A stretch of DNA of 64,000 nucleotides from a virus. Of this stretch, positions 1 to 64,000 are shown one piece after another. The notes under the pieces were generated by a model. It had not been told where the DNA came from and searched no databases. It saw nothing but the letters and a program-made list of their open reading frames with translations. The translations under genes and the position numbers were made by a program. Positions within the stretch are counted from its first letter, which is position 1. Each line of letters begins with the position of its first letter. The stretch lies in the IMG/VR virus record IMGVR_UViG_3300044742_000102. One strand, given 5' to 3'.

Positions 1-1707
1 CTCAACACACTCATACATCCCGCAGGTAACCTGCCGGATAAGGCAGAACTCCTGATGGAATATGCGGACACACTCTATGCGTTTGTAGGTACGGAAGTCT
101 ACAAGTGGACCGAATCCACACAATCATGGGGTACGAACCTGCATACTATCTCAGCATCAGCAAATGCTGGTGCTATATTCAATGGTTCCATGTTTATTAT
201 TACGGACCTCGGACTGCACAGCTACAATGCAATCACGAATACATGGACCGACTTCATGAGTCCTGATACGTATGTTCCAACCGGTGATTCCCTCATCGAG
301 TGGGATGGTAAGCTCTTTCGCATCGGACAGGATGATTCTGATAGTTCTTTAACAAGAATCTATTGGACAATTGATCCTGATGTTGATAACAACGGAGCAA
401 GCGAGTCAACTGATTGGGACGAAGGTGGACTACTCCATCTCCCACGCGGGTATTGTCAACAGCTTCTTATTTATTTTGATCTAACTGGTGAGCCAGTTAT
501 TCACGCAATCACACGATCCGGTGTTTACGGATATGATTTCGATAGTGAAAAATTCTACATCACCCCGGTCACCCACCCAACCATGTCTGTAGCTGGTAAG
601 GGTGCGATGGTATGGAGAGGGGAACTCTACGTACCAGAAGGTACCGAAGCTATTAAATATAATGGATCAACACTTCAATCAGTTGGTCCAGCAAAGGATG
701 AAGGTCTACCAAGCCACCTTCAAGGAAACATACTCCAAATGGTGCCGGGTCACGGTTTCTACTACGCTGTCATTGCTACAACAACAGGAAGCACCATAGA
801 CACACTGTCTATGCCATTCTTTGAGGATGCAACACCAACGACACTGGACACGGTAGTGTTGGAAGAGTTCCCCACGATTGGTGTGTTCCCACTTGGTAGT
901 AGCAGTAGTGTTGGAGCTATCGTACAGTCACCGGGGCTGTCGTGGCACCCACTCTTCGAACAGTCTATCGGTGGCACAATGGGCTACTGTCTGGTGACCT
1001 CACTAGATAATACCTTCCGCTTGTGGATTACACATTCGGATGGTGCATCCTATATTGATATCGATACGGGACTCCACAACCCACTACAGAATCCAACAAC
1101 AGAGTTTCGTGAGGATGGATATCTAGAGACACCGTGGGTAGACCTTGGTTGGGCTGAACTAGACAAGCTAGCTCTATCACTTGATGTAGATGCAGAAGGC
1201 ATTGATGCGGTACTTGGTACCAGTATACAGGTTGAAATTGCATACGATGGTGATGAATCATGGGAAACCGTTGCACTGGTTACACAAAATGGACTCACAC
1301 AGTACGCGATTGGACAGGAACCCGGTCGTGTATTTCGTAGGGTAAAATTCCGTATTCAAATGGTTCGGGGTAGCATATCTACAACCGCAACACCGGTACT
1401 TCGGCACATGATCTTCGGATTTATGCGAAGACCACAACTTCTTTGGGGTTGGGATATCAACATCCAGCTATCGAAGAGGCTACACTATGGTAAGACCTCC
1501 GAACAACTACTTGAACGACTGTATGAAATTGCAGAGGTAGAGAAGATCGCTGGTACCTTCACCTACAGGGACAGAAGAACCGGACTCATGCGTTCTCGTA
1601 GGGTGGTACTCTCGAACATTCAGGGTGCAGAACTTACTGGCTCAGAAGCCAGCGCACGCTATACTGTTTCATTAATTCAGCTAGATGAGCTTACCAATGA
1701 GCAGTAG
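1..1707 (+). CDS. virion structural protein, 5' end cut by the window edge (function unknown)
   Basis: Frame 1 is open from nt 1 (LNTLIHPAG...) into tracked ORF 55..1707. It lies in the + strand tail/fibre module. Confidence 0.6.
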   Translation, partial: LNTLIHPAGNLPDKAELLMEYADTLYAFVGTEVYKWTESTQSWGTNLHTISASANAGAIFNGSMFIITDLGLHSYNAITNTWTDFMSPDTYVPTGDSLIEWDGKLFRIGQDDSDSSLTRIYWTIDPDVDNNGASESTDWDEGGLLHLPRGYCQQLLIYFDLTGEPVIHAITRSGVYGYDFDSEKFYITPVTHPTMSVAGKGAMVWRGELYVPEGTEAIKYNGSTLQSVGPAKDEGLPSHLQGNILQMVPGHGFYYAVIATTTGSTIDTLSMPFFEDATPTTLDTVVLEEFPTIGVFPLGSSSSVGAIVQSPGLSWHPLFEQSIGGTMGYCLVTSLDNTFRLWITHSDGASYIDIDTGLHNPLQNPTTEFREDGYLETPWVDLGWAELDKLALSLDVDAEGIDAVLGTSIQVEIAYDGDESWETVALVTQNGLTQYAIGQEPGRVFRRVKFRIQMVRGSISTTATPVLRHMIFGFMRRPQLLWGWDINIQLSKRLHYGKTSEQLLERLYEIAEVEKIAGTFTYRDRRTGLMRSRRVVLSNIQGAELTGSEASARYTVSLIQLDELTNEQ

Positions 1708-2242
1708 TAGACAATCAACACGCACAAAACTACCAGAGGTAAAGCTACCACGTATTCCTTCTGGATCACGCGCACCATCGGGTTGGGGACAAGTTAACAT
1801 TGGTACACGCACACGCGGTCATCCTATGGCTGGTGGACTCAAACGACCTGAACCCGCTGGTGATCCACCCGATTGGTGGACCGGCACACGACCAGAGTGG
1901 GCTGTATATTGGGGACTACAAAAGAACGGACTACAGGATGGACTTGACTTCACATATCAGGCACGCTTGCCGGGTGTTGGTGCTGGCTACTACTCTCAGG
2001 TTGACTTCCTGGTGGACACTTACTCCATCGGTATTGAGGTTCAGGGAAAGTTTTGGCACTATGGTCAGGGCCAGCAGAAGATAGCGACCGACCTCTTTCG
2101 AGAGCAACTGTTCGCAGGACAGGGTATTAAGATTGTCTTTATTGATGAACAGGATGCACTCGAAGACCCTACCTACTTTGTCAGAGAAGCACTCGAAGGT
2201 GAGGATCACAGCCATGTCAAGAACACTGGAAAGGCTCAGTAA
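1685..2242 (+). CDS. DUF559/Vsr-like (PD-(D/E)XK fold) endonuclease-like protein
   Basis: C-terminal VDFLVDTYSIGIEVQGKFWH...IKIVFIDEQD resembles the DUF559/Vsr nuclease core. Overlaps the upstream gene by 23 nt. Confidence 0.45.
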   Translation: MSLPMSSSRQSTRTKLPEVKLPRIPSGSRAPSGWGQVNIGTRTRGHPMAGGLKRPEPAGDPPDWWTGTRPEWAVYWGLQKNGLQDGLDFTYQARLPGVGAGYYSQVDFLVDTYSIGIEVQGKFWHYGQGQQKIATDLFREQLFAGQGIKIVFIDEQDALEDPTYFVREALEGEDHSHVKNTGKAQ

Positions 2243-3910
2243 ATGCCACTAATTACACTGCGCGGCTATTTGTTTGACCAGCTTGGCAATGGTGTTGGAG
2301 ACATTGAAGTCAACGCATACGCGAAGAACTCTGATGGCACATGGGTAGGTACCCCTGCTGCCTCAGTCACAAGCTCATCGACCACTGGTAAGTGGGAAAT
2401 TATTAACCTCGACACGGCTGATGCACCACAAACTGGTGTCTTTGGTCTGCGTATAACGAACCCAGCAACCGGACAGGTACGCAAGATCGAGGGTGATACA
2501 CGCATGATGTTTGGTCAGGTCATTGGTGCTGGTGGTAGTGCTCCACTTGCGAACCTGTCAATCCAGCAGGTACACCTCGCTGATGGTATTGTCAGCGATG
2601 CCAAGATGGGTACTCGCACAATTGATGACACCAACGCACTTGCATCTGAGACTGGTACACCAACACAACTATGGAGCAGGCTTGCCAACATGGTGAAGCA
2701 AATCACAGGCAAGAGCACGTGGAGAACCGCTCCTGTCATCTCGTTGGAGACAGCGAACACAACACTCACATCACACACCGCTTCTCTTGCTACAGCAGCC
2801 GCACATATAGCGAACACATCCAACCCACACAGCACCACACATGCTCAGGTTGGTAGTCCAACCGTTACTGATACAACCGCACCAGCAGTAGACACCAACA
2901 CAATACAGATTCTCTTTAGTAACCTAGCCAATAGAATCAAGGCACTCAGCGGTGAAGCAGGCTGGAAGGATGCACCGGACACGACACTTGCAGCAGCAGC
3001 ATTACACGCTGTGAATACATCGAATCCTCATACAACTACTGCTGCACAGGTCGGTGCAGTAGCCAATGCAGGTACCGTAGTGAAAGCGCAGTCGGGCCTA
3101 CTGGCTGCTCGACCAGCGGCAGCAACAGCAGGTAATGGTGCGCTCTACTTTGCTACCGATGACCTCACGATATCATTCTCGAACGGTAGCGTGTGGACTA
3201 TCCTTGGCACCGCAGACTATAATGACCTGAGTAATGTTCCATCAGCACCCGGTGCTCCGAACATGTTCGCTACGGTACTCGCTGGTGGTAACTCTCTCGT
3301 ACCCGAATCACCAACCGATGTTCTTAACTTTAGTGCTGGTCCTGGTATCAGTATTGTTGGTTCTGTTGCATCAGATACCGTATCTATTTCTGCATCCGGT
3401 TATCCATTTGGCTTTGCTTCTGTTGCTGTCTCAGGACAGTCAACTATCTCTGCTGATGCAGAAACCGACACACTTAACATCGCTGCTGGTGCAGGCATCT
3501 CGCTCACCACAGTGGCAGGTACTGACACACTTACGATTGCTGCATCGGGTGGTACCATTGATGCTGACACTGTACAAGGTAATGATGGTGATCTATATCC
3601 ATTCATGAGTGCAGTACAGGCTCTTGGTGCTGAACCCGCACTCGCAACGGGACCGTGGAAGATTCAAGCGGGTAATGTATCCGCTGACTTTGTTTCGGGC
3701 GACTATAATCTAGCCTTGTCGGGCACAGTAAATGGATACGTAACAATACAACTCATGATTCAGCACCCAACCACAGGAATTGTGGGCATTGATAACTCTC
3801 CTGCTCCAACTACAGGAGCATCACCTACTATCAATTGCACACTCCACGATGCTGCCGGTACCGCAGAAACACGTACAGTAGTATTGTACTACTTTGTCAT
3901 ACACTGGTAA
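2243..3910 (+). CDS. tail fibre protein
   Basis: 555 aa, rich in Ala/Thr/Ser/Gly. Has two copies of the NTSNPH(S/T)TTxAQVG motif typical of phage fibre repeats. ATG follows the upstream TAA directly. Confidence 0.7.
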   Translation: MPLITLRGYLFDQLGNGVGDIEVNAYAKNSDGTWVGTPAASVTSSSTTGKWEIINLDTADAPQTGVFGLRITNPATGQVRKIEGDTRMMFGQVIGAGGSAPLANLSIQQVHLADGIVSDAKMGTRTIDDTNALASETGTPTQLWSRLANMVKQITGKSTWRTAPVISLETANTTLTSHTASLATAAAHIANTSNPHSTTHAQVGSPTVTDTTAPAVDTNTIQILFSNLANRIKALSGEAGWKDAPDTTLAAAALHAVNTSNPHTTTAAQVGAVANAGTVVKAQSGLLAARPAAATAGNGALYFATDDLTISFSNGSVWTILGTADYNDLSNVPSAPGAPNMFATVLAGGNSLVPESPTDVLNFSAGPGISIVGSVASDTVSISASGYPFGFASVAVSGQSTISADAETDTLNIAAGAGISLTTVAGTDTLTIAASGGTIDADTVQGNDGDLYPFMSAVQALGAEPALATGPWKIQAGNVSADFVSGDYNLALSGTVNGYVTIQLMIQHPTTGIVGIDNSPAPTTGASPTINCTLHDAAGTAETRTVVLYYFVIHW

Positions 3911-3914
3911 TCCT

Positions 3915-4205
3915 ATGGAACAATTTATTGGTCCGGGTAGCATTGGTATGGTGGGTGGACTACTCATCATCATTGCGACCGGATCACGCGGCATGTGGCA
4001 GTTTAGATTTCAGGTAGATAAGGAGCTATCCGCTAAGGATATGCTCATTACAAATTTAGAAAGGCAACTAACAGACCAACGTGCTGGTAGCCTCGAACGA
4101 CTCAGTGAAATGCGAAATGATCGGGAAGAGTGGAAGGAAATTGCGTATAGCCTCTCCGACCTAGGTAAGAGAGCAGCTACCATCGCAGAGAAGAGCGTGA
4201 AGTAA
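3915..4205 (+). CDS. membrane-anchored coiled-coil protein (spanin/holin-like candidate)
   Basis: ATG at 3915, just after the upstream stop. N-terminal TM segment GSIGMVGGLLIIIATG, followed by a charged coiled-coil-like region. Confidence 0.5.
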   Translation: MEQFIGPGSIGMVGGLLIIIATGSRGMWQFRFQVDKELSAKDMLITNLERQLTDQRAGSLERLSEMRNDREEWKEIAYSLSDLGKRAATIAEKSVK

Positions 4206-4393
4206 TGCAGTACATACGAAAGATTCTGCGTATAGATGCTGATGCACCGGAAGAGGAACCATCTACTACTGTTATTACTAACGTAACTGTACAACCAGCT
4301 AGTGAAATAACAATAATGAAAAAAGATATTAAAGAGCTTGATGCGAGGGTACGCTACGTTGAACAAAAGATGCACATATCGGGGGGAACATGA
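4205..4393 (+). CDS. hypothetical protein
   Basis: 62-aa ORF. TAATG overlap with the upstream gene and ATGA overlap with the downstream gene. Confidence 0.45.
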   Translation: MQYIRKILRIDADAPEEEPSTTVITNVTVQPASEITIMKKDIKELDARVRYVEQKMHISGGT

Positions 4394-4764
4394 TTAATAA
4401 TCTTAGTTATCTGGAAATATTTTGGATAACAGTTCTATTTATCGGTATCGGTGCATCACTATGGATGACAGCACAAGCGTATCTTGATCTACGAGCACGA
4501 AGAATATCAGGTAAGAATGGTTTACTACTCATGAGAGTACGTAATGATATGCGTGTTGAGCTAATTAGGCTGTCTGTTTTGATCTGTCTAGTATGGTACG
4601 CATATCGAGCAACGCTTTCACCCGTTACTGATATCCACTGGAACATAAATACAGCTATCTTTGTTGCCATTTTTATATGGATACCTTTAGCTCTTGGATA
4701 CGATGCTATCCGTTCCGCACAAACACGCGAGAAGATTACGAGAGCGTTTGAAGAGTCTACTTAG
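4390..4764 (+). CDS. integral membrane protein, 3-4 TM segments (holin-like candidate)
   Basis: Hydrophobic stretches FWITVLFIGIGASLWM, LIRLSVLICLVWYAY and AIFVAIFIWIPLALGY. Confidence 0.55.
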   Translation: MINNLSYLEIFWITVLFIGIGASLWMTAQAYLDLRARRISGKNGLLLMRVRNDMRVELIRLSVLICLVWYAYRATLSPVTDIHWNINTAIFVAIFIWIPLALGYDAIRSAQTREKITRAFEEST

Positions 4765-4776
4765 GGGGTCCGTACT

Positions 4777-5136
4777 ATGCCTATACTTCGTACTGACCAA
4801 GCACATAAGAAGGGGGATACATATGAACTTCGGGGAACTTCTAGAAGAGAAGGAATCTTACGTAGATTCGCTGAGAAAGAAGACCTACTGGAGTTTAGTA
4901 TCTCTACCGACTTTAATATTCCGGGTATTATTACCAAGACTACTGCTGCCGGTATCGAGGTCGATGACAGCGGTAACTGGATCGTTACTATTCCGAAGGA
5001 TGAAATCGAACGAGATGATTTACCAGAAGATGAATACGTATACGCGCTCCGTGTGACCGAAGGTGATACCGGCAATCGCTATACCCTCGTACGTGGGGTG
5101 TTAAACCTCGAAGATGTGCCGTTCAGCACGAACTAA
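4777..5136 (+). CDS. hypothetical virion-module protein
   Basis: 119-aa ORF on the + strand with protein-like composition. Confidence 0.5.
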   Translation: MPILRTDQAHKKGDTYELRGTSRREGILRRFAEKEDLLEFSISTDFNIPGIITKTTAAGIEVDDSGNWIVTIPKDEIERDDLPEDEYVYALRVTEGDTGNRYTLVRGVLNLEDVPFSTN

Positions 5137-5149
5137 TGAAGGAGAACTA

Positions 5150-5770
5150 ATGTTTTCTGTATTCAATCAGCCGCTACCAGAGCGGATCATTCGATTCCTG
5201 CCGGGGAGAACGGCACCAACCCCACATCGTAGACTGCACATCTTTAAGGCTCAGTCATATGGTATGGATGCGTATGGTAATATCACATGGGTAGACCCGT
5301 GGAAGGATAACATCCTACACGATGGTGGGGAGCAATACATTCTCTCCGCTGTATTTGCAACAAACTATGCCAACTATGGTGCTGCGCTTGCTGCACTCTT
5401 CCTCGGTCTTGATAACCGCACCACACCAGCAGAAGCAGATACCCTTGCTACTGTCGTAGCCAACGGTGAGCCTACTACTGGTGGTTATGCACGCAAGTCA
5501 ATTGCAACCAACGGTACTGGTGCGGGTGGTCAACCATTCGTACTTGCACAGCCAGCCGCATACTACATTGCAACCTCAGCAACCCAGACATGGACCGCAT
5601 CAGGTGCAGCCTATGGTACCGTAAAGAACAGGTTCCTCTGCTCCGACCTGACTGCTGTTGTTGATGCTGCTGGTGACCACCTAATCGCATCACTTGCACT
5701 CAGTACAGCACGTACGATTAACGATGGTGACTCCCTCGCAACGAACCTAGCTATTGGAATGAGCGAGTAA
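5150..5770 (+). CDS. hypothetical virion-module protein
   Basis: GGAG RBS 6 nt before the ATG at 5150. The tracked ORF 5114 start lies inside the upstream gene. Confidence 0.6.
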   Translation: MFSVFNQPLPERIIRFLPGRTAPTPHRRLHIFKAQSYGMDAYGNITWVDPWKDNILHDGGEQYILSAVFATNYANYGAALAALFLGLDNRTTPAEADTLATVVANGEPTTGGYARKSIATNGTGAGGQPFVLAQPAAYYIATSATQTWTASGAAYGTVKNRFLCSDLTAVVDAAGDHLIASLALSTARTINDGDSLATNLAIGMSE

Positions 5771-6156
5771 TGGCTGACATGACTGTAGCCTATGACCTAG
5801 GCAAGTACGCAATACGTGGCTCCTTTGCTATGGCAAACAGTCAGGCACAGGACACCGCTATTCCACTCGATGTACCACTTGAACTCCTACCATACACCAC
5901 TACAACCTTCCGTGCTACGGTATACAATCCGGGTGCGGTGGCTGTAACGGTGCGCTTCCTCGTGGCTGAACTTCTTGGTGGATCACTCCGCTACATTGAA
6001 GTAGATAATCTGACCGTAACCGCAGCCAACACTGGTTCAAAGGTTATCACCGGACTCACCCAAGGTGGTGATGCACGAGTAACCGTAGAGAATGACACCG
6101 CTGTTGGTGGTTCTGGTGCGTTCACAGCATCAGTAGTATTGAGAGCACTAGCGTGA
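5770..6156 (+). CDS. hypothetical virion-module protein
   Basis: 128 aa. TAATG coupling upstream and GTGA coupling downstream. Confidence 0.55.
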   Translation: MADMTVAYDLGKYAIRGSFAMANSQAQDTAIPLDVPLELLPYTTTTFRATVYNPGAVAVTVRFLVAELLGGSLRYIEVDNLTVTAANTGSKVITGLTQGGDARVTVENDTAVGGSGAFTASVVLRALA

Positions 6157-6956
6157 CCAGAACTGTACGCAGACCAGTTGGACTTGGTTGGGAACCCGAT
6201 ATCGATCCAAACGATAGAGAGTTCCCAATGGCAACGGTGCTGGCAATGGATGAGTCTCTTGTAGAGGCACCACTGCCAGCCCAACTCTACTATCAAACAG
6301 GACCAATTCTCAATCAGGGTGCCTACCCTATGTGTGTAGGCTATTCGTGGAGACAATGGCTAACGACAGGGCTGGTGGAAAACACCAACCTCAATCCCGA
6401 TGGCCGTACCATTTACTGTGAGGCACGCAAGCTAGACCCGTGGGCAGGAGACTGCACCACCGATCTACGTAGTGGTACCTCGACACGTGCTGGTGCCAAG
6501 TCTCTCCAAGCGCGAGGTCTCATCACCACCTATGTATGGGCATGGGATGCAGCAACCGTACGCACATGGATACTATCAGGCAAGGGGCCGGTCATCGTAG
6601 GTACCCGCTGGTACAACTCAATGTATCGTCCCGCTGGTGGCCGCATCATAGTCACACCAACCAGCGGCCTAGCTGGTGGACATGCCTACCTCATCAGTGG
6701 CTTCGATGATGTAACCAAACTCTTCCGAGTTACGAACAGTTGGGGTCCATATTGGGGAACCAAGGGCCACGCGAACATGCGTTACAACGATCTAAATCTG
6801 CTGCTGTCAGCCGCACAACAAGGTGAGTGTGTGACCGCAGTTGAAATAGACCGTGATGTATTTCAGCCTGCTAATTCAGTGGTAGCGACAGAAAATCTAT
6901 TAGACATTTTGGTAGATATTGGCACAGCGGAGGCCCATGAAACAATAAAGGAATAA
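6153..6956 (+). CDS. papain-like (C1 family) cysteine peptidase
   Basis: QGAYPMCVGYSW (Cys site), GGHAYLISGFD (His site) and VTNSWGPYWGTKGH (the NSWG..WG..G papain signature). Confidence 0.7.
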   Translation: MTRTVRRPVGLGWEPDIDPNDREFPMATVLAMDESLVEAPLPAQLYYQTGPILNQGAYPMCVGYSWRQWLTTGLVENTNLNPDGRTIYCEARKLDPWAGDCTTDLRSGTSTRAGAKSLQARGLITTYVWAWDAATVRTWILSGKGPVIVGTRWYNSMYRPAGGRIIVTPTSGLAGGHAYLISGFDDVTKLFRVTNSWGPYWGTKGHANMRYNDLNLLLSAAQQGECVTAVEIDRDVFQPANSVVATENLLDILVDIGTAEAHETIKE

Positions 6957-6959
6957 TAC

Positions 6960-9218
6960 GTGACAGTTATACAAATTGTAGCTACGGCTGACTGCTTTGT
7001 AAACTCAACAACAGGACAAGAGAACACAGTCAACAATGGTACCTCAATCGCTATGACCGGGGCAACCGCAACAACTACAAAGGATCGTGCATTTCTAAAG
7101 TTCCCGCTTGCTGGTAATGTACCTTCTGGTGCCACGATTAACTCTGCTCGACTTGGATTCGCTCCCAATGCAATCGTTACTGTTGTTACAGCCTTCGACT
7201 TTCACCCATTGATTGCGAACTTTGACTGGACTGAGGCTGGTGCAACATGGAACCATAAGAACACCACAGGCAGCGTTGCATGGGCTGGTGGTAGTAATGG
7301 TGGTTCCGTTGATGACACTGATATTGATGATGATGTTATTGTTTGTACAACATCGTGGACAAATACTCCCGTAGCCGATGCCGCTGACACGTTCAAAGAA
7401 CACACCATCGACACTGCATTTATTCAGGCTATATCAGATGGCACTGGATCATACCATGCCGCTGATCGAGTTGTACAGGTTCATGGCTGGAGACAAGGCA
7501 GCAGCAACTCCGCTGGTGTTACGTTCCGATCACGTTCATCTACTGGTGGTATCTATGCTCCGTATCTAGAGGTTGATTATACCTCAGATGATCCAGCAGT
7601 ATCAGGCACGGCAACGAGTCGTGCTACTGATGCGGTTGCGTTCCCACAGTGCACATATACAGGTGATACAGATGATAACGAAGTTGTCACGGTCAAACGT
7701 AAGGTTCAAGGAGCAGCCGATGGTACGTATGTTACGTTGGCTACATTCTATGATCGTACAGCTAAAATAGCCTACGCTGGACATGTGGTTGATTTCGGTG
7801 CCGGTAACGTTACCCATAAAGGTGACATCGCACTAACACCGGGCACAACGTACACATTTCAATTTACATGGTCTGGTGGTGGAACAGTTAAGACTGTCGA
7901 TCAGACTATGCTTGCACGGCTTGATCCACTTGCACATTCAGGTAGAGGAACTCGTAAGGTTCCGACTGCGTGGTGGTGGAAGGGCAGCAACACGATATCC
8001 GCTGCGAACATTCGGAAGAATGCGTGGATTGTCACTACCCTAGATGGTACGGAAGCAGCAGAGAATGCTGAAATACGAAACGGTGCAACCGACATACCAA
8101 TCTATCAATATATTGGCCCTGAGTTTCGCAGAAACTATGATGTAGGTACCCCGGTACCGGAAGACCTAGATGTTGATGGTGGTCGTAACACATGGCTCTA
8201 TAGAGATTATGTGTATGATGATTTCCTTCTCTCGTTTAGTGAAACATGGTTTACCCATAATGGTGGTAGCGCACGAACTGATCGTGTGTATAATGCAAGC
8301 TATGATACGTTCGTAATGAACTATTCGGTACCGGGATTCCGAAGCTGGGTATATAAGTGGTTCCTAGAACTTCTGTATTCAGAACATACTGACCAAACCA
8401 CAGCAGCGGATAGATTCAACGGAATTATTCAGGATAATCTGCAAGGCACATCTGTGTTTGATGTACAGTGGAGAACAATAGCAGCAGCATCTCGACCCCC
8501 GACAGAGACAGCTATTGATACGAAAGAGGAATACTCTGCTACACAACTGGCCTTCCTTGACTTCCTTGTAGCAACTGGTACCTATTTTGGTGTGAACAAT
8601 GTGAACGCAACGTCCACTAATCACACAGACTATGCACCACACTTTGATGCGCTATTCATTGAATCAACATTCACATCCTATGAGGGTGCTGGTAGCATGG
8701 ACTATATTAGTTCATCAGCGTGGAAAGCAGATGTAGATCACGTTATAGCACTTCGTTCTCTTGTACAAGATCATATTGTCTGTTCGATGCAGCTTGGTGA
8801 TACACCCCTACAAATTAATGTAGAGTATGCTGCGTGGTCACTAGCGATGGTGACCGATGCTCTTGGTGCCGGTGGCTCCGTTATCATTCGACCGACTGAT
8901 AATGCAGACTACGATGAGGATGAAATTGCCTCATCAGGTACGACCGTATTCGATGTAGATTGGGGAGCACCAACAGCAGGATATCAGCAAGATGTAACAG
9001 CAGCGGGTGGTAGTGGCACCGACCGCGTATACTATCGTGACTTTGCCAATGGTCGTGTCTGGTTCAATCCAATTGAACCAACTCCGGGTCCAAATCTCAC
9101 ACTTACTCCGACTGGTGGACCCACACTAGCACCGGGAACTGGTATCTTTATATCAAGTGGCTCTGACCAGCCTCGCGTACGAATCATGCACCACCTTAGA
9201 GAACAGGGGATATCCTAA
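6960..9218 (+). CDS. large tail-associated protein with DNRLRE-like N-terminal domain (possible polysaccharide-degrading enzyme)
   Basis: GTG start after an AAAGGA RBS. The N-terminal DRAFLKFPL...GATINSARL pattern resembles DNRLRE domains. 752 aa. Confidence 0.5.
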   Translation: MTVIQIVATADCFVNSTTGQENTVNNGTSIAMTGATATTTKDRAFLKFPLAGNVPSGATINSARLGFAPNAIVTVVTAFDFHPLIANFDWTEAGATWNHKNTTGSVAWAGGSNGGSVDDTDIDDDVIVCTTSWTNTPVADAADTFKEHTIDTAFIQAISDGTGSYHAADRVVQVHGWRQGSSNSAGVTFRSRSSTGGIYAPYLEVDYTSDDPAVSGTATSRATDAVAFPQCTYTGDTDDNEVVTVKRKVQGAADGTYVTLATFYDRTAKIAYAGHVVDFGAGNVTHKGDIALTPGTTYTFQFTWSGGGTVKTVDQTMLARLDPLAHSGRGTRKVPTAWWWKGSNTISAANIRKNAWIVTTLDGTEAAENAEIRNGATDIPIYQYIGPEFRRNYDVGTPVPEDLDVDGGRNTWLYRDYVYDDFLLSFSETWFTHNGGSARTDRVYNASYDTFVMNYSVPGFRSWVYKWFLELLYSEHTDQTTAADRFNGIIQDNLQGTSVFDVQWRTIAAASRPPTETAIDTKEEYSATQLAFLDFLVATGTYFGVNNVNATSTNHTDYAPHFDALFIESTFTSYEGAGSMDYISSSAWKADVDHVIALRSLVQDHIVCSMQLGDTPLQINVEYAAWSLAMVTDALGAGGSVIIRPTDNADYDEDEIASSGTTVFDVDWGAPTAGYQQDVTAAGGSGTDRVYYRDFANGRVWFNPIEPTPGPNLTLTPTGGPTLAPGTGIFISSGSDQPRVRIMHHLREQGIS

Positions 9219-10207
9219 TGCCAATATACCTACGACAATCAACGGCATCACAAGAGATTCCGTTAGGGTATTTCCTCGACTCGACTGATGGAAATACCGA
9301 AGAGACAGGACTAACGATAGCCAACACAGATATCAAGGTATGGAAGACTGGTGCTACCACGCTTGCAAGCAAGAACTCTGGTGGTGCCACCCATATCAGC
9401 AACGGTGTCTATTATACTGTACTCGATGCAACCGATACCAACACGATTGGTCCACTGGTTGTATTCATTCATGTAGCTGGTGCCCTCGCGATCAAGGTAG
9501 AGTGTGTTGTTCTCGATGAGGCTGTGTACGATGTACTATTTGGTACAGTAGCGTTGACAACCATTACAGGAGCAGTTGGTAGTGTTACCGGTGCCGTTGG
9601 TTCCGTAACAACTGTCTCGGATAAGACAGGCTACTCTCTGTCTGCTACTGGTTTGGATGCTATCGCTGCAACAGCCACAGGTATGGTTGAAATCGCTAAA
9701 GCCATCTGGAACAGAGCACGATCAAGTCACGTTACAGCAGGCACATTCGGAGAAGGAGCAGCCTCAGTACAAGGTAATGTTACTGGTTCGGTTGCTTCCG
9801 TAACTGGTGCTGTTGGTAGCGTAACCGGCAATGTTGGAGGTAATGTCACTGGAAGTGCTGGTTCGGTTACTGGTGCAGTAGGCTCAGTTATAGGTAACGT
9901 TGGTGGTAACGTAACAGGCACAGTAGGATCAGTAGTTACGAAGACTGGTTATGAGCTTTCATCAACCGGTGTGAACGCTGTTGCTGATGGTGTACTGGAT
10001 AGACCAATCGCAGAACCAACCGCTGTATTCTCGTGGGCTTCGGCAACTCTACGTGGTATCATGCAACACATTGGTGCGCTGAGTAGGAACAAAATCACCC
10101 AGAGTACCACACTCCAGACCCTACGTAATGATGCAGATAGTGGCAACATTGCTACAGCAGGCACCACTGATACCGCTGGTGTAACCACGCGGGATGAGTG
10201 GGCCTAA
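9218..10207 (+). CDS. fibre/virion protein with G(A/N)VGSVTG repeats
   Basis: The N-terminal IYLRQSTASQEIPLGYFLDSTDG motif is seen in phage fibre-like proteins. Central repeats read TGAVGSVTGNVGGNVTG. Confidence 0.6.
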   Translation: MPIYLRQSTASQEIPLGYFLDSTDGNTEETGLTIANTDIKVWKTGATTLASKNSGGATHISNGVYYTVLDATDTNTIGPLVVFIHVAGALAIKVECVVLDEAVYDVLFGTVALTTITGAVGSVTGAVGSVTTVSDKTGYSLSATGLDAIAATATGMVEIAKAIWNRARSSHVTAGTFGEGAASVQGNVTGSVASVTGAVGSVTGNVGGNVTGSAGSVTGAVGSVIGNVGGNVTGTVGSVVTKTGYELSSTGVNAVADGVLDRPIAEPTAVFSWASATLRGIMQHIGALSRNKITQSTTLQTLRNDADSGNIATAGTTDTAGVTTRDEWA

Positions 10208-10217
10208 GACACACAGG

Positions 10218-10250
10218 TAGGCAGCACAGAAATGTGCTGCCTATTTTCTT
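10218..10250 (+). terminator. intrinsic terminator
   Basis: 11-bp stem TAGGCAGCACA-gaaa-TGTGCTGCCTA followed by TTTTCTT, 10 nt after the stop at 10207. Confidence 0.8.
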
Positions 10251-10258
10251 ACCAAAAA

Positions 10259-10308
10259 TCTAATAGACATTTTCCAGAAAACCTCTAATAGACATTTCGA
10301 GAAACTCC
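10259..10308 (+). repeat. tandem ~24-nt repeat TCTAATAGACATTT(T)C-NN-GAAA(A)C(C)TCC upstream of gene 10324
   Basis: Two adjacent copies. Each combines the AGACATTT motif with a TTTC-NN-GAAA palindrome. They lie between the terminator and the next start codon. Confidence 0.7.
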
Positions 10309-10323
10309 AGAATAGGACAGCAT

Positions 10324-10884
10324 ATGCCAAATCAGGGACCAAACAGCACGGGTGCAGGAGCGACAGGTGGTGGTAGTGGTGCAACATGGGTTAATCCCAA
10401 TAATATCCTGACTCCTGATGATGTATATGCCACATGTAACCTTACATCTACACTCGCTCTCACTGAGTACCTTATCTCTACAAACTATGGATTCTCTATA
10501 CCCCCAACCGCTATTATTACCGGCATTTGGGCAGAGTGGCAACTAGCCATATCTGCCGGTACTGGTCGTATCACCCAAGCGTTTGTTACACTCAATGGAT
10601 CAGCCAGTGTTGGCACCGACCTCTTTCCAGCAAACCAATCATTGACCACACTTGACTCCTTATATTCTCGTGGTGGAGATGGACAAGTATTCGGCAATGT
10701 CCTTACAGGAGCAGATGTAAATCTGTCTACTTTCGGGGTGAAGCTAGAAGCACAGCAGCAAGGGGCCACGCTACCAGTTGTCGTTCGCTGCGACCATTCG
10801 AGGATGACTATCTGGTATGTTGTTGGTGGGTCACTTGTACCAAAACCCCCGCAGCATCGAATCGCTCATGTACTCGTTCGTTGA
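10324..10884 (+). CDS. hypothetical virion-module protein
   Basis: 186-aa ORF following the repeat/promoter-like region. Confidence 0.6.
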   Translation: MPNQGPNSTGAGATGGGSGATWVNPNNILTPDDVYATCNLTSTLALTEYLISTNYGFSIPPTAIITGIWAEWQLAISAGTGRITQAFVTLNGSASVGTDLFPANQSLTTLDSLYSRGGDGQVFGNVLTGADVNLSTFGVKLEAQQQGATLPVVVRCDHSRMTIWYVVGGSLVPKPPQHRIAHVLVR

Positions 10885-10895
10885 TAGGAGACCCT

Positions 10896-11369
10896 ATGTC
10901 ACGTATATACTCTATACCCTTTGGTGCCGTGGCTGTAGTCGCACAGCAGGACTTATTCTATATCGCACCAGCCGATGATAAGCCTATTCGATTTCATGCT
11001 ATTTTCCTCGCGCAAGGCACCGAAATCGGTGATGCAATGGAAGAGATGCTACGTATCGCGATTATTCGCGGCCATGCAACTGTAGGATCAGGTGGTACCG
11101 CACCAACTCCTGCACCCCTCGCACTATCAACCGAACTCGCGGCTGGATTTGTTGCACGAGTAAATGACACCACAATTGCCTCAGCCGGTACAGCACAAAC
11201 CTTACACGAAGACTATTGGAACATCCGTATGCCATATCTCTACATACCAACACCTGAGATACGACCGGGATGTAGCCAAGGAAACACGACCATTGTTGTG
11301 CGGCTACTCACTACACCAGCAGACTCTATCACGATGAGTGGCACACTATACGTGGAAGAGTTCCCATAG
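10896..11369 (+). CDS. hypothetical virion-module protein
   Basis: TAGGAG RBS before the ATG at 10896. Confidence 0.6.
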   Translation: MSRIYSIPFGAVAVVAQQDLFYIAPADDKPIRFHAIFLAQGTEIGDAMEEMLRIAIIRGHATVGSGGTAPTPAPLALSTELAAGFVARVNDTTIASAGTAQTLHEDYWNIRMPYLYIPTPEIRPGCSQGNTTIVVRLLTTPADSITMSGTLYVEEFP

Positions 11370-11383
11370 TCTAAGGGGGAACC

Positions 11384-13423
11384 ATGTCTCACGTGTTCCG
11401 TACACTCTTCCGTGCCCCACCTAGGCTATCACGTGGTCTAGCTATTCTATCCAAACCACACTTTCAATATACTGAAATCGCTGGTGAGGTTACTGTACTC
11501 ACCGCTCTATCCGGTACTGGTGTGCTCAATGTCAGTGACACCACCGGATCACCACAGGTTGTGCTTGCACTGACAACGGGTACCGAATCACATACAATAA
11601 ATGAAGCAACCGGTAGTGTAGTTGTTACTGTACCCACAACAGGTACCGACACGCAAAACCACGTGGAGACTGCGGGTGAGCTAACAATTGCCTCACAGGA
11701 ATCTGGTACCGATACCCAAGCCTATGCTGAACCAGCAGGAGCACAAGTTGTTCTTGTTGTTACAAGCGGTACCGATCTGCAACTCAATGGTGACTTCACT
11801 GGACAAGTCACCACACTCGCTCTAACCAGCGGTACCGATGTGCTTGCTGCATTAGAGCTTGGTGTAGCGGTTGTGCTTACGATATTGAGTGGTACCGAGG
11901 CTGTTACGCAGAACGAACTCACTGGCACGTTACCAGTGGTAGTTGTTCTCTCCGGTGTCGATGCCTTTACCTATCACGAAGCTACAGGTACAGCAGTTGT
12001 GCTGGTGGTGTTGAGTGGTACCGACAATATGCCGGTTACCGATCTAAGCGGTAGCGTGGTTGTTCTGGTCATACTTTCCGGTATCGATGAAGCAAACCCG
12101 ATCACTACAGCCCTACGCAGAGCCTCTATTATCAATGTGGCTCTACCATTCAGCCGTATCCTACCATACCCTGATGGAACGCTCGGTCGTGGAGACCGCG
12201 ACCAACTCAACTTCCGCTACAATGTTCCATCTGCTGATAGCTATAGCGAACTCACTGGTGAGGTCACAGTCAAGGCACTCACATCAGGTACGGATACCAG
12301 TAGTGTCATACATCTTGGTGAGACCACGGTTCGCGCACTTACCTCTGGTACCGATACAGCTAACATTACTGACACGACAAATATACAGGTTGTGTTCGTG
12401 GTGCTATCGGGTGCGGACACCTTTACTGCAAGTGGTAATATCAACACCGCTCGTAAGCGTGCTGCGATTATCAACGTAGCTCTACCATTCAGTAGAGTCC
12501 TACCATACCCAGATACCGTACTCGATGAAGAAGATCGGCAGCAGCTACTTATGCAGGCTGTACGAGAACTGACCCTCTTTAATGAAGACTTTGGTGAGCT
12601 TACTGTTCGTGCTCTCACGAGTGGTGTTGATACACTCACCAATACTGAAATTACTAGTGAGGTAACCGTTCTTGTTACTCTTGATGGTACCGATGGATTC
12701 TTCCTTGCACCTACCAACTACATAGAAACTGCTGGTGAGGTCACCGTACTTAGCGTACTCAGCGGCACCGAAGTCCAGAGTATGTCAGAAACCACCGGTG
12801 CGGTCACCACATTGGTGATACTCACCGGAAGTGATGTTTTTGGAGCCTCTGAGGCCACAGTAGCGGTTGTACCGATCATTGTGACTACCACAGGCACAGA
12901 TTCATTTACTATCATCGAACTTGGCTTACAGGTCATTGTGGTGGCTATGAGTGGTCAGGACACCGCAGTAAGCACGGATACCACCGGACAGGTCACCATC
13001 CTCGCTGTTCTTACTGGTGATGCTGCCGTAAGCACCACAGACACTACCGGACAGGTCACCATCCTCGCGGTACTCAGTGGTACCGATGGTGTATCATATA
13101 GTGACTTTGGTGAGATAACACTTCTCGCTGTTATGCCAACCGGTGTTGAAATATTCGATGCCATTGATGTAACAGGTGTGGTGGTTGTACCTGTCATAAC
13201 GACAGGTTCCGACCTCATATTCACAGGAGAGGTTCTTGGTGAGGTTACCATACTTGTGGTCACAACCGGTAGAGACACAACTACCAAGCGACCACTACAC
13301 AATAACTATCACACATCAGCATCGTTGTATGAGCCATATAGTACAGTATCCCACGTTGTAGACCCTTACACAACCACACAACAGGATGTTTATAATCCAT
13401 ACGACACACTGATCGTTCGATAG
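11384..13423 (+). CDS. SGTD-repeat fibre-like protein
   Basis: AAGGGGGA RBS. 679 aa with more than 20 degenerate ~20-aa repeats (GEVTVLxxLSGTD...) and two copies of the module R(R/K)A(S/A)IINVALPFSR(I/V)LPYPD. Confidence 0.7.
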   Translation: MSHVFRTLFRAPPRLSRGLAILSKPHFQYTEIAGEVTVLTALSGTGVLNVSDTTGSPQVVLALTTGTESHTINEATGSVVVTVPTTGTDTQNHVETAGELTIASQESGTDTQAYAEPAGAQVVLVVTSGTDLQLNGDFTGQVTTLALTSGTDVLAALELGVAVVLTILSGTEAVTQNELTGTLPVVVVLSGVDAFTYHEATGTAVVLVVLSGTDNMPVTDLSGSVVVLVILSGIDEANPITTALRRASIINVALPFSRILPYPDGTLGRGDRDQLNFRYNVPSADSYSELTGEVTVKALTSGTDTSSVIHLGETTVRALTSGTDTANITDTTNIQVVFVVLSGADTFTASGNINTARKRAAIINVALPFSRVLPYPDTVLDEEDRQQLLMQAVRELTLFNEDFGELTVRALTSGVDTLTNTEITSEVTVLVTLDGTDGFFLAPTNYIETAGEVTVLSVLSGTEVQSMSETTGAVTTLVILTGSDVFGASEATVAVVPIIVTTTGTDSFTIIELGLQVIVVAMSGQDTAVSTDTTGQVTILAVLTGDAAVSTTDTTGQVTILAVLSGTDGVSYSDFGEITLLAVMPTGVEIFDAIDVTGVVVVPVITTGSDLIFTGEVLGEVTILVVTTGRDTTTKRPLHNNYHTSASLYEPYSTVSHVVDPYTTTQQDVYNPYDTLIVR

Positions 13424-13427
13424 CAGA

Positions 13428-13467
13428 ATACCCCACTACTCATTGCTGGGTAGTGGGGTATTTCTGT
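13428..13467. terminator. bidirectional intrinsic terminator between convergent genes
   Basis: 12-bp stem ATACCCCACTAC...GTAGTGGGGTAT followed by TTCTGTTT. It sits between the + gene ending at 13423 and the - gene ending at 13468. Confidence 0.75.
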
Positions 13468-13878
13468 TTATACGAACGGGAACCGATAGATACGGATGCC
13501 ACGGTTCCCATGTTCTAGGTAGATACCAGATGCATCTACAACTAATGCATCGGCATCTCGCAAGATATTCTGTAGCCATTCACCTGGATCAGTAGATTCC
13601 TCAGTACGTTCCTCGCTAAGTTGAATGAGGCCGGATACAAAGCCAATTGACTTAGCATCATCACTAGAGTCATAGCCGGTACGAATCTTGGTGAGTGCAT
13701 TCTCAATATCCTCTCGCGTATAGCGCGTACTAGGCAGCACGAACGCATGGGCTACTGCCCGATTACCCTTCCCCCATATTGGGTACACAACACCCCTTCC
13801 CATACACAGCATACACGAATCACCCTTATCATCGTGTGTTTGACCGTAACATTTCGGGCATATATCAAGAATTGCCAT
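13468..13878 (-). CDS. zinc-finger protein (DnaJ-type CxxCxGxG motif)
   Basis: CPKC...CMLCMGRG near the N-terminus. 136 aa. Confidence 0.55.
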   Translation of the reverse strand: MAILDICPKCYGQTHDDKGDSCMLCMGRGVVYPIWGKGNRAVAHAFVLPSTRYTREDIENALTKIRTGYDSSDDAKSIGFVSGLIQLSEERTEESTDPGEWLQNILRDADALVVDASGIYLEHGNRGIRIYRFPFV

Positions 13879-14025
13879 ATAGTTCTCCTACGTTGTGTAA
13901 TATCCATCCTACCATTGTAATAGCGAATCCAGTTACAAACAGAGGCCAATCATCGCTACAGAAACTATAGCCTATACACCCACTTCCACCAGTTATGATG
14001 AGTATCCCCATTACCCTTGCTGCCA

Positions 14026-14301
14026 CTAAAAATAGCCTCCATATCCTTCTACAACAAATACCTCCATATCTTCAAATTTCTGTGGTGGCCCGACTCTTCT
14101 CCAGTTTGTCATTTCAGCAAGAGTCTTATATGCATCTTCATCCTCTGGAGTCCAATCATGTGTCTCAATGCCCAGCTTATACAGCAGGGGTTCCAGTGTT
14201 TCCCACGCACTACCGCTTAGACTATCATGATGATGATACACCAGTTCACCATCAATGTACAGAAAACACCAATCATGTAGATGTACTTGGTCAATTCTCA
14301 T
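14026..14301 (-). CDS. hypothetical early protein
   Basis: 91-aa ORF on the - strand. Confidence 0.5.
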   Translation of the reverse strand: MRIDQVHLHDWCFLYIDGELVYHHHDSLSGSAWETLEPLLYKLGIETHDWTPEDEDAYKTLAEMTNWRRVGPPQKFEDMEVFVVEGYGGYF

Positions 14302-14339
14302 GTGAGCAGCTTTCTACTATACATTACTACGCATTTCGA

Positions 14340-14480
14340 TTAATTGCTTGCCCATACCATTAGACCAATCAGTAGGCATACCACAGCCACAATCATAACC
14401 GTTGTATCCTCTCGAATAGCTCCGAACATAAACACAATCAGTTCAACAAGGATGAACGTAGTAGGCATTGGCTTATTCAT
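14340..14480 (-). CDS. 46-aa hydrophobic micro-protein
   Basis: Hand-translated as MNKPMPTTFILVELIVFMFGAIREDTTVMIVAVVCLLIGLMVWASN. Below the track cutoff. Confidence 0.4.
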   Translation of the reverse strand: MNKPMPTTFILVELIVFMFGAIREDTTVMIVAVVCLLIGLMVWASN

Positions 14481-14488
14481 ATGTGGCA

Positions 14489-14638
14489 TCATTCTGCTTT
14501 ATCTCCTGCCATCAGCACAAACATCACACCTAACATGAATATAATAAACGACTGAAATGCTGCTGTATCCATGCGGTAATCAGTCAGCCACATGGTAGTT
14601 CCTAGAAAAGTATACGCTACTCCGAAGATGTATTTCAT
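14489..14638 (-). CDS. 49-aa hydrophobic micro-protein
   Basis: MKYIFGVAYTFLGTTMWL...FIIFMLGVMFVLMAGDKAE. The ATG directly abuts the upstream TGA (TGAATG). Confidence 0.4.
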   Translation of the reverse strand: MKYIFGVAYTFLGTTMWLTDYRMDTAAFQSFIIFMLGVMFVLMAGDKAE

Positions 14639-14920
14639 TCACACAAATTCCATCACCGGGTGATATTTACCCTTTTCATTCAGTTCTCCTGGCTCGTAGT
14701 TATGATGTGTCCTCACAAACCAGCCATATGGTAGTTTCTTGATATATGTGTCTGCTGTACCTCCCTCTTTACTCTGTCGCGTATGATTAATGTTGATCCA
14801 AATTCTATTTCGCATATCAACCTCGATAGCCCACCATGTGCAATATCCTTCCTCACCCACCTTCATGTACTTGATCTTCGAACGGTCTTCACGATGTTCA
14901 GGAAGAACAGCTTGACTCAT
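14639..14920 (-). CDS. hypothetical early protein
   Basis: 93-aa ORF, 4-nt overlap with the upstream gene. Confidence 0.55.
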   Translation of the reverse strand: MSQAVLPEHREDRSKIKYMKVGEEGYCTWWAIEVDMRNRIWININHTRQSKEGGTADTYIKKLPYGWFVRTHHNYEPGELNEKGKYHPVMEFV

Positions 14921-15144
14921 ATTCTATTCCTAATCCATGCAGCATCAATCACCATAGCCTTACGCTTACCCTTCTCACGTACACTAATCTGTCGCTTGGC
15001 TGGTAGACCCAACACATCAGTCTTACTTGGGTTCTCGACAACGACACCGATGAAATCACATCCCTTCATCATGTTCATGGTGCTATCGACACAGACCTCG
15101 TTGCCTACTTTGAGCTTGGATACATCAAATACCTTAGCTGCCAC
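14917..15144 (-). CDS. hypothetical early protein
   Basis: 75-aa ORF, coupled to its neighbours. Confidence 0.5.
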   Translation of the reverse strand: MAAKVFDVSKLKVGNEVCVDSTMNMMKGCDFIGVVVENPSKTDVLGLPAKRQISVREKGKRKAMVIDAAWIRNRI

Positions 15145-15398
15145 TATTTCTCACTCCACTTATTCAAGATACTTGCCAGCACCGGGCCGAAGTCTACACC
15201 ACGCATCTCTAGTACATTCTTCCCTCCTACTAGAATGCGGAACACATGCCCACTGTTGGTTGCCTCGTGATACACATAGGCATCTGTCCACTGCATCTCT
15301 TGACTATCCCAAATCTGTCCGTACAATTCCTCCTTTCCGTATTTCTTCTCATCGTTGCTGTTCTTCAATATATCATCTGCCTCATCTAGAACACTCAT
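15144..15398 (-). CDS. hypothetical early protein
   Basis: 84-aa ORF, ATGA coupling upstream. Confidence 0.5.
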   Translation of the reverse strand: MSVLDEADDILKNSNDEKKYGKEELYGQIWDSQEMQWTDAYVYHEATNSGHVFRILVGGKNVLEMRGVDFGPVLASILNKWSEK

Positions 15399-15541
15399 CT
15401 CGTTCCCTCCACTGTTGGTGTCATCAGCTTATCCCACCATAGGCTAGGATTATCAGAGGCCGTACTGCCCACCAACGCTAACAACACCAACAGTATAACA
15501 CACAGTAACATCGATAAACCAACAACTCCTGCTTGGCTCAT
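15395..15541 (-). CDS. 48-aa signal/TM micro-protein
   Basis: MSQAGVVGLSMLLCVILLVLLALVGSTASDNPSLWW.... ATGA overlaps at both ends. Confidence 0.45.
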   Translation of the reverse strand: MSQAGVVGLSMLLCVILLVLLALVGSTASDNPSLWWDKLMTPTVEGTR

Positions 15542-15834
15542 GAGTGTGACAATACAATTCTATCAGGCCACATGCAAAGCCTTACTGGAAATCCACGAGC
15601 AACATATTCATCATAGATATCAAGTGCTCTCTCCCATGTCGTTCCTGCCCATGCTTCTAACCAGCGCACAGCGAATGGATATGGGTCTACTGGATCAACG
15701 ATATCCACAAAGAAGTTCTCTTCTTCTTCTACTTCATATGGGTCGTACATATATTCACCCATCTCACCCGGACAGACAGCATCACCCTGTAGCAGCATTA
15801 GTTCGCTCCTGCGCTCTATGATAATACGGATCAT
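15538..15834 (-). CDS. hypothetical acidic early protein
   Basis: 98 aa, with a D/E-rich centre (YDPYEVEEEENFFVDIVDPVDPY). Confidence 0.55.
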   Translation of the reverse strand: MIRIIIERRSELMLLQGDAVCPGEMGEYMYDPYEVEEEENFFVDIVDPVDPYPFAVRWLEAWAGTTWERALDIYDEYVARGFPVRLCMWPDRIVLSHS

Positions 15835-16045
15835 GGTTATGGCTCATTGGTTCTGGACAATCAGTGTTCACATGGATAGGACACGGATCATCATTAAATA
15901 TATCGTAGTTACAATCATCTATACCACTCAAACACCTTTCTCGTTCATCCTCTGCCCCACAATCAAGACACCACGCACCGGGCCATCCACTCCATCTATG
16001 CTCCATTATCCAATCCCTCCCAATGCATTTTACCATCAATACCAA
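15782..16045 (-). CDS. Cys-rich hypothetical protein
   Basis: CLDCG...CLSGIDDC...CPIHVNTDCPEP. The start is uncertain because the ORF overlaps both neighbours. Confidence 0.45.
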   Translation of the reverse strand: MVLMVKCIGRDWIMEHRWSGWPGAWCLDCGAEDERERCLSGIDDCNYDIFNDDPCPIHVNTDCPEPMSHNHDPYYHRAQERTNAATG

Positions 16046-16595
16046 ACTCCATTGAACTATCCCATACCCCGTTCACCGAGCGGATAACACTGAATCGAAT
16101 CTCTGGATTCATGTCTTTCAGAATAACACTAGCAAGTACTGTAGACCGCTCGATCAACCAGAACGGATTGTCGTGTCCACACAACATGAATGCATCATAT
16201 GGACTGTAGTGTAGATACAGTTCATATGTTACACTAGGCCGCTGATCTAGTTCTTCATAGGCTTGGTCCCATCCACGAATAAATGCTGCTTCATCTGCTG
16301 CTTCATGTCCATCATCATATCCGTGATCGTATCCTGATTTTTCTCCAGCATCCCAGCCTTGTACATAACCAGCCTGCCGTGCTTGCTCGATCAGCGCATC
16401 AGCTTGATCCATGACCTGTTCTACTAATTGTGACTTTATCAGTCCTTCGAATCCTCCCCGATATCTTTCAACAAACTCTTCACATACAGCACATGGATCA
16501 ACTCTACATCTCGTGAAATCATTTACTTCCCAATCATATTCCCCATTGTCATACATCTTTCGGGCTACGTAGTTCCGAAGCTCTTGACTAATCAT
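15996..16595 (-). CDS. hypothetical early protein
   Basis: 199-aa ORF. Confidence 0.6.
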   Translation of the reverse strand: MISQELRNYVARKMYDNGEYDWEVNDFTRCRVDPCAVCEEFVERYRGGFEGLIKSQLVEQVMDQADALIEQARQAGYVQGWDAGEKSGYDHGYDDGHEAADEAAFIRGWDQAYEELDQRPSVTYELYLHYSPYDAFMLCGHDNPFWLIERSTVLASVILKDMNPEIRFSVIRSVNGVWDSSMEFGIDGKMHWEGLDNGA

Positions 16596-16896
16596 TGTTC
16601 AACTCTCCATGCATTGCATATATTCGCAGGTAGCCAATCATCTTCCTCAATGTATGTTCGTTGTCGTGTACGTAGCCTAATGCCATGTTACAATCCCGAC
16701 AAAGAAGTCCTCTCAGTGTACCGGTTGAGTGACAATGATCGACTACCAACTGTCCTACCTCATCTACACCCCTTCCACACAGATGACAACCACCACCCTG
16801 CAAGTAGTGTACGTGTTCGTAGTCTGCTTGTGTAATACCATATCGCTTAATGAGCTTTTGTTCACGATCATAGCTCACCTTAGATGTAGAGGCCAT
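16588..16896 (-). CDS. endonuclease VII-family (HNH-like) nuclease
   Basis: CHLCG...VVDHCHSTGTLRGLLCRDCNMALG matches the Endonuclease_7 signature. I chose the ATG at 16896 because it follows a GGAGAAG RBS. Confidence 0.75.
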   Translation of the reverse strand: MASTSKVSYDREQKLIKRYGITQADYEHVHYLQGGGCHLCGRGVDEVGQLVVDHCHSTGTLRGLLCRDCNMALGYVHDNEHTLRKMIGYLRIYAMHGELNND

Positions 16897-17206
16897 TGAG
16901 CTTCTCCGCTCGTTCTTCCCAACATGCATCGGTGCTGAGTTCACGTAGTACACTACCTCTCCATGTTTCATGCGCGAATCTACGAGCATTCATACATGCT
17001 AGTTCGGGCAGCAGACCCTCAGAGTATCCCCAATCCTCCGGTTCTAGCTCAGTTGTTACCCACACAATCTCCTGTTCTACCTTATGTAGTTTACTCCCGC
17101 GCATTCGTACCGAACATTTCAACCCTTCACTCGTAAGTCCAAGTATCTTATACCAGAATACATCGTTCGGTACAGTTGCATCCGTGTACTCGTGAGTTAC
17201 TTTCAT
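16880..17206 (-). CDS. hypothetical early protein
   Basis: 108-aa ORF. Confidence 0.5.
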   Translation of the reverse strand: MKVTHEYTDATVPNDVFWYKILGLTSEGLKCSVRMRGSKLHKVEQEIVWVTTELEPEDWGYSEGLLPELACMNARRFAHETWRGSVLRELSTDACWEERAEKLNGLYI

Positions 17207-17412
17207 TCGTTCTCCTTATACGTGTATCCAGTCTCAATCAACACTTGTCGTGCCGCTTCTAGGAAATCTATCACAGCACTGCTATATAGGCTCACAATTC
17301 GTGCATCAGCTTTTGATACACAGCGCACACCACACAACGCATCATGTATATCCCTCACAGTTTTCTCAGCGGTGTTGAACGCATCCAAGTATTTAGGGTC
17401 ACAATGTTTCAT
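17203..17412 (-). CDS. hypothetical early protein
   Basis: 69-aa ORF with 4-nt overlaps on both sides. Confidence 0.5.
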   Translation of the reverse strand: MKHCDPKYLDAFNTAEKTVRDIHDALCGVRCVSKADARIVSLYSSAVIDFLEAARQVLIETGYTYKENE

Positions 17413-17645
17413 TCTTCTTCCTCATCAGCATCGACTACAATACCAAATTCTTCGAGTGCCTCATCTGGTGTGATCGGATACTCAACGAGACATAATTCGT
17501 AGTCCTGTACCTCAAACTCTGCATACCAACGTGCTACCCATTGTCGTGCTTCCCCTGCTGTACGAAATTCTACCGCTCCCGCGTATACGAAGTCAGTTTC
17601 CCACCTACGCAGAACAACTACATAGTACATCATGCAAAATCCCAA
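17409..17645 (-). CDS. hypothetical early protein
   Basis: 78-aa ORF with an acidic C-terminus. Confidence 0.5.
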   Translation of the reverse strand: MGFCMMYYVVVLRRWETDFVYAGAVEFRTAGEARQWVARWYAEFEVQDYELCLVEYPITPDEALEEFGIVVDADEEEE

Positions 17646-17836
17646 TTACGAAATTCAACATCAACTACACCACTCACCATCATAAGGTAATCAATAGAAT
17701 CTTCTTCGGAATCACTTAGAAAATTAGATAGTTTCTTATCCCATGCTTCGTTCCCATCAGGATCATCTCTGTAATCAGGTTGTTCTTCTTCCATGTCCAA
17801 CTCAACTAGCACAGAGTAACGCATCCATACCCGCAT
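17630..17836 (-). CDS. hypothetical acidic early protein
   Basis: 68-aa ORF. Confidence 0.45.
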   Translation of the reverse strand: MRVWMRYSVLVELDMEEEQPDYRDDPDGNEAWDKKLSNFLSDSEEDSIDYLMMVSGVVDVEFRNWDFA

Positions 17837-18138
17837 TATACACCATCCTCATCAGTAATGTCAACCTCTTCATCATCGCAGATAATATCAGGCTCTTCGT
17901 AATATGCATATGGGTCTAGTTCATAGTCATCCTCTTCCTCATCATCGATAATCAGATAGTCAGGTAATGGCTCGGTCACCCTCTCTACTGTATAGGTAAT
18001 ATCGTGTGGCATCCCGTACATGTATACATCTGCATAGAGTACATCAGCGAGGTCTGATGCATCCTCTTCTGCAATCGATGTGTTGTCGTTATCTACGAAG
18101 TAGCTAATCGTGAATGTAACCTTATGCATTAGCTCCAC
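17836..18138 (-). CDS. highly acidic protein (DNA-mimic-like composition)
   Basis: The C-terminal half is almost only D/E/Y (LIIDDEEEDDYELDPYAYYEEPDIICDDEEVDITDEDGV). Confidence 0.55.
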   Translation of the reverse strand: MELMHKVTFTISYFVDNDNTSIAEEDASDLADVLYADVYMYGMPHDITYTVERVTEPLPDYLIIDDEEEDDYELDPYAYYEEPDIICDDEEVDITDEDGV

Positions 18139-18500
18139 TCTCCATCTCGCTTGAACTTGTCAATTGCGTTGTCCTCTGCATCTCGCAGTGCATCCGCACG
18201 CTCGTTGTCGTAGATGTCGTGCCACTTATCATAACATTTCTCGCAGAACTTTTCACCATTGTAGAACGGTTCAATGGTTTGCAGATCATTCTCATCCCCA
18301 AACGTACCACAGCGAGAACATGCCTTGCCCTGAATATCAATCTCATCAATGCCTGTGACAATACAGGCTGCTCTCTCATATCGAAGAGCCTGTTCAATCG
18401 CAGCAATACAGTCTGATACTGCATTGTGAGCATCCTCATCGTGTGTATGCTCGAACGGCACCACGAAATCAATAATCAAACGAACAGTTGCTTCTGGCAT
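18129..18500 (-). CDS. zinc-ribbon protein
   Basis: CSRCG...CEKC pair. 123 aa. Confidence 0.55.
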   Translation of the reverse strand: MPEATVRLIIDFVVPFEHTHDEDAHNAVSDCIAAIEQALRYERAACIVTGIDEIDIQGKACSRCGTFGDENDLQTIEPFYNGEKFCEKCYDKWHDIYDNERADALRDAEDNAIDKFKRDGEWS

Positions 18501-18703
18501 TAGTTTGTTTCCTCTCCTGTGTCCGTAAGGGTACTATAGTCGTAGGTAAGGTTATCCCAATCAACTTCTTCTTGGTCATTAGCATAATCCCATATGTTGC
18601 CCTCTCTAGCATAGGCTAGTGCATCTTGTTCATCATCTCCTACAAGATACACTGTCTCGCGCATATGAACATCAAGCTCACGTACGATACTATAGATTTT
18701 CAT
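18500..18703 (-). CDS. hypothetical acidic early protein
   Basis: 67-aa ORF, coupled to its neighbours. Confidence 0.5.
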   Translation of the reverse strand: MKIYSIVRELDVHMRETVYLVGDDEQDALAYAREGNIWDYANDQEEVDWDNLTYDYSTLTDTGEETN

Positions 18704-18948
18704 TATTCTACCTCTACATCATACACACCACCGTACACACCGTACGCAGCAGCAGACTCTCGTGCATCGAGGTAACTTGTGTCATCAACACGATCCCATT
18801 CGTTACGCAGTAGATTGTTGATGAAGGTGATGTAGTAGTTCACCGCTCCTTCCAGATCATCAAACGGAAACACTTTCATGTAGTCTCTAACATTGTCAAC
18901 ATCAGTAATCACTACCCACACAACAGTTTTATCCACAGGTTTCTCCAA
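18703..18948 (-). CDS. hypothetical early protein
   Basis: 81-aa ORF. Confidence 0.5.
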   Translation of the reverse strand: MEKPVDKTVVWVVITDVDNVRDYMKVFPFDDLEGAVNYYITFINNLLRNEWDRVDDTSYLDARESAAAYGVYGGVYDVEVE

Positions 18949-19030
18949 ACACTACCATCAATCCTAACACAATGAACATGGGAATCCACAGCACCGCTAG
19001 AAGAATAACTGGCTCCCAATCAATTCTCAT
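18929..19030 (-). CDS. 33-aa TM micro-protein
   Basis: MRIDWEPVILLAVLWIPMFIVLGLMVVFGETCG. ATGA overlap with the upstream gene. Confidence 0.35.
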   Translation of the reverse strand: MRIDWEPVILLAVLWIPMFIVLGLMVVFGETCG

Positions 19031-19236
19031 TCAGGTTCCTCCGTGATATCTACGAGTTTTGTTGTCACATCAACGAGAGTAGGCAGACCATCCTCATCAG
19101 TTACATCAAAGTAATACTGATAGTCAGTCCAGTAGCGTAGCCAGCTCATGTAGTCTTGCACAAGGTCTTCTACATGTGCCCCACTCTCTGCTTCGACAAT
19201 CACACCAAGAGTTACTCGTGCGGTAAACTCAGCCAT
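19027..19236 (-). CDS. hypothetical acidic early protein
   Basis: 69-aa ORF. Confidence 0.5.
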   Translation of the reverse strand: MAEFTARVTLGVIVEAESGAHVEDLVQDYMSWLRYWTDYQYYFDVTDEDGLPTLVDVTTKLVDITEEPE

Positions 19237-19304
19237 ACAACACCTTCACAATCAAGTATGCCGTAATACACACAGACACAGTAATGAACGCGAGGGCTTC
19301 CCAC

Positions 19305-19436
19305 TTATCCAATGTACTCACCTTTCGTTTCTACTATAATTCCACTAGGAAATCGATTCAAGACACTCAACGCAATAGCATAGTCTAGCGTTGTGATGAT
19401 GTGCATACTACCAGAGAACACATGATAGATTGTCAT
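19305..19436 (-). CDS. 43-aa micro-protein
   Basis: MTIYHVFSGSMHIITTLDYAIALSVLNRFPSGIIVETKGEYIG. ATGA overlap with the upstream stop. Confidence 0.35.
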   Translation of the reverse strand: MTIYHVFSGSMHIITTLDYAIALSVLNRFPSGIIVETKGEYIG

Positions 19437-19939
19437 TCGTCCATCAATCCTGTTCCGTACTTCTCAACATAACACGGCATACAATACTCACCAGTCCAAA
19501 ACACGCTGTATTCATAGTCCTCTTTTCTGGGTGGCAGGGTCTCCCCACAACGCGCACACACAGTCTGGTCTTTCGGATCATCACTCCATCCTACACGAGT
19601 CCCTGATTCAACCTCATATTCAAACCCACTGGTATCTCCAATCGCTGTTTCCCACGCACGCACATCATTCCAAGCCTCTTCCGCGCTAGCTCTCCAATCT
19701 AATTCATGAGTCACACGAGTACCAACCGACCGACCGGCCTGTGCAATGAATGAGAATGCTACACGATAGACTGTGTATGTGAATGGATAATATGCTCCAC
19801 TCTCACATCTTACACACATGAAGTCGATACCGCAACCACCCACATACACACCATGCACACAATAATCATATGGTTCAGCACGATCAAACTGTCCGTAGTC
19901 TACACCATAGCCATTTACATCATCATCACGGTCGATCAC
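19433..19939 (-). CDS. Cys-rich (zinc-binding-like) protein
   Basis: 168 aa with several Cys pairs (CVHGVYVGGCGIDFMCVRC...CARCG...CMPC). Confidence 0.55.
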   Translation of the reverse strand: MIDRDDDVNGYGVDYGQFDRAEPYDYCVHGVYVGGCGIDFMCVRCESGAYYPFTYTVYRVAFSFIAQAGRSVGTRVTHELDWRASAEEAWNDVRAWETAIGDTSGFEYEVESGTRVGWSDDPKDQTVCARCGETLPPRKEDYEYSVFWTGEYCMPCYVEKYGTGLMDE

Positions 19940-20175
19940 TATGGATTCCTCTCATCCTGTACAGCAACAATCTCACGATCTTCATCTGCATAGTAGATAT
20001 CCCACGGATTCTCTACATCAAGATCATGTCCTTCCATTACAAGCAGACCACAATACACTTCCCACGCTTGCCAGAAGTTCTTGTAGAGTACGACTGACTT
20101 TCTATCGTATTCTTCATCATCTCCGCGATCATCTACAATAACGTGCATACCATCAAGAATCGTTGGCATTTTCAT
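19939..20175 (-). CDS. hypothetical early protein
   Basis: 78-aa ORF. Confidence 0.5.
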   Translation of the reverse strand: MKMPTILDGMHVIVDDRGDDEEYDRKSVVLYKNFWQAWEVYCGLLVMEGHDLDVENPWDIYYADEDREIVAVQDERNP

Positions 20176-20306
20176 GGCAATTCTCCTGCTTCTACTGTAA
20201 GGATAACTGACTTAGGGTATTCACGCATAGTATCATATGCATGTCTAATGTCAGTAGTCATCACACGACACACACACCATACGAGAATACGAAGTAAATA
20301 GTCATA

Positions 20307-20690
20307 CTAATACTTCCACGGTTGAATAGGTGTGTCACACTGACTACATATCATGTGGCAACATCCAGTATATCTCACATAGTTGGCAGGTTCAGCCGCA
20401 CCAAACTCGAATATCCATCCAAACAAGCATGAGATACACACCATCTCTCCGTTATAGTCTACGTATCCATTGATTGGTGCTTCATTATCAGGGTATAATG
20501 AGCTAGACTCATCGTTGTACGTTTGGTAGTAGTCACCGCATGTACGCATCACATCTGATTCGTTTCTATCAGCAAGTGAGAGAATACGATGTGCTTCTAG
20601 TTCATGTCCAGTGAGCCAGTAGAATACATCATGCATGTTATTCACCATCCTCAAACTCTGTAATGTCTGCTTCCCACTCGTATACATCAC
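20307..20690 (-). CDS. Cys-rich hypothetical protein
   Basis: 127 aa with VCISC...GCCHMICSQC. Confidence 0.5.
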   Translation of the reverse strand: MMYTSGKQTLQSLRMVNNMHDVFYWLTGHELEAHRILSLADRNESDVMRTCGDYYQTYNDESSSLYPDNEAPINGYVDYNGEMVCISCLFGWIFEFGAAEPANYVRYTGCCHMICSQCDTPIQPWKY

Positions 20691-20877
20691 TAATAATTGC
20701 TTGTGGTTCTCTTACATCACGATACCCCTGCCGCACTATCACACGCTCAGATTCACGATTTGCAATTTCCCATAGTTCTCCAATGCTATCAACATCACCC
20801 GGATGTGGAATCTCGATAGTAACCATAATTTCGATCACCAAAGTCTTACGAGTTTCCATGCTACTTCCTCCTGACAA
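20638..20877 (-). CDS. hypothetical early protein
   Basis: 79-aa ORF. Confidence 0.45.
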   Translation of the reverse strand: MSGGSSMETRKTLVIEIMVTIEIPHPGDVDSIGELWEIANRESERVIVRQGYRDVREPQAIISDVYEWEADITEFEDGE

Positions 20878-21058
20878 TCACAACCACATCATCGACATGC
20901 TTATCCCTATTCTTCTGAGATAGTGGGCAGAATCCGTACCTCTCACCTATACTAAATATGATGTATCCTTTCCATCTTTCTAGATCATGCAGGAACTCTG
21001 CACTTTCGATGCATCTACTCAGCATACTGATTCTCTCGCTCCGATGTGTTGTCACCAA
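20861..21058 (-). CDS. hypothetical early protein
   Basis: 65-aa ORF. The start is uncertain because it overlaps the upstream gene. Confidence 0.4.
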   Translation of the reverse strand: MVTTHRSERISMLSRCIESAEFLHDLERWKGYIIFSIGERYGFCPLSQKNRDKHVDDVVVIVRRK

Positions 21059-21221
21059 AGTCGTCCTCGCTTTCTTCTACATTCCACTCCATCTGAGCAA
21101 CGATGTTAGGTGGAATATCCCATGCGTAGAATATCTCTGCAATGATCCTTTCTGCTTCTTCGTAGTTATCTGCTACTACACCATCGAGGAATCCCGCAAA
21201 GCCTGCTGCGTAGTATTTCAT
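21015..21221 (-). CDS. hypothetical acidic early protein
   Basis: 68-aa ORF. Confidence 0.5.
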   Translation of the reverse strand: MKYYAAGFAGFLDGVVADNYEEAERIIAEIFYAWDIPPNIVAQMEWNVEESEDDFGDNTSERENQYAE

Positions 21222-21265
21222 CTAATCCTCATCGTACGGATGAACGATGACTTCAATCAATCGCA

Positions 21266-21484
21266 TTAGATCATCTCCAAGATCAACAATGGACTCTTGA
21301 CACCATGATGACAGATACCATCAGGTTCGACAGTACAACCACATGGTAGATCGTACATATCTTCGAACATCAACTCTGCAATCTGGTAGTCGTATGTCTC
21401 AGTCCATGTCTCTTTCTTATCTGAGACAGTAATAACTACCACATCATCACCGCGAATGGCATACGATGCCTTCAACTTAACCAT
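21266..21484 (-). CDS. hypothetical early protein
   Basis: ATG at 21484 (MVKLKASYAIRGDD...). The track start at 21490 is a TTG. Confidence 0.5.
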   Translation of the reverse strand: MVKLKASYAIRGDDVVVITVSDKKETWTETYDYQIAELMFEDMYDLPCGCTVEPDGICHHGVKSPLLILEMI

Positions 21485-21650
21485 TGTCAATCTCCTTCTT
21501 ACATGTTACACAGTAGTAGTCACGATATGGCACACCATCAGCATCAGCGTAGAGTGTATCACGTTTCGAGTTGAGTTGGTTATTGCAGCGTACACATGCT
21601 GGTCGAAACTCTGCGTTGTGTGGATGAACAATGACTTCGATTAGTCTCAC
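21477..21650 (-). CDS. 57-aa zinc-ribbon protein
   Basis: GTG start in a GTGA overlap. Translates as (M)RLIEVIVHPHNAEFRPACVRCNN...YYCVTCKKEIDNG. Confidence 0.45.
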   Translation of the reverse strand: MRLIEVIVHPHNAEFRPACVRCNNQLNSKRDTLYADADGVPYRDYYCVTCKKEIDNG

Positions 21651-22078
21651 GCAAACACCAACCCTGTCTCTAGTGCTACCTGCAACTCATTATCCCAAAT
21701 TGCACGCTGGTTGTTCACACGTGCCAACTCCATCACCGTTGATAGATACATTTCATCCTTACTAATGATGCTTGACACATCAATGTACACATCATCCTCA
21801 TCAATCCACGTACCAATTGCTTTCAGTGTCCCCCTATTCGTTCCTCGACTATTCCATTGTTCAATGTATGCTTCATTCCCATTGAGGCACCATTGGGTAA
21901 ATCTAGTCATATCGAAGCTATCAATAGGAATCTGAATACCACGATCATCATCCAGTGACAAACAATACACACGTGCTGCTGGATGCAATGCATACATACG
22001 TGGTAGTAGGAACGTACCACCACCAAACTGCAACGTATGCATCACGACACTATCGTAGTTGTTGTATGGTCTACTCAC
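21647..22078 (-). CDS. hypothetical early protein
   Basis: 143-aa ORF. Confidence 0.6.
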   Translation of the reverse strand: MSRPYNNYDSVVMHTLQFGGGTFLLPRMYALHPAARVYCLSLDDDRGIQIPIDSFDMTRFTQWCLNGNEAYIEQWNSRGTNRGTLKAIGTWIDEDDVYIDVSSIISKDEMYLSTVMELARVNNQRAIWDNELQVALETGLVFA

Positions 22079-22699
22079 TTAGTATGCTCTCCCTCTCTTT
22101 AGAATCCACACATATGCTTGCAGTTCAGCATATGCCCAACCGAGACTATCTGCCACAATACGTACTGCATCACACATAGCAGCATAGTGCTTCGTGCTGA
22201 TCTTCTTCTTCTTATCCTTTCGTGTGAACAATCCAAACACCTGTGCCATGATGCTATCTATGACAATCATCAAGCTCCTATTCCTGTGTCGAATCACATC
22301 AGCGAATGATGTAATCTTCTGACCATTCAGTACGTACAACACATCAGACCATGTGAACGTATCAGGCAACATCATGATATGTTCACATTTGTCTATGCAT
22401 ATATCGAAACATCGAGGTGCTTCATCATCTAATCCCATGTACCAACGAATGAACTGTTCAGCGTTGTATCTGTTTCTTTTCCAACGCTGTCTGATCGACA
22501 TGGCACTTGTAATGCCAATACACTTGTCAATATGCACACCATATGTCTCGCTGAGATACACAGCGAAATCATATGCATACGGATACCAATGTCGCGCATG
22601 TCCCTTCGCATACGCAGCAAGAACAGTATCCTCTTCCTCTTTACGTTGAATGAAATCGTACAAGCGATATGCATATTCCCATGTCAATGCATCAATCAT
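22079..22699 (-). CDS. hypothetical early protein
   Basis: 206-aa ORF. Confidence 0.6.
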   Translation of the reverse strand: MIDALTWEYAYRLYDFIQRKEEEDTVLAAYAKGHARHWYPYAYDFAVYLSETYGVHIDKCIGITSAMSIRQRWKRNRYNAEQFIRWYMGLDDEAPRCFDICIDKCEHIMMLPDTFTWSDVLYVLNGQKITSFADVIRHRNRSLMIVIDSIMAQVFGLFTRKDKKKKISTKHYAAMCDAVRIVADSLGWAYAELQAYVWILKRGRAY

Positions 22700-22920
22700 T
22701 AGTCCTCCAACTCTCGCTTACGAATCCGATAGTACACCTGATGATAGTTACCACCATGCCACACATTGACATAGTATGACCACGACAATGGTTCCCACTG
22801 TGGGTTGTTCTCATGCCAATCTAGTTCTGCTGCCTGCATCGCACCAACGAGTGTTTCGTACACATCCTTGAAATGGTCATGTGTGTACAACTCACAGCCC
22901 AACAACACATACACGTACAT
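22699..22920 (-). CDS. hypothetical early protein
   Basis: 73-aa ORF. Confidence 0.5.
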   Translation of the reverse strand: MYVYVLLGCELYTHDHFKDVYETLVGAMQAAELDWHENNPQWEPLSWSYYVNVWHGGNYHQVYYRIRKRELED

Positions 22921-23061
22921 CTACAGCAATCCCTTCACACACAACACCAACGAGAACACCAGCCCAGCATTTCCCCACAGCGGTAAGCCATAGAGTATGT
23001 TCGTACTGATAAACCCCACAATCACTATGATCGAGATAATCGTGTACAGTGTAAGACTCAC
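22921..23061 (-). CDS. 46-aa two-TM micro-protein
   Basis: GTG start in a GTGA overlap. Translates as (M)SLTLYTIISIIVIVGFISTNILYGLPLWGNAGLVFSLVLCVKGLL. Confidence 0.4.
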   Translation of the reverse strand: MSLTLYTIISIIVIVGFISTNILYGLPLWGNAGLVFSLVLCVKGLL

Positions 23062-23321
23062 GAATATACTCTACGTGGATGTACTACTCCCACAATCTCA
23101 TCATCACGAAACACACCAACAGTATCTACATTCCCCTCATATCTACGCTGCCTAAACTTACCCTTTCCTTCGTAGCCATTACGCACACCATCAGCACTAG
23201 CCCAATCACGAGTATAGGCTATTGCATCATCACGTGTCTTCAACAGTTTCGTATGGTAGTTATCCTTTCTACCACATCCAAACAGCGTAGCCTGCCATTT
23301 CATATGTACTCGTTGTGCCAT
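23058..23321 (-). CDS. hypothetical early protein
   Basis: 87-aa basic ORF. Confidence 0.5.
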   Translation of the reverse strand: MAQRVHMKWQATLFGCGRKDNYHTKLLKTRDDAIAYTRDWASADGVRNGYEGKGKFRQRRYEGNVDTVGVFRDDEIVGVVHPRRVYS

Positions 23322-23654
23322 CTAATCCTCCACGTATTCTGTCTGCTTCAATGATAGGTGAAATTCCTCATCATAGAAGAAGTATGATGACCACAATTCG
23401 TTGAAATCTTCCTCGTTCGTACATTCATCTAGTGCTTCTGAAAAGAGCAGAACACTTTCATCATCTTGCAAGTATGCTACTCCTGTCACACTCCCATCTG
23501 CTTCAATGTAATCAATGGCATAGTTCGCACCATTGCCATATGATGTGAGCCTGTACTTGTTGTAGTATGTCCATGTGTCGATCTTGTGGAATCCCATCTG
23601 CCTACCAACTTTCATCATGATTGTAGACAATACCAACAACCAACTCATTAGCAT
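23322..23654 (-). CDS. hypothetical early protein
   Basis: 110-aa ORF. Confidence 0.5.
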   Translation of the reverse strand: MLMSWLLVLSTIMMKVGRQMGFHKIDTWTYYNKYRLTSYGNGANYAIDYIEADGSVTGVAYLQDDESVLLFSEALDECTNEEDFNELWSSYFFYDEEFHLSLKQTEYVED

Positions 23655-23832
23655 GGTCTATCACTTCGATCATGCTACGGTGATAACACGTGTACAGTGT
23701 CTTACCGAAGTTACCCTGATTGTACAGGATAAACTGTAGACACTGATTCACAGACACAAAGCACCTGTTCATCACGAATACAGATTCATCATCATGCCAC
23801 AAACGAACATCATACATGTTGGACTCCTTCAT
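23602..23832 (-). CDS. hypothetical early protein
   Basis: 76-aa ORF. Confidence 0.45.
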   Translation of the reverse strand: MKESNMYDVRLWHDDESVFVMNRCFVSVNQCLQFILYNQGNFGKTLYTCYHRSMIEVIDHANELVVGIVYNHDESW

Positions 23833-24086
23833 CGTGCCATTCCTCCCAATACATCAAACAGAACCAACACACGTTGCATGATAGCATCATACTGCTCCAC
23901 GCTATCAGTATTATCGAATACTGAATCACGTGTACGTATGAATGTAATCGCATCACTCCCTTCAATGGTAAACAAGTAGTGACCATTCTCGCTCACATCG
24001 AATGCGAGTTTGCCTTTCACCCATGTTGGATTCCATGTGTACAAGGTGATTTCATCATTGTTATTCATTCTACTCACCATCTTCAA
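23829..24086 (-). CDS. hypothetical early protein
   Basis: 85-aa ORF. Confidence 0.5.
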   Translation of the reverse strand: MKMVSRMNNNDEITLYTWNPTWVKGKLAFDVSENGHYLFTIEGSDAITFIRTRDSVFDNTDSVEQYDAIMQRVLVLFDVLGGMAR

Positions 24087-24309
24087 TCAATTCATCATCG
24101 GACACATCAGCGGAGTTGTCATCGACATTGACATTCAACACACGCGCAACAACACCCTTACCATCGAATACCAAGAAACCACCTGAAATCATATCCCAAT
24201 GTGGATTCTTGATCTTCAACTTGCCGACAATTCCGCGTGCTTCACCGTATGACTCCGCAACAGTCTTACCATACGCGGCACCATTCTTGACAAACTCAAC
24301 TGTAAACAC
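24070..24309 (-). CDS. hypothetical early protein
   Basis: 79-aa ORF. Confidence 0.5.
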   Translation of the reverse strand: MFTVEFVKNGAAYGKTVAESYGEARGIVGKLKIKNPHWDMISGGFLVFDGKGVVARVLNVNVDDNSADVSDDELIEDGE

Positions 24310-24388
24310 GTTGTGTACTCCCTACACATGAGACAATGAGCATCACATGATACTCTTTAAATAAATAATACATAGGGTGCATTGAATG

Positions 24389-24592
24389 TTATTCGTAGAG
24401 CGGCTTGGCCTCATAGTATGTCGCATATCGTGTTGCAAGTGTAATGCGACCATCAGAATCAGTTGTCACCTTAGCAGCACCGTACTTGCGCTTTTCGTGT
24501 CGCATATACTGTAGCACCGCGCTTTTCGATGCATTATGCAATACACAAGACTTGCCATAGTCGGCACGCAATTCGTACAAGTTGTACTTCAC
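24389..24592 (-). CDS. hypothetical basic early protein
   Basis: GTG at 24592, just after the upstream TAA. The longer tracked ORF would overlap the upstream gene by 65 nt. Confidence 0.45.
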   Translation of the reverse strand: MKYNLYELRADYGKSCVLHNASKSAVLQYMRHEKRKYGAAKVTTDSDGRITLATRYATYYEAKPLYE

Positions 24593-24593
24593 G

Positions 24594-24989
24594 TTACTTC
24601 CCCATTTCCACGATGTAATCGACCGTATGTCCGTATTGCATGGTTTCGTTGCGTGCAATCAATTCGTGCTGGAGTGCTGTTGCATTGTCAATGCCGTACA
24701 CCTTAGCGTACAGGGTACGCGTAACAATCGGCTTGCGTGCGAACGTGTTAGTTACCACACGAAACACTCTACAATCAGCATCTTTGTGACTATTGTACGA
24801 TCCGGTTGAGACAGGCTCACGAACAATCTCACGTACAGGAATTAGTGCGACCGCTATGTTGTTACTGTCAACAGTACACAACATAGGCTCAAATATGGTT
24901 TCTTCGGCTGCCACCATGCCATGTTTGTCGCGGTATTTCTTGACAACCGGCACATCCTTCGGAAATGTATCGTACACAACTAATTCCAT
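24594..24989 (-). CDS. hypothetical early protein (first gene of the left - strand block)
   Basis: 131-aa ORF, preceded by about 200 nt of untranslated leader. Confidence 0.6.
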   Translation of the reverse strand: MELVVYDTFPKDVPVVKKYRDKHGMVAAEETIFEPMLCTVDSNNIAVALIPVREIVREPVSTGSYNSHKDADCRVFRVVTNTFARKPIVTRTLYAKVYGIDNATALQHELIARNETMQYGHTVDYIVEMGK

Positions 24990-25193
24990 GCTACCCTACA
25001 ATCTTCCGAACTACGAAACCACCAACTACCCTAGCAGGCTCACGTGTGATGACAACTCCGCGTACAATCGTTCGTTGTGTGACACTATCGGGATTCAATG
25101 ACTCACGAATCAGTACACTGTTGCTGATGCCCTTAGTCCGTTTCGTGTTTCTCACGACATATCCTATCTGTCATTCCTAGTGTGATACTTTCA

Positions 25194-25258
25194 CACTGTA
25201 CAGTACACAACACGGGGGTTTCTAGAAACCCCCTCACAACATTCTGTACTGTACAGTG
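25194..25258. repeat. nested inverted repeat
   Basis: Outer 13-bp arms CACTGTACAGTAC (25194-25206) and GTACTGTACAGTG (25246-25258) enclose the perfect 20-bp palindrome GGGGGTTTCTAGAAACCCCC (25214-25233). Confidence 0.85.
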
Positions 25259-25263
25259 CGGTC

Positions 25264-25290
25264 ATACGCGACAATCGCACTGTCGCGTAT
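25264..25290. repeat. 10-bp-stem hairpin
   Basis: ATACGCGACA-atcgcac-TGTCGCGTAT. Confidence 0.8.
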
Positions 25291-26280
25291 CACTCACACA
25301 ATCGCACATCCTAGCAGTATGCTAACTCCGCTAGTCTGTACTATCCTCGCACTGTCACTACCCTGTACGCGATGCAAGCGTTACAACCTATTGTGTAGGG
25401 TCTGAATCCCTACCATATCAGCGGTTCCTAGTAGGTTGAGAGTCTATCCCTGTAGGCTATGTACGCGATCCGTACTAGTGTCGCTATCTGCAACACAACT
25501 AGTACAGTTTTGCGATCCGCACAACTCTACCCCTACAGTCTAGTGCTATCCCTACCCTAGTCCTACCGATACGCGGCACGCGGCACGCATACGTAGTGCT
25601 AACAGCGGGATTGATTATCCGAATCCTCGCACCGCGTACGGCATTCCTGCCTGAACATTCACGCGGGACTGATTCAGTTGTGAGTTGAGGGATACTCAAC
25701 ATACCCGGAGTATACGCGCTATAAAGGAAGCAGACTAGTGTACGTACACTCTCAGAACACCTATATTTGCAGAATGGTACAGTCTATTCCTATTCTAGCA
25801 ATACAGTGGTACACATGCTAGCGTATGCGGTCGATACGCAATCCTTGCTAGACAAGATTCATAGCCTGCCTTGTGCGTAGCCAAATGAGTCGTGGGTCAT
25901 CTGTGCCAGCGGCATGAGCCTTGCATACAAGCCAATAGTTGTCCCGCAACCCCTGCCATATGCTCCCTTTCGTGCGTGGTAAGCATGGTGCTTGCGTGGT
26001 ATGCAACTGGTTGGTTGCGTATGAGGCACCACCCCTACCACTAGCGCAACCATTGCCCCACCAGACACACCCATGCCTACCCTTGTCCCTTGCTGCGCGA
26101 GTGTGCAATGAACACACACCATACGCAATGACACACACTATGAGGCAAGTCTTGTGCCATGCCAACCCACACGCACCATGCACAAGTCTTGTCCACACAC
26201 AACCATTGCACCGAAGCACTTAACCCACCCCCCAGACAATTATTGCCCCGGCTCCGGGCACGAGCGCGTAGGCCCATACT

Positions 26281-26310
26281 AATCTATGCAGACTTTTCAT
26301 ATTATTTCAA
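26281..26310 (-). promoter_or_regulatory. weak candidate sigma70-type promoter reading leftward into the island
   Basis: On the - strand: TTGAAA, 18-nt spacer, TAGATT. Only a partial match to consensus. Confidence 0.25.
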
Positions 26311-26391
26311 GCTGGTATAAAAATGTATATGGACATTTGCATTATGCAGACATTTCACATTATCCCCGCGCACATCAATATAATAAATGGA

Positions 26392-26437
26392 CAAAGAAAA
26401 ACCGACCTACTCAACCCGTGTGGGAAGAATAAGTCGG
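26392..26437 (-). terminator. intrinsic terminator ending the - strand replication operon
   Basis: On the - strand: CCGACTTA...TAGGTCGG (8 bp including one G-U pair) followed by TTTTTCTTTG. It begins about 20 nt after the stop of gene 26459..26671. Confidence 0.6.
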
Positions 26438-26458
26438 TGTATTACTAGCTAAATGTGT

Positions 26459-26671
26459 TTAGGTGGTAACAACATGTCCGTTTCGAAGATGTACGCTAAG
26501 AGTGCCCTCTGTACCCCACACAGTGTGGACAGGTATGATGTTCTCGCAAGTAGAACAATAGCCTACGCTACGACCATTTTCGTGTCGTACATCTATCTTT
26601 CTATTACCCGAACCGGGACAGTGGGCTGGTAGTCCCAGGAATCGTGCGTAGGTACTGTTAGGAGTTTTCAT
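26459..26671 (-). CDS. small Cys-containing (zinc-binding-like) protein
   Basis: ATG at 26671, 10 nt after the upstream TAA. Translates as MKTPNSTYARFLGLPAHCPGSG...GYCSTCENI. Confidence 0.5.
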   Translation of the reverse strand: MKTPNSTYARFLGLPAHCPGSGNRKIDVRHENGRSVGYCSTCENIIPVHTVWGTEGTLSVHLRNGHVVTT

Positions 26672-26681
26672 GAAACCTTCG

Positions 26682-27074
26682 TTAGAATCTAAGGGTGCCT
26701 CGAAGGGTTCCAGCTTGTATGGCACGCTGTTGGGTATCTGCTGTTCCACGTGATTCTCCATCCCATATGGTATACACTTGTCCACCAATACGAACCATAA
26801 AATCGTTCCGAAGAAACCCCGCATGTTTACCCAGATACCAAGGAGCCTTCATTTCATATGCCTCAAATCCGCGCTGTACTGCTGTAATGTGGCTGATTCT
26901 GTCGATACCCGCTGCACCACCTGTCACGATGATGTGTTCTGCTGGATCAAGCTGTGCGATCAGATACTCTACCTGATCGAATGCAGCTACATACCGCTGT
27001 TCGTAGTTTTCTCGAAAACTTCTTTCTGAGTGCTTATCCAGCCTGCTACCCGCGATAACTGTGATTTCCTTCAT
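26682..27074 (-). CDS. SLOG-superfamily DUF2493-like protein
   Basis: VIAGSR...IIVTGGAAGIDRISH...GKHAGFLRNDFMV...WDGESRGT matches the GGAxGxD / AGxxRN / GxxGT pattern of DUF2493. ATG at 27074 follows a GGTGG RBS. Confidence 0.6.
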   Translation of the reverse strand: MKEITVIAGSRLDKHSERSFRENYEQRYVAAFDQVEYLIAQLDPAEHIIVTGGAAGIDRISHITAVQRGFEAYEMKAPWYLGKHAGFLRNDFMVRIGGQVYTIWDGESRGTADTQQRAIQAGTLRGTLRF

Positions 27075-27075
27075 G

Positions 27076-27288
27076 TTACCACCTTTGCATACCCGGATCA
27101 TATCGTGGTTGTGATTGTCTCCAATTGTACTCGTAGGTATCTCGTTCTTGTCTAGCACGCTGTAGTTGATTTATCAGGTTCGCTAGCTCTGCCCGTGCAA
27201 CAGTTAACTCATTTTGTAGGTGGGTATTTTGTGTCACAAGTTCGACAATACGGTCGAGTGCTGCCTGCATATCAGTCATGGTCATCAA
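27076..27288 (-). CDS. coiled-coil protein
   Basis: 70 aa with a heptad-like region LQNELTVARAELANLINQLQRARQERD. Confidence 0.5.
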   Translation of the reverse strand: MMTMTDMQAALDRIVELVTQNTHLQNELTVARAELANLINQLQRARQERDTYEYNWRQSQPRYDPGMQRW

Positions 27289-27835
27289 ACATTTCTAGAG
27301 CTTTACGGGGTAGTTCTGATATCCCACATGATCGACTGCCTGTAAGTAGCGTGCCTCTTCGATATTGGTAAGCCTGCTCCCAGCTATGACTGTTAGGGTT
27401 TTCATCTTCCTCAGCCTCTTTGTCAGCATAGAGATTATCCATATGTTCATTAACCAGATCGGGAATACGCTCGATGGCATACCATAGCTTGTGCCATGTA
27501 AGCTCTGCCTCATCTGCACGAGCATGGCTGTTCTGTGCTGCTTGTACAGTTACATCGTACCGTTGCTGGAGTAGTTTGTTTGCTTCATGAGCCTCAACGA
27601 GTTCTCGTAACATCTGTCTATCAGATTTTTCTAGTTCTGCAATACGTGCGTGTAGCTTCATATTCTCCGATGCTGTACTATACAACGCAGCATTATTACC
27701 CCGCTCGTAGCACTCATTTGCAAACTCTCCTAGAACATTGTACTGCTCTGTCCAGTTCGTACCGCTATTGTGTAGATCACTCAGCACATCGATAATGAAC
27801 TCAGTTGGTATGTAGTTTTCTCGAAGTATGCTCAT
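27272..27835 (-). CDS. hypothetical protein
   Basis: 187-aa ORF. Its 3' end shares DNA with an alternative-frame SLOG fragment. Confidence 0.5.
   Translation of the reverse strand: MSILRENYIPTEFIIDVLSDLHNSGTNWTEQYNVLGEFANECYERGNNAALYSTASENMKLHARIAELEKSDRQMLRELVEAHEANKLLQQRYDVTVQAAQNSHARADEAELTWHKLWYAIERIPDLVNEHMDNLYADKEAEEDENPNSHSWEQAYQYRRGTLLTGSRSCGISELPRKALEMFDDHD
27295..27405 (-). pseudogene. truncated paralogue of the SLOG/DUF2493 N-terminus, in an alternative frame
   Basis: MKTLTVIAGSRLTNIEEARYLQAVDHVGY... compares with MKEITVIAGSRL...YEQRYVAAFDQVEY of gene 26682..27074. About 35 nt of DNA similarity is also visible. Confidence 0.45.
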
Positions 27836-28053
27836 TCTGACATCCTCTTTATGTATTCATAACGGAATCCGTTCTCTTTACCCACTTCGATGCCTTTGTC
27901 ATACCCAGCACCCCATGTGAGTCGTGCCAGTCTGAGGTGTTCCGTAGAGAGTGTATCCAACCAATCACGTATCTCTTCCTGCACAGCTTCCTTTTCCTCA
28001 TCTGTTTCAGGCCAGTCACCCAAGTTATCTATGTATGTCATATATCTAACCAC
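27832..28053 (-). CDS. hypothetical protein
   Basis: 73-aa ORF. Confidence 0.5.
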   Translation of the reverse strand: MVRYMTYIDNLGDWPETDEEKEAVQEEIRDWLDTLSTEHLRLARLTWGAGYDKGIEVGKENGFRYEYIKRMSE

Positions 28054-28247
28054 ACCACTTCTGTTTGTCCGTTATGCCCGTGTACTGCTTCAATATAGCT
28101 GATCGATGGATACAGGTTATAGCTGGTGTACTCAGTCAGCCATGTCATCGCGCACATGCCATTTGTGAAGCGTACTCCCTCAGCGACAACCCCCGTTCCT
28201 GAAATACCTGATGTATCCTTGTGTCTGAGCAGTATGAACCTCTTCAT
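28038..28247 (-). CDS. hypothetical protein
   Basis: Internal ATG giving MKRFILLRHKDTSGISGTGVVAEGVRF.... The longer track ORF overlaps the upstream gene. Confidence 0.45.
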   Translation of the reverse strand: MKRFILLRHKDTSGISGTGVVAEGVRFTNGMCAMTWLTEYTSYNLYPSISYIEAVHGHNGQTEVVWLDI

Positions 28248-28773
28248 CTGTGACTTGTTCGAGGATTTCGACAAGTCTATCGATTGGTCTGAATCGATAG
28301 GCTGGTATGCCGTTACGTAACTCTGTTCTCCCCGATTTGCTTCCTGATACGGGTATCTCAATGACATATGCGTTCATAGCCTCCTTTGGCAAGTACCCCA
28401 CAAGCTCCAATACACTATACGGCTCTACCCAGAGTCCAACCACACCATAGTCATCATGGAAGGTCTCTGGCTGTTGTTTGGGTGGATAGAGGAAGTCTGG
28501 TCGGAGGTCTCCATGTCGTGTCTTGACACTAAGGGTGATATCCCCCCTCCACAAGTCTCTACGGTGACCATCCCCCCTACCCATGTGCAACCACGGGTCA
28601 AACATGCAGCCGAGAGCCTTTGCCATTGCAAACTCCCCAGCTATGCCCATCTCGACTACCCGCAGGTTGCTATAGCGGGATACCTGCTTGGTGTTCCACT
28701 TCTTTGCCATAACCCGTATCTCAGCCTGTTCTCGTATGAATGCCTGTTCTTCCTTAGTCAGATAGGAGAGCAT
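28180..28773 (-). CDS. putative PD-(D/E)XK-like nuclease
   Basis: GIAGEFAMAKALG...GDGHRRDL...ITLSVKTR resembles a restriction-endonuclease-like core. The ATG at 28773 lies 5 nt after the palindrome at 28778-28793. Confidence 0.4.
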   Translation of the reverse strand: MLSYLTKEEQAFIREQAEIRVMAKKWNTKQVSRYSNLRVVEMGIAGEFAMAKALGCMFDPWLHMGRGDGHRRDLWRGDITLSVKTRHGDLRPDFLYPPKQQPETFHDDYGVVGLWVEPYSVLELVGYLPKEAMNAYVIEIPVSGSKSGRTELRNGIPAYRFRPIDRLVEILEQVTDEEVHTAQTQGYIRYFRNGGCR

Positions 28774-28777
28774 TGGG

Positions 28778-28793
28778 AAGTTTCTAGAAACTT
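28778..28793. repeat. GTTTC-TA-GAAAC family palindrome
   Basis: AAGTTTCTAGAAACTT, a perfect 16-mer. Confidence 0.8.
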
Positions 28794-29182
28794 GCATTGT
28801 TCTGTGCGACTCCCTCATCTACGCACTCTTGGAGCATGGTTGTTAGCTGTACATTCAGTGCAGATATGGCCTGTATCACCTGAAAGAGTGTTGCGATAGC
28901 CTGTCGTTCGAGATACAGATCATATGCATGTGGCACAGATAGGTCCATTTCTCCTTTGGGACAGTCACAGGTTGGGAATACTGCTTCTGGTAGCTGGTGA
29001 TGCGTGGCTGGACCAGCGGGATGTGTTAACGTATACTCACCAGCACCATGATAGAAGATCGGATAGTTGCATACGGGACACGAACCCGACTTATAGAACC
29101 CACTTGGAGGGTCAGGATTGAGTACCTGACCCTGCAAGTTAACGAGTTTACCCATCCACAGGCTCATTTCCTTCTGTGCCAT
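28784..29182 (-). CDS. hypothetical protein
   Basis: 132-aa ORF. Confidence 0.5.
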   Translation of the reverse strand: MAQKEMSLWMGKLVNLQGQVLNPDPPSGFYKSGSCPVCNYPIFYHGAGEYTLTHPAGPATHHQLPEAVFPTCDCPKGEMDLSVPHAYDLYLERQAIATLFQVIQAISALNVQLTTMLQECVDEGVAQNNASF

Positions 29183-29591
29183 CTAAACATGCGGTTGAAG
29201 AGGCATCTACGAACGCATGTAACTCTTCTCCAAGGGGTTGTTCTGTCCCTGCAAGTGGGTTTGTGACCCCAAACACGAGATTTCCATCCTGATCGTAGAC
29301 ACCGGGTGGTCTAGCACCCCCAAATGACCCAATTTTGGCATCAAGCTGGTCAATACGCTCCTGAATGTCGTAGAGTTCCCCATCAGAGTAGTTAAATAGG
29401 TCTTCTTGGACCTCTTCATGCTCATCGAACTCATCTTCGAGTGCTTCAAGCGCGTTCCAGAGTGGTCTGCTCATCAAATATGAGGCTGCAATCGCTATAA
29501 TGACCGCTAACAGGGCTGCTACTGCAATTTCCACTATTCTACTCCTTCGTTTTGGTATTGTCCAGCATACAATGAGCTTGCTAGCGCACAT
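29148..29591 (-). CDS. membrane-anchored hypothetical protein
   Basis: TM segment IVEIAVAALLAVIIAIAASYLM. Confidence 0.5.
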   Translation of the reverse strand: MCASKLIVCWTIPKRRSRIVEIAVAALLAVIIAIAASYLMSRPLWNALEALEDEFDEHEEVQEDLFNYSDGELYDIQERIDQLDAKIGSFGGARPPGVYDQDGNLVFGVTNPLAGTEQPLGEELHAFVDASSTACLDGTEGNEPVDG

Positions 29592-30274
29592 GGAACCATA
29601 ACCATGTGGCCGATACGAGTACCTACCTCGATATTGAATCCATGTGTGTTATGTACTATCAGACTAGACTTACTTACACCTTGATAGCCTGCATCCCATA
29701 CCGCTGTTCCCATATCAACCCCACAACGCAGCAGGGAGCTTCTGGGCCACATCAAGCCCATATAGTTGGCTGGAATCTTAACGAGTTCCTCAAATTCGAC
29801 CAGATACATGCCGGGATCGAGATGATACATGTTACTGGTCGGTACGATGCGTGTATACCTCGGCAAACTCTTATCATCCTGCCAGAGTGTCCCATATCCG
29901 TACATTTTATAGATTTGACTCAGTGTGAAGTCATATCCAACCGGTGTTTCGTGTGTAGAGCGGTACGGATCAACAATATCGATCCAGCCTAGCTCTGCTG
30001 GTATAAACCGCTCATTATCGTAGAGCAGGTTAACTCCACCGGGATGTAGGTTGAGTTGTCGGCCAAAATTCCACTCATTCCGCGATGGTGTTTGGTGTTC
30101 TTGCTGGGAAGCGTGTATCTTCTCTGTACGGTCTCGTTCTTCCGTGTCCATCAACTGCTGGCTCATTTCTAGTCTGTCTGTCACCAGAGATAGGCTCCAT
30201 CGAGGTCTGTAGCCTCTCCACACCTTCCTCAGTTGGAGCTTCGTTATGCGGTTCCACATTTTCGACCATAGCAC
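29534..30274 (-). CDS. dCTP deaminase / dUTPase-superfamily protein
   Basis: PRSSLLRCGVDMGTAVWDAGYQGVSKSSLIVHN and C-terminal YAGQYQNE match Dcd/dUTPase beta-barrel motifs. The start is uncertain, with in-frame ATGs at 30166 and 30151. Confidence 0.65.
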   Translation of the reverse strand: MLWSKMWNRITKLQLRKVWRGYRPRWSLSLVTDRLEMSQQLMDTEERDRTEKIHASQQEHQTPSRNEWNFGRQLNLHPGGVNLLYDNERFIPAELGWIDIVDPYRSTHETPVGYDFTLSQIYKMYGYGTLWQDDKSLPRYTRIVPTSNMYHLDPGMYLVEFEELVKIPANYMGLMWPRSSLLRCGVDMGTAVWDAGYQGVSKSSLIVHNTHGFNIEVGTRIGHMVMVPCALASSLYAGQYQNEGVE

Positions 30275-30686
30275 GGTAGGTTTCCTCTGTTATCACCAAC
30301 TCCCTATCACGATCATTGAATACGGCCATGTAGGTCGTAACCGGGTGAGCAGCGAGTCCAGCCCCTTCCGATTCTTCGATTATGGCCGGATCGAGTACCC
30401 CATCCTCATAGAAGGCTCGTACTGGTGCGGAATGGGTGAATGCGATGATCTGGGTGTCCATTGTGTGCCCAGCGATGGATGCAAGCGATGTGGGGAAGGG
30501 TCCGAGGGGTATACCCACGATCTGTTCGATTTCGAGCAGTTGTTCGTGGGTCAGCGGTAGTAGTTCTTCAACTGGCTCTATTATACCAGATTCGGGTTCG
30601 TTTGTCAAGCCCAATTCTCCATCGGGAGCATTAGGCAAGGGGATCAGTCGAATGACCGGATTCCTATCCATTTGGGATGCTCCCAT
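30075..30686 (-). CDS. hypothetical protein
   Basis: 203-aa ORF. It contains a perfect internal promoter and overlaps the Dcd-like ORF. Confidence 0.4.
   Translation of the reverse strand: MGASQMDRNPVIRLIPLPNAPDGELGLTNEPESGIIEPVEELLPLTHEQLLEIEQIVGIPLGPFPTSLASIAGHTMDTQIIAFTHSAPVRAFYEDGVLDPAIIEESEGAGLAAHPVTTYMAVFNDRDRELVITEETYRAMVENVEPHNEAPTEEGVERLQTSMEPISGDRQTRNEPAVDGHGRTRPYREDTRFPARTPNTIAE
30580..30608 (-). promoter_or_regulatory. perfect sigma70-consensus promoter (TTGACA, 17-nt spacer, TATAAT)
   Basis: - strand: gCTTGACAAACgaacccgaatctggTATAATaga. It shares the extended CTTGACAAAC -35 element with the promoters at 46697 and 47368. Confidence 0.75.
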
Positions 30687-30897
30687 CCCCGATAATGAGT
30701 TCTACCTCAGCCAGCGTGGCTACCTTGACAATCATGCCGTTTCCTACGTTGACAGCGTAGCCATCGCGCTCTCGAACGACTCTGGAGCGTACTGCTGGTG
30801 CTTTGAGCCATTCTACGCTAGGTCGCTCCGTTTCGTTGCGTAGATCGTATCCACTGGTTATTTCGTATTCTGAGTTTTCTAGAAAACTTATTTCCAT
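30664..30897 (-). CDS. hypothetical protein
   Basis: GGAGG RBS. 77 aa. Codons 4-9 carry the palindrome at 30873-30888. Confidence 0.55.
   Translation of the reverse strand: MEISFLENSEYEITSGYDLRNETERPSVEWLKAPAVRSRVVRERDGYAVNVGNGMIVKVATLAEVELIIGDGSIPNG
30873..30888. repeat. GTTTTC-TA-GAAAAC family palindrome
   Basis: AGTTTTCTAGAAAACT, a perfect 16-mer. Confidence 0.8.
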
Positions 30898-30906
30898 TCT
30901 AGCCTC

Positions 30907-30990
30907 CTAGGCCGGTAATGCGCTAATAAACGCGGCAGCGATGAAAAACAGGATTATTCCAACAAGTATCGTTCGAATGTGTTCATTCAT
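30907..30990 (-). CDS. 27-aa TM micro-protein
   Basis: MNEHIRTILVGIILFFIAAAFISALPA. ATGA overlap with the RNR stop codon. Confidence 0.35.
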   Translation of the reverse strand: MNEHIRTILVGIILFFIAAAFISALPA

Positions 30991-33044
30991 CTTGAAAAAT
31001 CAATTTCGCACGAATTGCCATCACAATAGCGGTTATCAATACCATCACTACCCCCGTAATCACTCCAGTCAACCACAGGAGTAATTTCCTTACACCTTCG
31101 TTCATATTCTTCTGCCGTAATCCCTTCATATGGTGCCTGCTCATACATCTTGTGTTCATCGTTATTTACGAGAAATGATAGTGCTTTGACTACGGGAAGC
31201 GTTTGGCTGACAACAGCTTCAAGTTGTCCAATCTCTCGTAGTCCAACAGTACCAGTAAAGGATACGGCATTGTCGGCCCACACTCGTTGCAAGAAAGCTG
31301 CAATGCTAGCCTGCTCCCAGATACTAACTTGATCGACAGAACGTGTTCTTCCCCTTCCGGCCGATTGCATAGGGAACTGAAAGGAATAGCTGCCAGTTGG
31401 ATCGGTGGCAAGGGGTTCATAGGGCACTCCTGCTTCTATTAAGCGTTCCACGGCAGGGTCGGTTTGGGCAAATGTAATTCTGCGAATGAAGGTCTTCTTG
31501 ACCGGGTGATGGACACCGGGTGATACCCACGGTAGGAGACTGACCGTTCCAGATGGTTTGACCGTTGTGAGTCTGATGCTGTTCGGTACACCGGCTTCAC
31601 TCGCAAGCAGAGTATTACTATTTCTGACAGTATCGTACCCATCATCGAGCCAACGATGAATATATGAGAAGGGGGTGGAGTCGATCCAGTCTGCAATACC
31701 CGATACCGATACCCCGATCCTCCGATTCTGGGCAACGACCGCATTGGTGTCGTAATCGTGTGATGGCAACAGTGCGACCGTTGATGCAAAAAAGGTAGCA
31801 GCTTCCAATATGTCGTGCCACTCCGCTTTGCTTGTAATGCGCGTTGGGAATGTCTCAACAAGATTACATAGCTCCTTACTATAGAGTGGAATCTCCCCAC
31901 AGGGATTCATTCCTGTCGCAAAGTCTTCTCTGAGGAAGGGGTTGCCATTCCCAACTTTATCACGATATCTTCCCCTCGTCCGTATGTTTCGAGCATTAAT
32001 GAATCCGGGTTCACCACGACCTTCCACCCCGATAATATGTGATACAAGGTCAGGGATTCGTTCGAAGTCTGCATCATTATCCATCCAAACGGAATTATTG
32101 GACATGTAACTATGTCCTGCACGATGCGCGTAATCTCCGGGTATCCAGAGTCCATCCTTATCCTCGTGTCCTATATCCTTCATAGAAACGAATATATCAT
32201 CGCTTGGTGAGCCAATAGCTATCTCTGCGCTTCTGCGTACGTTACCTGCAATGACACAAACACCTATCAGGTTCATTATATCGGCTGTAAGCTCCGTACC
32301 GACCATCTGTCGGCCTGAATTGACCGCTTGGTCCAGTAGCTCTCTCACCCTGTTGTGCAGGGCTATCATTGGCTCTGGACCGCTTGCAATGCCTCCAAAC
32401 CCACGAATCAGGCTACCCTTCGGTCGTACCTCGCTATAATCGAAGAATACGGGCTGGAGACCAAACTCGTAGCTGGCAACAAGCTGTCGGGTTGCCTCTA
32501 CCCAACCTTCCCTCGAATCAGGGACCACATAGACAGTCGGCTCCCCGCGAGGTCTTGCAAGAAGGGCTGTGACCATAGGGACAGAGAATCCGACTCCAAC
32601 GCCCAACATCAAGTGATCCATTAACCAAGCAGAGGCTTCTGAAAGACTGCCCGACTCCACAAATCCGCAATTGTTCAGTGCAGCATTGCCCCTCTTGTAG
32701 ACATAATCTGTGCCCATTGCATAGAGCGAACGACCGGGTGGTAGCCATTTCATCGCAAACATCTGTCGTGCGTAGTGTTGTGCTCGTAACTGCCATTCTC
32801 GATCATCCCATCTTCTACCGATGAGCGTATACCATGACTTACGAATATTCATGATTCCTTCGATGTTACGCTGGATTACGTGGTGCCAATGCTCCTGCAC
32901 ACCAAATGGTGACTGTTCTGGACCTCTACTATAGGTGCGGTAGAAGGTTGCCTGACTGAGCAGCCCTCCACCCCACGGAACCGGTGTTTCCTCTAATTCT
33001 TGTATAAACCCCTTATCTAGATGGAAGGTCTGCTCTACCCACAT
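30987..33044 (-). CDS. nrdJ: class II (adenosylcobalamin-dependent) ribonucleotide reductase
   Basis: NPCGEIPL active-site motif, TTVKPSGTVS, and a C-terminal CDGNSC cysteine pair. 685 aa. Confidence 0.8.
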   Translation of the reverse strand: MWVEQTFHLDKGFIQELEETPVPWGGGLLSQATFYRTYSRGPEQSPFGVQEHWHHVIQRNIEGIMNIRKSWYTLIGRRWDDREWQLRAQHYARQMFAMKWLPPGRSLYAMGTDYVYKRGNAALNNCGFVESGSLSEASAWLMDHLMLGVGVGFSVPMVTALLARPRGEPTVYVVPDSREGWVEATRQLVASYEFGLQPVFFDYSEVRPKGSLIRGFGGIASGPEPMIALHNRVRELLDQAVNSGRQMVGTELTADIMNLIGVCVIAGNVRRSAEIAIGSPSDDIFVSMKDIGHEDKDGLWIPGDYAHRAGHSYMSNNSVWMDNDADFERIPDLVSHIIGVEGRGEPGFINARNIRTRGRYRDKVGNGNPFLREDFATGMNPCGEIPLYSKELCNLVETFPTRITSKAEWHDILEAATFFASTVALLPSHDYDTNAVVAQNRRIGVSVSGIADWIDSTPFSYIHRWLDDGYDTVRNSNTLLASEAGVPNSIRLTTVKPSGTVSLLPWVSPGVHHPVKKTFIRRITFAQTDPAVERLIEAGVPYEPLATDPTGSYSFQFPMQSAGRGRTRSVDQVSIWEQASIAAFLQRVWADNAVSFTGTVGLREIGQLEAVVSQTLPVVKALSFLVNNDEHKMYEQAPYEGITAEEYERRCKEITPVVDWSDYGGSDGIDNRYCDGNSCEIDFSR

Positions 33045-33372
33045 TATTATCTAATTCCTCTGCTAGAATCCACGAATCGTTGTTTTCTGCGAATGCCTTC
33101 GCTGCTTCGATCATTAGCGGTGTTCGTTTTCTTTCTACCGGTCTTGGTTTGTCTAAGAGTGGGTCATCCGGTGAAAGTTCTTTTAACCTGTTTCGTAGTG
33201 CTGTTGTGTGTCTATATAGCTCATCCCAACAGTTAGGTATCCTCCATTCGAGAATACGTATAGCTGTATCTATATCCTGCCGAGTGCCGTATGTCATCGT
33301 AATACAGTTAACCGCATTCCTACGATAGTTGTTATACTCTCTCTGGAGTTGCCATAGTGCGCTATCCTTCAC
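33013..33372 (-). CDS. hypothetical protein
   Basis: 119-aa ORF. Confidence 0.5.
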   Translation of the reverse strand: MKDSALWQLQREYNNYRRNAVNCITMTYGTRQDIDTAIRILEWRIPNCWDELYRHTTALRNRLKELSPDDPLLDKPRPVERKRTPLMIEAAKAFAENNDSWILAEELDNNVGRADLPSR

Positions 33373-33629
33373 TACAGTTGTTCCAGTTCTCGCAAAAAGC
33401 GCATCACGAATTTATGTGCTTCCGGTTCTCCGTGATTCCAGTATAGAATACGTTCTTCTGCGCGTAGAAGACCACGCACATGGGCAATGCCGTTATGGTA
33501 TCCATTCACTAGACCCTCTTCGTTGCCTTCATCATAGCCCCTCTGCCAGTCACCCTCACTACAGTAGCACTCACAGGTACAATCATCGAGTCCATCCTGA
33601 TAGCCATCTTCGTATCGATCATCATCCAT
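33372..33629 (-). CDS. hypothetical protein
   Basis: 85-aa ORF with an acidic, Cys-containing N-terminus. Confidence 0.5.
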   Translation of the reverse strand: MDDDRYEDGYQDGLDDCTCECYCSEGDWQRGYDEGNEEGLVNGYHNGIAHVRGLLRAEERILYWNHGEPEAHKFVMRFLRELEQL

Positions 33630-33637
33630 AATATCCT

Positions 33638-35212
33638 CTATACTAGGTCTGGGTAGACCGCACCAATTTCCTTAGCCTCAGCGAGTGCTGTTACACGCTC
33701 GTGTGGCAGAAGGTTACGAATAAAGAATGGATCGTTCTCTGGTACTCCATGTGGTAGTCCAAGTGGGTAGCAGGCCATGCAGCCACGCTCAGTGAACTGC
33801 ACATAGCGTAGTATACCATCCACGTGCATCCGCACCATACCGCTTGCTAGGAGTCCGTAGGCTGAATAGAACTGGTCACCGAGTGCTTGGAACTTCTCAT
33901 AGAAGGGTCCGATAACATAGAAGGTGAGGTTGTTCCACTGATTCGTAAGGGGTATACCCGGCCCGGATGGATGATACTCTCCCGGTGGTTGTGGTGGATT
34001 GGAACCGGGGATAGGGATATGCTCCATGTTGAACCATGCTGTGAGGAAGGCATCGACTGCCTTCTGGTTGAAGTCTCCCTGGTTGATAATGGCACGATCT
34101 GCCGGACATGTATGACATCCGTGCTCTATGATTGTTCGCGTTGTAGTCGCTTTGAGACCCACTGACTGAGAGAAAACCCCCAACCTGTCTCCAGCCGCTC
34201 CCACTGCCGTTCGTTTTTCAGACATTCCTCCATCCCCATATGCAGGCATTCCTGTTCGAGCGGTGAAATCTGGAATCCATAGCGGTCTAAATACGTCCCG
34301 TACGTCCGTGTCAAGATCATTTGTCCAATCTGGGTAGATGCAAAATACACCCCTACCCGCATTACTATTTCCTGAAAGTCCCTGAAAGTGAACCTCGACC
34401 AACATATCAGCTACCCAGCCGTTGTTGGCCCATCCTTGTACCTCGCGCACCGCTGCACCCAGATTCCCCGGATAGTCTCCTAGTCCATCGTTGGGTGTGT
34501 AGCAGCGCACATCAACACCCCACGCTCGTGCGGTATCGACATAACACTTTGTCAGTGGTCCGGTGAGTGACTTCTCTGTCGCGTTCCCACCACTACTATT
34601 GTGGTGACCAGCACCAATCGCTAGCTTCAATACACGGGGCATAATCCCTCCATCTGCGGCAACCATGTTGCCCCTGCGTACAATTTCCTTTGGATAGTGG
34701 TCACCCGCTTCGGCCCAATTGCCGTTGCCTAGATCACCGATCTGTGAACATACTCCTGCCTTCCCCGCTCCAACTGCGATCCAGTAGCGGTGTGATGCGT
34801 TCCAATATTCCTGTAGTGTTGTGGGCCATTTATCCTTTGTACCACGAAAATAGATACTCAAATGTGCGAATATAGCCAATACACCATCATCGATGTTGTC
34901 GAAGAATTCACCCTTGACACCACCACCTGTGGTGCCTAGACCACCAAAGTTAAACTGCTCTGGGTCTACATCACCAGTAAAACGAAAATAGTTAGTCTCT
35001 TCAAACATCAATCCAGTGGCAGTTCTACCATCGAAGCTGAACTCACGCGATCTACGTGCTGTTTGGAGTGCAATCGCTTCTATCTGTGTGCGGGTATAGG
35101 CTGGCTGTCTACCCTCCGCATAGACCGCGTTGACAAAAGAATCTGGGTCAATCCCGAATCCGGTAGCAAGTGGGTAGGTTGTTAAGCTAATCGGATTGAC
35201 TGCTGCGCTCAT
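33638..35212 (-). CDS. peptidoglycan hydrolase: N-acetylmuramoyl-L-alanine amidase (Amidase_3-like) with a possible N-terminal glucosaminidase-like domain
   Basis: LAIGAGHHNSSGGNATEKS...MLVEVHFQG...GRGVF fits the Amidase_3 H/E/H pattern. The N-terminal FEETNYFRF...NFGGLG is weakly GH73-like. Confidence 0.55.
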   Translation of the reverse strand: MSAAVNPISLTTYPLATGFGIDPDSFVNAVYAEGRQPAYTRTQIEAIALQTARRSREFSFDGRTATGLMFEETNYFRFTGDVDPEQFNFGGLGTTGGGVKGEFFDNIDDGVLAIFAHLSIYFRGTKDKWPTTLQEYWNASHRYWIAVGAGKAGVCSQIGDLGNGNWAEAGDHYPKEIVRRGNMVAADGGIMPRVLKLAIGAGHHNSSGGNATEKSLTGPLTKCYVDTARAWGVDVRCYTPNDGLGDYPGNLGAAVREVQGWANNGWVADMLVEVHFQGLSGNSNAGRGVFCIYPDWTNDLDTDVRDVFRPLWIPDFTARTGMPAYGDGGMSEKRTAVGAAGDRLGVFSQSVGLKATTTRTIIEHGCHTCPADRAIINQGDFNQKAVDAFLTAWFNMEHIPIPGSNPPQPPGEYHPSGPGIPLTNQWNNLTFYVIGPFYEKFQALGDQFYSAYGLLASGMVRMHVDGILRYVQFTERGCMACYPLGLPHGVPENDPFFIRNLLPHERVTALAEAKEIGAVYPDLV

Positions 35213-35460
35213 AACGATGCTCCTTCCTCTATATCATCATTACTACCCGGCATGTATATGGGTGTAATGCCGTGTTGGTGCAAAACCAAATAGAGAAAAC
35301 TGCGTTCTTGTACCAACTCCAACGCACGAACATAGATATTACGTAGCTGGATGATTTCGGTCATCATTTCCGTGGGGTTCATATTTTCAACTGGTTTGAA
35401 CACAACCTTAGAAGGTTGGGACATGGATTCTCTCCTTTCGTAATGTTTGACCTGTTTCAT
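35209..35460 (-). CDS. hypothetical protein
   Basis: 83-aa ORF. Confidence 0.5.
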   Translation of the reverse strand: MKQVKHYERRESMSQPSKVVFKPVENMNPTEMMTEIIQLRNIYVRALELVQERSFLYLVLHQHGITPIYMPGSNDDIEEGASL

Positions 35461-35722
35461 CCATAACTACATAATCCTGCCATGAGCGTATCCAGTCTAC
35501 CATGATAACTCCACCGGTAAGCATCGTGAACTCACAGGCTACTCTGCCAGCTTGATCTATGAGCATGTGACAGTCTGCCATGATTACGAGCCGGTAGGGT
35601 AGCTCTTTCCGTTTTGATTCATCACACCATATGATTTCATTGAGCAGGATATCCAGCACGACATTTTGGGCACTTCTCCACTCTATGATGTTATCTATCT
35701 CTGGATCGAGTGTATAGCGCAT
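35408..35722 (-). CDS. hypothetical protein
   Basis: 104-aa ORF. Confidence 0.5.
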   Translation of the reverse strand: MRYTLDPEIDNIIEWRSAQNVVLDILLNEIIWCDESKRKELPYRLVIMADCHMLIDQAGRVACEFTMLTGGVIMVDWIRSWQDYVVMDETGQTLRKERIHVPTF

Positions 35723-35723
35723 A

Positions 35724-36521
35724 CTACTTCCCCTCTAGGGCAAGTTCCTGACAGCGTTGCTGTAGTGGGCAGAATCGACATACATCCCACTCAGGATCGT
35801 AGTGTTCCTGTGGAAGCTCTCCGGTGACCTCATACCATGCCAGCGGCTCTGCTAGTTCACATGCGTGGTGGTAGAGGTCTTCCATATCCCATATTGGGCA
35901 CTCCACCAATCTGCGAGTTACGTTCTTCTTGCCTTCGCTCTTAACATACCAAATGTAAAGATGATCTACAGGAACATTCTGCCAGCGTAGCATCATACCA
36001 TATAGGTTAATTTGGAGTACATGACTGTCGTACGGAAGTTGCCGTGTGGTGCGCTGCTTCGTGGCTGTGTCGTAGTATACGAAGTCACCAATGGTCTTCC
36101 AGTCATATAGACTACGGTACTCACTGTCCCAATAATCAGCGGTACCTTGCATTTTCATGGTGTATGGTTGCCCATCTCTTAGCTGGAAACGAAGGTCCAT
36201 CTCTAGATATATCTCTGACTGTCCTGAATCATGTGCTCTACGGTCTCCTGCTATCTCCCGATGATATGCATTTCCCGTGAAGGTAGTCCAAGCAGCTTCG
36301 AGGTCTTGGCTATACGGTTCCAAGCGTTTGAGAACCCTCTGCCTCGCGCAACCCCCAGCAGAACTAGGGGATAGCCAGTCACCATCGACACGCTCGTTGT
36401 GCATCGCTTGTAAAACAGGAGCCGGGAATTTTTGGAACTCTCCGTTCTTTCGTGCCATATCTAAGGCTTCCTGATATGATACCTGTGTTCCATCTTTGCA
36501 TGTCCACCCGATTGATGGCAT
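35724..36521 (-). CDS. Cas4/RecB-like PD-(D/E)XK exonuclease with Fe-S cysteine cluster
   Basis: N-terminal GGCARQ, LYDWKT (D-x-K), the Q-x-x-x-Y motif in HVLQINLYG, and C-terminal CRFCPLQQRC. Confidence 0.75.
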   Translation of the reverse strand: MPSIGWTCKDGTQVSYQEALDMARKNGEFQKFPAPVLQAMHNERVDGDWLSPSSAGGCARQRVLKRLEPYSQDLEAAWTTFTGNAYHREIAGDRRAHDSGQSEIYLEMDLRFQLRDGQPYTMKMQGTADYWDSEYRSLYDWKTIGDFVYYDTATKQRTTRQLPYDSHVLQINLYGMMLRWQNVPVDHLYIWYVKSEGKKNVTRRLVECPIWDMEDLYHHACELAEPLAWYEVTGELPQEHYDPEWDVCRFCPLQQRCQELALEGK

Positions 36522-36572
36522 ACTAAATTCCCTCGCGTTCGTTACTGCATCTTGTACATATTTGTGATAGCA

Positions 36573-36929
36573 TTATTCTTCTCTCATGAGATCACGAATC
36601 AGTAGAATTTCGTTAGCTTGTGATTCACATAATCCAAAAGCATCAAACTCTTCTGCATCAATATCTTCTGACCCTCTCATGTCTTCAACAAGCTCTAGCA
36701 CGTTGTAGCATAGACTATACGCACGATCCAGTATCTTCTTCTCTAACCACTCTTCGTGACCAACTTCCTGTAGTGGTGTCACACTCTGCTCCAATGCTTT
36801 ATCAACAACTGTCTTAAACACATTTTCTGACAGTTCGACAAGATTACGTAGTGCTTCCTCGTTTGCTTGTTGTTCTTCACTGGTTCCGAAGAAGATCGCG
36901 TAAAGCTCGTCCCCGCTCATCCTCTCCAT
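36573..36929 (-). CDS. acidic hypothetical protein
   Basis: I chose the internal ATG at 36929 (MERMSGDELY...). The 5' part of the tracked ORF lies inside the primase gene. Confidence 0.4.
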   Translation of the reverse strand: MERMSGDELYAIFFGTSEEQQANEEALRNLVELSENVFKTVVDKALEQSVTPLQEVGHEEWLEKKILDRAYSLCYNVLELVEDMRGSEDIDAEEFDAFGLCESQANEILLIRDLMREE

Positions 36930-37689
36930 AGCTGCACAGATATTCCGTGATATCTTTTCCGGTGGGCAGGGATAGCCGAACTGCATTGTGAAGTGTGCTT
37001 GCCAACTGATCGGCAACCTGCTGACCACTTGTGTCCATGTCAAGAAGAATGTAAACCCCTGATCGTATGCGCTCGAACTGTAGTAGGTTGCTGATACTCC
37101 CGACTCCGGTACTGCTCGTAATAGCATCCATCCCCCATTGGGACAGCAGATATGCGTCCAACTCTCCTTCGGTGATAACTGTTGGGCTTCCGCTGGGATT
37201 GGGTCTAACACATACACTTGATTGGCCTTTCGGTATTAGGTATTTGACTTCATCGGGGTCACAGTAGCGTTCATCTCTTCTGAGCTTGTATCCGTGGAAC
37301 TCTCCGTTGTACCAGAGGGGGATGACCAAGTGCTCTCCTGTATGGCCGAATTTGAATCTGCTACACGAATACTCCGTGAAACCACGTGAATAAAACCACT
37401 CTTTTCTAGCCTGTCTGCGGCCTGTAAGAAGTGTTGCATTGCTAAGAAGGCAGAATCGGTAGCCTTCGTCCCGGCTGGGACCACGATGTGTATGCGTGAT
37501 GGAAGCAATCCGTTTGGCTTCCGTAACCATCTGGGCATAGTTGTCACCAATCCACTCCTTTAATTGCTCTTGTGTAATGTACCCACATCGACTGAAACAG
37601 AACGCACCACCATCATTGTATACTGCACAGGATGGGTTGTGGTCGTTATGCTCTGGGTTTGGACAGCGAATCGTTGTGTACGCGGTCAT
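36877..37689 (-). CDS. DNA primase (zinc finger + TOPRIM)
   Basis: CPNPEHNDHNPSC...C..C zinc motif. TOPRIM motifs EGELDA and DMDTSG. Confidence 0.75.
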   Translation of the reverse strand: MTAYTTIRCPNPEHNDHNPSCAVYNDGGAFCFSRCGYITQEQLKEWIGDNYAQMVTEAKRIASITHTHRGPSRDEGYRFCLLSNATLLTGRRQARKEWFYSRGFTEYSCSRFKFGHTGEHLVIPLWYNGEFHGYKLRRDERYCDPDEVKYLIPKGQSSVCVRPNPSGSPTVITEGELDAYLLSQWGMDAITSSTGVGSISNLLQFERIRSGVYILLDMDTSGQQVADQLASTLHNAVRLSLPTGKDITEYLCSYGEDERGRALRDLLRNQ

Positions 37690-39814
37690 CGCTACTCCAA
37701 CTACGGGTTACCTCTGCTTCGACCGCTGATGGAACGCTCTTTAGTACCATCTCGCTGGCTACCATCATTCCGGTATAAACCACTTCACGTGCCCAGCCTG
37801 ACAACGCTTCGCATACTTCGACCAAAATCTCATCATAAATGGTGAGTACGATCTTTCCATCTTCTCCGAGGGCATCATAAATGAGGGCCATTGCGATCTT
37901 GGTGATATCTGCGTTTCCTCCTTGGATGGGGTGATTTGCTCCTTCTCGCTTGATGGAGAAGGCTGCTTGCTCTTCGTTGAGCTTTCCTCTGGAGAGTCTG
38001 GACACGGTAGCGGGGTCATCAAAGTATCTCTTTCTCCCTAGTGGGGTTGCTGTCCATCCATCTTTAAGAGCTTGCCATCCGGTTCTGTCGATCCAGTGGG
38101 CAGCTTGTGGATAACTGGTCTTCCATAGCTTAACGGCAGCGTAAGCCTCGTTGGCCGATAGTCTGATTCCCTGTTCAGCCAGTGTAGAGCGCAGCTTATT
38201 GGCTCCCATTCCGTAGAGAATACCGAAGTTGATAGTCTTGGCTGTGGCACGCTGATCCTCCGTAACCCTCTCTATGTCCACCTTGAACATCAGAGAGGCT
38301 GTATAGGTGTGTAGGTCCACTCCGGTCTTAAAGGCTCTCTGCATTGCTGTGTCACCAGACTGTTCTGCCACTAAGCGTAGCTCCATCTGTGAATAGTCAG
38401 CACGAACAAAGAGGTTACCCGGACCCGGCACGAACAACCTGCGGAAATACTTATTCTTGCCCCTCTTCGGCATGGTCAACATGTTTGGTCTGGAAGATGA
38501 TGGCCTGCCGGTCGCGGTCCCGATTTGCATGAAGTTTCCGCGCAATCTGCCGTCCGGTCCTATTCTTGCTACGAGCTTCGGCCCAAACGCTGTCAGGAGT
38601 TTCTCTAGACTCTTGTATGATAGTAGCGAGGTCAGAATCTCTTGAAGGTATTCGCTCTCTGTATCTGCGAGTGCGAGAGCGAGACTTACCTTTCGATAGT
38701 TCGGGAGACTGATACCCAATGTCTTGAAGGCTGCGATCATCTGGTCGTCCGAGTTGAGATTGATGAATGATGTATCGAGCTTGGGTCTCAAAGGCCGTGG
38801 GTTCGTTTCCCTCCATTTCTTCATCATCCATTTGACATATCTCCGCTGTCCCTCTGGCTGATTATCTTTCTTGTTGATCTTCCAATCGTTCCACTTTCGA
38901 TCATATTCCCACTCCATGTCGGGATGACCATCTATATTGATTTGATAGTGCTGATACTCGTACCATTTAAAGCGATAATCCCATTCAGCCGTTTCGTACT
39001 GTAGCATCCATTCATCAAGTGGGCCTTGTTTACTATCGAACTTGTCGATCCTGAGGTTGTGTACGTGCGGTGTTAACTCATCCTGTAGGTAGCGTTGCAG
39101 TGTCGCGTGTGTCTGACCGGCCTCTTCCAGTCTGGTGTTCATTTGCTCCTGATCGATGGAGAGTCCGATACGTTCCATCTCTGCGAAGACTCGTAGTACA
39201 TCAATTTCAATATCGTAGATACCCATCAGGTCTTGTTCGAGCAGCTTCTCTAGCTGTGCTTCCCACAATGCTGGTAGCCAGAGTACATCAGCCACCGCAT
39301 AGCGTTTCTGCTCATCTGAGAAGGGACCAATCACATCGAAGCTGAGTTGCAGGCTCTTATCCAGTGTGTGCTTCGTGTAGTATTCGACTGTACTCTCTAG
39401 ATCAAACTCAGGCTGGAGTCCTGCATACATCACCTGTTCGGCCAGCATGGTGTCCCACAGGAATGCTGATCTGGGATACTCCACTCCATAGTGGTGTCTA
39501 AGCCACATTAGGTCGAAGCGGATATTGTGTCCGATAATCAGGGTGTCGTTGTGAAGCAATGCTTCACACAGGTATCTGCCTTCATATCGATCCACGTAGC
39601 GCATGTCAATGAAATGTGCGCTCTCTCCATCACTGAATACGAAGGCTGTTACCTTACCGGTCATCACATCGACTGAGGCATCAGTCTCGATATCGATGGC
39701 TAGCTTCTGGGCTAGCTTGGCCCACTCTGGAAGATATGGGCCTTCTGTGCATACTCTAGCACCTGCTGGACTCTCTGGTCCACCGAACTGGCCTCTGAAA
39801 ACCACAGGTTCCAC
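37646..39814 (-). CDS. polA: family A DNA polymerase with 3'-5' exonuclease domain
   Basis: Exo I DIETD. Motif A DYSQMELRLVA, motif B RATAKTINFGILYGMG and motif C IYDEILVEV. Confidence 0.9.
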   Translation of the reverse strand: MEPVVFRGQFGGPESPAGARVCTEGPYLPEWAKLAQKLAIDIETDASVDVMTGKVTAFVFSDGESAHFIDMRYVDRYEGRYLCEALLHNDTLIIGHNIRFDLMWLRHHYGVEYPRSAFLWDTMLAEQVMYAGLQPEFDLESTVEYYTKHTLDKSLQLSFDVIGPFSDEQKRYAVADVLWLPALWEAQLEKLLEQDLMGIYDIEIDVLRVFAEMERIGLSIDQEQMNTRLEEAGQTHATLQRYLQDELTPHVHNLRIDKFDSKQGPLDEWMLQYETAEWDYRFKWYEYQHYQINIDGHPDMEWEYDRKWNDWKINKKDNQPEGQRRYVKWMMKKWRETNPRPLRPKLDTSFINLNSDDQMIAAFKTLGISLPNYRKVSLALALADTESEYLQEILTSLLSYKSLEKLLTAFGPKLVARIGPDGRLRGNFMQIGTATGRPSSSRPNMLTMPKRGKNKYFRRLFVPGPGNLFVRADYSQMELRLVAEQSGDTAMQRAFKTGVDLHTYTASLMFKVDIERVTEDQRATAKTINFGILYGMGANKLRSTLAEQGIRLSANEAYAAVKLWKTSYPQAAHWIDRTGWQALKDGWTATPLGRKRYFDDPATVSRLSRGKLNEEQAAFSIKREGANHPIQGGNADITKIAMALIYDALGEDGKIVLTIYDEILVEVCEALSGWAREVVYTGMMVASEMVLKSVPSAVEAEVTRSWSSDDRVHNDSLSKPRA

Positions 39815-40275
39815 TCTTCCTTCTCTATATGGTCAAGCCCTGTTTCGCTAGGATGATCGAACGTTCCCTCTTCACCACCCCTATTATACACCATCTCGGG
39901 TGAAATGTCAAGCCTAACCAGAATGAACCCGTTTTCCCTGCACCAATCGTATTCGTTCTGGAAGCGCATGTCATCGATGATAACCGGTTCAGCTAGAGGC
40001 ATTCGATCAGTGCGTGCAGCCATCCTCTTTACCCACCAGTTAGGATCGTAGGTACGGCATAGTTCGGTACCAATATATTGCGCTCCTTTGCGATATAGCT
40101 CAGGATGCTCTGCTTTCTCGATACCAAGTTCACGAAGAGCCTGTCGAATAGGATCGGCAAATGAGTAGGTCTTGCTGCTATAGTTACCCTCTCGCGCAAA
40201 TGCTCGTTCGAGATACCACGCGAGTGTTGTTTTACCTGACTTCATTTTGCCACTAATCGCTATTCTCATCCTCAT
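39712..40275 (-). CDS. deoxynucleoside monophosphate kinase (T4 gp1-like)
   Basis: P-loop GKMKSGKTT and IIDDMRFQNE. Overlaps the polA ORF by 103 nt. Confidence 0.65.
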   Translation of the reverse strand: MRMRIAISGKMKSGKTTLAWYLERAFAREGNYSSKTYSFADPIRQALRELGIEKAEHPELYRKGAQYIGTELCRTYDPNWWVKRMAARTDRMPLAEPVIIDDMRFQNEYDWCRENGFILVRLDISPEMVYNRGGEEGTFDHPSETGLDHIEKEEWNLWFSEASSVDQRVQQVLEYAQKAHIFQSGPS

Positions 40276-40684
40276 CTTCTTTCATATTAGCCAGCACTTC
40301 ATCTACAGGCTTATAGAATACACGGTCTATGAGTGCCCGTATCAGTCGGTGTTCTGGATCGAAGAAGACAAAGGTGTCCAACTCATCGTAGTTGTTCCAC
40401 TTATAGATTGACATACCAAGCACCCACGCGGCATGTAGTTCCAGCAAACACCCCTTACTCAAATCCCACCCATCAAGAAACACAATAGCCTCAGCGAATG
40501 CCATGAGTTTCAGGTCTTCGCGGATATACCAGTCATAAGGTAGATCAGAGCGACCACCGAAATTCTCAGCCGGGTTGAGAACTGTCCAACCTTGTTTGGA
40601 TAGTACATCTGACACACGCTTGAATTCGGGATAGTTACCATCTTTGTAACCGGTCATTGGACCAGCTACGTATATCCTAGGCAT
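40253..40684 (-). CDS. DUF4406 / nucleoside 2-deoxyribosyltransferase-like protein
   Basis: IYVAGPMTGYKDGNYPEF...LNPAE...SKGCLLELHAA fits the DUF4406 pattern. Confidence 0.55.
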   Translation of the reverse strand: MPRIYVAGPMTGYKDGNYPEFKRVSDVLSKQGWTVLNPAENFGGRSDLPYDWYIREDLKLMAFAEAIVFLDGWDLSKGCLLELHAAWVLGMSIYKWNNYDELDTFVFFDPEHRLIRALIDRVFYKPVDEVLANMKEDEDENSD

Positions 40685-41669
40685 CTAACATCTTTTCTAC
40701 TGTTTTCACAGCTACAGCCATCAGGTTACTATCGGTTCCATTGGATGATGAATAGGGTATCAGGAGTGTTGTGCCATCATGACTCAGGCAGTGTCCACAG
40801 GTATATTCGACTCCTTCTTCTCTGAAATTGAAGAGTGGAGAGATGCGGGTAATCTGGTAGGAGTGGTCCATCTCCACAAACCGGTGAGAATAGAAATATT
40901 GGTCGGTGAGTGGTAGTTCTCCCCATAGTACACCCTGTTCGTGGACGGTATATAGATAACGGTCCCCCCACGGAATAGGGCTTCCTGACCCTCGAAAGGT
41001 TGGTAAATCATTCTTTTCTCCTATGTATACTGGCACACCACTCACCTGTAGGATGGTCATGGGATTGCTTTCATAGAGCAGGTTGATATACCCACGATGG
41101 ATAAATGGCAACCAGTTCTTCTCCATGAGCCTACGGTTCTTGTAGCGTAGTGGATTGACCTCTACTACTTTGGTAGTGTCATCGCTCAGGAGTCCGAAGC
41201 ATTGTCCCCAGAACTGGTGGGCATCCCAATCATCGAAATGCCCGGTGCTAGCTACAAAGCCCCAGCGGTCCCAACACCATATCAAGCGCATATCTTCGAG
41301 TCCGATAATCAGTTGTCGATCAACTGGTCGTACACTCTTCTGATACAATAGGCTCTGATCTATGAGATGTGATCCAACAATGTGTAGGTCCATATCCATA
41401 TTGATCCACTGAACATAGCTTATAGTCTGTATCTTCTCTTTCTGTGAGGGGTGGTGTCTGCCCAGACTCGTGTAGTGATTCTGAATACGGTTCGTTAGAA
41501 CATATCCCTCCGCTGTGCGGTTGATTGAGCCATTCCCAACGTTGAAGAACACTCCCTTCGGATCGTTCCAAGACCGAACTGGCCTGTCCCAGAGAGCTTC
41601 AATTAAGGTCACTATCATCCACCTGATCGAAGAAGAATTCGACATAGCTGTCTTCATCTCCCGGCCCAT
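40677..41669 (-). CDS. hypothetical protein (weak resemblance to beta-propeller glycosidase/glycosyltransferase-like proteins)
   Basis: 330 aa with LEDMRL and EKNWLPF motifs. The family assignment is uncertain and so is the start. Confidence 0.35.
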   Translation of the reverse strand: MGREMKTAMSNSSSIRWMIVTLIEALWDRPVRSWNDPKGVFFNVGNGSINRTAEGYVLTNRIQNHYTSLGRHHPSQKEKIQTISYVQWINMDMDLHIVGSHLIDQSLLYQKSVRPVDRQLIIGLEDMRLIWCWDRWGFVASTGHFDDWDAHQFWGQCFGLLSDDTTKVVEVNPLRYKNRRLMEKNWLPFIHRGYINLLYESNPMTILQVSGVPVYIGEKNDLPTFRGSGSPIPWGDRYLYTVHEQGVLWGELPLTDQYFYSHRFVEMDHSYQITRISPLFNFREEGVEYTCGHCLSHDGTTLLIPYSSSNGTDSNLMAVAVKTVEKMLDA

Positions 41670-41835
41670 AGTTCTGTGCTACTCCCGCGAGTGATGCCCC
41701 CTCATGCTCATCGAGCCACTGTGCGACACCGCGTAGTGCCTCTGACATTGTGAAGTTATTTAGGTTAACCGAAGCTGATGCGGTCTGCGTGAGTCTATAG
41801 GGTCTGATCTTTGCTTTCGATGCCATCTGTTTCAC
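41599..41835 (-). CDS. hypothetical protein
   Basis: 78-aa ORF with an acidic C-terminus. Confidence 0.5.
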   Translation of the reverse strand: MKQMASKAKIRPYRLTQTASASVNLNNFTMSEALRGVAQWLDEHEGASLAGVAQNYGPGDEDSYVEFFFDQVDDSDLN

Positions 41836-42178
41836 CCATTTCTAGTAGTTGTAGGGCCGACCTCCTGCGCAGGAAGGCCACATACTCATTGAAGGATTCC
41901 AAGGGTACGGATACCCAAACCCGTGCATTCTGGTAGGGTTTACCTCCCGTATAAACAAGTCCAAACCTCTTGCCTGTGTTGCGTTTTTCGTAGTCAAGGA
42001 TTTGATCGTGATACTCCTTTGCTTTGAATGCGCGTAGATTTTGTACATACTTGCACTCCAAGCGAAAATTAGTGCCAGTAACGTCCACATCTGCACCTTG
42101 CCCGACATATACTGTCCCATCTACCAGTCTTGCTACTCTATGTTCAAACTCGTGTCCCCGGTCTGTTGCTCGTGTCAT
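41795..42178 (-). CDS. Holliday-junction-resolvase-like PD-(D/E)XK nuclease
   Basis: I chose the ATG at 42178. GHEFEHRVARLV...GADVDV...RLECKY resembles the Hjc/archaeal resolvase core. Confidence 0.5.
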   Translation of the reverse strand: MTRATDRGHEFEHRVARLVDGTVYVGQGADVDVTGTNFRLECKYVQNLRAFKAKEYHDQILDYEKRNTGKRFGLVYTGGKPYQNARVWVSVPLESFNEYVAFLRRRSALQLLEMGETDGIESKDQTL

Positions 42179-42254
42179 AGCAGAAGCGTTAACGCATATA
42201 TAATATTCATTACACCGAGACCCATGAAAAATCCTGATACCCACATAAGCTTCA

Positions 42255-43163
42255 TTATGCTGCCTCCGGATCAACGAAGCGTGTATACGCTGGATAATAC
42301 CACAGTGGCACGATGCCAACCGGGCCATTGCGATTCTTGCCAATACGCACCAGAGCACGTTGTGGGTCATCCTCATTGATCGATATCTTGATCGGTCTCC
42401 AGAGCAACGCTACCGTATCGGCACGTGCTTCGATCTTCCCACTGCCCTCTAGTTCATGTAGTTCGGGTACATCCTCTGAGTCATCCTCAGCCTTCTGTGC
42501 GGCCTTACGATTCATTTGGGAGAGCACAAGCACTGGCACATCAAGTCTGTTTGCGAGGTCTTTGAGTTCTTTTGTGACACCCGAAACCTGCTCGTAGGTA
42601 TTATCCCTGCCTCCTGCATTTGTGAGATATTGAAGATAATCGACCACAACGAGTCGTATGGGAATTCCTTTGGCATGTTGGGTTGATACCTGCGTAACAA
42701 TGTCTTGGGCCGATAAGTCCCCGGCAGTACGCATGACAACATACGGATCAAACTCTCGAAGAATATCGGTGGCTGACCTCCACGATTGGAGTTCCTGCTC
42801 ACTAGCCTGACCCCTACGTATCTTGGTGCTTGGCACCAGACTCATCACCGATGCCTGTCGTAGCATCAGCATGGCTCCGCTCATCTCTGGAGAGAACACG
42901 ACAACCTTACCAGTTGTCTCCTTAGCATCAATCGACTCCAGAGCAATCTCTTCCACAATCGAAAATAGCATCTGCGAACCCAGAGCAGTCTTGCCATGTG
43001 AGGTTCGAGCACCAATGACAAATACTTCACCATTATGGAAGCCACCCGTATACTTATCAATACTCGGAAAGCCCGTACTCGTACCCCAGACATCGCTCTT
43101 GTTCCTCATCCACTTATCTTGTAGCTGTTCGAGCTTGTCGATTGCTACGTTGATATCACCCAC
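42255..43163 (-). CDS. DnaB-like replicative helicase (RecA-fold C-terminal domain)
   Basis: Walker A GARTSHGKT and Walker B VVVDYLQYL. Confidence 0.75.
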   Translation of the reverse strand: MGDINVAIDKLEQLQDKWMRNKSDVWGTSTGFPSIDKYTGGFHNGEVFVIGARTSHGKTALGSQMLFSIVEEIALESIDAKETTGKVVVFSPEMSGAMLMLRQASVMSLVPSTKIRRGQASEQELQSWRSATDILREFDPYVVMRTAGDLSAQDIVTQVSTQHAKGIPIRLVVVDYLQYLTNAGGRDNTYEQVSGVTKELKDLANRLDVPVLVLSQMNRKAAQKAEDDSEDVPELHELEGSGKIEARADTVALLWRPIKISINEDDPQRALVRIGKNRNGPVGIVPLWYYPAYTRFVDPEAA

Positions 43164-43779
43164 GCAGTCGGCCTCTCAGTGCTTCAAGTCGTTCGATGTG
43201 TTCCTGTGTCACAGTGGGCTTCTCAGCCTCACGCATCTTCCTGTCTGCCTCGCGCAAGGCTCGTTGGATATGGGTTGTGTCATCGATCTTCCTACGTACA
43301 ATCTCTGCCTGTTCGCGTATACGAGAGGGGTCCGTACTCTGTAGGATATAACGCACAAGTACCGGTGGTGTACGGATGGTATCGGTGCTAACCTCTAGTG
43401 TGGTTATTACATCCACGATGAGGGACATGTCGTGTCCTGCTGCTTCCCACAGGCTCTCACATAGGCTAGTGTCGGGGCTTAGGTGGTCGGGCCACGTTGT
43501 CTTGAATAGTGTCGATATCGAAGTCAACGTATCGTTTTCCAAGGGTTCGGAAGGATGGTTCTGTATGTTGTTTGCGCTTCTTTCCTCCGCGCTGTTCTTT
43601 GTTTCGGTCGCGGTCTGGATAGTATCTAACGCGGTCTCGATAGCATCTTCGGGTAGCATCTCCATCAAGGTCTTCTGGCTCATCCCGATCATAAAACCGG
43701 CATAGGCCAACGTACTGTCTTCGGGTGCTGTCCCGTTCAGTTCCATCTCCACTAAACTCTTGGGTATCTGTATCCACAC
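43156..43779 (-). CDS. hypothetical replication-module protein
   Basis: 207-aa ORF, coupled to the helicase gene. Confidence 0.5.
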   Translation of the reverse strand: MWIQIPKSLVEMELNGTAPEDSTLAYAGFMIGMSQKTLMEMLPEDAIETALDTIQTATETKNSAEERSANNIQNHPSEPLENDTLTSISTLFKTTWPDHLSPDTSLCESLWEAAGHDMSLIVDVITTLEVSTDTIRTPPVLVRYILQSTDPSRIREQAEIVRRKIDDTTHIQRALREADRKMREAEKPTVTQEHIERLEALRGRLRG

Positions 43780-44730
43780 TTATTGGGCCTTTCGCTTCCC
43801 ATCTCGGGAGTTTCTCGAACCTCCCTTACGGTCTCCACCGTGGGACCGCATGAAACCATTATCTTTCAGGTATTTCCTAAATCGCTTCTGTCCGAAACCA
43901 TAGCGTTGTGCTATCTCTTCTGTTGTGCCTTCTTCTGCTAGGAATGACTGTACAGCCTGCTGCATACGGATATCCTCTTCGAAGTCTTCCGCTTTCTTTT
44001 CCTCTGCCACCCTGTGCGGATCATCCGGTAGGATTCCTTGAATGGGCTGTTTGTTCAGCGTACATTCTACCCGTACTACATCACTATACATCTGTTGGAG
44101 TGACTGTACAGCTTCCCACGTACCGGGTACCGCAACGAACACGTTGGAGAGATACCATACCGGATCAGTCTCATCATAGTCATCTCGTGACCTGAATGCA
44201 ATGGCATCTGCACGCTTGGGTGGTAGCGCACAGCTAACCTCTGCCATATGTTCAGTCAGGAGTGAGATAATAGCCTTTGCGCTTACGAACATCACAAATG
44301 ATGAATAGCTACGAATAGCATCTGCATCTTCAAGCTGGTCTTTATATTCTTGATAGAGGAAGTTGTCGATAATATCCTGCCGCACGTGTCGTACGCTTAC
44401 ATCTGTGTCATAGTAGTGCATGTGCTGATACATCTGTGTAATTCTGTCGTGCCATGCTTCGTAGTCTTCTCCAGTTACCTTACAGTACGTTTTCAGATAC
44501 CGTTCGACACCCAGCCGTTCAGCGGTGCGGGATGGACGAACGGGCCGAATACCAAAGACCCGTTCGTCCTGTTCATCCATCCAAGTCATTCTAGCAAAGG
44601 CTTTCGAGAGGGCTTCGTTCAGCGCGACTTCGTTGGGGTATCTGTCAGGATACTCCGATGTATTCGAAAATCGTGCTGTCATGGTTATGCCTTCGTAGCA
44701 TTCAGAATCTTCTGCTGCTCGTCCCAACAT
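43780..44730 (-). CDS. hypothetical protein with C-terminal HTH-like and basic tail
   Basis: TEEIAQRYGFGQKRFRKYLKDNG, followed by an Arg/Lys/Gly-rich tail. Confidence 0.5.
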   Translation of the reverse strand: MLGRAAEDSECYEGITMTARFSNTSEYPDRYPNEVALNEALSKAFARMTWMDEQDERVFGIRPVRPSRTAERLGVERYLKTYCKVTGEDYEAWHDRITQMYQHMHYYDTDVSVRHVRQDIIDNFLYQEYKDQLEDADAIRSYSSFVMFVSAKAIISLLTEHMAEVSCALPPKRADAIAFRSRDDYDETDPVWYLSNVFVAVPGTWEAVQSLQQMYSDVVRVECTLNKQPIQGILPDDPHRVAEEKKAEDFEEDIRMQQAVQSFLAEEGTTEEIAQRYGFGQKRFRKYLKDNGFMRSHGGDRKGGSRNSRDGKRKAQ

Positions 44731-45500
44731 ACCGTGCGTCCAACCTTATCATTGGACCAGAATGCCTGCTTGCCTGTGAGTGGTACATTCGTAATCTCAC
44801 AGGTAAAGCCAGTGCCATCCTCATTGTTGGGTTCAGGCCAGTATTCCGGCATCACTGCCATATCGGCCTTACTCAGACCATTCGATGTAGCACGTGCCTG
44901 CCGCTGTGGAGCGGGACCAGAGCTAGGGAAGGTCTGGGCTTGACCTCCGCGTGCTGGTGTGATAGCATCATCCTTATCGGCCAGTTCATCACTGAGTACC
45001 GCGTTGAGGTTCATAGCACGTGATAGAGCACGTCCCTGTGCGCGTGTCTCAGCCATACGAACGAAATGCTTACCGACCATCTTGTTACAGTTGGATGGTG
45101 ATGCATCACCGATACCGTAATGGAAGGTGTCGTTTCCTTCCTCATCAGCGAAGACAGCACAGGCAGTCACAACCGCAATAGGCTCTCCCCTATCTGGTCC
45201 ACCGGTCGGATAGACCGTAACATCGGGTGCTTCGAACCGCTGGAACCCCTGTGTGTACGCAAAGTCTAGCACATCAATGAATCGATATGCTTTGATGTTA
45301 CCAAGGTGATCCACTGGCAACGTGTGGTTTTCCCGCAACGTGCGGTATGCTTGGGCTGGGTATGGGATCGGTCCAGCAGCTACCTGTGGACTGGAGCCAA
45401 CCGACTCAACCAACGCTTCCTCGAATCCATCATCCTCATCGGATGTTTCAGTTGGAGCCGGGACGCTCTTAGCTCGTGGGGGCATGTAGTTTCCTTTCAC
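44685..45500 (-). CDS. Rad52/Sak-like single-strand annealing protein (putative)
   Basis: GIGDASPSNC...RMAETRAQGRALSRA resembles the Rad52-family core motif. Confidence 0.45.
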   Translation of the reverse strand: MKGNYMPPRAKSVPAPTETSDEDDGFEEALVESVGSSPQVAAGPIPYPAQAYRTLRENHTLPVDHLGNIKAYRFIDVLDFAYTQGFQRFEAPDVTVYPTGGPDRGEPIAVVTACAVFADEEGNDTFHYGIGDASPSNCNKMVGKHFVRMAETRAQGRALSRAMNLNAVLSDELADKDDAITPARGGQAQTFPSSGPAPQRQARATSNGLSKADMAVMPEYWPEPNNEDGTGFTCEITNVPLTGKQAFWSNDKVGRTVCWDEQQKILNATKA

Positions 45501-45538
45501 TTGCCCTGCGTTCGAAGCTATCTCCGAACGATGCTAGC

Positions 45539-45567
45539 ATTATATCACATCTTGATACAAATGTCAA
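45539..45567 (-). promoter_or_regulatory. perfect sigma70-consensus promoter (TTGACA, 17-nt spacer, TATAAT)
   Basis: - strand: cCTTGACAtttgtatcaagatgtgaTATAATgcta. The spacer end AGATGTGATATAATG is identical to that of the promoter at 47368. Confidence 0.8.
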
Positions 45568-45578
45568 GGGGTAATAGA

Positions 45579-45860
45579 TTAGTCGTCCGACACGTATCGA
45601 ATACCCAGAATGTAGTCTCTGGCCGTGTCGAGTAGATCGGGATCATCTTGGAGCATACCCAACCCCGAATTGCAGGTAACACATAGTAAACCGCGAACTG
45701 CTCCTGAGTGGTGGTCGTGGTCTACAACGAGCCTCTGGTCAGATCGATCACAGATAGCACATCGTCCTCTTTGGGCCGCATACATCGCGTTCCACACATC
45801 AAGAGTGATACCGTATTTCCTTCTTAGGTCTCTGTCTTTACGCTCAGTAAAGTCTAGCAT
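45579..45860 (-). CDS. endonuclease VII-family (HNH-like) nuclease
   Basis: CAICD...VVDHDHHSGAVRGLLCVTCNSGLG. A paralogue of gene 16588..16896. Confidence 0.75.
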   Translation of the reverse strand: MLDFTERKDRDLRRKYGITLDVWNAMYAAQRGRCAICDRSDQRLVVDHDHHSGAVRGLLCVTCNSGLGMLQDDPDLLDTARDYILGIRYVSDD

Positions 45861-45900
45861 CTAGCTCCTTTCTAGTTTGTCGGGCAATAAAATCATGGAT

Positions 45901-45943
45901 CAAGTGGCAAGAAAAACCGCTTCTACAAGCCCGTTGCCACTTG
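45901..45943. repeat. inverted repeat with 10-bp arms
   Basis: CAAGTGGCAA, 23-nt spacer, TTGCCACTTG. Confidence 0.8.
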
Positions 45944-45983
45944 AAGGATGGTCTTTTACGAAACGGCAAACCACTAGAAGCGT

Positions 45984-46007
45984 GGGGAGGGGGATCAGGG
46001 GGAGGGG
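45984..46007 (+). other. four-tract G-run (potential G-quadruplex)
   Basis: GGGGAGGGGGATCAGGGGGAGGGG. Confidence 0.5.
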
Positions 46008-46015
46008 TTAAACCA

Positions 46016-46035
46016 CGTAGCTCTTTAGAGCTACG
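46016..46035. repeat. 9-bp-arm palindrome
   Basis: CGTAGCTCT-tt-AGAGCTACG. Confidence 0.8.
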
Positions 46036-46040
46036 ATACA

Positions 46041-46098
46041 ACAGAACGAACAGAACGAGTAACGAACGATAGTGAGTTATGAGTGATGTGAGTGATGT
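46041..46098 (+). repeat. two sets of tandem 9-mers (iteron-like)
   Basis: ACAGAACGA twice plus a degenerate GTAACGAACGA, then GAGTGATGT twice preceded by a degenerate GTGAGTTAT. Confidence 0.7.
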
Positions 46099-46144
46099 TG
46101 TATTCAATATTGACAAACGATTCTCCTAATCTGCCCCTCTGTGT

Positions 46145-46225
46145 GTAGTAACGCGGCCTGAGCCGCTACTACGGGGCATATTAGTAGGTAGTTGTAACGC
46201 AACTCTGTCAGTTGCTAACAACTAC
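46145..46225 (+). ncRNA. two strong hairpins, candidate structured sRNA or leader ending at the terminator at 46266-46291
   Basis: GTAGTA-GCGGC-ctga-GCCGC-TACTAC (46145-46172). GTAGTTGT..GCAACT-ctgtc-AGTTGC..ACAACTAC (46188-46225). Preceded by TTGACAAAC at 46110, but with no good -10 element. Confidence 0.3.
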
Positions 46226-46265
46226 AATATACTACATAATCTATTCTCGGCACCAATAAAAACAA

Positions 46266-46291
46266 AGCCGTGGACATCACGGCTATGTTTT
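46266..46291. terminator. intrinsic terminator-like hairpin (A-run upstream, T-run downstream)
   Basis: AGCCGTG-gacat-CACGGCT, flanked by AAAAACAA and ATGTTTT. Confidence 0.55.
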
Positions 46292-46366
46292 CCTTGTTAC
46301 CTCGAATAGATTATATACTCTATGTATATACGTATAATCCAATTATGTGAAGGGGGGTGGTTATCG

Positions 46367-46510
46367 ATGCCTTTACGTGATTGTTCGAAGCTGAGTGGGA
46401 AGGCTAAGAAAGATTGTATATCAGACAATATCTCACGGGAACACAAAGCAGGTAAACCACACAAACAAGCCATAGCCATAGGTATGTCAACTGGCAGAAA
46501 GAAGAAGTAG
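46367..46510 (+). CDS. small basic protein (DUF6496-like KQAIAIG motif)
   Basis: AAGGGGGG RBS. Translates as MPLRDCSKLSGKAKKDCISDNISREHKAGKPHKQAIAIGMSTGRKKK. Confidence 0.5.
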   Translation: MPLRDCSKLSGKAKKDCISDNISREHKAGKPHKQAIAIGMSTGRKKK

Positions 46511-46612
46511 ATGGACATATTCACGAACTTAACAATAACTGATTTCGTTGCTATGCTTGTGATCGTTCTACTGATCGTAGCTGTAATTTACTTTGTACGT
46601 AGAGCATTCTAG
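46511..46612 (+). CDS. 33-aa TM micro-protein
   Basis: The ATG abuts the upstream TAG. Translates as MDIFTNLTITDFVAMLVIVLLIVAVIYFVRRAF. Confidence 0.4.
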   Translation: MDIFTNLTITDFVAMLVIVLLIVAVIYFVRRAF

Positions 46613-46621
46613 GAGGAACCC

Positions 46622-46678
46622 GTGTGTGAATGCGAAGTATGCACATGCTGCTCAGGCTGTGCATGTAAACGGAAGTAG
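46622..46678 (+). CDS. 18-aa Cys-rich micro-ORF
   Basis: AGGAGG RBS, 5 nt, then GTG. Translates as (M)CECEVCTCCSGCACKRK, with 8 Cys in 18 residues. Confidence 0.35.
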   Translation: MCECEVCTCCSGCACKRK

Positions 46679-46696
46679 ACCTGTACTAACGGACAC

Positions 46697-46725
46697 TTGA
46701 CAAACACGTATCAATATGATACAAT
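46697..46725 (+). promoter_or_regulatory. sigma70-type promoter (TTGACA, 17-nt spacer, TACAAT) heading the tRNA island
   Basis: aCTTGACAAACacgtatcaatatgaTACAATgta. Confidence 0.75.
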
Positions 46726-46810
46726 GTATACAAGTTCATAAAACGCGGTCCTGAGCATGACCACTACGTTCCTCTCACTATCATACGGGGACATAAAAAC
46801 TGCTCAACGT

Positions 46811-46882
46811 GGGGGTTTAGTTTACTTGGGAAAACCATTGCTTTGCACGCAGTAGTACGGGGTCCGAATCCCCGAACCTCCA
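46811..46882 (+). tRNA. tRNA-Ala(TGC)
   Basis: Hand-folded. Acceptor GGGGGTT/AACCTCC, anticodon loop TTTGCAC, T arm CGGGG-TCCGAAT-CCCCG. Confidence 0.75.
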
Positions 46883-46980
46883 CCCGTGACTGGCTGACTC
46901 ACGTTAATAATCAGTTCCGTGACTTGGGGACACGTACCCATGCCCAACCGTTTGCTGGTGTCGGTGAATAACCAACACAC

Positions 46981-47061
46981 GTGTCTGATGCGGGTGGACC
47001 CGCAGGGTGACTGTAAATCATCTGCATTGTGACAATGGGAGTTCGATTCTCCCCGGACACA
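46981..47061 (+). tRNA. tRNA-Tyr(GTA), long variable arm
   Basis: Acceptor GTGTCTG/CGGACAC, loop CTGTAAA, T arm GGGAG-TTCGATT-CTCCC. Confidence 0.75.
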
Positions 47062-47066
47062 CCCAC

Positions 47067-47140
47067 GCATCCATAAGACAATGGAAGTCTAGCGGACTTT
47101 TAATCCGTGAGTTTAGGTTCGATCCCTGATGGATGTACCA
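47067..47140 (+). tRNA. tRNA-Lys(TTT), CCA encoded
   Basis: Acceptor GCATCCA/TGGATGT, loop CTTTTAA, T loop TTCGATC. Confidence 0.75.
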
Positions 47141-47141
47141 A

Positions 47142-47214
47142 GCCCGTGTATTTCGACTGGCAGAATGTCATCTCGACATGATGAAGGATAGAGGTTCGAA
47201 TCCTCTCACGGGCA
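47142..47214 (+). tRNA. tRNA-Val(GAC) with unusual C33
   Basis: Acceptor GCCCGTG/CACGGGC, anticodon stem TCATC/GATGA, loop TCGACAT, T arm AGAGG-TTCGAAT-CCTCT. Confidence 0.6.
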
Positions 47215-47216
47215 CC

Positions 47217-47287
47217 CAGCATGTAGCATATTGGAAATGCACTGGACTGTGAATCCAGCTATGTGGGTTCGATTCTCACCTTGCTGA
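47217..47287 (+). tRNA. tRNA-His(GTG)
   Basis: Acceptor CAGCATG/CTTGCTG (one T-T mismatch), loop CTGTGAA, T arm GTGGG-TTCGATT-CTCAC. Confidence 0.7.
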
Positions 47288-47291
47288 CCCT

Positions 47292-47366
47292 GCCCCATTA
47301 GCTTAACGGAAGAGCTTGATCGTTCTAAGGTCTAAGGTGTGGGTTCAAATCCTACATGGGGTGCCA
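47292..47366 (+). tRNA. tRNA-Arg(TCT), CCA encoded
   Basis: Acceptor GCCCCAT/ATGGGGT, loop GTTCTAA, T arm GTGGG-TTCAAAT-CCTAC. Confidence 0.7.
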
Positions 47367-47367
47367 C

Positions 47368-47396
47368 TTGACAAACAATGAAAGATGTGATATAAT
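47368..47396 (+). promoter_or_regulatory. perfect sigma70-consensus promoter (TTGACA, 17-nt spacer, TATAAT)
   Basis: aCTTGACAAACaatgaaagatgtgaTATAATgtgg, immediately after tRNA-Arg. Confidence 0.8.
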
Positions 47397-47493
47397 GTGG
47401 CTCACAGCATTGATACTCTGGTTGATGGTGTTTGGAGCTATTGTGTGGATGTTGTGGGAACTGTATCATCCAGACTGATAAGGATGTGGTATA

Positions 47494-47571
47494 ATGATTA
47501 TCTGGCCGGGTGGACTTGTTGGATTGATTCTTATCATATTGATTGTGCTGTTCCTCACAGGGAACTGCTAG
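47494..47571 (+). CDS. 25-aa hydrophobic micro-ORF
   Basis: AGGA 9 nt upstream of the ATG. Translates as MIIWPGGLVGLILIILIVLFLTGNC. Confidence 0.3.
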   Translation: MIIWPGGLVGLILIILIVLFLTGNC

Positions 47572-47576
47572 AAATA

Positions 47577-47592
47577 GGTTTTCACGAAAACC
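47577..47592. repeat. GTTTTC-NN-GAAAAC family palindrome
   Basis: GGTTTTCacGAAAACC, followed by CTAGAAAG and then the ATG at 47608. Confidence 0.75.
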
Positions 47593-47607
47593 TAGAAAGC
47601 CTGTAGT

Positions 47608-47823
47608 ATGCTACAAATAAACATCTCAGAGGATGCACTAGAATCTCTCCTGTTTGATCGTGATATGACAGGCAATGCTATACGTGATTTTGCCAAACTT
47701 GCTGAGATTCTGATTCCAGTGCTCAAACGGGTGGGTGATGCGTGGGATTTAAACTATGATGCAAACTACATTGAAGAGGAACTCGAAAAAGCCATTGATA
47801 TTATTGTGAATTGGTGCGGATAA
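47608..47823 (+). CDS. hypothetical protein
   Basis: 71-aa acidic ORF. Confidence 0.55.
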   Translation: MLQINISEDALESLLFDRDMTGNAIRDFAKLAEILIPVLKRVGDAWDLNYDANYIEEELEKAIDIIVNWCG

Positions 47824-48068
47824 TGCTGCGTGTAACGGTTGAACTGATTCCGGGTGGATACCTTAGTAATAAGCGAAACATACGTGAACTGGAAATCACC
47901 AACACATCTGTTTCAAGTATCGTTGGTCACCCATCTACATACAAGGTCACATCAAAGGGTGACTACATCGACACCATCGAGGATTGGGATAGCAATAGAC
48001 CAGTCGAGGAACTTGTAGCTGAGGCATTGTTTAGTCTGCGTGATAGACCTCTTAGAGATTATTACTAA
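47823..48068 (+). CDS. hypothetical protein
   Basis: TAATG coupling to the upstream gene. Translates as MLRVTVELIPGGYLSNKRNIRELEITN.... Confidence 0.5.
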   Translation: MLRVTVELIPGGYLSNKRNIRELEITNTSVSSIVGHPSTYKVTSKGDYIDTIEDWDSNRPVEELVAEALFSLRDRPLRDYY

Positions 48069-48072
48069 TAAA

Positions 48073-48147
48073 CGCTCTTGTGCCAGCCGGTAGTTGGCAG
48101 GAAGCTTATATCTTCTTCATGAGCAGGTTCAACTCCTGAAAGAGCGA
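48073..48147 (+). tRNA. tRNA-Ile(TAT)
   Basis: Acceptor CGCTCTT/AAGAGCG, D arm GCCA-gccggtagt-TGGC, loop CTTATAT. Confidence 0.65.
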
Positions 48148-48149
48148 CC

Positions 48150-48239
48150 GGGACTGTCTCAAATGCGGGAAGCCTAGTACCTACGATCTGACTGTACAGC
48201 AGAGAGCGGGGAAGTGCCAGCGTTAGGTTTGCGGTCCCT
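48150..48239 (+). other. 90-nt tRNA-sized structured spacer without a canonical T arm
   Basis: A 7-bp closing stem GGGACTG/CGGTCCC resembles an acceptor stem, but I could not build a T loop or a cloverleaf. Confidence 0.3.
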
Positions 48240-48242
48240 CAT

Positions 48243-48313
48243 GCCCGGTTAGCATAATGGTAAGGCAACAGTGTTACATACTGTGGATAGAGGTTCAATT
48301 CCTCTACGGGGCA
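48243..48313 (+). tRNA. tRNA-Val(TAC)
   Basis: Acceptor GCCCGGT/ACGGGGC (one mismatch), anticodon stem ACAGT/ACTGT, loop GTTACAT. Confidence 0.7.
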
Positions 48314-48384
48314 CAGGGCTATATCACCAGCCCTCTTAGGGATCGCACATGCGGAGCCAGTGCGTTATCAACGCTCCGCAACAT

Positions 48385-48455
48385 GCTCTGTTATGCTAGT
48401 GGAAGGCAAACATTCTTTCAAAGTGTTGGCACGGGTTCGATCCCCGTACAGAGTA
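48385..48455 (+). tRNA. tRNA-Glu(TTC)
   Basis: Acceptor GCTCTGT/ACAGAGT, loop CTTTCAA, T arm ACGGG-TTCGATC-CCCGT. Confidence 0.75.
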
Positions 48456-48499
48456 CCGCATGGTTGTAGGTGACTGCGCTATAGAGTGGAACCTATAGT

Positions 48500-48519
48500 A
48501 AGTTTCACGAATGAAACTT
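48500..48519. repeat. hairpin with AGTTTC/GAAACT arms (same family as the palindromes)
   Basis: AAGTTTCA-cgaa-TGAAACTT. Confidence 0.7.
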
Positions 48520-48528
48520 TCTTATCAT

Positions 48529-48601
48529 CTGGCATTAGGGAAGCGGTCATCCCCCCGCGTTTGGAATGCGGTAGCCGGTAGTTCGAATCTACCATGCCAG
48601 A
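48529..48601 (+). tRNA. tRNA-Pro(TGG)
   Basis: Acceptor CTGGCAT/ATGCCAG, loop TTTGGAA, T arm GGTAG-TTCGAAT-CTACC. Confidence 0.8.
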
Positions 48602-48605
48602 CCCT

Positions 48606-48681
48606 CGAACCATCTTCTAGTGGATCAGGAAGCCTGTCTCTCACACAGGCAACACGAGTTCAAATCTCGTTGGTTCGACCA
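48606..48681 (+). tRNA. tRNA-Glu(CTC), CCA encoded
   Basis: Acceptor CGAACCA/TGGTTCG, anticodon stem CCTGT/ACAGG, loop CTCTCAC. Confidence 0.75.
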
Positions 48682-48682
48682 A

Positions 48683-48756
48683 CTCCCTATAGTGAAGTGG
48701 CCTATCACGCGGCCCTGTCAAGGCTGAGAACACGGGTTCGAATCCCGTTGGGGGGA
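48683..48756 (+). tRNA. tRNA-Asp(GTC)
   Basis: Acceptor CTCCCTA/TGGGGGG (two G-U pairs), D arm GTGA..TCAC, loop CTGTCAA. Confidence 0.7.
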
Positions 48757-48897
48757 CTAACATGCGTAAGTGTGCAACTCCGAATGGTAAACGATCATCA
48801 CTGAATGAATATGCTACACATGCTCGTAGTGGTAGACTACAGATGAAGCAACAGCATTGGTCATCGGTACGTAGAATAACGAAAGACTGGTTGAAGC

Positions 48898-49137
48898 ATG
48901 AGAAAGCGTATTGGTAGCTACGAACTAGAAACGATGCGAAAATATAAAGGCCGTGCGTTTGCTATTACTAAGATCGTAGGTGAGCACAAAGAAACACGTG
49001 TACCGTGGAGATTCTGGATATGTTTCACCTATCTTGTAAAACGGCTAACATATCAGCATTCGCACCATACTTTCGAAAGCTATAAATGGCTGGCAATACC
49101 ATTTATAACAATTCAGTATACATACACTCCTTCATAG
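48898..49137 (+). CDS. hypothetical protein (doubtful)
   Basis: 79-aa ORF whose last 10 nt overlap tRNA-Phe. Confidence 0.35.
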   Translation: MRKRIGSYELETMRKYKGRAFAITKIVGEHKETRVPWRFWICFTYLVKRLTYQHSHHTFESYKWLAIPFITIQYTYTPS

Positions 49138-49198
49138 CTCAGAAGTAGAGCGTCCGGTTGAAGCCCGGTGTGGATCGGAGCGTTACCGGTTGAGGGAA
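49128..49198 (+). tRNA. tRNA-Phe(GAA) with non-canonical T loop
   Basis: Acceptor TCCTTCA/TGAGGGA, D arm AGCTCAGAAGTAGAGC, loop TTGAAGC, T arm ATCGG-AGCGTTA-CCGGT. Confidence 0.6.
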
Positions 49199-49202
49199 CC
49201 CT

Positions 49203-49277
49203 ATCCTCATAGTTCAAGGGATAGAACGAGGGCTTGCGAAGCCTTTGGTCGCAGTTCGAATCTGCGTGAGGATGCCA
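49203..49277 (+). tRNA. tRNA-Arg(GCG), CCA encoded
   Basis: Acceptor ATCCTCA/TGAGGAT, loop TTGCGAA, T arm CGCAG-TTCGAAT-CTGCG. Confidence 0.7.
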
Positions 49278-49278
49278 T

Positions 49279-49350
49279 GCCGCTATAACATAAAGGAGAG
49301 TGTTTCGGACTTCGAATCCGAGAGTCGTGGTTCGATTCCACGTAGCGGTA
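49279..49350 (+). tRNA. tRNA-Arg(TCG)
   Basis: Acceptor GCCGCTA/TAGCGGT, anticodon stem TCGGA/TCCGA, loop CTTCGAA. Confidence 0.75.
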
Positions 49351-49354
49351 CCTT

Positions 49355-49425
49355 ACCTTTGTGGTGTAATGGTAACACAACTGTTTTGTAATCAGTTACT
49401 GCGGGTTCGATTCCTGCCATTGGTG
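49355..49425 (+). tRNA. tRNA-Thr(TGT) with two T-T mismatches in the acceptor stem
   Basis: Acceptor ACCTTTG/CATTGGT, D arm GTGT-aatggta-ACAC, loop TTTGTAA. Confidence 0.6.
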
Positions 49426-49430
49426 CCCTT

Positions 49431-49455
49431 GCTAGTATCAGATACTCGTACTAGC
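49431..49455. repeat. hairpin following the CCTTGCTAG motif
   Basis: GCTAGTA...TACTAGC arms with an inner palindrome AGTATCaGATACT. Confidence 0.65.
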
Positions 49456-49622
49456 TCGTGAGTGTAAGAGTGTCCAGCCACTTGTCAATCATGACAGGTA
49501 AGGAGTACCCCACACGACAGTCTCACGAAGATCATAGATCGACTGTCTCACTCCACAACAGACTGATCCACCATATGTGGAAACAGATCATTGACCGTTA
49601 GACCAACTAGCGGTCATTGCTT

Positions 49623-49696
49623 GCGGGATTGAGTTACCGGTAAACTGCGACTCTTCCAAAGTTGATAAGCCGGTTCAATTCCGGCATCCCGCACCA
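49623..49696 (+). tRNA. tRNA-Gly(TCC), CCA encoded
   Basis: Acceptor GCGGGAT/ATCCCGC, loop CTTCCAA, T arm GCCGG-TTCAATT-CCGGC. Confidence 0.8.
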
Positions 49697-49712
49697 TTAG
49701 AATGGAGTCCTG

Positions 49713-50036
49713 ATGGACATTGACACTACATTAATCATACAGGGTGGAGTATTCGGTGCCGTTGGTGTACTCACATCAGTCAAGCTATTGACTAGCTATT
49801 TCAAGAAGTTCTTTGATCTACGTGGCCGATGGGTCATGGGTATGACCCTGCTCTTGTCTGCATACGCGGTATCGACTGCGATACTATCAGTCTACTGGTC
49901 CATCGTAGGTCTCGTGTTCATGGGAGTATACCTAACCGTATTGGTGGCTACAACAGCAGATGCCTACTTTCAGCAAGAAGAAGCTACGCAGGTACAACGC
50001 GCTGCGGAGCATCCTGATAAGGTTCGTTTACGATAG
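49713..50036 (+). CDS. membrane protein, 3 TM segments (holin-like candidate)
   Basis: GGAG RBS. Hydrophobic stretches GGVFGAVGVLTSVKLL, MGMTLLLSAYAVSTAILSVYW and IVGLVFMGVYLTVLVA. Confidence 0.55.
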   Translation: MDIDTTLIIQGGVFGAVGVLTSVKLLTSYFKKFFDLRGRWVMGMTLLLSAYAVSTAILSVYWSIVGLVFMGVYLTVLVATTADAYFQQEEATQVQRAAEHPDKVRLR

Positions 50037-50106
50037 GCAGCAATAAGCTAGCGGTAAACTTCTACATTGCCAATGTAGACTCAGGAGTTCGATCCTCCTT
50101 TGCTGC
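50037..50106 (+). tRNA. tRNA-Gly(GCC)
   Basis: Acceptor GCAGCAA/TTGCTGC, anticodon stem CTACA/TGTAG, loop TTGCCAA. Confidence 0.75.
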
Positions 50107-50153
50107 ACTTTGCGGTTGATGGTAACGCGCAATCGCGGTGGAACCATCATCAT

Positions 50154-50234
50154 GTACTTGTGGTGGAATGGCATACACGATAGCCTTAGAAGCTATTCTC
50201 GCAAGGGGTGCAGGTTCGAATCCTGTCAGGTACA
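50154..50234 (+). tRNA. tRNA-Leu(TAG), long variable arm
   Basis: Acceptor GTACTTG/CAGGTAC, anticodon stem ATAGC/GCTAT, loop CTTAGAA. Confidence 0.75.
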
Positions 50235-50302
50235 CAAAGAGGTTGGTGGCAACGCTCACTAATATGTCTGTGAGTTACCCTCTCTAAAAACCACCCATCT
50301 AT

Positions 50303-50375
50303 GCGGGTATGGTGAAACGGCAAACACAACTGGTTTAAGCCCAGCACGCTACAGGTTCGAATCCTGTTACCCGTA
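50303..50375 (+). tRNA. 73-nt type-I tRNA carrying the Leu anticodon TAA (short variable loop)
   Basis: Acceptor GCGGGTA/TACCCGT, loop TTTAAGC, 5-nt variable loop ACGCT, T arm ACAGG-TTCGAAT-CCTGT, discriminator A73. Confidence 0.6.
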
Positions 50376-50380
50376 CCCAT

Positions 50381-50461
50381 GTGCGATTGGTGGAATGGCA
50401 TACACGCAAGTCTGAGAGGCTTGTCTCGCAAGAGATGGGAGTTCGAGTCTCCTGTCGCACA
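50381..50461 (+). tRNA. tRNA-Leu(GAG), long variable arm
   Basis: Acceptor GTGCGAT/GTCGCAC, loop CTGAGAG, T arm GGGAG-TTCGAGT-CTCCT. Confidence 0.75.
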
Positions 50462-50480
50462 CTAGTTAGAAAGTAGCAAT

Positions 50481-50687
50481 ATGACATCAAGTATCGGTCG
50501 GATCGTACACTACGTAGACTATGATGGTCGGCACATTGCAGCAATGATTGTGCAGCTTGCTGATGAAGATACGAATGAGGAACGACTCGCTATTTTTGAT
50601 CCATACTACAACACAACAATGTGGAGAGATGCATCACAAGATGCAGAATGTGGACTAACAACATGGCATGAGCCAGAAAGGGTATAA
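50481..50687 (+). CDS. hypothetical protein
   Basis: 68 aa, preceded by the TAGAAAGTAG leader. Confidence 0.5.
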   Translation: MTSSIGRIVHYVDYDGRHIAAMIVQLADEDTNEERLAIFDPYYNTTMWRDASQDAECGLTTWHEPERV

Positions 50688-50689
50688 CA

Positions 50690-50884
50690 ATGCACATGAC
50701 ATCAGCGCAGGCAGAAGCAATCGTAGAAGCGTTTCGTGTAGCAGCGATCACAACACTGACACACCTAACTCGTAGGTTCCTCTTCACTGTAGTCAGTACA
50801 CCGGGTGTGACATGGAACACCGCACAGGCTGCATACCTGAATGCACGAGACATTCACGCAGCGGAGCCGTTCGTAGAAACATAA
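50690..50884 (+). CDS. hypothetical protein
   Basis: 64-aa ORF. Confidence 0.45.
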   Translation: MHMTSAQAEAIVEAFRVAAITTLTHLTRRFLFTVVSTPGVTWNTAQAAYLNARDIHAAEPFVET

Positions 50885-50887
50885 AAT

Positions 50888-50968
50888 GGAAGGTTGGCAG
50901 AGTGGTAATGCAGCGGTTTGCTAAACCGTAGGGGGCAACCTCCAGGGGTTCGATTCCTCTACTTTCCG
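50888..50968 (+). tRNA. tRNA-Ser(GCT), long variable arm
   Basis: Acceptor GGAAGGT/ACTTTCC, loop TTGCTAA, variable arm AGGGGGCAACCTCC. Confidence 0.75.
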
Positions 50969-51003
50969 CTTGGTCCTGAGCAGGACTATAAAAGGCTCAA
51001 CAT

Positions 51004-51075
51004 GTCTCCGTAGCACAATGGTACTGCTACTGGCTCTTACCCAGCAGAATACTGGTTCGAATCCAGTCGGGGACA
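51004..51075 (+). tRNA. tRNA-Lys(CTT)
   Basis: Acceptor GTCTCCG/CGGGGAC, loop CTCTTAC, T arm ACTGG-TTCGAAT-CCAGT. Confidence 0.7.
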
Positions 51076-51098
51076 CCCCCCTAGAAAGTAGTTACACC

Positions 51099-51404
51099 AT
51101 GCAATCAGGCATTGACTACATTCAGGAACAGATCGAAAGAGGGAATACAGGCAACTTTGCGAGTAATCAATTTACGAATGAAGAAGCCCTACAATTCTTT
51201 CAAACCATCGAACAGCTAGGTGGTCATGTGACTATACCAGAAATATATAAAGATCACGATGGACCCGGTGAAGACTATGCTGACTCGTGTGAGGTACACC
51301 TGTATACGGACACATTGTTTGGTGAAATTATGATTACAATAATCCCACACAGCCCAGATGATATGGAGTTCAAGACCGATCTTGTCTGGTTGTGGTGGGA
51401 CTAA
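51099..51404 (+). CDS. hypothetical acidic protein
   Basis: I chose the ATG at 51099, after the TAGAAAGTAG leader. The upstream part of the tracked ORF covers two tRNAs. Confidence 0.5.
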   Translation: MQSGIDYIQEQIERGNTGNFASNQFTNEEALQFFQTIEQLGGHVTIPEIYKDHDGPGEDYADSCEVHLYTDTLFGEIMITIIPHSPDDMEFKTDLVWLWWD

Positions 51405-51407
51405 TAT

Positions 51408-51481
51408 TCCAGAGTCTTCTAAGGGTAGGAAGGCTGTCTTTGAAACAGCTAATGAATGTTCGAATCATTCCTTTGGAACCA
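51408..51481 (+). tRNA. tRNA-Gln(TTG), CCA encoded
   Basis: Acceptor TCCAGAG/CTTTGGA (U1-A72), anticodon stem GCTGT/ACAGC, loop CTTTGAA. Confidence 0.8.
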
Positions 51482-51499
51482 TCCTAGAAAGAGATATAC

Positions 51500-51799
51500 A
51501 TGGTTAATTATACTGGTGTGTGGTTGTGTAACGATGCCGGTGACTGTTCAATGGTGGAGCGTAGCGATGATAATTGCTATGTTGCTGTAGAAGTTGGTGT
51601 TGTTAAGGATACTATGCCATACTACAACAGCGTGAAGCTCATTGTAGCATTGCCAAATGTCCTTGCTGCATCTCCTACGTTTATGAATATATTTCAACAA
51701 GAGTTTGTAGAAGCAACGGCATACCTACACCGCTATGCTGTAGAAAAGCTAGAAAGTAGTTCTCATGCAGATCATACCGCTTCTTCGAACATTTCTTGA
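51500..51799 (+). CDS. hypothetical protein
   Basis: 99 aa, preceded by the CCTAGAAAG leader. Confidence 0.5.
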   Translation: MVNYTGVWLCNDAGDCSMVERSDDNCYVAVEVGVVKDTMPYYNSVKLIVALPNVLAASPTFMNIFQQEFVEATAYLHRYAVEKLESSSHADHTASSNIS

Positions 51800-51824
51800 C
51801 AACAACAGAGATGTGAAGGTTGTT

Positions 51825-52181
51825 ATGTTCGAGATGGGTACACGCGAGTACGAGATATTCGAAGAGGAATTGGATAGTATGCGCTACTACCCACGCACGC
51901 ATGAACAATTATCATTTTGTGGAGTACCTATTGTGCGTACGGGTGATCCCGGTATATGTGCAAAAATTCAACAGTGGATCATTATTTCGGACTCTGCTAA
52001 TGGTAGGCAAGCTGTCTCTGAAACAGCCAATCTAGGTCCGACTCCTAGGTCCGAAGCAGACCAGTTTATTATAGATCACTATAGTAAGCTGGAGTGTAGA
52101 ACAAACTATGGTGAAACTCGTGGTCGTAGAGATATTCGTACCTACAACCATTGGGACTATGCAGACTCAATTGGGGAGTAA
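51825..52181 (+). CDS. hypothetical ORF that reads through tRNA-Gln(CTG) (3' extent doubtful)
   Basis: MFEMGTREYEIFEEELD.... The frame stays open across the tRNA at 51986-52056 and stops inside the next tRNA. Confidence 0.35.
   Translation: MFEMGTREYEIFEEELDSMRYYPRTHEQLSFCGVPIVRTGDPGICAKIQQWIIISDSANGRQAVSETANLGPTPRSEADQFIIDHYSKLECRTNYGETRGRRDIRTYNHWDYADSIGE
51986..52056 (+). tRNA. tRNA-Gln(CTG)
   Basis: Acceptor TTCGGAC/GTCCGAA, anticodon stem GCTGT/ACAGC, loop CTCTGAA, T arm CTAGG-TCCGACT-CCTAG. A paralogue of the tRNA at 51408. Confidence 0.7.
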
Positions 52182-52244
52182 CGCAAATGGTTCGCGGCAT
52201 CTCTGATAAGGATGTATTCGAAGGTCCGATTCCTTCATTCCCCA
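52173..52244 (+). tRNA. tRNA-Ile(GAT)
   Basis: Acceptor GGGGAGT/ATTCCCC, loop CTGATAA, T arm GAAGG-TCCGATT-CCTTC. Confidence 0.7.
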
Positions 52245-52251
52245 CCGGTTT

Positions 52252-52292
52252 GGCAGTATTACCTCTAGTTAGCTTTTCTAGTGAAAACTGCC
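52252..52292. repeat. hairpin GGCAGT...ACTGCC enclosing TTTTC-tagt-GAAAA
   Basis: 6-bp outer arms with an inner motif of the palindrome family. Confidence 0.6.
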
Positions 52293-52297
52293 TATAT

Positions 52298-52368
52298 TCC
52301 CCGGTCGTATAAAGATATTACGCGACTCTGTTAAAGTCATTATAGAGGTTTGATTCCTCTCTGGGGAG
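52298..52368 (+). tRNA. tRNA-Asn(GTT)
   Basis: Acceptor TCCCCGG/CTGGGGA, loop CTGTTAA, T arm AGAGG-TTTGATT-CCTCT. Confidence 0.7.
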
Positions 52369-52370
52369 CC

Positions 52371-52433
52371 TTGCTAGGTTGTAGTGTCATGTAAAATGTG
52401 GGTCATCGGCACACACCCCACATTACCTAGCAA
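52371..52433. repeat. long two-tier hairpin following CCTTGCTAG
   Basis: Outer arms TTGCTAGGT/ACCTAGCAA (9 bp) and inner arms AATGTGGG/CCCACATT (8 bp). Confidence 0.75.
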
Positions 52434-52436
52434 TAT

Positions 52437-52509
52437 GTCACACTAATTCATCTGGTAGAATGCGTTCTTGGTAAGAACGATGTACTGAGTTCAAGTCTCA
52501 GGTGTGGCT
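52437..52509 (+). tRNA. tRNA-Thr(GGT)
   Basis: Acceptor GTCACAC/GTGTGGC, anticodon stem CGTTC/GAACG, loop TTGGTAA. Confidence 0.8.
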
Positions 52510-52518
52510 CCGCGATCA

Positions 52519-52572
52519 TGGGGAACCAAGTGGCTAGGATATCATAGGTAGATGCGAGTTCTACTTCCCTAT
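52519..52572 (+). other. 54-nt mini-helix / D-arm-less tRNA-like element
   Basis: Acceptor-like TGGGGAA/TTCCCTA plus a T-arm-like GTAGA-tgcgagt-TCTAC. Too short for a cloverleaf. Confidence 0.3.
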
Positions 52573-52583
52573 GGTGCGTGCTT

Positions 52584-52654
52584 GTCGTTGTAGTTTAGTG
52601 GAAGAACAAGTGTTTCGTAAACACTGAGCAGCAGTTCGAATCTGCTCTTCGGCT
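52584..52654 (+). tRNA. tRNA-Thr(CGT) with two T-T mismatches in the acceptor stem
   Basis: Acceptor GTCGTTG/CTTCGGC, anticodon stem AGTGT/ACACT, loop TTCGTAA. Confidence 0.6.
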
Positions 52655-52694
52655 CATGTAGTGAGTCGGATTTATTCGGCTCTTAGGAGGTTAC

Positions 52695-52955
52695 GTGGAT
52701 ATTCAGTCATTGCTTGGTAGAATGGGTGCTGGTGGTGGACAAGCTGGTGGTGGTATGCCACCCGGAATGGGTGGTGGTGGACAGGGTATGGAAGCTATCA
52801 TGCCATTCCTGATGATGCTACTAAAGCAGATGTTAGGACAGAGTGGTGCTATGCCACAGGGGCAGGCAGGACCACCGGGTATGGGTGGTGGAATGCCCTT
52901 CGCTAGTGCCCTAGGTGCTCAGGGTGGACAAGGTATGCCACCGGGAATGATGTAA
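52695..52955 (+). CDS. Gly/Met/Pro/Gln-rich low-complexity protein (GGM-repeat-like)
   Basis: AGGAGG RBS, 5 nt, then GTG. Contains MPPGMGGGGQGM, GPPGMGGGMPF and GGQGMPPGMM. Confidence 0.55.
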   Translation: MDIQSLLGRMGAGGGQAGGGMPPGMGGGGQGMEAIMPFLMMLLKQMLGQSGAMPQGQAGPPGMGGGMPFASALGAQGGQGMPPGMM

Positions 52956-52979
52956 TACACGGGGCTACGGCCCCAACAT

Positions 52980-53050
52980 ATGCCATTCGTATAACGGAAG
53001 TACAACTGATTCCAAACCAGTTAGCGCGGGTTCGACTCCTGCATGGTGTG
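52980..53050 (+). tRNA. tRNA-Trp(CCA)
   Basis: Acceptor ATGCCAT/ATGGTGT (two G-U pairs), loop TTCCAAA, T arm GCGGG-TTCGACT-CCTGC. Confidence 0.65.
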
Positions 53051-53076
53051 CCGTGGGTCCAGCCTAGGAATCTTTA

Positions 53077-53097
53077 GTGACTAGCAAAGCTAGTCAC
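53077..53097. repeat. perfect 9-bp-stem hairpin
   Basis: GTGACTAGC-aaa-GCTAGTCAC. Confidence 0.8.
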
Positions 53098-53099
53098 GC

Positions 53100-53120
53100 G
53101 GAGTCAGCCTTGCTGACTCC
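53100..53120. repeat. perfect 9-bp-stem hairpin
   Basis: GGAGTCAGC-ctt-GCTGACTCC, 2 nt after the previous hairpin. Confidence 0.8.
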
Positions 53121-53233
53121 TATGAAAGCGAACGCACTACTCTTCGTAGTAGGTGCCCCGACAGGTTCCAGTGATGAGTTGGGTGGCCGGAACAGTGCGA
53201 TATAACCACAACCAAAAAGGCATCGCACAACAT

Positions 53234-53315
53234 GGAAGAGCTAACGTTGGAGAGTGTAGCTGCCTTGAACGCAGTAGGGCTAAATGCCCAGCGGGTTCGA
53301 ATCCTGTCTCTTCCG
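53234..53315 (+). tRNA. tRNA-Ser(TGA), long variable arm
   Basis: Acceptor GGAAGAG/CTCTTCC, loop CTTGAAC, variable arm AGGGCTAAATGCCCA. Confidence 0.7.
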
Positions 53316-53452
53316 CTGTGTGCAACAAGAGGATAATGTGATTCCGTGGGCATGTACCACAGCAGGGAATCGGTACTCGGCCTCAGTGTACCTGCACCGC
53401 TACAACTGAATATGCTTGTCAGCCTGATGACACCTTGGTCGCGCTCGGTAGG

Positions 53453-53468
53453 AGTTTTCTCGAAAACT
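53453..53468. repeat. GTTTTC-NN-GAAAAC family palindrome
   Basis: AGTTTTCtcGAAAACT, overlapping a second palindrome ACTTCGAAGT (53466-53475). Confidence 0.7.
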
Positions 53469-53495
53469 TCGAAGTCACAGCCCTTCTGGCAACGA

Positions 53496-53618
53496 TGAAC
53501 CGAAGCACGTACGCTGTCAGACCGGCCAGTCAACAGCTATAGGCACGTGTCGGTAGAGCACACTACTGCCCACTGATTGTGAAATTGTGGGTTGCAGGTT
53601 CGAATCCTGTCCGGTTCT
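53496..53618 (+). other. atypical tRNA-like element / possible pseudo-tRNA
   Basis: Canonical T arm GCAGG-TTCGAAT-CCTGT (53594-53610) and a D-loop-like TCGGTAGAGCAC. The only acceptor partner (GAACCGA/CCGGTTC) lies about 120 nt away, across an inserted hairpin (CACGT...ACGTG). No 7-nt anticodon loop can be formed. Confidence 0.3.
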
Positions 53619-53623
53619 TTCGT

Positions 53624-53694
53624 GGCTCATTGATCGAGCAGTTAGATAGCTGTCTGCAAAACAGTGTACACTGGTGCAAATCCAGTATGAGCCT
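53624..53694 (+). tRNA. tRNA-Cys(GCA)
   Basis: Acceptor GGCTCAT/ATGAGCC, loop CTGCAAA, T arm ACTGG-TGCAAAT-CCAGT. Confidence 0.75.
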
Positions 53695-53696
53695 CC

Positions 53697-53716
53697 GGGG
53701 TTTTCTAGAAAACCCC
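53697..53716. repeat. GC-clamped GTTTTC-TA-GAAAAC palindrome
   Basis: GGGGTTTTCTAGAAAACCCC, a perfect 20-mer between tRNA-Cys and the next tRNA. Confidence 0.85.
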
Positions 53717-53722
53717 TTCCTT

Positions 53723-53796
53723 ATCCACGTATGCTAATTGGCAAAGCAAATAGTTTCAAAAACTGTTGAATGCGAGTTCGAATCTCGCGGTGGATA
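53723..53796 (+). tRNA. 74-nt type-I tRNA carrying the Leu anticodon CAA (short variable loop)
   Basis: Acceptor ATCCACG/GGTGGAT (6 of 7 pairs), D arm TGCT..AGCA, loop TTCAAAA, variable loop TGAAT, T arm GCGAG-TTCGAAT-CTCGC, discriminator A73. Confidence 0.6.
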
Positions 53797-53799
53797 CAT

Positions 53800-53875
53800 T
53801 GCGGTGTAGAGAAGTAGTCATCTCGCTTGGCTCATAACCAAGAAAACGTTGGTGCAAACCCAACCACCGCTACCA
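53800..53875 (+). tRNA. tRNA-Met(CAT) with a T1xT72 mismatch, CCA encoded (initiator-like or Ile2 possible)
   Basis: Acceptor TGCGGTG/CACCGCT, anticodon stem CTTGG/CCAAG, loop CTCATAA, T arm GTTGG-TGCAAAC-CCAAC. Confidence 0.65.
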
Positions 53876-53876
53876 T

Positions 53877-53948
53877 GTCTATAGAGCCAAACGGTGAGGC
53901 CGATGTTTCATACGCATCTTACACTCAGTTCGACTCTGAGTATAGACA
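53877..53948 (+). tRNA. tRNA-Met(CAT) (elongator or Ile2 type)
   Basis: Acceptor GTCTATA/TATAGAC, anticodon stem GATGT/GCATC, loop TTCATAC, T arm CTCAG-TTCGACT-CTGAG. Confidence 0.7.
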
Positions 53949-54095
53949 CCTAAGAGGGAGAGCCAGAACACCACTAGTCATAAGACTCACATTTGTTGTA
54001 GGGAAGCATCTGGCTTGCCCCTCTTATACGCTCGTAGTATTCACTACGGGCTTATTTGCGTTCCCGTAGCGTGCAAGCGCAACGAAAGGCATGAC

Positions 54096-54500
54096 ATGGC
54101 ATTACGCATTCGACACGTACTTGACAAGAACAACCTGTACGCAGTATATTTTCTAGAAACAGCACCGTGGGCACAGCTTGTGCCGTGTTTGCACCAGGCA
54201 CTCGTTGATCGCACCCATTTTGATGATGATGAGAACGAAATATCAGTGAACGAAATCCTCGGTCTGGTTGTTACAACTGATGGTATTGTACCAGCAGATG
54301 AATCACCGACCGGCATCTTTATGTGGTATGTTGATGGCAATGCTGTCAACCTGACCGACTATCACATGGAAATGGTTAAGCTCAGTTCGGCACAGTTCCA
54401 AGCAGCACAGCCACCACCAACACCACCAGAGGCAGTGACACGAGTATTCGAGCAACGTAAGGGCAAGCAGAATGGCAAATCCCAGCGAAGACCTACGTAG
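54096..54500 (+). CDS. hypothetical protein, first gene of the packaging module
   Basis: I chose the ATG at 54096, after GAAAGG (MALRIRHVLDKNN...). The tracked ORF start at 54015 lies in a structured non-coding stretch. Confidence 0.5.
   Translation: MALRIRHVLDKNNLYAVYFLETAPWAQLVPCLHQALVDRTHFDDDENEISVNEILGLVVTTDGIVPADESPTGIFMWYVDGNAVNLTDYHMEMVKLSSAQFQAAQPPPTPPEAVTRVFEQRKGKQNGKSQRRPT
54121..54159 (+). promoter_or_regulatory. promoter-like TTGACA, 18-nt spacer, TATATT, fused to TTTTCTAGAAA (inside a CDS)
   Basis: TTGACAagaacaacctgtacgcagTATATTTTCTAGAAAC. The location inside a gene makes function uncertain. Confidence 0.3.
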
Positions 54501-55023
54501 GAGACAAGCCTACGAAGACTACAAACGACTTCCACTACTCGGTATGAAGCAGAACCCGAACCAACTGTATCTCTGGTATATACAACGCTTACATGATGAT
54601 CCATCAGACAGACCCAATATTCCGACCACCAACAGGGCAACAGTCTATGAGTGGTACAAGCAGGACAGATGGGAAGAGAAGGTTGCCCTTGAAGGTATCG
54701 CAATTCTTGACCGCTCTGCTGCTACATTTGCCGACCTCAGACAGCGCGGCTATGACCAGCTTAACATGCTTATTATTGATGCTGTGGCTGGCCTAGAGAA
54801 GCTCATTAAGCCTAAGGCCGGTACGAGAATCGATCCGAAGGTACAACTCGAAGCGATTAAAACATTGCTAGACAGAGTTGGTATTAGTGCTGAGAAGGCA
54901 CAACAGAATAGGCACGTGGTTGGCACACCACAAGATACACCGATTGAGAAGGAAGTACCTGACTTTGAGGGTGATCCAGATCAGCTATATGCGTTTCTAT
55001 CGGAACAATCACGGGAGGGGTAA
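54472..55023 (+). CDS. terminase small subunit-like DNA-binding protein
   Basis: Lies upstream of TerL. The HTH-like segment TVYEWYKQDRWEEKVALE is typical of TerS N-termini. Confidence 0.5.
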   Translation: MANPSEDLRRRQAYEDYKRLPLLGMKQNPNQLYLWYIQRLHDDPSDRPNIPTTNRATVYEWYKQDRWEEKVALEGIAILDRSAATFADLRQRGYDQLNMLIIDAVAGLEKLIKPKAGTRIDPKVQLEAIKTLLDRVGISAEKAQQNRHVVGTPQDTPIEKEVPDFEGDPDQLYAFLSEQSREG

Positions 55024-55025
55024 GC

Positions 55026-55205
55026 ATGGCATACAATACGTATGATGCCGAACAGCAGGATCGTATTCGCAGAGTTGGTAAGGAAATGCGCGCGGCTGCA
55101 CCGATTACCAATCGTACTGTGAGTGCTCCGGGTGAATCAAAAATGTGTAAGCAGATTAAGGGTGGACCAACTGGCTCAGGTAAGAGCAGGAAGGCAGGCT
55201 ACTAA
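55026..55205 (+). CDS. 59-aa hypothetical protein
   Basis: Hand-translated as MAYNTYDAEQQDRIRRVGKEMRAAAP...KGGPTGSGKSRKAGY. TAATG coupling to the next gene. Confidence 0.4.
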   Translation: MAYNTYDAEQQDRIRRVGKEMRAAAPITNRTVSAPGESKMCKQIKGGPTGSGKSRKAGY

Positions 55206-55480
55206 TGGCAGGTAGAACTGGACCAACTGGTGCTACGGGTGACATCCTCGCAACTGGACCCACAGGATTTACTGGTGGACCACCAACACAGGAACAGGTG
55301 AGTGCAGCAGCAAAAGCAGGTAATACTGGACCGACTGGCCCCGTAGGACCAGCCGGTGTAGATGGCACAGCATTCCCGACCGAAGCTCATAGACTAGCCT
55401 ATCTATCATCAGCGGCACAGGCAGCAGCAATTACAGCAGCACGACCAGTTAGTGATGATGAAGATGAGGACGATGATTAG
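55205..55480 (+). CDS. collagen-like (Gly-X-Y repeat) small protein with acidic tail
   Basis: GRTGPTGATGD, TGPTGFTGG and GNTGPTGPVGPAGVDG. C-terminal DDEDEDDD. Confidence 0.55.
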   Translation: MAGRTGPTGATGDILATGPTGFTGGPPTQEQVSAAAKAGNTGPTGPVGPAGVDGTAFPTEAHRLAYLSSAAQAAAITAARPVSDDEDEDDD

Positions 55481-55662
55481 TGTCAACACCTGCTAAACGA
55501 ACGACAACGAAAAACAAAAGAAAGCCAGACAATGTTATCAGTGAAGACAGTAGAACACGTAAGTCTCCGTTTGAACCAGATAATAAGGTAGGCTCTCGCA
55601 AGTCAAGCGGCACTAATCCGTTTGCTAAAAAGAAGAAACCTAGTTCACGTAAAGCGTACTAA
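55480..55662 (+). CDS. highly basic Lys/Arg-rich protein
   Basis: GTG start. TTKNKRKPD...KKKKPSSRKAY. Confidence 0.45.
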   Translation: MSTPAKRTTTKNKRKPDNVISEDSRTRKSPFEPDNKVGSRKSSGTNPFAKKKKPSSRKAY

Positions 55663-55698
55663 GCGCACAGATACGATCACCTACATAGGAATGGTATA

Positions 55699-57264
55699 AT
55701 GGCACAATTGATTCTTCCTGATAACCCGATAACACTGCGCGACAGAGCAAAGCTCACGGTGCTGTTACGGGACTATCCACAATATAGAGATGGAGTACGT
55801 GAGCGTTGTAAGAACGATCCGATATTCTTTATTAATCTCTTTGGCTTTACATTTGATCCCAGAGAAGGAGCACCACACCCCGATCTTCCTTTCCTTATGA
55901 CAGACAACCGACAGTATCAGATGGAAGTTATCGAGTGGTTCACAAGTCTCCTAGACAATCAAGAAGATGGACTCTTAGAGAAGTCACGCGAGATGGGAGC
56001 TACATGGCTCTTTGTCGCGTGGCTTTGTCATAACTTCCTCTTTCGCAAAGGTTTCCAAGCACTCGTTGGCTCCCGTAAGGAAGACCTCGTAGACAACTGG
56101 ACCCTTGATAGTCACTTTGGTAAGATCGCATACTTCCTCGAACACCTACCACGCTGGTTATTACCCAAGGGATACAACCCCGGCCAGCACCGTATGAAGC
56201 TCAAAGTAGTTAACCCGGAGAATGGCAATGTTATTATTGGTGAATCTAGTAATCCAAATTTCTCCAGACAGGGCCGATATACAGTCATTGTCATGGATGA
56301 AGCTGCCTTCTGGGACGACTTTGAACAGGCTTTTCGAGCTACTACACAGTCTACTCCCACCCGTATCCTCATCTCCACTGTCAACGGACCACCTGAGCAG
56401 AATGGATTTGCCAAGGAACGATTTAGTGGAAGACATAGAATCTTTACCCTACATTTTACACGAGATTCTGCCAAGAATGCAGAATGGGAGCGCACACAAC
56501 GCTCTCGTATGACCAAAGAGGATGCGGCACAAGAGCTTGATATCGACTATCATCGCTCTGGTCGTGGCCTAGTCTATCCCGACTTTGTACACACAAAGCA
56601 GGGACTCTATCCGTGGGAACCACGTTGGCATCTCTTTGTGGCATGGGACTTTGGTATTCATGATGACACAGCCCTGATATGGATTGCACGTAATGCAACC
56701 ACGGGCAAGACACGTATCGTGGACTGCTATAGCAATCGAGACAAGGCTATTGACTTCTATGTACCCTTTATATTAGGTTCATTCCCAGATGATAATACAC
56801 ACGACTATACGGAACTCGACAAGATCATTATTGCCGATCATGCCCATTTCCCTAGAGCTATGCATTATGGAGACCCGGATGTATACAAGCGTTCGGTAGC
56901 CTCTGGTACCTCTGCCTATCATGTACTGGCCGGTCACAATATTATTATTCAGACCAACCAGAAGGATAATGACTTTGCTGAACGCAAGCGCAAGACAGAG
57001 CTAGGCATTCGTAACATCGAAGGCATCAACATGCCCAACTGTGTCGAATTCTATAACGCACTATCTAACGCACGCTTCCCACAGCGCAACCCTACATCAC
57101 AGTCAACCAATGAGAAGATCAAGCCAATTCATGATGGCACAAGCCACTATCGGTCAGCACTTGAATACTATTTTGTCAACGAGCCTCTCTTTGCGATCAT
57201 GGAACGACCAGAACCAGAGAGACTAAAAAGAGCGTACGATGACATTGTAGCGCACCGGAGGTAA
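55699..57264 (+). CDS. terL: terminase large subunit
   Basis: ATPase motifs KSREMGATW (Walker A-like) and VIVMDEAAF (Walker B). 521 aa, immediately upstream of the portal gene. Confidence 0.85.
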   Translation: MAQLILPDNPITLRDRAKLTVLLRDYPQYRDGVRERCKNDPIFFINLFGFTFDPREGAPHPDLPFLMTDNRQYQMEVIEWFTSLLDNQEDGLLEKSREMGATWLFVAWLCHNFLFRKGFQALVGSRKEDLVDNWTLDSHFGKIAYFLEHLPRWLLPKGYNPGQHRMKLKVVNPENGNVIIGESSNPNFSRQGRYTVIVMDEAAFWDDFEQAFRATTQSTPTRILISTVNGPPEQNGFAKERFSGRHRIFTLHFTRDSAKNAEWERTQRSRMTKEDAAQELDIDYHRSGRGLVYPDFVHTKQGLYPWEPRWHLFVAWDFGIHDDTALIWIARNATTGKTRIVDCYSNRDKAIDFYVPFILGSFPDDNTHDYTELDKIIIADHAHFPRAMHYGDPDVYKRSVASGTSAYHVLAGHNIIIQTNQKDNDFAERKRKTELGIRNIEGINMPNCVEFYNALSNARFPQRNPTSQSTNEKIKPIHDGTSHYRSALEYYFVNEPLFAIMERPEPERLKRAYDDIVAHRR

Positions 57265-57269
57265 AGCGT

Positions 57270-59387
57270 ATGTCTATACCGTTCCCACCACAGCAGCATC
57301 CTAATCCGTTTGCTGCACTTCTTGGTGGTGGTGGCTTTCCTCCGGGTGTTGTCGGGCCACTACCGCAACAGATGAATCCACAGCAGGGGTTCGGTGCTCC
57401 TATGGGTCTACAGAACCCTATTGCTGCTGGTATTGGTGGACCGCAAGCTGCTGGTGATCCTCTCGGTGGAATCCTGGCCGGTCTTGCGAACACCCCAACC
57501 ATGCAGTTCATTCTACAGGAGATACAGGCCCAGCAGGGGCTATCACAGCCCCCATCACTACCAGATAATCAGTCACAAGCGAAGGCACAGCAGCGCAAGA
57601 AGAAGCGCAAGATCACCGAAGATGAAATCGATGACAAGGTTACTCGAATCACCGGTAAATGGCTTCCCCGCGACAACCGCATGGATGAAGACCTATCACT
57701 CTATCGTTTGGAAGAGCAGGTAGAGGGTACTGGTGAAGTTATCCAGAAAAATACACCCTACGTTGTGGTTGAGAAGGCAGCAAACATGCTTGCATCTCAG
57801 ACTCCTACGATCCAAGTTATTCCACCCGGACCAGATGACAAAGAAGAAGCTCAGAAGATTGAGAACTTCCTACGTTGGTCGTGGACAACGTGGAATCGCA
57901 CGTGGAGAAGGTCACAGAGTCAGGGTTCACTCCAGCACGCGATGGCACATTTCCTCTGTTTGAGGGGATGGGCCTCTTTTCGTATCTGGTACGACTCCGA
58001 AGTAGACCCAGCAGTCGAAATGCCCATCAGAGTCAAGCTCTTTGATCCACGACAGGTATACCCTGAGTTTGGAGACAGAGGGCTACTCTATGTAGTGCAT
58101 AAATATTGGACCACATATGGAGAACTCAAAGATGAGTGGGAGGAAGCGGCTAAGGAATTCGATGAGGAAGATGATGAGGAACAGGTGGAGGTCACCGAAT
58201 ACTACGATGACTGGTTCCACGCTATCTCAGTTGCGGGTGTGTACATCAAGAAGCCAACCGCACATGAATATGGCTTTGTACCGTGGGCTATTGTTACCGG
58301 CAACGGCTCTCCGATCCGCGCAACTTCGGTGGACCAGACTTCATGGGTTGAAGATGTGGGTGTACCGATCTTCCACGGCATCAAGGCATCCTATGCATCC
58401 CTCAACCGACTCCTATCACAACTTGCGACACAAGTTGCCAACGCAGCTAACCCCGCTTCACTCTACTACTATGACCCAAACCAAGATAAGCTCCCACGAC
58501 CACTCGACTATACACCGGGCACCACAAACTACCTGTTGTATGACAGAGAGCGAGTAGAACCACTCCTACTGAACCCAAATCCAAACGATGTTGGGCCGGT
58601 CATTGACAGCCTACTCGATGATGTACAGAAGGGCACACTGCCGAACGTACTCTGGGGACAGGGTGGCACCGAAACTGGCTTCCTCATGTCGATGATGACT
58701 GATGCAGCAAGAGACCAACTCTATGCTGTGGTTGAGGCAATGCAGGAAGCATATACACAGGTAAATGAGTGTGCACTTATTCTTATCCGTGACTTCGTAG
58801 AGGGTGAGATTGGTTTCTGGACACGCGACCAGCAAGGTGTTGTACAATCTGGTGTAACACTTGCACCAGAAGAAGTAGAGGCTGTTGGTACCGAAAATAT
58901 TGTATACTATCGTGATGTATCACCGAAGGATCGAGCAACGATGGCACAGCTAGCAACCATGCTGGTTGAGAAGAAGCTCATCTCACTAGAAACTGCACGT
59001 GAAGACTACCTCATGATCGACAATCCAGAGCGAGAAAATCAGCGCGTATTGTATGATCTTATCAACATGGATGAAGATATCATCAAGAAGGGACTGGTTC
59101 CTCTTACCTTGTATCAGGCTGATCCAGAACTCTTCAAACTCTATATGACCATGAAGATGGCAGAGTTTGCTGGTGGACAACCACAACAACCACAGATGCC
59201 ACAGGGACCACAGGTACCGGGACTCACAACCACATCGCAAGCACCGGTAGCACAGCCCGGAGCCAACCTGATGCAGCAATCACTCGGCTCATCTCTTGGT
59301 GGACCGGGTGGTGGACTACCACCGGGACAACCGGGTGCTGGTGCTATGCCGCTTGGTATGGCAGCAGGTATGCCACTAGGAGTGTAA
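57270..59387 (+). CDS. portal protein (putative) with low-complexity Gly/Pro/Gln/Met termini
   Basis: GGAGG RBS. 705 aa, directly after TerL. The N-terminal ~100 aa and C-terminal ~80 aa are rich in P/Q/G/M. Confidence 0.6.
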   Translation: MSIPFPPQQHPNPFAALLGGGGFPPGVVGPLPQQMNPQQGFGAPMGLQNPIAAGIGGPQAAGDPLGGILAGLANTPTMQFILQEIQAQQGLSQPPSLPDNQSQAKAQQRKKKRKITEDEIDDKVTRITGKWLPRDNRMDEDLSLYRLEEQVEGTGEVIQKNTPYVVVEKAANMLASQTPTIQVIPPGPDDKEEAQKIENFLRWSWTTWNRTWRRSQSQGSLQHAMAHFLCLRGWASFRIWYDSEVDPAVEMPIRVKLFDPRQVYPEFGDRGLLYVVHKYWTTYGELKDEWEEAAKEFDEEDDEEQVEVTEYYDDWFHAISVAGVYIKKPTAHEYGFVPWAIVTGNGSPIRATSVDQTSWVEDVGVPIFHGIKASYASLNRLLSQLATQVANAANPASLYYYDPNQDKLPRPLDYTPGTTNYLLYDRERVEPLLLNPNPNDVGPVIDSLLDDVQKGTLPNVLWGQGGTETGFLMSMMTDAARDQLYAVVEAMQEAYTQVNECALILIRDFVEGEIGFWTRDQQGVVQSGVTLAPEEVEAVGTENIVYYRDVSPKDRATMAQLATMLVEKKLISLETAREDYLMIDNPERENQRVLYDLINMDEDIIKKGLVPLTLYQADPELFKLYMTMKMAEFAGGQPQQPQMPQGPQVPGLTTTSQAPVAQPGANLMQQSLGSSLGGPGGGLPPGQPGAGAMPLGMAAGMPLGV

Positions 59388-59388
59388 T

Positions 59389-60447
59389 ATGAGCTTCTTA
59401 GATGAAATACTAAAGAAATCCCCAATCAAACCCGTTGTTCCTATGCCCCCTATCGGACCAGCAGTAGGCTTGTTTAAGGCAGCAACGGGACCAAACGCAC
59501 GCGCATTTACACGTAGTATGCTGCCCGGTATGGGTGAAGCACGTGTAACCGGTGATGTAATTGGACAGTTACTCGGTAGTGGAAAAGACTTTGCTACCGA
59601 TGCCAGCAGAATAACCGGAGCACCAACACGCTTCCTGTACAATTCACCACTTAATGTCACCAGACCGCTCATAAGAAGTCTACCGCGTGCAGCAATGAAC
59701 GCTGGTCAGGCTATTACTGATGCCGTACAGGGTACACAAGCAGCAGAGTCACCAACCGACAGAACAACCGCATGGGACACCGATGCACAATATGCCGTTA
59801 TGCGTAACCTGACCGAAGCAGACCGTACTGTACCATTCCAAAACGCAACAAACTCACAACAGGTCACGAATAAGACCAGTGCAATTGTGTTGAAATACCT
59901 TGCACAAGAGGGTGTTACCATTGCACCAGAGGTAGCTAAGGCATTCACAGAGGGTGCCGATGAGGCTATCAGACTCTGGTATAATGGATCGATGCAGGAT
60001 GAACAGAATGTAGACATTTCCGAATACTACAAGTTCATGACTGATGCGGTACTCGAAGCACAACGCAGCTTTGAACAGGACCAACCAGAAGAAACAACAT
60101 CCACTGCTCCACCAGCAGAGGGACTAACCTCTACCGAAGCAGCGATGGCAACCGGTAACCAACAACAGACAGCACCAGCAGGAGCAGCACCGGATACTGC
60201 GATGGATTGGGGCTTTATGGAAGCAACCGATGAAGCCCAAATGATGCCGGATGAGGATATGATGGCATGGGATGGTAGCTATTGGGGCAGTGGTCAGGGT
60301 GGTAACTTTGATAATCAGTCTATGTATAACGCATACATTGGTTGGCTACAAGGCACCGCGCAACCATCATGGAATAAGACACCAGAGGCATTTATGAAGT
60401 ACGCAGAGGCACTAGCCAAGCGTAATAGAGAACGGGGGACTACCTAA
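59389..60447 (+). CDS. virion/scaffold-like protein
   Basis: 352 aa following the portal gene, with an acidic, Met-rich C-terminal half. Confidence 0.5.
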   Translation: MSFLDEILKKSPIKPVVPMPPIGPAVGLFKAATGPNARAFTRSMLPGMGEARVTGDVIGQLLGSGKDFATDASRITGAPTRFLYNSPLNVTRPLIRSLPRAAMNAGQAITDAVQGTQAAESPTDRTTAWDTDAQYAVMRNLTEADRTVPFQNATNSQQVTNKTSAIVLKYLAQEGVTIAPEVAKAFTEGADEAIRLWYNGSMQDEQNVDISEYYKFMTDAVLEAQRSFEQDQPEETTSTAPPAEGLTSTEAAMATGNQQQTAPAGAAPDTAMDWGFMEATDEAQMMPDEDMMAWDGSYWGSGQGGNFDNQSMYNAYIGWLQGTAQPSWNKTPEAFMKYAEALAKRNRERGTT

Positions 60448-60818
60448 TGCCTAGCTACGCATACAATGGTCAATCCTCACCGTTTAATATGGGTCCATTC
60501 GCACAGGCTATGGCCGGTAATGCCCCATTCACTACAGGGTTCTACAACGATAACCCCGACCTTGCATGGGAGGATTTAATTCGTAGAGCACGACCATCGA
60601 ACTCTGCTACGGATATGCTCCGTAGAATGTTCGGTAGTGTGCGAGACCAGTGGACAAACCAACAGTGGAACGAGCAGGTTAATATGCAGCCTATGACTTC
60701 GTTCACTGATTACGTAAAGAACTATAACTTTAATAAGGAGTTTGCACGCTCATCTCCGAACATACGTAGGGAGAACCCAAGCTACTTTAACCGGCCAGTT
60801 CGTACGATTTCATTTTAG
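60447..60818 (+). CDS. hypothetical virion protein
   Basis: 123-aa ORF, TAATG coupled. Confidence 0.5.
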   Translation: MPSYAYNGQSSPFNMGPFAQAMAGNAPFTTGFYNDNPDLAWEDLIRRARPSNSATDMLRRMFGSVRDQWTNQQWNEQVNMQPMTSFTDYVKNYNFNKEFARSSPNIRRENPSYFNRPVRTISF

Positions 60819-60833
60819 TCTAGGGAGACACAT

Positions 60834-61613
60834 ATGGCAACTGATTCGGGGGGTACCCGCAAGAAGAAGAAGACAACAGGGAGTGGTGGTACCGGTCATG
60901 AGGCCAGCCTTGGTACTGTGCCTTCACCACCCGATCTACAAGTATACAAAACAGGCTATTGGGACCCTGCACGGGATGCTGGACTCGTTGATCCAAACCA
61001 GCCCGGTATGCAAAGTGGTCCGTATCCGGCACAGGCACCAGACCCATATACCACCGGTAGTGGTACAACAGCAGACTATGTTGGCAACTCATTTCTAGAC
61101 AATCCGGGTGCTGCTGTCAACAACATTATGCAGGGACTCGGACTCAGTGTCAGCAGTAACTCTCCATTCTATAATGCGATGAGTCAGCTAGCACCGGGAC
61201 TAGAATGGATGCAATATTTCGGTAGCGGTACCGGAGCACCGGGGGAGTTCCTTGGTAACGTAGGTAGCTGGTTCAATCAGGGTACCGGTGGCAACGCTAT
61301 GGGTGCTAATCTCGGTGGTATGCTCCAGAACTTTTTCAGTGGTGGTAACACCGCTGACCTATCCGCAATGATTGATAATATGACACCGGAGGATATCACA
61401 CGAGCTATTGCATCGATGATGGAAACTGGCATGTATGGTAGTGCTGGTAGCAGGGTGCGGCAGGGGCTACAGTCTCGACTACTTGACCAGTACAATCAGT
61501 TCGCTGGTAATCAGCCAACCATTGAAGCAGGACTTGGTGCGGGACAGACCATTGCTGATGCATTCCTAGAGTGGATGCGTGGAAAAGATGTTCTCGGATC
61601 GTTAGGATTCTAA
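60834..61613 (+). CDS. Gly-rich internal-virion-like protein
   Basis: GGGAG RBS. 259 aa with G/S/N/Q-rich composition. Confidence 0.55.
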   Translation: MATDSGGTRKKKKTTGSGGTGHEASLGTVPSPPDLQVYKTGYWDPARDAGLVDPNQPGMQSGPYPAQAPDPYTTGSGTTADYVGNSFLDNPGAAVNNIMQGLGLSVSSNSPFYNAMSQLAPGLEWMQYFGSGTGAPGEFLGNVGSWFNQGTGGNAMGANLGGMLQNFFSGGNTADLSAMIDNMTPEDITRAIASMMETGMYGSAGSRVRQGLQSRLLDQYNQFAGNQPTIEAGLGAGQTIADAFLEWMRGKDVLGSLGF

Positions 61614-61614
61614 G

Positions 61615-61989
61615 ATGGGACCATTTAGTAACGCACTCGCACATGGCTTACAGCGCGGAGCTAATCGCGCAATGATGGGACCAACACGACCGGTTGTAAC
61701 ACCAGTACGACCATTCATGCCACGATCAACTAGTCAGCCCGGTAATCCCGGTAACTTTGTTGACTGGTTCCAGCGTATGCAGCGACCAGAGTGGCAGGAG
61801 TGGCTACGCAGAATGGCCGGTGGTCAGGGTGCGGGGGATACCTCGTACATGATGCCGGGAAGAACGATGCAAGCTGGGCCGGGTATGATAAATCCGGGTG
61901 CGCTTGGTGCTATCCGACAGCAGTATAGACACAACTTGGCCCCCAATGCAGGCAGTGCAAAGGGTGGTCCATACCGACCAAAATTTTAA
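61615..61989 (+). CDS. basic Pro/Gly/Met-rich internal-virion-like protein
   Basis: 124-aa ORF. Confidence 0.5.
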   Translation: MGPFSNALAHGLQRGANRAMMGPTRPVVTPVRPFMPRSTSQPGNPGNFVDWFQRMQRPEWQEWLRRMAGGQGAGDTSYMMPGRTMQAGPGMINPGALGAIRQQYRHNLAPNAGSAKGGPYRPKF

Positions 61990-62003
61990 CATAGGGGGCA
62001 GCA

Positions 62004-63215
62004 ATGGCTGAACGCTTTGGTGACTATACCTCAGCAGTGAACCGCGTAAGTCAAAACTTACGTGCCTTGCTGCCCAACACAACCGCTGCTGGTATGCAGA
62101 AACGAACACCACCACTCTCATCCTACATCACACAGCTACAGAAATCTGGGGGTGGATACCAGACACAAACTGGTGCCGGTGGTGGGTATAACACGAACAT
62201 CGGTGGTAGTGGCCTACTTGGATTTAAGGGCAGCAACCCACAAATGGAGTTGTTCTCCTTCCTGAATGCTGGACCAAAGAGTTATCAGGACATGTTGGCA
62301 CAGAACCAGTTCAATCCGAAGACTTCTGTAGGTCAGGTCACACAGTCGAACCAGAATGCATCGGTAGGTGGGGGTAACCTCGCTGGCACAATGCAGTGGA
62401 GAGACCTGATGGAGCAGGCCGGTGCAGAGCTACAGGTGCCGTGGCAGGTACTTGCATCGATCATGGCTATCGAATCACAGGGTAACAATGTCAACGATCC
62501 CGGTGGAGCTATGGGTCTGATGCAGATCATGCCACAATATTGGTCACAGCTTGCACAACAGTATGGTGGTAATCTACAAGACCCACGCACAAACATCTTC
62601 ACCGCAGCAGCAATTCTACGACAGAACTATGAACGCTATGGTAGCTGGTCATCAGCGGCAGCAGCCTACTTCGGTGGTGCTGGTGCCTTCAATGATGATG
62701 GCTCCTATAGTGGAAGTTCCGACTCATACGGCACCGATATTGGAGCCTATGTATCAGCGTTCGATGGCTACATGCAGCAGCTAGAGTATGGTGTACCAAC
62801 CGTAGGAGAAACCTTTAATGGTGGTAACCCAGCTACACCGAATGCTTCTCATGCCCTTGCAGCAGCTATGTCTGCACAGGGGGCACCCTATATCTGGTCA
62901 GGAGAATCATGGGAAGAGGGTGGGTTCGACTGTTCTGGACTGATGCAGTGGGCCTATCAGCAGGCCGGTATTCAGCTTCCACGTACCGCAGCGGAGCAGT
63001 ACAACGCAACGAAGCGTATTACAAGTCAGGAACTCCAACCGGGTGACCTTATTTTCTTTGCAGGCACAACAGATGCCCCAGGTATCACCCACGTTGGTAT
63101 GTATATAGGCAATGGACAGATGATTCAGGCTCCTAAAGAGGGAGATATTGTTAAGATTGTATCAATCAATGATGCCTATTGGTCACAACACACGGTAGGA
63201 TATGGTAGGGTATAG
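62004..63215 (+). CDS. virion-associated peptidoglycan hydrolase: lytic transglycosylase (SLT) + NlpC/P60 endopeptidase
   Basis: SLT motifs AIESQG and GLMQIMPQYW. NlpC/P60 motifs GFDCSGLMQWAY (Cys) and ITHVGMYIGNGQMIQAP (His). Confidence 0.85.
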   Translation: MAERFGDYTSAVNRVSQNLRALLPNTTAAGMQKRTPPLSSYITQLQKSGGGYQTQTGAGGGYNTNIGGSGLLGFKGSNPQMELFSFLNAGPKSYQDMLAQNQFNPKTSVGQVTQSNQNASVGGGNLAGTMQWRDLMEQAGAELQVPWQVLASIMAIESQGNNVNDPGGAMGLMQIMPQYWSQLAQQYGGNLQDPRTNIFTAAAILRQNYERYGSWSSAAAAYFGGAGAFNDDGSYSGSSDSYGTDIGAYVSAFDGYMQQLEYGVPTVGETFNGGNPATPNASHALAAAMSAQGAPYIWSGESWEEGGFDCSGLMQWAYQQAGIQLPRTAAEQYNATKRITSQELQPGDLIFFAGTTDAPGITHVGMYIGNGQMIQAPKEGDIVKIVSINDAYWSQHTVGYGRV

Positions 63216-63223
63216 GAGGTTGC

Positions 63224-64000
63224 ATGTCTGCATCAGTACAGCAGATCGTGAAGGATACAATTGTACCCAAGATCGAGCGCAAGCAGCCTCTCACAAACCT
63301 TACCGTACAACAGGTAACACAGCCCCTCGCAACACAGCAAGCACAACAACCGAAGAAAGGCAAGAATCTACTAGACCGTGCGCTACATGTGCCGGGAGAG
63401 GGGCTACACTATCTTGGTGAGGCACTCGACCTATCTGGTAAGTATCTAGCCCGACCGACACTTGGTGTAGCATCACGAGCAGCATCTAGCAACACACCGG
63501 TTGGTGACTATATCCGTGCAATGGCAAAGAGCCGCAGAAACGCACCGCTCACATGGGACTTGGGACCGGTTGATATTGGTCTTGGTCCGATGTTCATACC
63601 GGGTACAGTCGCAGATGTAATCGCACCACACAATGAAGCACAACGCAAGCAGGTACAGAAGTCAGGCTCTCTGACACAAGCATGGAGAGAACAGGCTAAG
63701 GGTAACAGTTTCCTAGAGAACGTACTCGCAGAAATTGCTGCCGATCCTACCACGTGGATCACAGCAGGTACCGCTGGTGCAGCAATGAAGCTGCCAAAGG
63801 TTGCATCTCTTGCTGCACGACACCCTGTTCTCGCAGCGGAGACACTCCAAGCAATCAACCGACTCCAAGACCTACAGGCTCTTCCTATACTTGGTCCCCT
63901 AAAGGGTGCAAAGAAGGCTATACAACTCGTTAAGAAGGATGCCTTTGTAGAAACCAAAGAGACCGGAGTATTGAAGAAAATTCGTGATGTTATTGGAGCA
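63224..64000 (+). CDS. virion protein, 3' end cut by the window edge
   Basis: TAGGAGG RBS, 5 nt, then the ATG at 63224. The frame stays open for 259 codons to the last base of the window. Confidence 0.6.
   Translation, partial: MSASVQQIVKDTIVPKIERKQPLTNLTVQQVTQPLATQQAQQPKKGKNLLDRALHVPGEGLHYLGEALDLSGKYLARPTLGVASRAASSNTPVGDYIRAMAKSRRNAPLTWDLGPVDIGLGPMFIPGTVADVIAPHNEAQRKQVQKSGSLTQAWREQAKGNSFLENVLAEIAADPTTWITAGTAGAAMKLPKVASLAARHPVLAAETLQAINRLQDLQALPILGPLKGAKKAIQLVKKDAFVETKETGVLKKIRDVIGA

Follow-up and report, generated by a model that had tools for sequence, protein, structure and literature searches.

A dispersed family of short palindromes with the core TTTC-NN-GAAA in an uncultivated soil phage resembles a hairpin-forming repeat

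PeSL (promoter-early stem-loop) cassettes occur in the hyperplastic regions of the T4-type phages RB49 and phi1, and their stem-loops (GGGG...CCCC) were tied experimentally to termination and to cassette shuffling (PMC2839356). In Cluster K mycobacteriophages, no function has been assigned to the SAS, an asymmetric 13-mer incorporating the ribosome-binding site, or to the extended SAS (ESAS), imperfect 17-bp inverted repeats with variable spacers; both are conserved cluster-wide and in a single orientation (PMC3203893). Cluster A mycobacteriophages carry 20-30 copies of a short site genome-wide, the stoperators, which act on elongating transcription, beyond promoters (PMC9283540, PMC6550527).

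In this study, we report that an uncultivated soil phage of ~74 kb carries about 12 copies of a short perfect palindrome with the core TTTC-NN-GAAA, for the most part at gene and tRNA boundaries. Outside the window, which is the whole stretch of 64,000 nt that was analysed, the genome has another 10 kb with 2 further copies. Judged from its sequence, this lineage-specific family looks like a hairpin-forming repeat, and PeSL stem-loops appear to be its closest described analogue. Both are repeated among small ORFan genes in the most plastic regions (often as GGGG...CCCC in PeSL), adjoin the Shine-Dalgarno sequence and ATG of the following gene, vary among close relatives and mark junctions of insertion, deletion or replacement; in both, a sigma70 promoter, here CTTGACAAAC...TATAAT, is reused near-identically in the same regions. 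PeSL stem-loops terminate or attenuate transcription, a role that some of our palindromes may share. The soil phage repeat differs in being a 16-20-bp palindrome alone, without an attached promoter, in conserving an A/T-rich apex, TTTC-NN-GAAA, and not a G/C tract, and in having some copies in frame within genes or abutting tRNAs.

With SAS and ESAS, the palindromes share a multi-copy distribution directly upstream of start codons and, with the inverted-repeat part of ESAS, a position adjoining the ribosome-binding site; unlike them, they are perfect, short and missing in relatives. Like stoperators, they are dispersed and often found at gene boundaries, but stoperators are asymmetric, orientation-dependent sites of 13-14 bp, whereas the soil phage sites are palindromic. 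Stoperators are also bound by the monomeric immunity repressor of a temperate phage, while no repressor or integrase was found in the soil phage. Bacterial REP/BIME elements are hairpin-forming repeats of ~20-40 bp in transcribed intergenic DNA, which stabilise upstream mRNA and attenuate transcription. They resemble the soil phage family in being short, hairpin-forming, dispersed and lineage-specific, but their conserved GTAG/CTAC head, their link to RAYT transposases and their location mostly at gene 3′ ends in bacterial chromosomes are not seen here. Finally, symmetric TTTC...GAAA or GTTT...AAAC arms also characterise the CodY box (AATTTTCWGAAAATT), the ParB site parS (TGTTTCAC-GTGAAACA), the Noc NBS and the KorA operator (GTTTAGCTAAAC), and KorA, KorB and ParB have multiple sites per replicon. 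This resemblance is in letters only: the TTTC-GAAA spacing is 1 nt in CodY and 4 nt in parS and NBS versus 2 nt in the soil phage, the KorA operator has a different centre, and no ParB, KorA or CodY-like gene was found in the phage.

A preliminary description of this DNA had listed eleven sites, and all 11 sequences were recovered, at most 2 nt from where it had placed them; the recurrent palindrome family is thus real. To these we add 27005, 26664, 43806 and the two sites outside the window. The comparison with shuffled sequence that the description had called for is clear-cut: the window holds 12 TTTC-NN-GAAA sites, whereas 400 dinucleotide-preserving shuffles average 0.53 and never exceed 4, and perfect-arm sites of at least 6 bp occur 7 times (arms of 6-10 bp), against 0.04 expected and at most 1 in shuffles. 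TTTCNNGAAA ranks first of the 256 possible 4-2-4 interrupted palindromes, the next having 6 occurrences, and the most strongly over-represented 10-mer is TTTCTAGAAA (5 observed, 0.046 expected). TTTC..GAAA at other spacings is not enriched in the window (6 observed, ~4 expected). In 372 kb of unrelated phage contigs, 12 TTTC-NN-GAAA sites were counted, and in none do the arms reach 6 bp. The family far exceeds chance expectation, and the nearest relatives have no copies. An exact-string literature search gave no match, which bears out the earlier statement that no motif of such sequence has been described, and no other IMG/VR contig has the 20-mers. The sites considered are the following.

10259-10308, plus strand: tandem 25/24-bp repeat with one weak copy per unit, TCTAATAGACATTTTCcaGAAAACC and TCTAATAGACATTTCgaGAAACTCC
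25214-25233: GGGGGTTTCTAGAAACCCCC, 20-bp perfect palindrome in the biggest intergenic region of the minus-strand block
26664-26677, minus strand: GGTTTCATGAAAAC, imperfect copy (T3/A4) overlapping a start codon
27005-27020: AGTTTTCtcGAAAACT, perfect 16-mer, same as the 53453 copy, absent from the preliminary list
28778-28793: AAGTTTCTAGAAACTT, upstream gene 29182-28784 ends in its central TAG stop codon
30873-30888: AGTTTTCTAGAAAACT, at +10 to +25 of a 77-aa gene (M-E-I-S-F-L-E-N)
43806-43825: GGGAGTTTCTCGAACCTCCC, imperfect, 9-bp arms with one core mismatch
47575-47594: TAGGTTTTCacGAAAACCTA, 20-bp palindrome in an intergenic gap (previously given as 47577)
48500-48519, plus strand: AAGTTTCAcgaaTGAAACTT, AAGTTTC arms as in the 28778 copy, centre of 4-6 nt
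52274-52287, plus strand: TTTTCtagtGAAAA, forms the inner stem in a 53-nt element of the tRNA-Ile(GAT) to tRNA-Asn spacer
53453-53468, plus strand: AGTTTTCtcGAAAACT, in the tRNA-Ser to tRNA-Cys spacer
53697-53716, plus strand: GGGGTTTTCTAGAAAACCCC, fills the 26-nt tRNA-Cys to tRNA-Leu spacer
54149-54160, plus strand: TTTTCTAGAAAC, codons 18-21 (Y-F-L-E) of a conserved 134-aa gene
63707-63721, plus strand: AGTTTCCTAGAGAAC, encodes N-S-F-L-E-N-V in a 2113-aa gene
L134:15158-15171, outside the window, same genome: copy within the 2113-aa gene
L134:17569-17588, outside the window: 20-mer twin of the 47575 copy, central dinucleotide reverse-complemented

Six of the nine perfect copies (arms of at least 6 bp) fall in the ~10% of the genome that is non-coding, which supports the proposal that the signal lies at the nucleic-acid and not the protein level. 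Copies precede start codons by 4-14 nt or tRNA 5′ ends by 6-8 nt, and one lies on a start codon. The 47575 palindrome is followed by GAAAG and, 13 nt past the palindrome, by the ATG at 47608; its twin lies 14 nt ahead of the start (ATG) of the gene preceding that for the capsid, and the 28778 copy stops 4 nt ahead of the next gene's ATG (28773). A 70-aa Cys-rich ORF (26671-26459), with GAAGG as its Shine-Dalgarno sequence, probably starts at the central ATG of the 26664 copy. The tandem repeat at 10259-10308 has a canonical terminator (10218-10250) on one side and an ATG (10324) on the other, the 25214 copy sits within an outer inverted repeat, CACTGTACAGTACA...TGTACTGTACAGTG, and the 43806 site, 26 nt off the junction of genes 43780-44730 and 43156-43779, is probably a degenerate family member. 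As for coding copies, that at 27005 occupies codons 19-24 (S-F-R-E-N) of a DprA/SLOG-like gene, and the 77-aa gene carrying the 30873 copy lies 100 nt downstream of a class II RNR gene. They do not occur in different reading frames, as had been stated, but all read TTT-CNN-GAA. The 63707 site, two synonymous transitions short of a perfect copy, has kept the SFLEN peptide and lost the palindrome, and may be a decayed coding copy.

In the tRNA array, the 53697 copy begins one base past tRNA-Cys and ends 6 nt ahead of tRNA-Leu, in a spacer that is a 75-nt pseudo-tRNA-like sequence in the relatives L005 and L142 and absent in L007. Relatives have unrelated sequence at the position of the 53453 copy. 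The 48500 site ends 8 nt ahead of tRNA-Pro, within a 70-nt spacer that is 1 nt long in L142; it has a different loop, and its membership of the family is uncertain.

The outer arm bases vary among copies yet are complementary throughout. Every good copy extends its stem past the core (GGGGG/CCCCC, GGGG/CCCC, TAGG/CCTA, AA/TT, A/T or T/A), with a probability of ~1e-5 if four independent founder types are taken. The T/A run is equal in the two arms (T3/A3 or T4/A4) in all nine perfect copies and in both tandem-repeat units, and a compensatory T:A to G:C change separates the 25214 and 53697 copies. The 2-nt centre is bordered by the same C and G throughout. Folding energies of the GC-clamped copies are -10 to -13 kcal/mol, and two of these copies are flagged as terminator-like, 25214 on the minus strand (-13.2 kcal/mol) and 53697 (-11 kcal/mol); the 47575 region and the 48500 site reach -9.8 and -6.9 kcal/mol. 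The four copies of AGTTTTC/AAGTTTC type are weak as free RNA hairpins and missing from the minimum-free-energy fold, and their regions fold no better than shuffles. On the transcribed strand, the 53453 copy can, as RNA, lengthen its stem through G.U and G-C pairing; G.U wobble on that strand is not in excess among near-motif variants.

The palindrome sequence is the same in independent JGI, ENA and Logan assemblies. All copies are intact in strains 96.6-100% identical, with all cores intact in at least 10 strain contigs (0 segregating sites versus 2.3 expected, P ~0.1 in a low-power test), and no presence/absence polymorphism was seen among these strains. Conservation, which had been proposed as a check, therefore holds within the lineage and fails in syntenic relatives at ~70-77% nucleotide identity, which have no copies; compared with them, the sites fall at insertions or replacements: the 27005 copy lies in an 8-codon insertion relative to the L001 orthologue of its gene, and the N-terminus of the 77-aa gene is longer than that of its L001 orthologue. 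Direct repeats of at least 5 bp flank 4/10 sites versus 0.7 expected, a post hoc observation: CACAACA (7 bp) at 25214 (null P = 0.004), GCATTG (6 bp) at 28778 (null P = 0.018) and repeats of 5 bp at another two.

The probability that chance, composition or protein coding generated the pattern is practically nil. Such an origin would fit the weak, chance-level copies at 54149 and 34368 and the mild enrichment of CTAGAAA as a junction of stop codon and ribosome-binding site, but the shuffle statistics already refute it, as 0/400 shuffles come near the observed counts; the strong copies are moreover mostly non-coding and identical between assemblies. It is also very unlikely that we are dealing with ordinary intrinsic (Rho-independent) terminators sharing a stem sequence by coincidence: 53697 (plus strand) and 25214 (minus strand) do pass a stem and T-rich-tail scan, but the remaining ones lack a U-tract and their A/U stems are weak, the canonical terminators at 10218, 54030 and 46266 have clear T-tracts and unrelated sequence, and some copies are intragenic or have tRNAs still downstream in the array. 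A self-spreading or mutationally generated mini-palindrome, inserted as 16-25 bp with little or no function for the phage, is a doubtful explanation. Such a unit would copy itself or be copied via recombination or repair, and be tolerated chiefly where the DNA is non-coding or the frame is kept. This is consistent with the insertion or replacement found at every site that could be compared (the Cys-Leu and Glu-Pro spacers, the DprA-like gene and the 77-aa gene), with identical 16-, 18- and 20-mers at unrelated loci, with the flanking repeats, with the single stop-free frame (F-x-E) of coding copies and with the degenerate 63707 copy. However, no transposase, RAYT or recombinase was detected, and we know of no mechanism that would mobilise so short a unit; the direct repeats differ in length and offset, that of 25214 carries a disrupting SNP in some strains, with no change in the palindrome, strains do not differ in presence or absence, and the tight conservation of the core over three arm subfamilies suggests constraint.

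Double-stranded DNA operators, on which a symmetric dimeric protein of phage or host would repress, activate or road-block transcription genome-wide, like global repressors with many operators, are a serious though unlikely candidate. The strict 2-bp spacing in 12 sites, the symmetric and invariant TTTC/GAAA core and the occurrence of central dinucleotides in either orientation, a sign of a symmetric reader, all agree with it, and weak stems are irrelevant to a double-stranded site. Two sites 24 bp apart directly past a strong terminator and ahead of a late gene also fit, being where one would expect a new promoter or regulatory region. Nevertheless, no copy overlaps the four strong intergenic sigma70 promoters (45567, 46697, 47368 and 30608), and certain copies abut tRNA ends or are intragenic. 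No HTH, RHH or other regulator domain was detected in ~75 ORFs searched against Pfam or 10 ORFans against PHROGs, which is weak evidence because most ORFs are ORFans. HTH dimers have a half-site spacing of roughly 10 bp, while the conserved bases here lie within +/-5 bp of the dyad. Neither the varying but complementary outer positions nor the one-position G/C shift between T3 and T4 copies is predicted by independent half-site recognition, which would not enforce pairing beyond the core with differing bases.

The reading that we favour, tentatively, is that of a hairpin element that acts at the borders of cistrons and tRNAs, by analogy with PeSL or REP-type stem-loops, because of the complementary outer arms, the equal T/A runs and the lack of promoter overlap and of a regulator gene. 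The earlier alternative of operator or RNA stem-loop thus leans to the hairpin, short of being settled. The selected property would be intra-strand pairing, in stems whose A/U-rich apex, (U)UUUC-NN-GAAA(A), is conserved while the base beneath it (GGGG/CCCC, UAGG/CCUA or A(R)/(Y)U) is free in sequence, and we infer that the acting molecule is RNA rather than single-stranded DNA, that a factor, probably reading the apex, binds it and that expression is affected. Among the genes of the phage, no RNA-binding or RNase gene was recognised. GC-clamped copies (25214 and 53697) could be attenuators or stem-loops protecting 3′ ends, and those on start codons or 4-14 nt ahead of them (28778, 26664, 47575, L134:17569 and 30873) could be processing, stability or translation-control signals. 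Copies would have been gained recently through insertion or replacement and then spread within the genome. Against the hairpin, a 2-nt loop is sterically poor, yet its flanking C and G are invariant; the fixed spacing is what is expected of a dimer site; and copies spanning +55 to +70 in one gene or sitting mid-gene in another misfit a boundary role. For it, the 48500 site retains AAGTTTC arms with another loop.

Three of the sites first listed are weak or different, namely 48500, 54149 and 52274. The 54149 site had been described as fused to a promoter, but TTGACA-N18-TATATT falls there inside the coding sequence, and a 75%-identical homologue keeps the YFLE protein motif and not the DNA motif. 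The protein motif explains the sequence. The site is at chance level, as is 34368, and is not evidence for an operator. The 52274 site probably lies outside the family: the 53-nt spacer element around it is conserved in L142 and L007 and is probably a separate, older structured element that these relatives also carry.

The palindrome family built on the core TTTC-NN-GAAA is real, very strongly enriched and lineage-specific. Every sequence listed in the preliminary description is present in the window, and its proposal of a recurrent family was borne out against dinucleotide-shuffled sequence, with 12 TTTC-NN-GAAA sites observed for a mean of 0.53 and a maximum of 4 in 400 shuffles. Seven of the copies are perfect palindromes whose arms reach 6 bp or more, for 0.04 expected and at most 1 in dinucleotide-preserving shuffles. 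Of the 256 interrupted palindromes of the 4-2-4 form, TTTC-NN-GAAA is the most frequent (the second has 6), and the most over-represented 10-mer of the window is TTTCTAGAAA. When perfect palindromes are limited to arms of 7 bp or more and centres of no more than 2 nt, 7 of the resulting 13 belong to the family. The centre is 2 nt long in 12/12 sites, and TTTC..GAAA is not enriched in the window at other spacings: a spacing of 1 nt gives no site and a spacing of 4 nt a single one (52274), which is a different element. Unrelated phage contigs hold 12 TTTC-NN-GAAA sites in 372 kb, and in none of these do the arms reach 6 bp. Chance has next to no probability as an explanation of the family.

An exact-string search of the literature turned up no account of the motif. 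Its longer oligomers include the 16-mer AGTTTTCTAGAAAACT and the 20-mer GGGGTTTTCTAGAAAACCCC; no other IMG/VR contig has the 20-mers, and an 18-mer has 8 scattered, unrelated matches in 185,579 species genomes, with no array. An IMG/VR scan with the 14-mer GTTTTCTAGAAAAC was uninformative, with more than 119 single random matches and no contig of comparable density.

None of 50,697 GenBank phage records matches the window in nucleotide sequence, and its protein matches are all distant. A host search found no close cultured phage, and the motif matches in species genomes were uninformative about the host. The same phage is present in independent assemblies as contigs of 74,245 and 74,354 bp, and soils yielded the contigs Ga0364941_000004 and SRR35198163; one such locus, L134, is 100% identical to 52004-64000 and extends 9.2 kb past the window end. 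The genome is laid out as follows:

54.1-64 kb and 0-13.4 kb, plus strand: structural block (TerL, portal)
13.5-46.1 kb, minus strand: family A DNA polymerase, DnaB-like helicase, Toprim primase, class II RNR, dCTP deaminase-like protein, dNMP kinase
46.8-53.95 kb (46810-53950), plus strand: 35 tRNA genes in an array, of which ARAGORN detects 33 and Rfam alone the other 2 (49128-49198, 52173-52244)

Copies are concentrated in the tRNA/ORFan region and the accessory portion of the replication block. To the sites already described we added one perfect copy (27005), two imperfect ones (26664, 43806) and two outside the window (L134:17569, L134:15158). The positions of individual copies are:

25214: inside a larger inverted repeat, in the longest intergenic gap of the minus block; a 131-aa ORF follows
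26664: start codon at its centre, that of a 70-aa Cys-rich ORF
28778: its TAG is the stop codon of one gene, and 4 nt separate its end from the ATG of the next; a 197-aa ORF follows
30873: within a gene, from +10 to +25
47575: GAAAG comes next, and an ATG lies 13 nt past the palindrome
48500: ends 8 nt before tRNA-Pro
53697: occupies the whole 26-nt spacer from tRNA-Cys to tRNA-Leu
L134:17569: GAAAG comes next, and an ATG lies 14 nt past the palindrome, that of the gene preceding the capsid gene

Non-coding DNA, about 10% of the genome, holds 6/9 perfect copies (arms of at least 6 bp). Half of the sites (6/12, for 2.7 expected) lie near gene starts, P ~0.03 with a post-hoc window of -40 to +60 and crude start coordinates; the distance to the start codon ranges from -44 to +70 and beyond. 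Coding copies had been thought to lie in different reading frames, which proved wrong, as all of them read TTT-CNN-GAA (SFREN, SFLEN, FPET, YFLET). A degenerate copy at 63707 encodes NSFLENV and departs from the perfect palindrome at two synonymous positions.

Two listed sites were set aside. The copy at 54149 had been described as fused to a promoter; its TTGACA-N18-TATATT sits within conserved coding sequence, and we reject the promoter or operator reading. This copy carries little weight because the gene is conserved and a 75% identical homologue keeps the peptide YFLE where the DNA reads TTCCTAGAAT instead of the motif. The 52274 site is the inner stem of a 53-nt tRNA-Ile(GAT)/tRNA-Asn spacer and, since this spacer is conserved in the relative phages L142 and L007, it is an older, separate element. 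The spacer itself (52245-52297; L142:7716-7766; L007 ~6416-6465) measures 51-53 nt, reads GGCAGTATTACC..TTTTCTNNTGAAAACTGCC and is conserved among phages whose TerL proteins are only 53-75% identical; it is probably a structured RNA or a processing element.

The good copies fall into three arm types:

arm type 1, GGGG(G/T)TTTCTAGAAA(A/C)CCCC: 25214 and 53697
arm type 2, TAGGTTTTC(ac/gt)GAAAACCTA: 47575 and L134:17569
arm type 3, A(A/G)(G/T)TTTC-TN-GAAA(A/C)(C/T)T: 27005, 28778, 30873 and 53453

A further good copy, TGTTTCcaGAAACA, lies within the gene for a 2113-aa product. Only (T)TTTC-NN-GAAA(A) is invariant; the outer bases vary by type and are complementary in every copy, with basal pairs GGGG/CCCC, TAGG/CCTA, AA/TT, A/T and T/A. 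The run of T/A is always equal in both arms, 3/3 or 4/4, and this also holds between both units of the tandem repeat at 10259-10308. The two type 1 copies differ by a compensatory T:A to G:C exchange, and L134:17569 matches the 47575 20-mer except that the central dinucleotide is reverse-complemented. Calculated from the copy data and assuming four independent founder types, the probability of complementary arm extensions by chance is ~1e-5. As RNA, GC-clamped copies fold at -10 to -13 kcal/mol, and AGTTTTC-type copies are absent from the minimum-free-energy structure. A strand-specific test for G.U wobble on one-mismatch variants gave no signal.

Conservation, which the preliminary description would have looked for in related phages, stops at the phage's own lineage. 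Every core is unchanged in strains 96.6-100% identical (JGI, ENA and Logan assemblies), a weak test at so little divergence, with only 2.3 polymorphic positions expected in cores. Next closest are phages whose genes are collinear and whose tRNA array is syntenic, and these lack the family (L142, gp134 75% identical in amino acids and ~70-77% in nucleotides; L001 and L005, RNR 75% and TerL 67% in amino acids; L007, TerL 53%); the motif is absent at the orthologous positions. JGI sample 3300007004 has an 86% identical TerL, on a contig of just 1.8 kb. Invariance in the lineage and absence from the next relatives mean that a regulatory or mobile element was gained and spread recently.

Relative to these four phages the copies coincide with indels. 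At the site of 53697, the Cys-Leu spacer is a 75-nt pseudo-tRNA-like sequence in L142 and L005 and almost nothing in L007; the Glu-Pro spacer is 70 nt here and 1 nt in L142; the DprA-like gene has 8 extra codons around 27005; and a 77-aa gene has a longer N-terminus around 30873. Direct repeats of at least 5 bp flank 4/10 sites, for 0.7 expected (7 bp at 25214, 6 bp at 28778, 5 bp at two other copies), and an SNP breaks one of them in some strains.

Weighing hairpin features, operator features and signs of insertion, we therefore tentatively prefer a dispersed hairpin-forming repeat that would act on transcripts at boundaries, a reading that is plausible without being probable. The role of GC-clamped copies would be to attenuate transcription or to protect 3′ ends, and copies beside start codons would control processing or translation. 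A hairpin is favoured over the half-sites of a dimer because covarying pairs lie under a conserved apex and arm lengths are matched, and because 48500 tolerates another loop and the copies stand at cistron and tRNA boundaries, not at promoters. No -35/-10 pair was found adjoining copies, and none of the four strong intergenic sigma70 promoters (45567, ~46697, ~47368, ~30608) carries one. A double-stranded DNA operator is a serious but rather unlikely alternative. It fits the fixed 2-nt centre with its invariant neighbouring C/G, and also the fact that half of the stems are weak; independent dimer half-sites do not predict covariation, matched arms, the loop tolerance of 48500 or placement at boundaries. 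The Pfam scan of ~75 ORFs and the PHROGs scan of 10 copy-adjacent ORFans recognised no regulator and no RNA-binding protein, and neither an RNase nor a transposase.

A spreading or near-neutral palindromic insertion, which we consider unlikely, would also agree with the gain by insertion or replacement, the identical copies, the flanking repeats and the decayed coding copy. We also entertain, with little confidence, a miniature mobile palindrome, a 16-25-bp unit that would insert itself, or be inserted via a phage nuclease or repair activity, in a lytic phage genome, sometimes with 5-7-bp flanking duplications; it would be kept in genes only in the F-x-E frame, adding SF[L/R]EN peptides that decay at synonymous sites. 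Plain terminators are very improbable; in a consensus scan, the G+C-rich stem, loop of 3-8 nt and immediate U-tract of an intrinsic terminator were found only at 53697(+) and 25214(-), and the other copies have no T-run and A/T-rich stems. If the copies are recognition hairpins, as we prefer, they would point to a phage or host factor acting on mRNAs and on the 35-tRNA precursor; a mini-palindrome that spreads would be shorter than any mobile repeat described in a virus and would also insert peptide segments in frame.

Several known sites resemble the family in letters. The CodY box is a 15-bp sequence, AATTTTCWGAAAATT, with 1 nt between TTTTC and GAAAA, and the parS site of ParB, or NBS of Noc, is a palindrome of 16 bp in which 4 bp separate GTTTC from GAAAC, accompanied by a ParB-family gene. 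The copies differ from both by their 2-nt centre, and no ParB domain was found in scanned ORFs. CodY, parS/NBS and KorA sites thus have letters in common with the family but not spacing, and hix-like, parS-like and CodY-like sites were rejected on geometry. REP/RAYT elements combine a GTAG/CTAC head with a RAYT (Y1 transposase) gene, whereas the flanks of the copies have no GTAG head and no transposase domain was found in scanned ORFs. Among Rfam 15 covariance models at the gathering threshold, only tRNA models match in the window. Conserved apical nucleotides over covarying basal pairs are a feature of the boxB, MS2-operator and histone stem-loop type that the family, judged by its sequence, appears to share; no RNA-binding domain was recognised among phage ORFans.

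The closest analogue is the stem-loop part of the PeSL cassettes of T4-type phages, GGGG...CCCC stem-loops between ORFans in plastic regions that terminate transcription and mediate cassette shuffling (PMC2839356). As with PeSLs, the copies lie in plastic ORFan-rich regions, at insertion/deletion junctions between relatives. However, a PeSL joins its stem-loop to a sigma70-like early promoter in a conserved intergenic unit of ~100 bp, and the family is not a PeSL member because this defining promoter is absent. Stoperators of Cluster A are asymmetric 13-14-bp sites in one orientation with a cognate immunity repressor (PMC9283540), whereas the copies are perfect palindromes and Pfam scans of phage ORFs found no repressor or integrase domain. 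The SAS/ESAS of Cluster K lie at a fixed 3-8 bp before start codons and are conserved in related genomes (PMC3203893), neither of which applies here. Both systems share with the family the logic of many copies at gene boundaries, but they are asymmetric, orientation-dependent and conserved across relatives. Solitary CRISPR-repeat mimics (Racr; PMC10651486) carry a full repeat of ~28-37 nt matching a host CRISPR repeat; the units here are 16-20 nt. By analogy, the family would belong, as a variant, with the dispersed regulatory or recombinogenic hairpin repeats of phage genomes. Repeated boundary hairpins are among the few handles on expression layout and gene shuffling in uncultivated phages, and this family is unusually clean, with perfect palindromes, a conserved apex and covarying base pairs.

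Early promoters of the phage are of the sigma70-like kind, and CTTGACAAAC-N14-TATAAT is present three times. Near-identical promoters at 46696(+), 47367(+), 30609(-) and 45567(-) combine the extended -35 decamer CTTGACAAAC with TGnTATAAT, a reuse reminiscent of PeSL promoters. At gene starts, CTAGAAAG recurs with an ATG 5-10 nt on (51081, 51484, 51749, 47592, 45875(-), L134:17587) and joins a TAG stop to a purine-rich ribosome-binding site; CTAGAAA is ~3-fold enriched even away from palindromes. Two ORFans by copies, 26459-26671(-) and 28784-29182(-), have Cys clusters (HCPGSG...CSTC and CPVC...CDCP) that suggest zinc ribbons and could bind nucleic acid.

Serine-recombinase crossover sites, a candidate prompted by the 2-bp centre and the inverted identical 20-mers, were rejected: no recombinase was found, and genes would be parted from their ribosome-binding sites if the 22-kb segment were inverted. 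The 2113-aa ORFan (2014 aa in some strains) runs from 63224-64000 on to L134:17562, directly follows an SLT/NLPC_P60 gene and precedes scaffold-like and SU10-type capsid genes. Neither Pfam nor PDB gave a sequence match to its product, which also lacks a DxDxD motif, and a virion RNA polymerase acting on hairpin promoters is unsupported. Three Endonuclease_7/HNH-type genes lie in the one 74-kb genome (16588-16989, 45579-45860, L134:19318-19749), and nothing ties them to the copies; the third encodes 143 aa or 84 aa between strains, as expected of a mobile homing endonuclease gene.

A nested palindrome cluster at 25150-25300 marks the boundary between the replication block and a strongly GC-skewed small-ORF block (14-24 kb, skew ~-0.27). 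Its outer inverted repeat, CACTGTACAGTACA...TGTACTGTACAGTG, encloses the 25214 copy, and it also has ATACGCGACAatcgcacTGTCGCGTAT (25264) and AGTGTGAtacttTCACACT (25179).

Finally, tRNA gene order is syntenic in L142, L007 and L005, and spacer lengths vary widely (0-700 nt). Two spacers of exactly 70 nt (48315-48384 and 48458-48527), mutually unrelated in sequence and 1-2 nt long in L142, may be decayed tRNA genes or inserted elements. The tRNA-Ser to tRNA-Cys spacer (53317-53623, ~300 nt, non-coding) has blocks such as GCTATCAGACCGGCCAGTCAATAGCT conserved in L005, L007 and L142 and may be an ncRNA or a decayed tRNA. An analogous L005 motif, CTTAG..CTAAG hairpins in both orthologous tRNA spacers, was discarded, one of them being a T-arm-like part of the pseudo-tRNA spacer shared with L142. 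L142 has its own CTAG-centred 20-bp perfect palindrome, GGGACTACCTAGGTAGTCCC (L142:8929-8948), 5 nt upstream of tRNA-Trp, and L141 has AGGGTAGTCAaacTGACTACCCT; hairpins adjoining tRNAs may be general in this phage group, with lineage-specific sequences.

Follow-up and report, generated by a model that had tools for sequence, protein, structure and literature searches.

We found that two short tRNA genes with the leucine anticodons UAA and CAA, which lie in the 64,000-nucleotide stretch of phage DNA analysed here (the window), most probably encode functional, LeuRS-charged type-I leucine tRNAs that supply UUR decoding. Short-armed leucine tRNAs of this sort are real but ordinary, and represent a widespread natural class. 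The preliminary description of the window started from the premise that bacterial tRNA-Leu is a type-II tRNA with a long variable arm. This premise does not hold in general: type-I forms occur in Actinomycetota chromosomes, in phages and in tRNA arrays, and the form from Streptomyces coelicolor is leucylated (PMC6614811).

Structure of the two short tRNAs

Both genes stand in a tRNA island, together with two leucine tRNAs of the long-armed kind:

46810–53950, + strand: tRNA island, 35 tRNA genes in one orientation over 7.1 kb (ARAGORN and Rfam)
50154–50234, + strand: type-II tRNA-Leu(UAG) with a 12–13-nt variable arm (ARAGORN, Rfam)
50303–50375, + strand: type-I tRNA with anticodon UAA at 50336–50338 (Rfam 59.1 bits; ARAGORN)
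50381–50461, + strand: type-II tRNA-Leu(GAG) with a 12–13-nt variable arm
53723–53796, + strand: type-I tRNA with anticodon CAA at 53757–53759 (Rfam 50.7 bits; ARAGORN)

The Rfam model RF00005, whose gathering score is 29, matched exactly 50303–50375 (E = 3e-10) and 53723–53796 (E = 6.5e-8), both E-values being window-wide. ARAGORN called tRNA-Leu(taa) at 50302–50379 and tRNA-Leu(caa) at 53723–53797, and its longer call for the UAA tRNA consists of an optional eighth acceptor pair (T50302–A50375) and a trailing CCCA. The UAA and CAA tRNAs are 73 and 74 nt long, respectively, with 7-nt anticodon loops containing U33 (TTTAAGC and TTCAAAA), 5-nt variable loops including nucleotide 48 (ACGCT and TGAAT, the latter counted as 4 nt by ARAGORN), and the discriminator A73. 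Both programs thereby bear out the type-I architecture given in the preliminary description, and also the long variable arm that it gave to the leucine tRNAs at 50154 (TAG) and 50381 (GAG).

Neither short tRNA has the long variable arm (at least 10 nt, forming a stem-loop) of a canonical type-II tRNA. No such arm is hidden, because each gene, bounded by complementary acceptor strands, is only 73–74 nt long and the next tRNA begins at 50381, which is 2 nt past the end of the ARAGORN call for the UAA tRNA. Neither ARAGORN nor Rfam offered a different anticodon register. In single-sequence folding, the cloverleaf lay 2.0 and 3.6 kcal/mol above the minimum free energy (MFE) structures, in which the D/anticodon region was mis-paired in both tRNAs. 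It is usual for tRNAs that the cloverleaf is not the MFE fold. MFE folding is uninformative here, and the comparative evidence outweighs it.

In the UAA tRNA, we observed a G1·U72 pair, an A27·C43 mismatch, and G37 beside A36. Its D arm, TGGTGAAACGGCAAACAC, comprises G9, a 3-bp GUG/CAC stem and a 10-nt loop; written out as GTG-A-AACGGCAA-A-CAC, it has one nucleotide fewer before GG than the loop of the type-I family described below. The CAA tRNA has A37, a G7·G66 mismatch, and the D arm TGC-T-AATTGGCAA-A-GCA, in which the loop AATTGGCAA is near the family consensus, yet U13–A22 can pair.

The tRNA island and the phage genome

Three further features of the region are relevant to the nature of the island:

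45579–45860, − strand: Endonuclease VII / HNH-type gene (PF02945, E = 9e-24), directly upstream of the tRNA island
49128–49198, + strand: tRNA-Phe(GAA), found by Rfam only
52173–52244, + strand: tRNA-Ile(GAT), found by Rfam only

The count of 35 tRNA genes is made up of 33 called by ARAGORN and the two found by Rfam only. Long tRNA arrays (L-arrays) are recognized by at least 20 co-oriented tRNA genes at a density of at least 2 per kb, often with an HNH-type endonuclease (PMC4758250, PMC8421152), and homing endonucleases have been associated with tRNA arrays (PMC8421152). With 35 tRNAs in 7.1 kb of the + strand and the Endonuclease VII gene at 45579–45860, the island has all of these features, and is the phage version of a long tRNA array. 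The array of a relative, L450, starts with a gene of the same endonuclease family. The island adjoins the terminase in a lytic-type phage genome, and contains a probable tRNA remnant at 53547–53618.

The genome encodes a family-A DNA polymerase, a class II ribonucleotide reductase, a DnaB-type helicase, a large terminase, a portal, and an SLT plus NlpC/P60 protein. The source of the window is an uncultured tailed phage. Neither megablast of the tRNA region nor tblastn of the portal found a close relative among 50,697 phage records, and PolA and TerL searches of phage records returned distant matches only. A 42% match of PolA to Nitrolancea hollandica is no more than a weak hint at the host. 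No aaRS domain, as a phage-encoded LeuRS would have, was found among the scanned window ORFs of at least 500 aa.

The CAA tRNA belongs to a widespread type-I family

When the CAA tRNA was compared with phage records by blastn, it gave an ungapped match to the annotated tRNA-Leu of vibriophage KVP40 and its relatives. The type-I tRNA-Leu of KVP40 and of Synechococcus phage S-CRM01 share the D arm YCCC-AATTGGCAG-AGGR, and this D arm followed by a YAA anticodon was used as the pattern for a family scan. At least 120 stretches of IMG/VR carried the pattern. Nearly every one of those listed formed a 74-nt cloverleaf with A73 and a 5-nt loop whose last nucleotide is U, and the contigs that bear them also have short tRNAs with other Leu anticodons (TAG, GAG, CAG, AAG). 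The same pattern gave at least 120 matches in genomes taken one per prokaryotic species. Among the matches listed, the overwhelming majority were isolated, single-copy genes with a UAA or CAA anticodon in Actinomycetota chromosomes, including those of Mycobacterium, Nocardia, Gordonia, Rhodococcus, Corynebacterium and Arthrobacter, as well as Microbacteriaceae and others; cyanobacterial matches lay within long tRNA arrays. The chromosomal gene looks like the native UUR-reading tRNA-Leu of Actinomycetota. Among cultured phages, a consensus query matched 367 records, from groups that include mycobacteriophages and phages of Streptomyces, Gordonia, Lactobacillus, Pseudomonas, Erwinia, Salmonella and Escherichia, and the matched genes were annotated "tRNA-Leu".

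The 235 sequences collected for the family are remarkably uniform in size, with 213 of 74 nt, 20 of 75 nt and two of 73 nt. In an alignment of 89 non-redundant members (A2), the identity and tertiary set U8, A14, A15–U48, G18G19, A20a, T54, C56, A58 and A73 was invariant in 89/89, and U8, U48, T54, C56, A58 and A73 lie outside the search pattern. The family cloverleaf was paired in 98.7% of the cells, and double-sided changes occurred in 18/20 pairs, far above shuffled and slid controls.

A covariance model (R1) was built from this alignment and run with filters off over positions 46000–55000. Among the 35 tRNAs, it ranked the CAA tRNA first (69.6 bits) and the UAA tRNA second (53.3 bits), followed by Val-GAC (49.7 bits) and Lys-CTT (48.3 bits). 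The margin over the best non-Leu tRNA is 20 bits for the CAA tRNA, but only 3.6 bits for the UAA tRNA. By its sequence, the CAA tRNA clearly belongs to the widespread type-I tRNA-Leu(UUR) family, whereas membership of the UAA tRNA appears borderline in a family defined by its D arm (a 3-bp stem, a non-Watson-Crick 13·22 and the loop AAUUGGCAG). The type-I family to which the CAA tRNA belongs is old and horizontally mobile, and many phages have it in common with long tRNA arrays and the chromosomes of Actinomycetota.

More generally, the rule "bacterial tRNA-Leu has a long variable arm" is a poor filter: type-I genes are single-copy across Actinomycetota and common in phages and mobile arrays, and screens that use the rule would give many false alarms. 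The literature on phage type-I tRNA-Leu is thin. In the literature searched, we came across no explicit description of the phage form beyond a passing one-line remark about a mycobacterial tRNA cluster (PMC6582537).

The UAA tRNA has a type-II-like body

The D-arm architecture of the UAA tRNA (U8 G9, a 3-bp GUG/CAC stem, R13·A22 and the loop AAYGGCAN) is that of the two type-II Leu tRNAs of the phage, and is absent from all other tRNAs of the window, including the CAA tRNA. A pattern made from this D arm and a UAA anticodon matched 118 IMG/VR tRNAs, nearly all of which were 80–85 nt long, that is, type II. Within the window, the closest relative of its body is the Leu(UAG) tRNA at 50154–50234, which is 79% identical in the D arm and 94% in the T arm. 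Another alignment (A4) showed the Leu tRNAs of the phage group, type I and type II, to be collinear, with a gap of 8 nt in the variable region as the one exception. As we read this alignment, the acceptor stem of the UAA tRNA (GCGGGTA/TACCCGT) is one compensatory pair apart from that of the type-II Leu-TAG tRNA of relative L452 (GCAGGTA/TACCTGT). Most likely, the UAA tRNA arose from a type-II phage tRNA-Leu through loss of the long arm. Its observed occurrence was limited to the window phage and one homologue with anticodon UAG, in L450.

LeuRS identity elements

[quoted passage not shown] Both short tRNAs contain U8–A14, A15–U48, G18G19, A20a, T54–A58, C56 and A73, and, judged from these nucleotides, both carry the E. 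coli-type LeuRS identity set. A15–U48 and A73 are present also in several non-Leu tRNAs of the phage, and are alone no proof of identity.

The charging of a natural type-I tRNALeu has been demonstrated experimentally in S. coelicolor, where one type-I tRNALeu(CAA) with a 5-nt variable loop exists beside four type-II tRNA-Leu, and a single LeuRS leucylates both kinds (Fan et al., Nucleic Acids Res 2019, PMC6614811). Leucylation of the type-I tRNA requires U8–A14 and a loop that includes nucleotide 48 and is no shorter than 5 nt, and a type-II tRNALeu(UAA) engineered with a 5-nt loop kept 14% of its kcat/Km (PMC6614811). Not every LeuRS accepts a type-I tRNALeu: the enzyme of E. coli failed to charge that of S. 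coelicolor (PMC6614811).

We also scored the tRNAs with home-made isotype profile-HMMs, trained on about 700 phage tRNAs with anticodons masked. These crude models were right for many window tRNAs, and ambiguous for the two short ones (Gln 24.3, Leu 23.1 and His 22.7 for one; Glu 21.4 and Arg 19.6 for the other). The acceptor pair 3–70 is G3–C70 in the UAA tRNA and C3–G70 in the CAA tRNA. An Ala-identity recoding tRNA was rejected as a candidate, as there is no G3·U70 in either, and SerRS charging was rejected since the discriminator is A73 and no long arm is present. A derivative of tRNA-Phe, with GAA mutated at position 34, was rejected as well: position 34 is U or C, and the D and T arms differ. 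The D arm of the phage tRNA-Phe at 49128–49198 (TAGCTCAGAAGTAGAGC) and its T arm are different from those of the UAA tRNA, and only the 3' half of the anticodon loop, AAGC, is shared.

Meaning of the UUA and UUG codons

The preliminary description had proposed a count of UUA/UUG usage. In 52 window ORFs (14,283 codons), TTA and TTG made up 6% and 12% of the Leu-family codons, respectively, or 18% for UUR. In the RNR, five of the nine TTR codons (positions 17, 145, 426, 535 and 585) fall at columns that have Leu in 94–98 of 98 distant homologues (about 48% identity). The overall Leu fraction in the RNR was 0.66 for TTA and 0.73 for TTG, in line with the 0.46–0.72 of CTN codons, and the Phe fraction was about 0.01. 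In PolA, distant homologues have aliphatic residues at the TTR positions, and near relatives have Leu at most of them. TerL contains too few TTR codons for such an estimate, with one TTG site that aligned to Phe in three relatives. On the evidence of these alignments, UUR is leucine in the phage. Since UUR codons stand at conserved Leu sites, a mis-charging tRNA would damage those sites. The codon test gives the meaning of UUR, and does not tell whether the phage or the host tRNA reads it.

We propose that the two genes would be transcribed with the rest of the 35-gene array and then processed, and that the host LeuRS would charge both short tRNAs with leucine. During infection, the CAA tRNA would then decode UUG, and the UAA tRNA would decode UUA and UUG, as leucine, complementing the two type-II tRNAs that are predicted to read CUN. 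Expression, leucylation by the host LeuRS, and use by the ribosome are thus expected for both tRNAs. The island can be annotated as having four leucine tRNAs that cover CUN and UUR, with no sign of recoding.

Conservation in relatives and alternative readings

Relatives of the window phage were collected through the terminase (TerL identity 50–67%); a metagenome scan with a TerL profile gave 80 loci, among which only L128 had the tRNAs in question. Every relative that reaches the region has a type-I Leu tRNA in the slot just upstream of tRNA-Met, mostly following tRNA-Cys. The anticodon in this slot is CAA in L003, L005, L128, L449, L452 and L454, whereas L450 has CAG and UAA, and L453 has CAA and UAA. 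Four lineage copies of the CAA tRNA had 76/80 stem cells paired, with compensatory changes in 14/20 pairs. In L450, a type-I tRNA located after tRNA-Gly(GCC) has the acceptor stem, the D arm and the A27 mismatch of the window UAA tRNA, with the anticodon UAG. By our by-eye reading of alignment A4, the identity between this tRNA and the UAA tRNA is about 75%, and four pairs have changed in a compensatory manner. For Leu-TAG, the window, L005 and L452 have a type-II tRNA, and L450 and L454 have a type-I tRNA. As far as these sequences tell, the type-I and type-II forms are interchangeable, and the anticodon drifts only within the Leu set.

The alternation of forms leads to the question of why the arm is short. 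One conjecture, which we consider unlikely, is that type I is the preferred "portable" tRNA-Leu of phages and mobile arrays, retained even by phages whose hosts, such as E. coli and Vibrio, are not known to have other than type-II tRNA-Leu, and chargeable by diverse LeuRS while escaping host factors that recognize the long arm (defence nucleases, toxins, tRNA turnover), and that arms were lost and regained on the same bodies in the lineage. In a stricter form, the two tRNAs would be leucylated and used, but the short arm would have been selected mainly for escape from factors acting on host type-II tRNA-Leu, such as cleaving or modifying defence enzymes or tRNA shut-off, making them a defence-resistant replacement and not a codon supply. 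The switching of Leu(UAG) between type I and type II among close relatives is consistent with this, as is the use of the Anabaena array tRNAs under translational stress (PMC8421152). Type-I Leu tRNAs also occur in phages of E. coli and Vibrio, and if these hosts have only type-II tRNA-Leu, the short form would not have been simply copied from them. On the other hand, nothing in the window points to a system that targets the variable arm, and we know of no defence system that does so for tRNA-Leu. The window phage keeps two type-II Leu tRNAs beside the type-I ones, and with the family native and single-copy in Actinomycetota chromosomes, plain ancestry suffices. Selection for escape is quite unlikely as the main reason for the short arm.

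The compensatory changes bear on another reading, that the two genes are decaying, non-functional relics or inert decoys in a mobile array, with UUA and UUG read only by host tRNAs. Long arrays do hold dead members, as illustrated by the three of 26 Anabaena operon tRNAs that were undetected (PMC8421152), and the probable remnant at 53547–53618 could be one in this island. The low share of UUR among Leu codons would also suit relics, as would the single stem mismatch in each tRNA (A27·C43 and G7·G66) and the absence of the UAA tRNA from relative L005. However, G7·G66 is itself conserved in five lineages, unlike what decay would produce. Both tRNAs score well above the Rfam threshold with their tertiary and identity nucleotides intact, the CAA tRNA has been kept before tRNA-Met in six relatives with its pairing preserved by compensation, and the body of the UAA tRNA has apparently been kept likewise in L450. 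We judge the relic reading to be very unlikely.

The confinement of anticodon switching to Leu codons fits a synthetase that is blind to the anticodon. Of the enzymes of this kind, AlaRS is excluded because there is no G3·U70, and SerRS because there is no long arm and position 73 is A. Charging by a different synthetase (PheRS through the NAA anticodons, for example, or AlaRS), with UUA and UUG partly recoded in infection, might be suspected from a type-I shape with Leu anticodons, from the Phe-like 3' half of the UAA tRNA loop (..AAGC), from isotype HMMs that did not single out Leu, and from the yeast mitochondrial Leu-anticodon tRNAs charged with Thr or Ala (PMC7609411), but it is extremely improbable given the G34 requirement of PheRS (PMC9976931), D and T arms that resemble those of phage tRNA-Leu and not tRNA-Phe, the Leu found at TTA/TTG sites in invariant RNR columns and in PolA relatives, and the occurrence of UAG, CAG, UAA or CAA on the same tRNA bodies among relatives, a variation tolerable only to an enzyme that ignores the anticodon. 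Of the four outcomes listed in the preliminary description, that of an unusual LeuRS substrate is the one retained; another synthetase, a decoy and a non-functional gene are disfavoured by leucine at UUR sites, by the compensatory changes, and by the Leu-only anticodon switches.

Comparison with known systems

Type-I leucine tRNAs are found in several well-known phages. Vibrio phage KVP40 has tRNA-Leu-1 (CAA) and tRNA-Leu-2 (UAA), which are adjacent type-I tRNAs of 77 nt with CCA located directly after tRNA-Cys, and the window CAA tRNA also follows tRNA-Cys. S-CRM01 has a 74-nt type-I tRNA-Leu(UAA) whose anticodon loop and 3' stem, TTTAAGC-CCAGC, are also those of the window UAA tRNA. A Felix-O1-like phage of E. 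coli (Ounavirinae) has a tRNA-Leu(UAG) and a tRNA-Leu(CAA) of 77/78 nt, and a T5-like phage has a 77-nt tRNA-Leu(UAA). Across the E. coli phages vB_EcoM_3HA14 and EscoHU1, KVP40 and S-CRM01, the tRNA-Leu genes are 74–78 nt long (with CCA where encoded), and have type-I architecture and A73 as in the window. KVP40, S-CRM01 and the coliphages are unrelated to the window phage, with no protein or DNA similarity beyond the tRNAs. Their records make no comment on the missing long arm, and we found no charging data for the type-I tRNA-Leu of KVP40, S-CRM01, vB_EcoM_3HA14 or EscoHU1. Although the E. coli LeuRS reportedly fails to charge the type-I tRNA of Streptomyces, type-I Leu tRNAs are present in KVP40 and in coliphages of the T5-like and Felix-O1-like kinds. 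Whether, and how well, the LeuRS of their hosts charges these tRNAs has a bearing on how LeuRS and tRNA co-evolve and on designing orthogonal tRNA pairs.

The chromosomal tRNA-Leu(UAA) and tRNA-Leu(CAA) of Actinomycetota are 74 nt long, with the D arm YCCC-AAUUGGCAG-AGGR, a 5-nt loop ending in U48, and A73. These genes are single in chromosomes, whereas those of the window lie in an array. The window CAA tRNA differs from them in having U13–A22 instead of C13·A22, A21 instead of G21, and the G7·G66 mismatch, and the window UAA tRNA differs in its type-II-like D arm.

The trn operon of Anabaena sp. PCC 7120 resembles the window island in its dozens of co-oriented tRNAs with an HNH-type endonuclease alongside. 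Twenty-three of its 26 tRNAs were detected, aminoacylated in vivo and present in polysomes, and the other three were not detected (PMC8421152). By ARAGORN, all four Leu-anticodon tRNAs of this operon (pCC7120delta) are 75–78 nt long, that is, type I. With 23 of 26 members charged and four of type I with Leu anticodons, at least one type-I Leu tRNA must be charged in Anabaena. In contrast to the window island, which belongs to a phage and mixes type-I and type-II Leu tRNAs, the Anabaena operon lies on a plasmid in a cell, and translational stress induces it.

Leucylation without a long arm is known also from animal mitochondrial tRNALeu(UUR) and from a minimalist E. coli tRNALeu that lacks the variable arm (Larkin et al. 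2002, reviewed in PMC9976931). The identity of these arm-less tRNAs lies in A73, A14 and the D/T-loop tertiary pairs (PMC9976931). They differ from the window tRNAs, as the mitochondrial tRNALeu(UUR) has a dedicated LeuRS and a floppy structure, and the arm-less E. coli constructs are artificial. The S. coelicolor tRNALeu(CAA) has the variable loop ACAGC with C48, whereas the window tRNAs and their family have U48 with A15. Moreover, A73 is not needed in Streptomyces, where the UAA isoacceptor (bldA) is of type II, and the window tRNAs are encoded by a phage. The window UAA tRNA is the natural counterpart of the UAA-SVL construct engineered by Fan et al.

A conserved mismatch in the acceptor stem of the type-I tRNA-Leu(CAA)

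In the type-I tRNA-Leu(CAA) at 53723-53796, the acceptor stem has a G7.G66 mismatch at its base. The same mismatch is found in the corresponding tRNAs of four relatives retrieved through their terminase (L003, L128, L449, and L452), so that its carriers make up five diverged lineages, the window included. Position 7/66 is normally paired in two other relatives, L005 and L454. Conservation of the mismatch itself suggests that it is tolerated or even selected in this tRNA.

Protein genes at the array and in the window

An endonuclease gene lies immediately upstream of the tRNA island, and a gene of the same PF02945 family also opens the array of another relative, L450 (L450:533-922). The endonuclease gene is a likely mobility factor of the tRNA array. 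Two relatives carry a further protein gene within their arrays.

45579-45860, minus strand, Endonuclease VII / HNH-type gene (PF02945, E 9e-24)
L450:4798-6351, Ro60/TROVE + vWA gene within the tRNA array
L452:4129-5691, Ro60/TROVE + vWA gene within the tRNA array
52695-52955, plus strand, 86-aa ORF within the tRNA island, low-complexity peptide
37646-39814, minus strand, phage PolA, listed as a GTG ORF

Unlike L450 and L452, the window has no Ro60/TROVE + vWA gene, and no match to Y-RNA was seen in it. The product of the 86-aa ORF is rich in Gly, Met, and Pro, with GGMPPGMGGGG-type repeats, and gave no match in Pfam. PolA is 719 aa long in the protein database, which probably puts its true start 3 codons into the GTG ORF as listed. 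Its best named relative is the Nitrolancea hollandica DNA polymerase (42% identity), a match that hints weakly at a Chloroflexota-associated lineage.

The stretch at about 14000-24000 differs compositionally from the remaining window: its GC skew is strongly negative (about -0.25 to -0.30), its G+C is lower (0.43-0.45), and it is densely filled with small minus-strand ORFs.

Other tRNA genes of the island

Seven further plus-strand sequences are of note.

53547-53618, tRNA-like sequence, weak on the type-I tRNA-Leu(UUR) family model (16.4 bits)
49128-49198, tRNA-Phe(GAA) (Rfam, 37.8 bits)
46981, Tyr tRNA (ARAGORN)
48073-48149, tRNA-Ile-TAT, anticodon UAU (ARAGORN)
52437, tRNA-Thr-GGT (ARAGORN)
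53234, tRNA-Ser-TGA (ARAGORN)
53877, second Met tRNA (ARAGORN)

The tRNA-like sequence, directly upstream of tRNA-Cys, has exactly the T arm of the type-II tRNA-Leu-TAG (GCAGGTTCGAATCCTGT), and is possibly a tRNA remnant. The tRNA-Phe(GAA), detected solely by Rfam and missed by ARAGORN, has AGCGTTA as its T loop, where TTCRANY is usual. Like that of the type-I tRNA-Leu(UAA), its anticodon loop (TTGAAGC) contains G37-C38. The five ARAGORN tRNAs listed fall below the Rfam tRNA gathering score. The D arm of the Tyr tRNA is odd in that its loop has 4 nt. A UAU anticodon on tRNA-Ile is unusual in bacteria, where AUA is normally decoded by a lysidine-modified CAU tRNA. The tRNA-Ile(UAU) is kept in L005, L450, and L454, and has been reported from mycobacterial tRNA clusters (PMC6582537).
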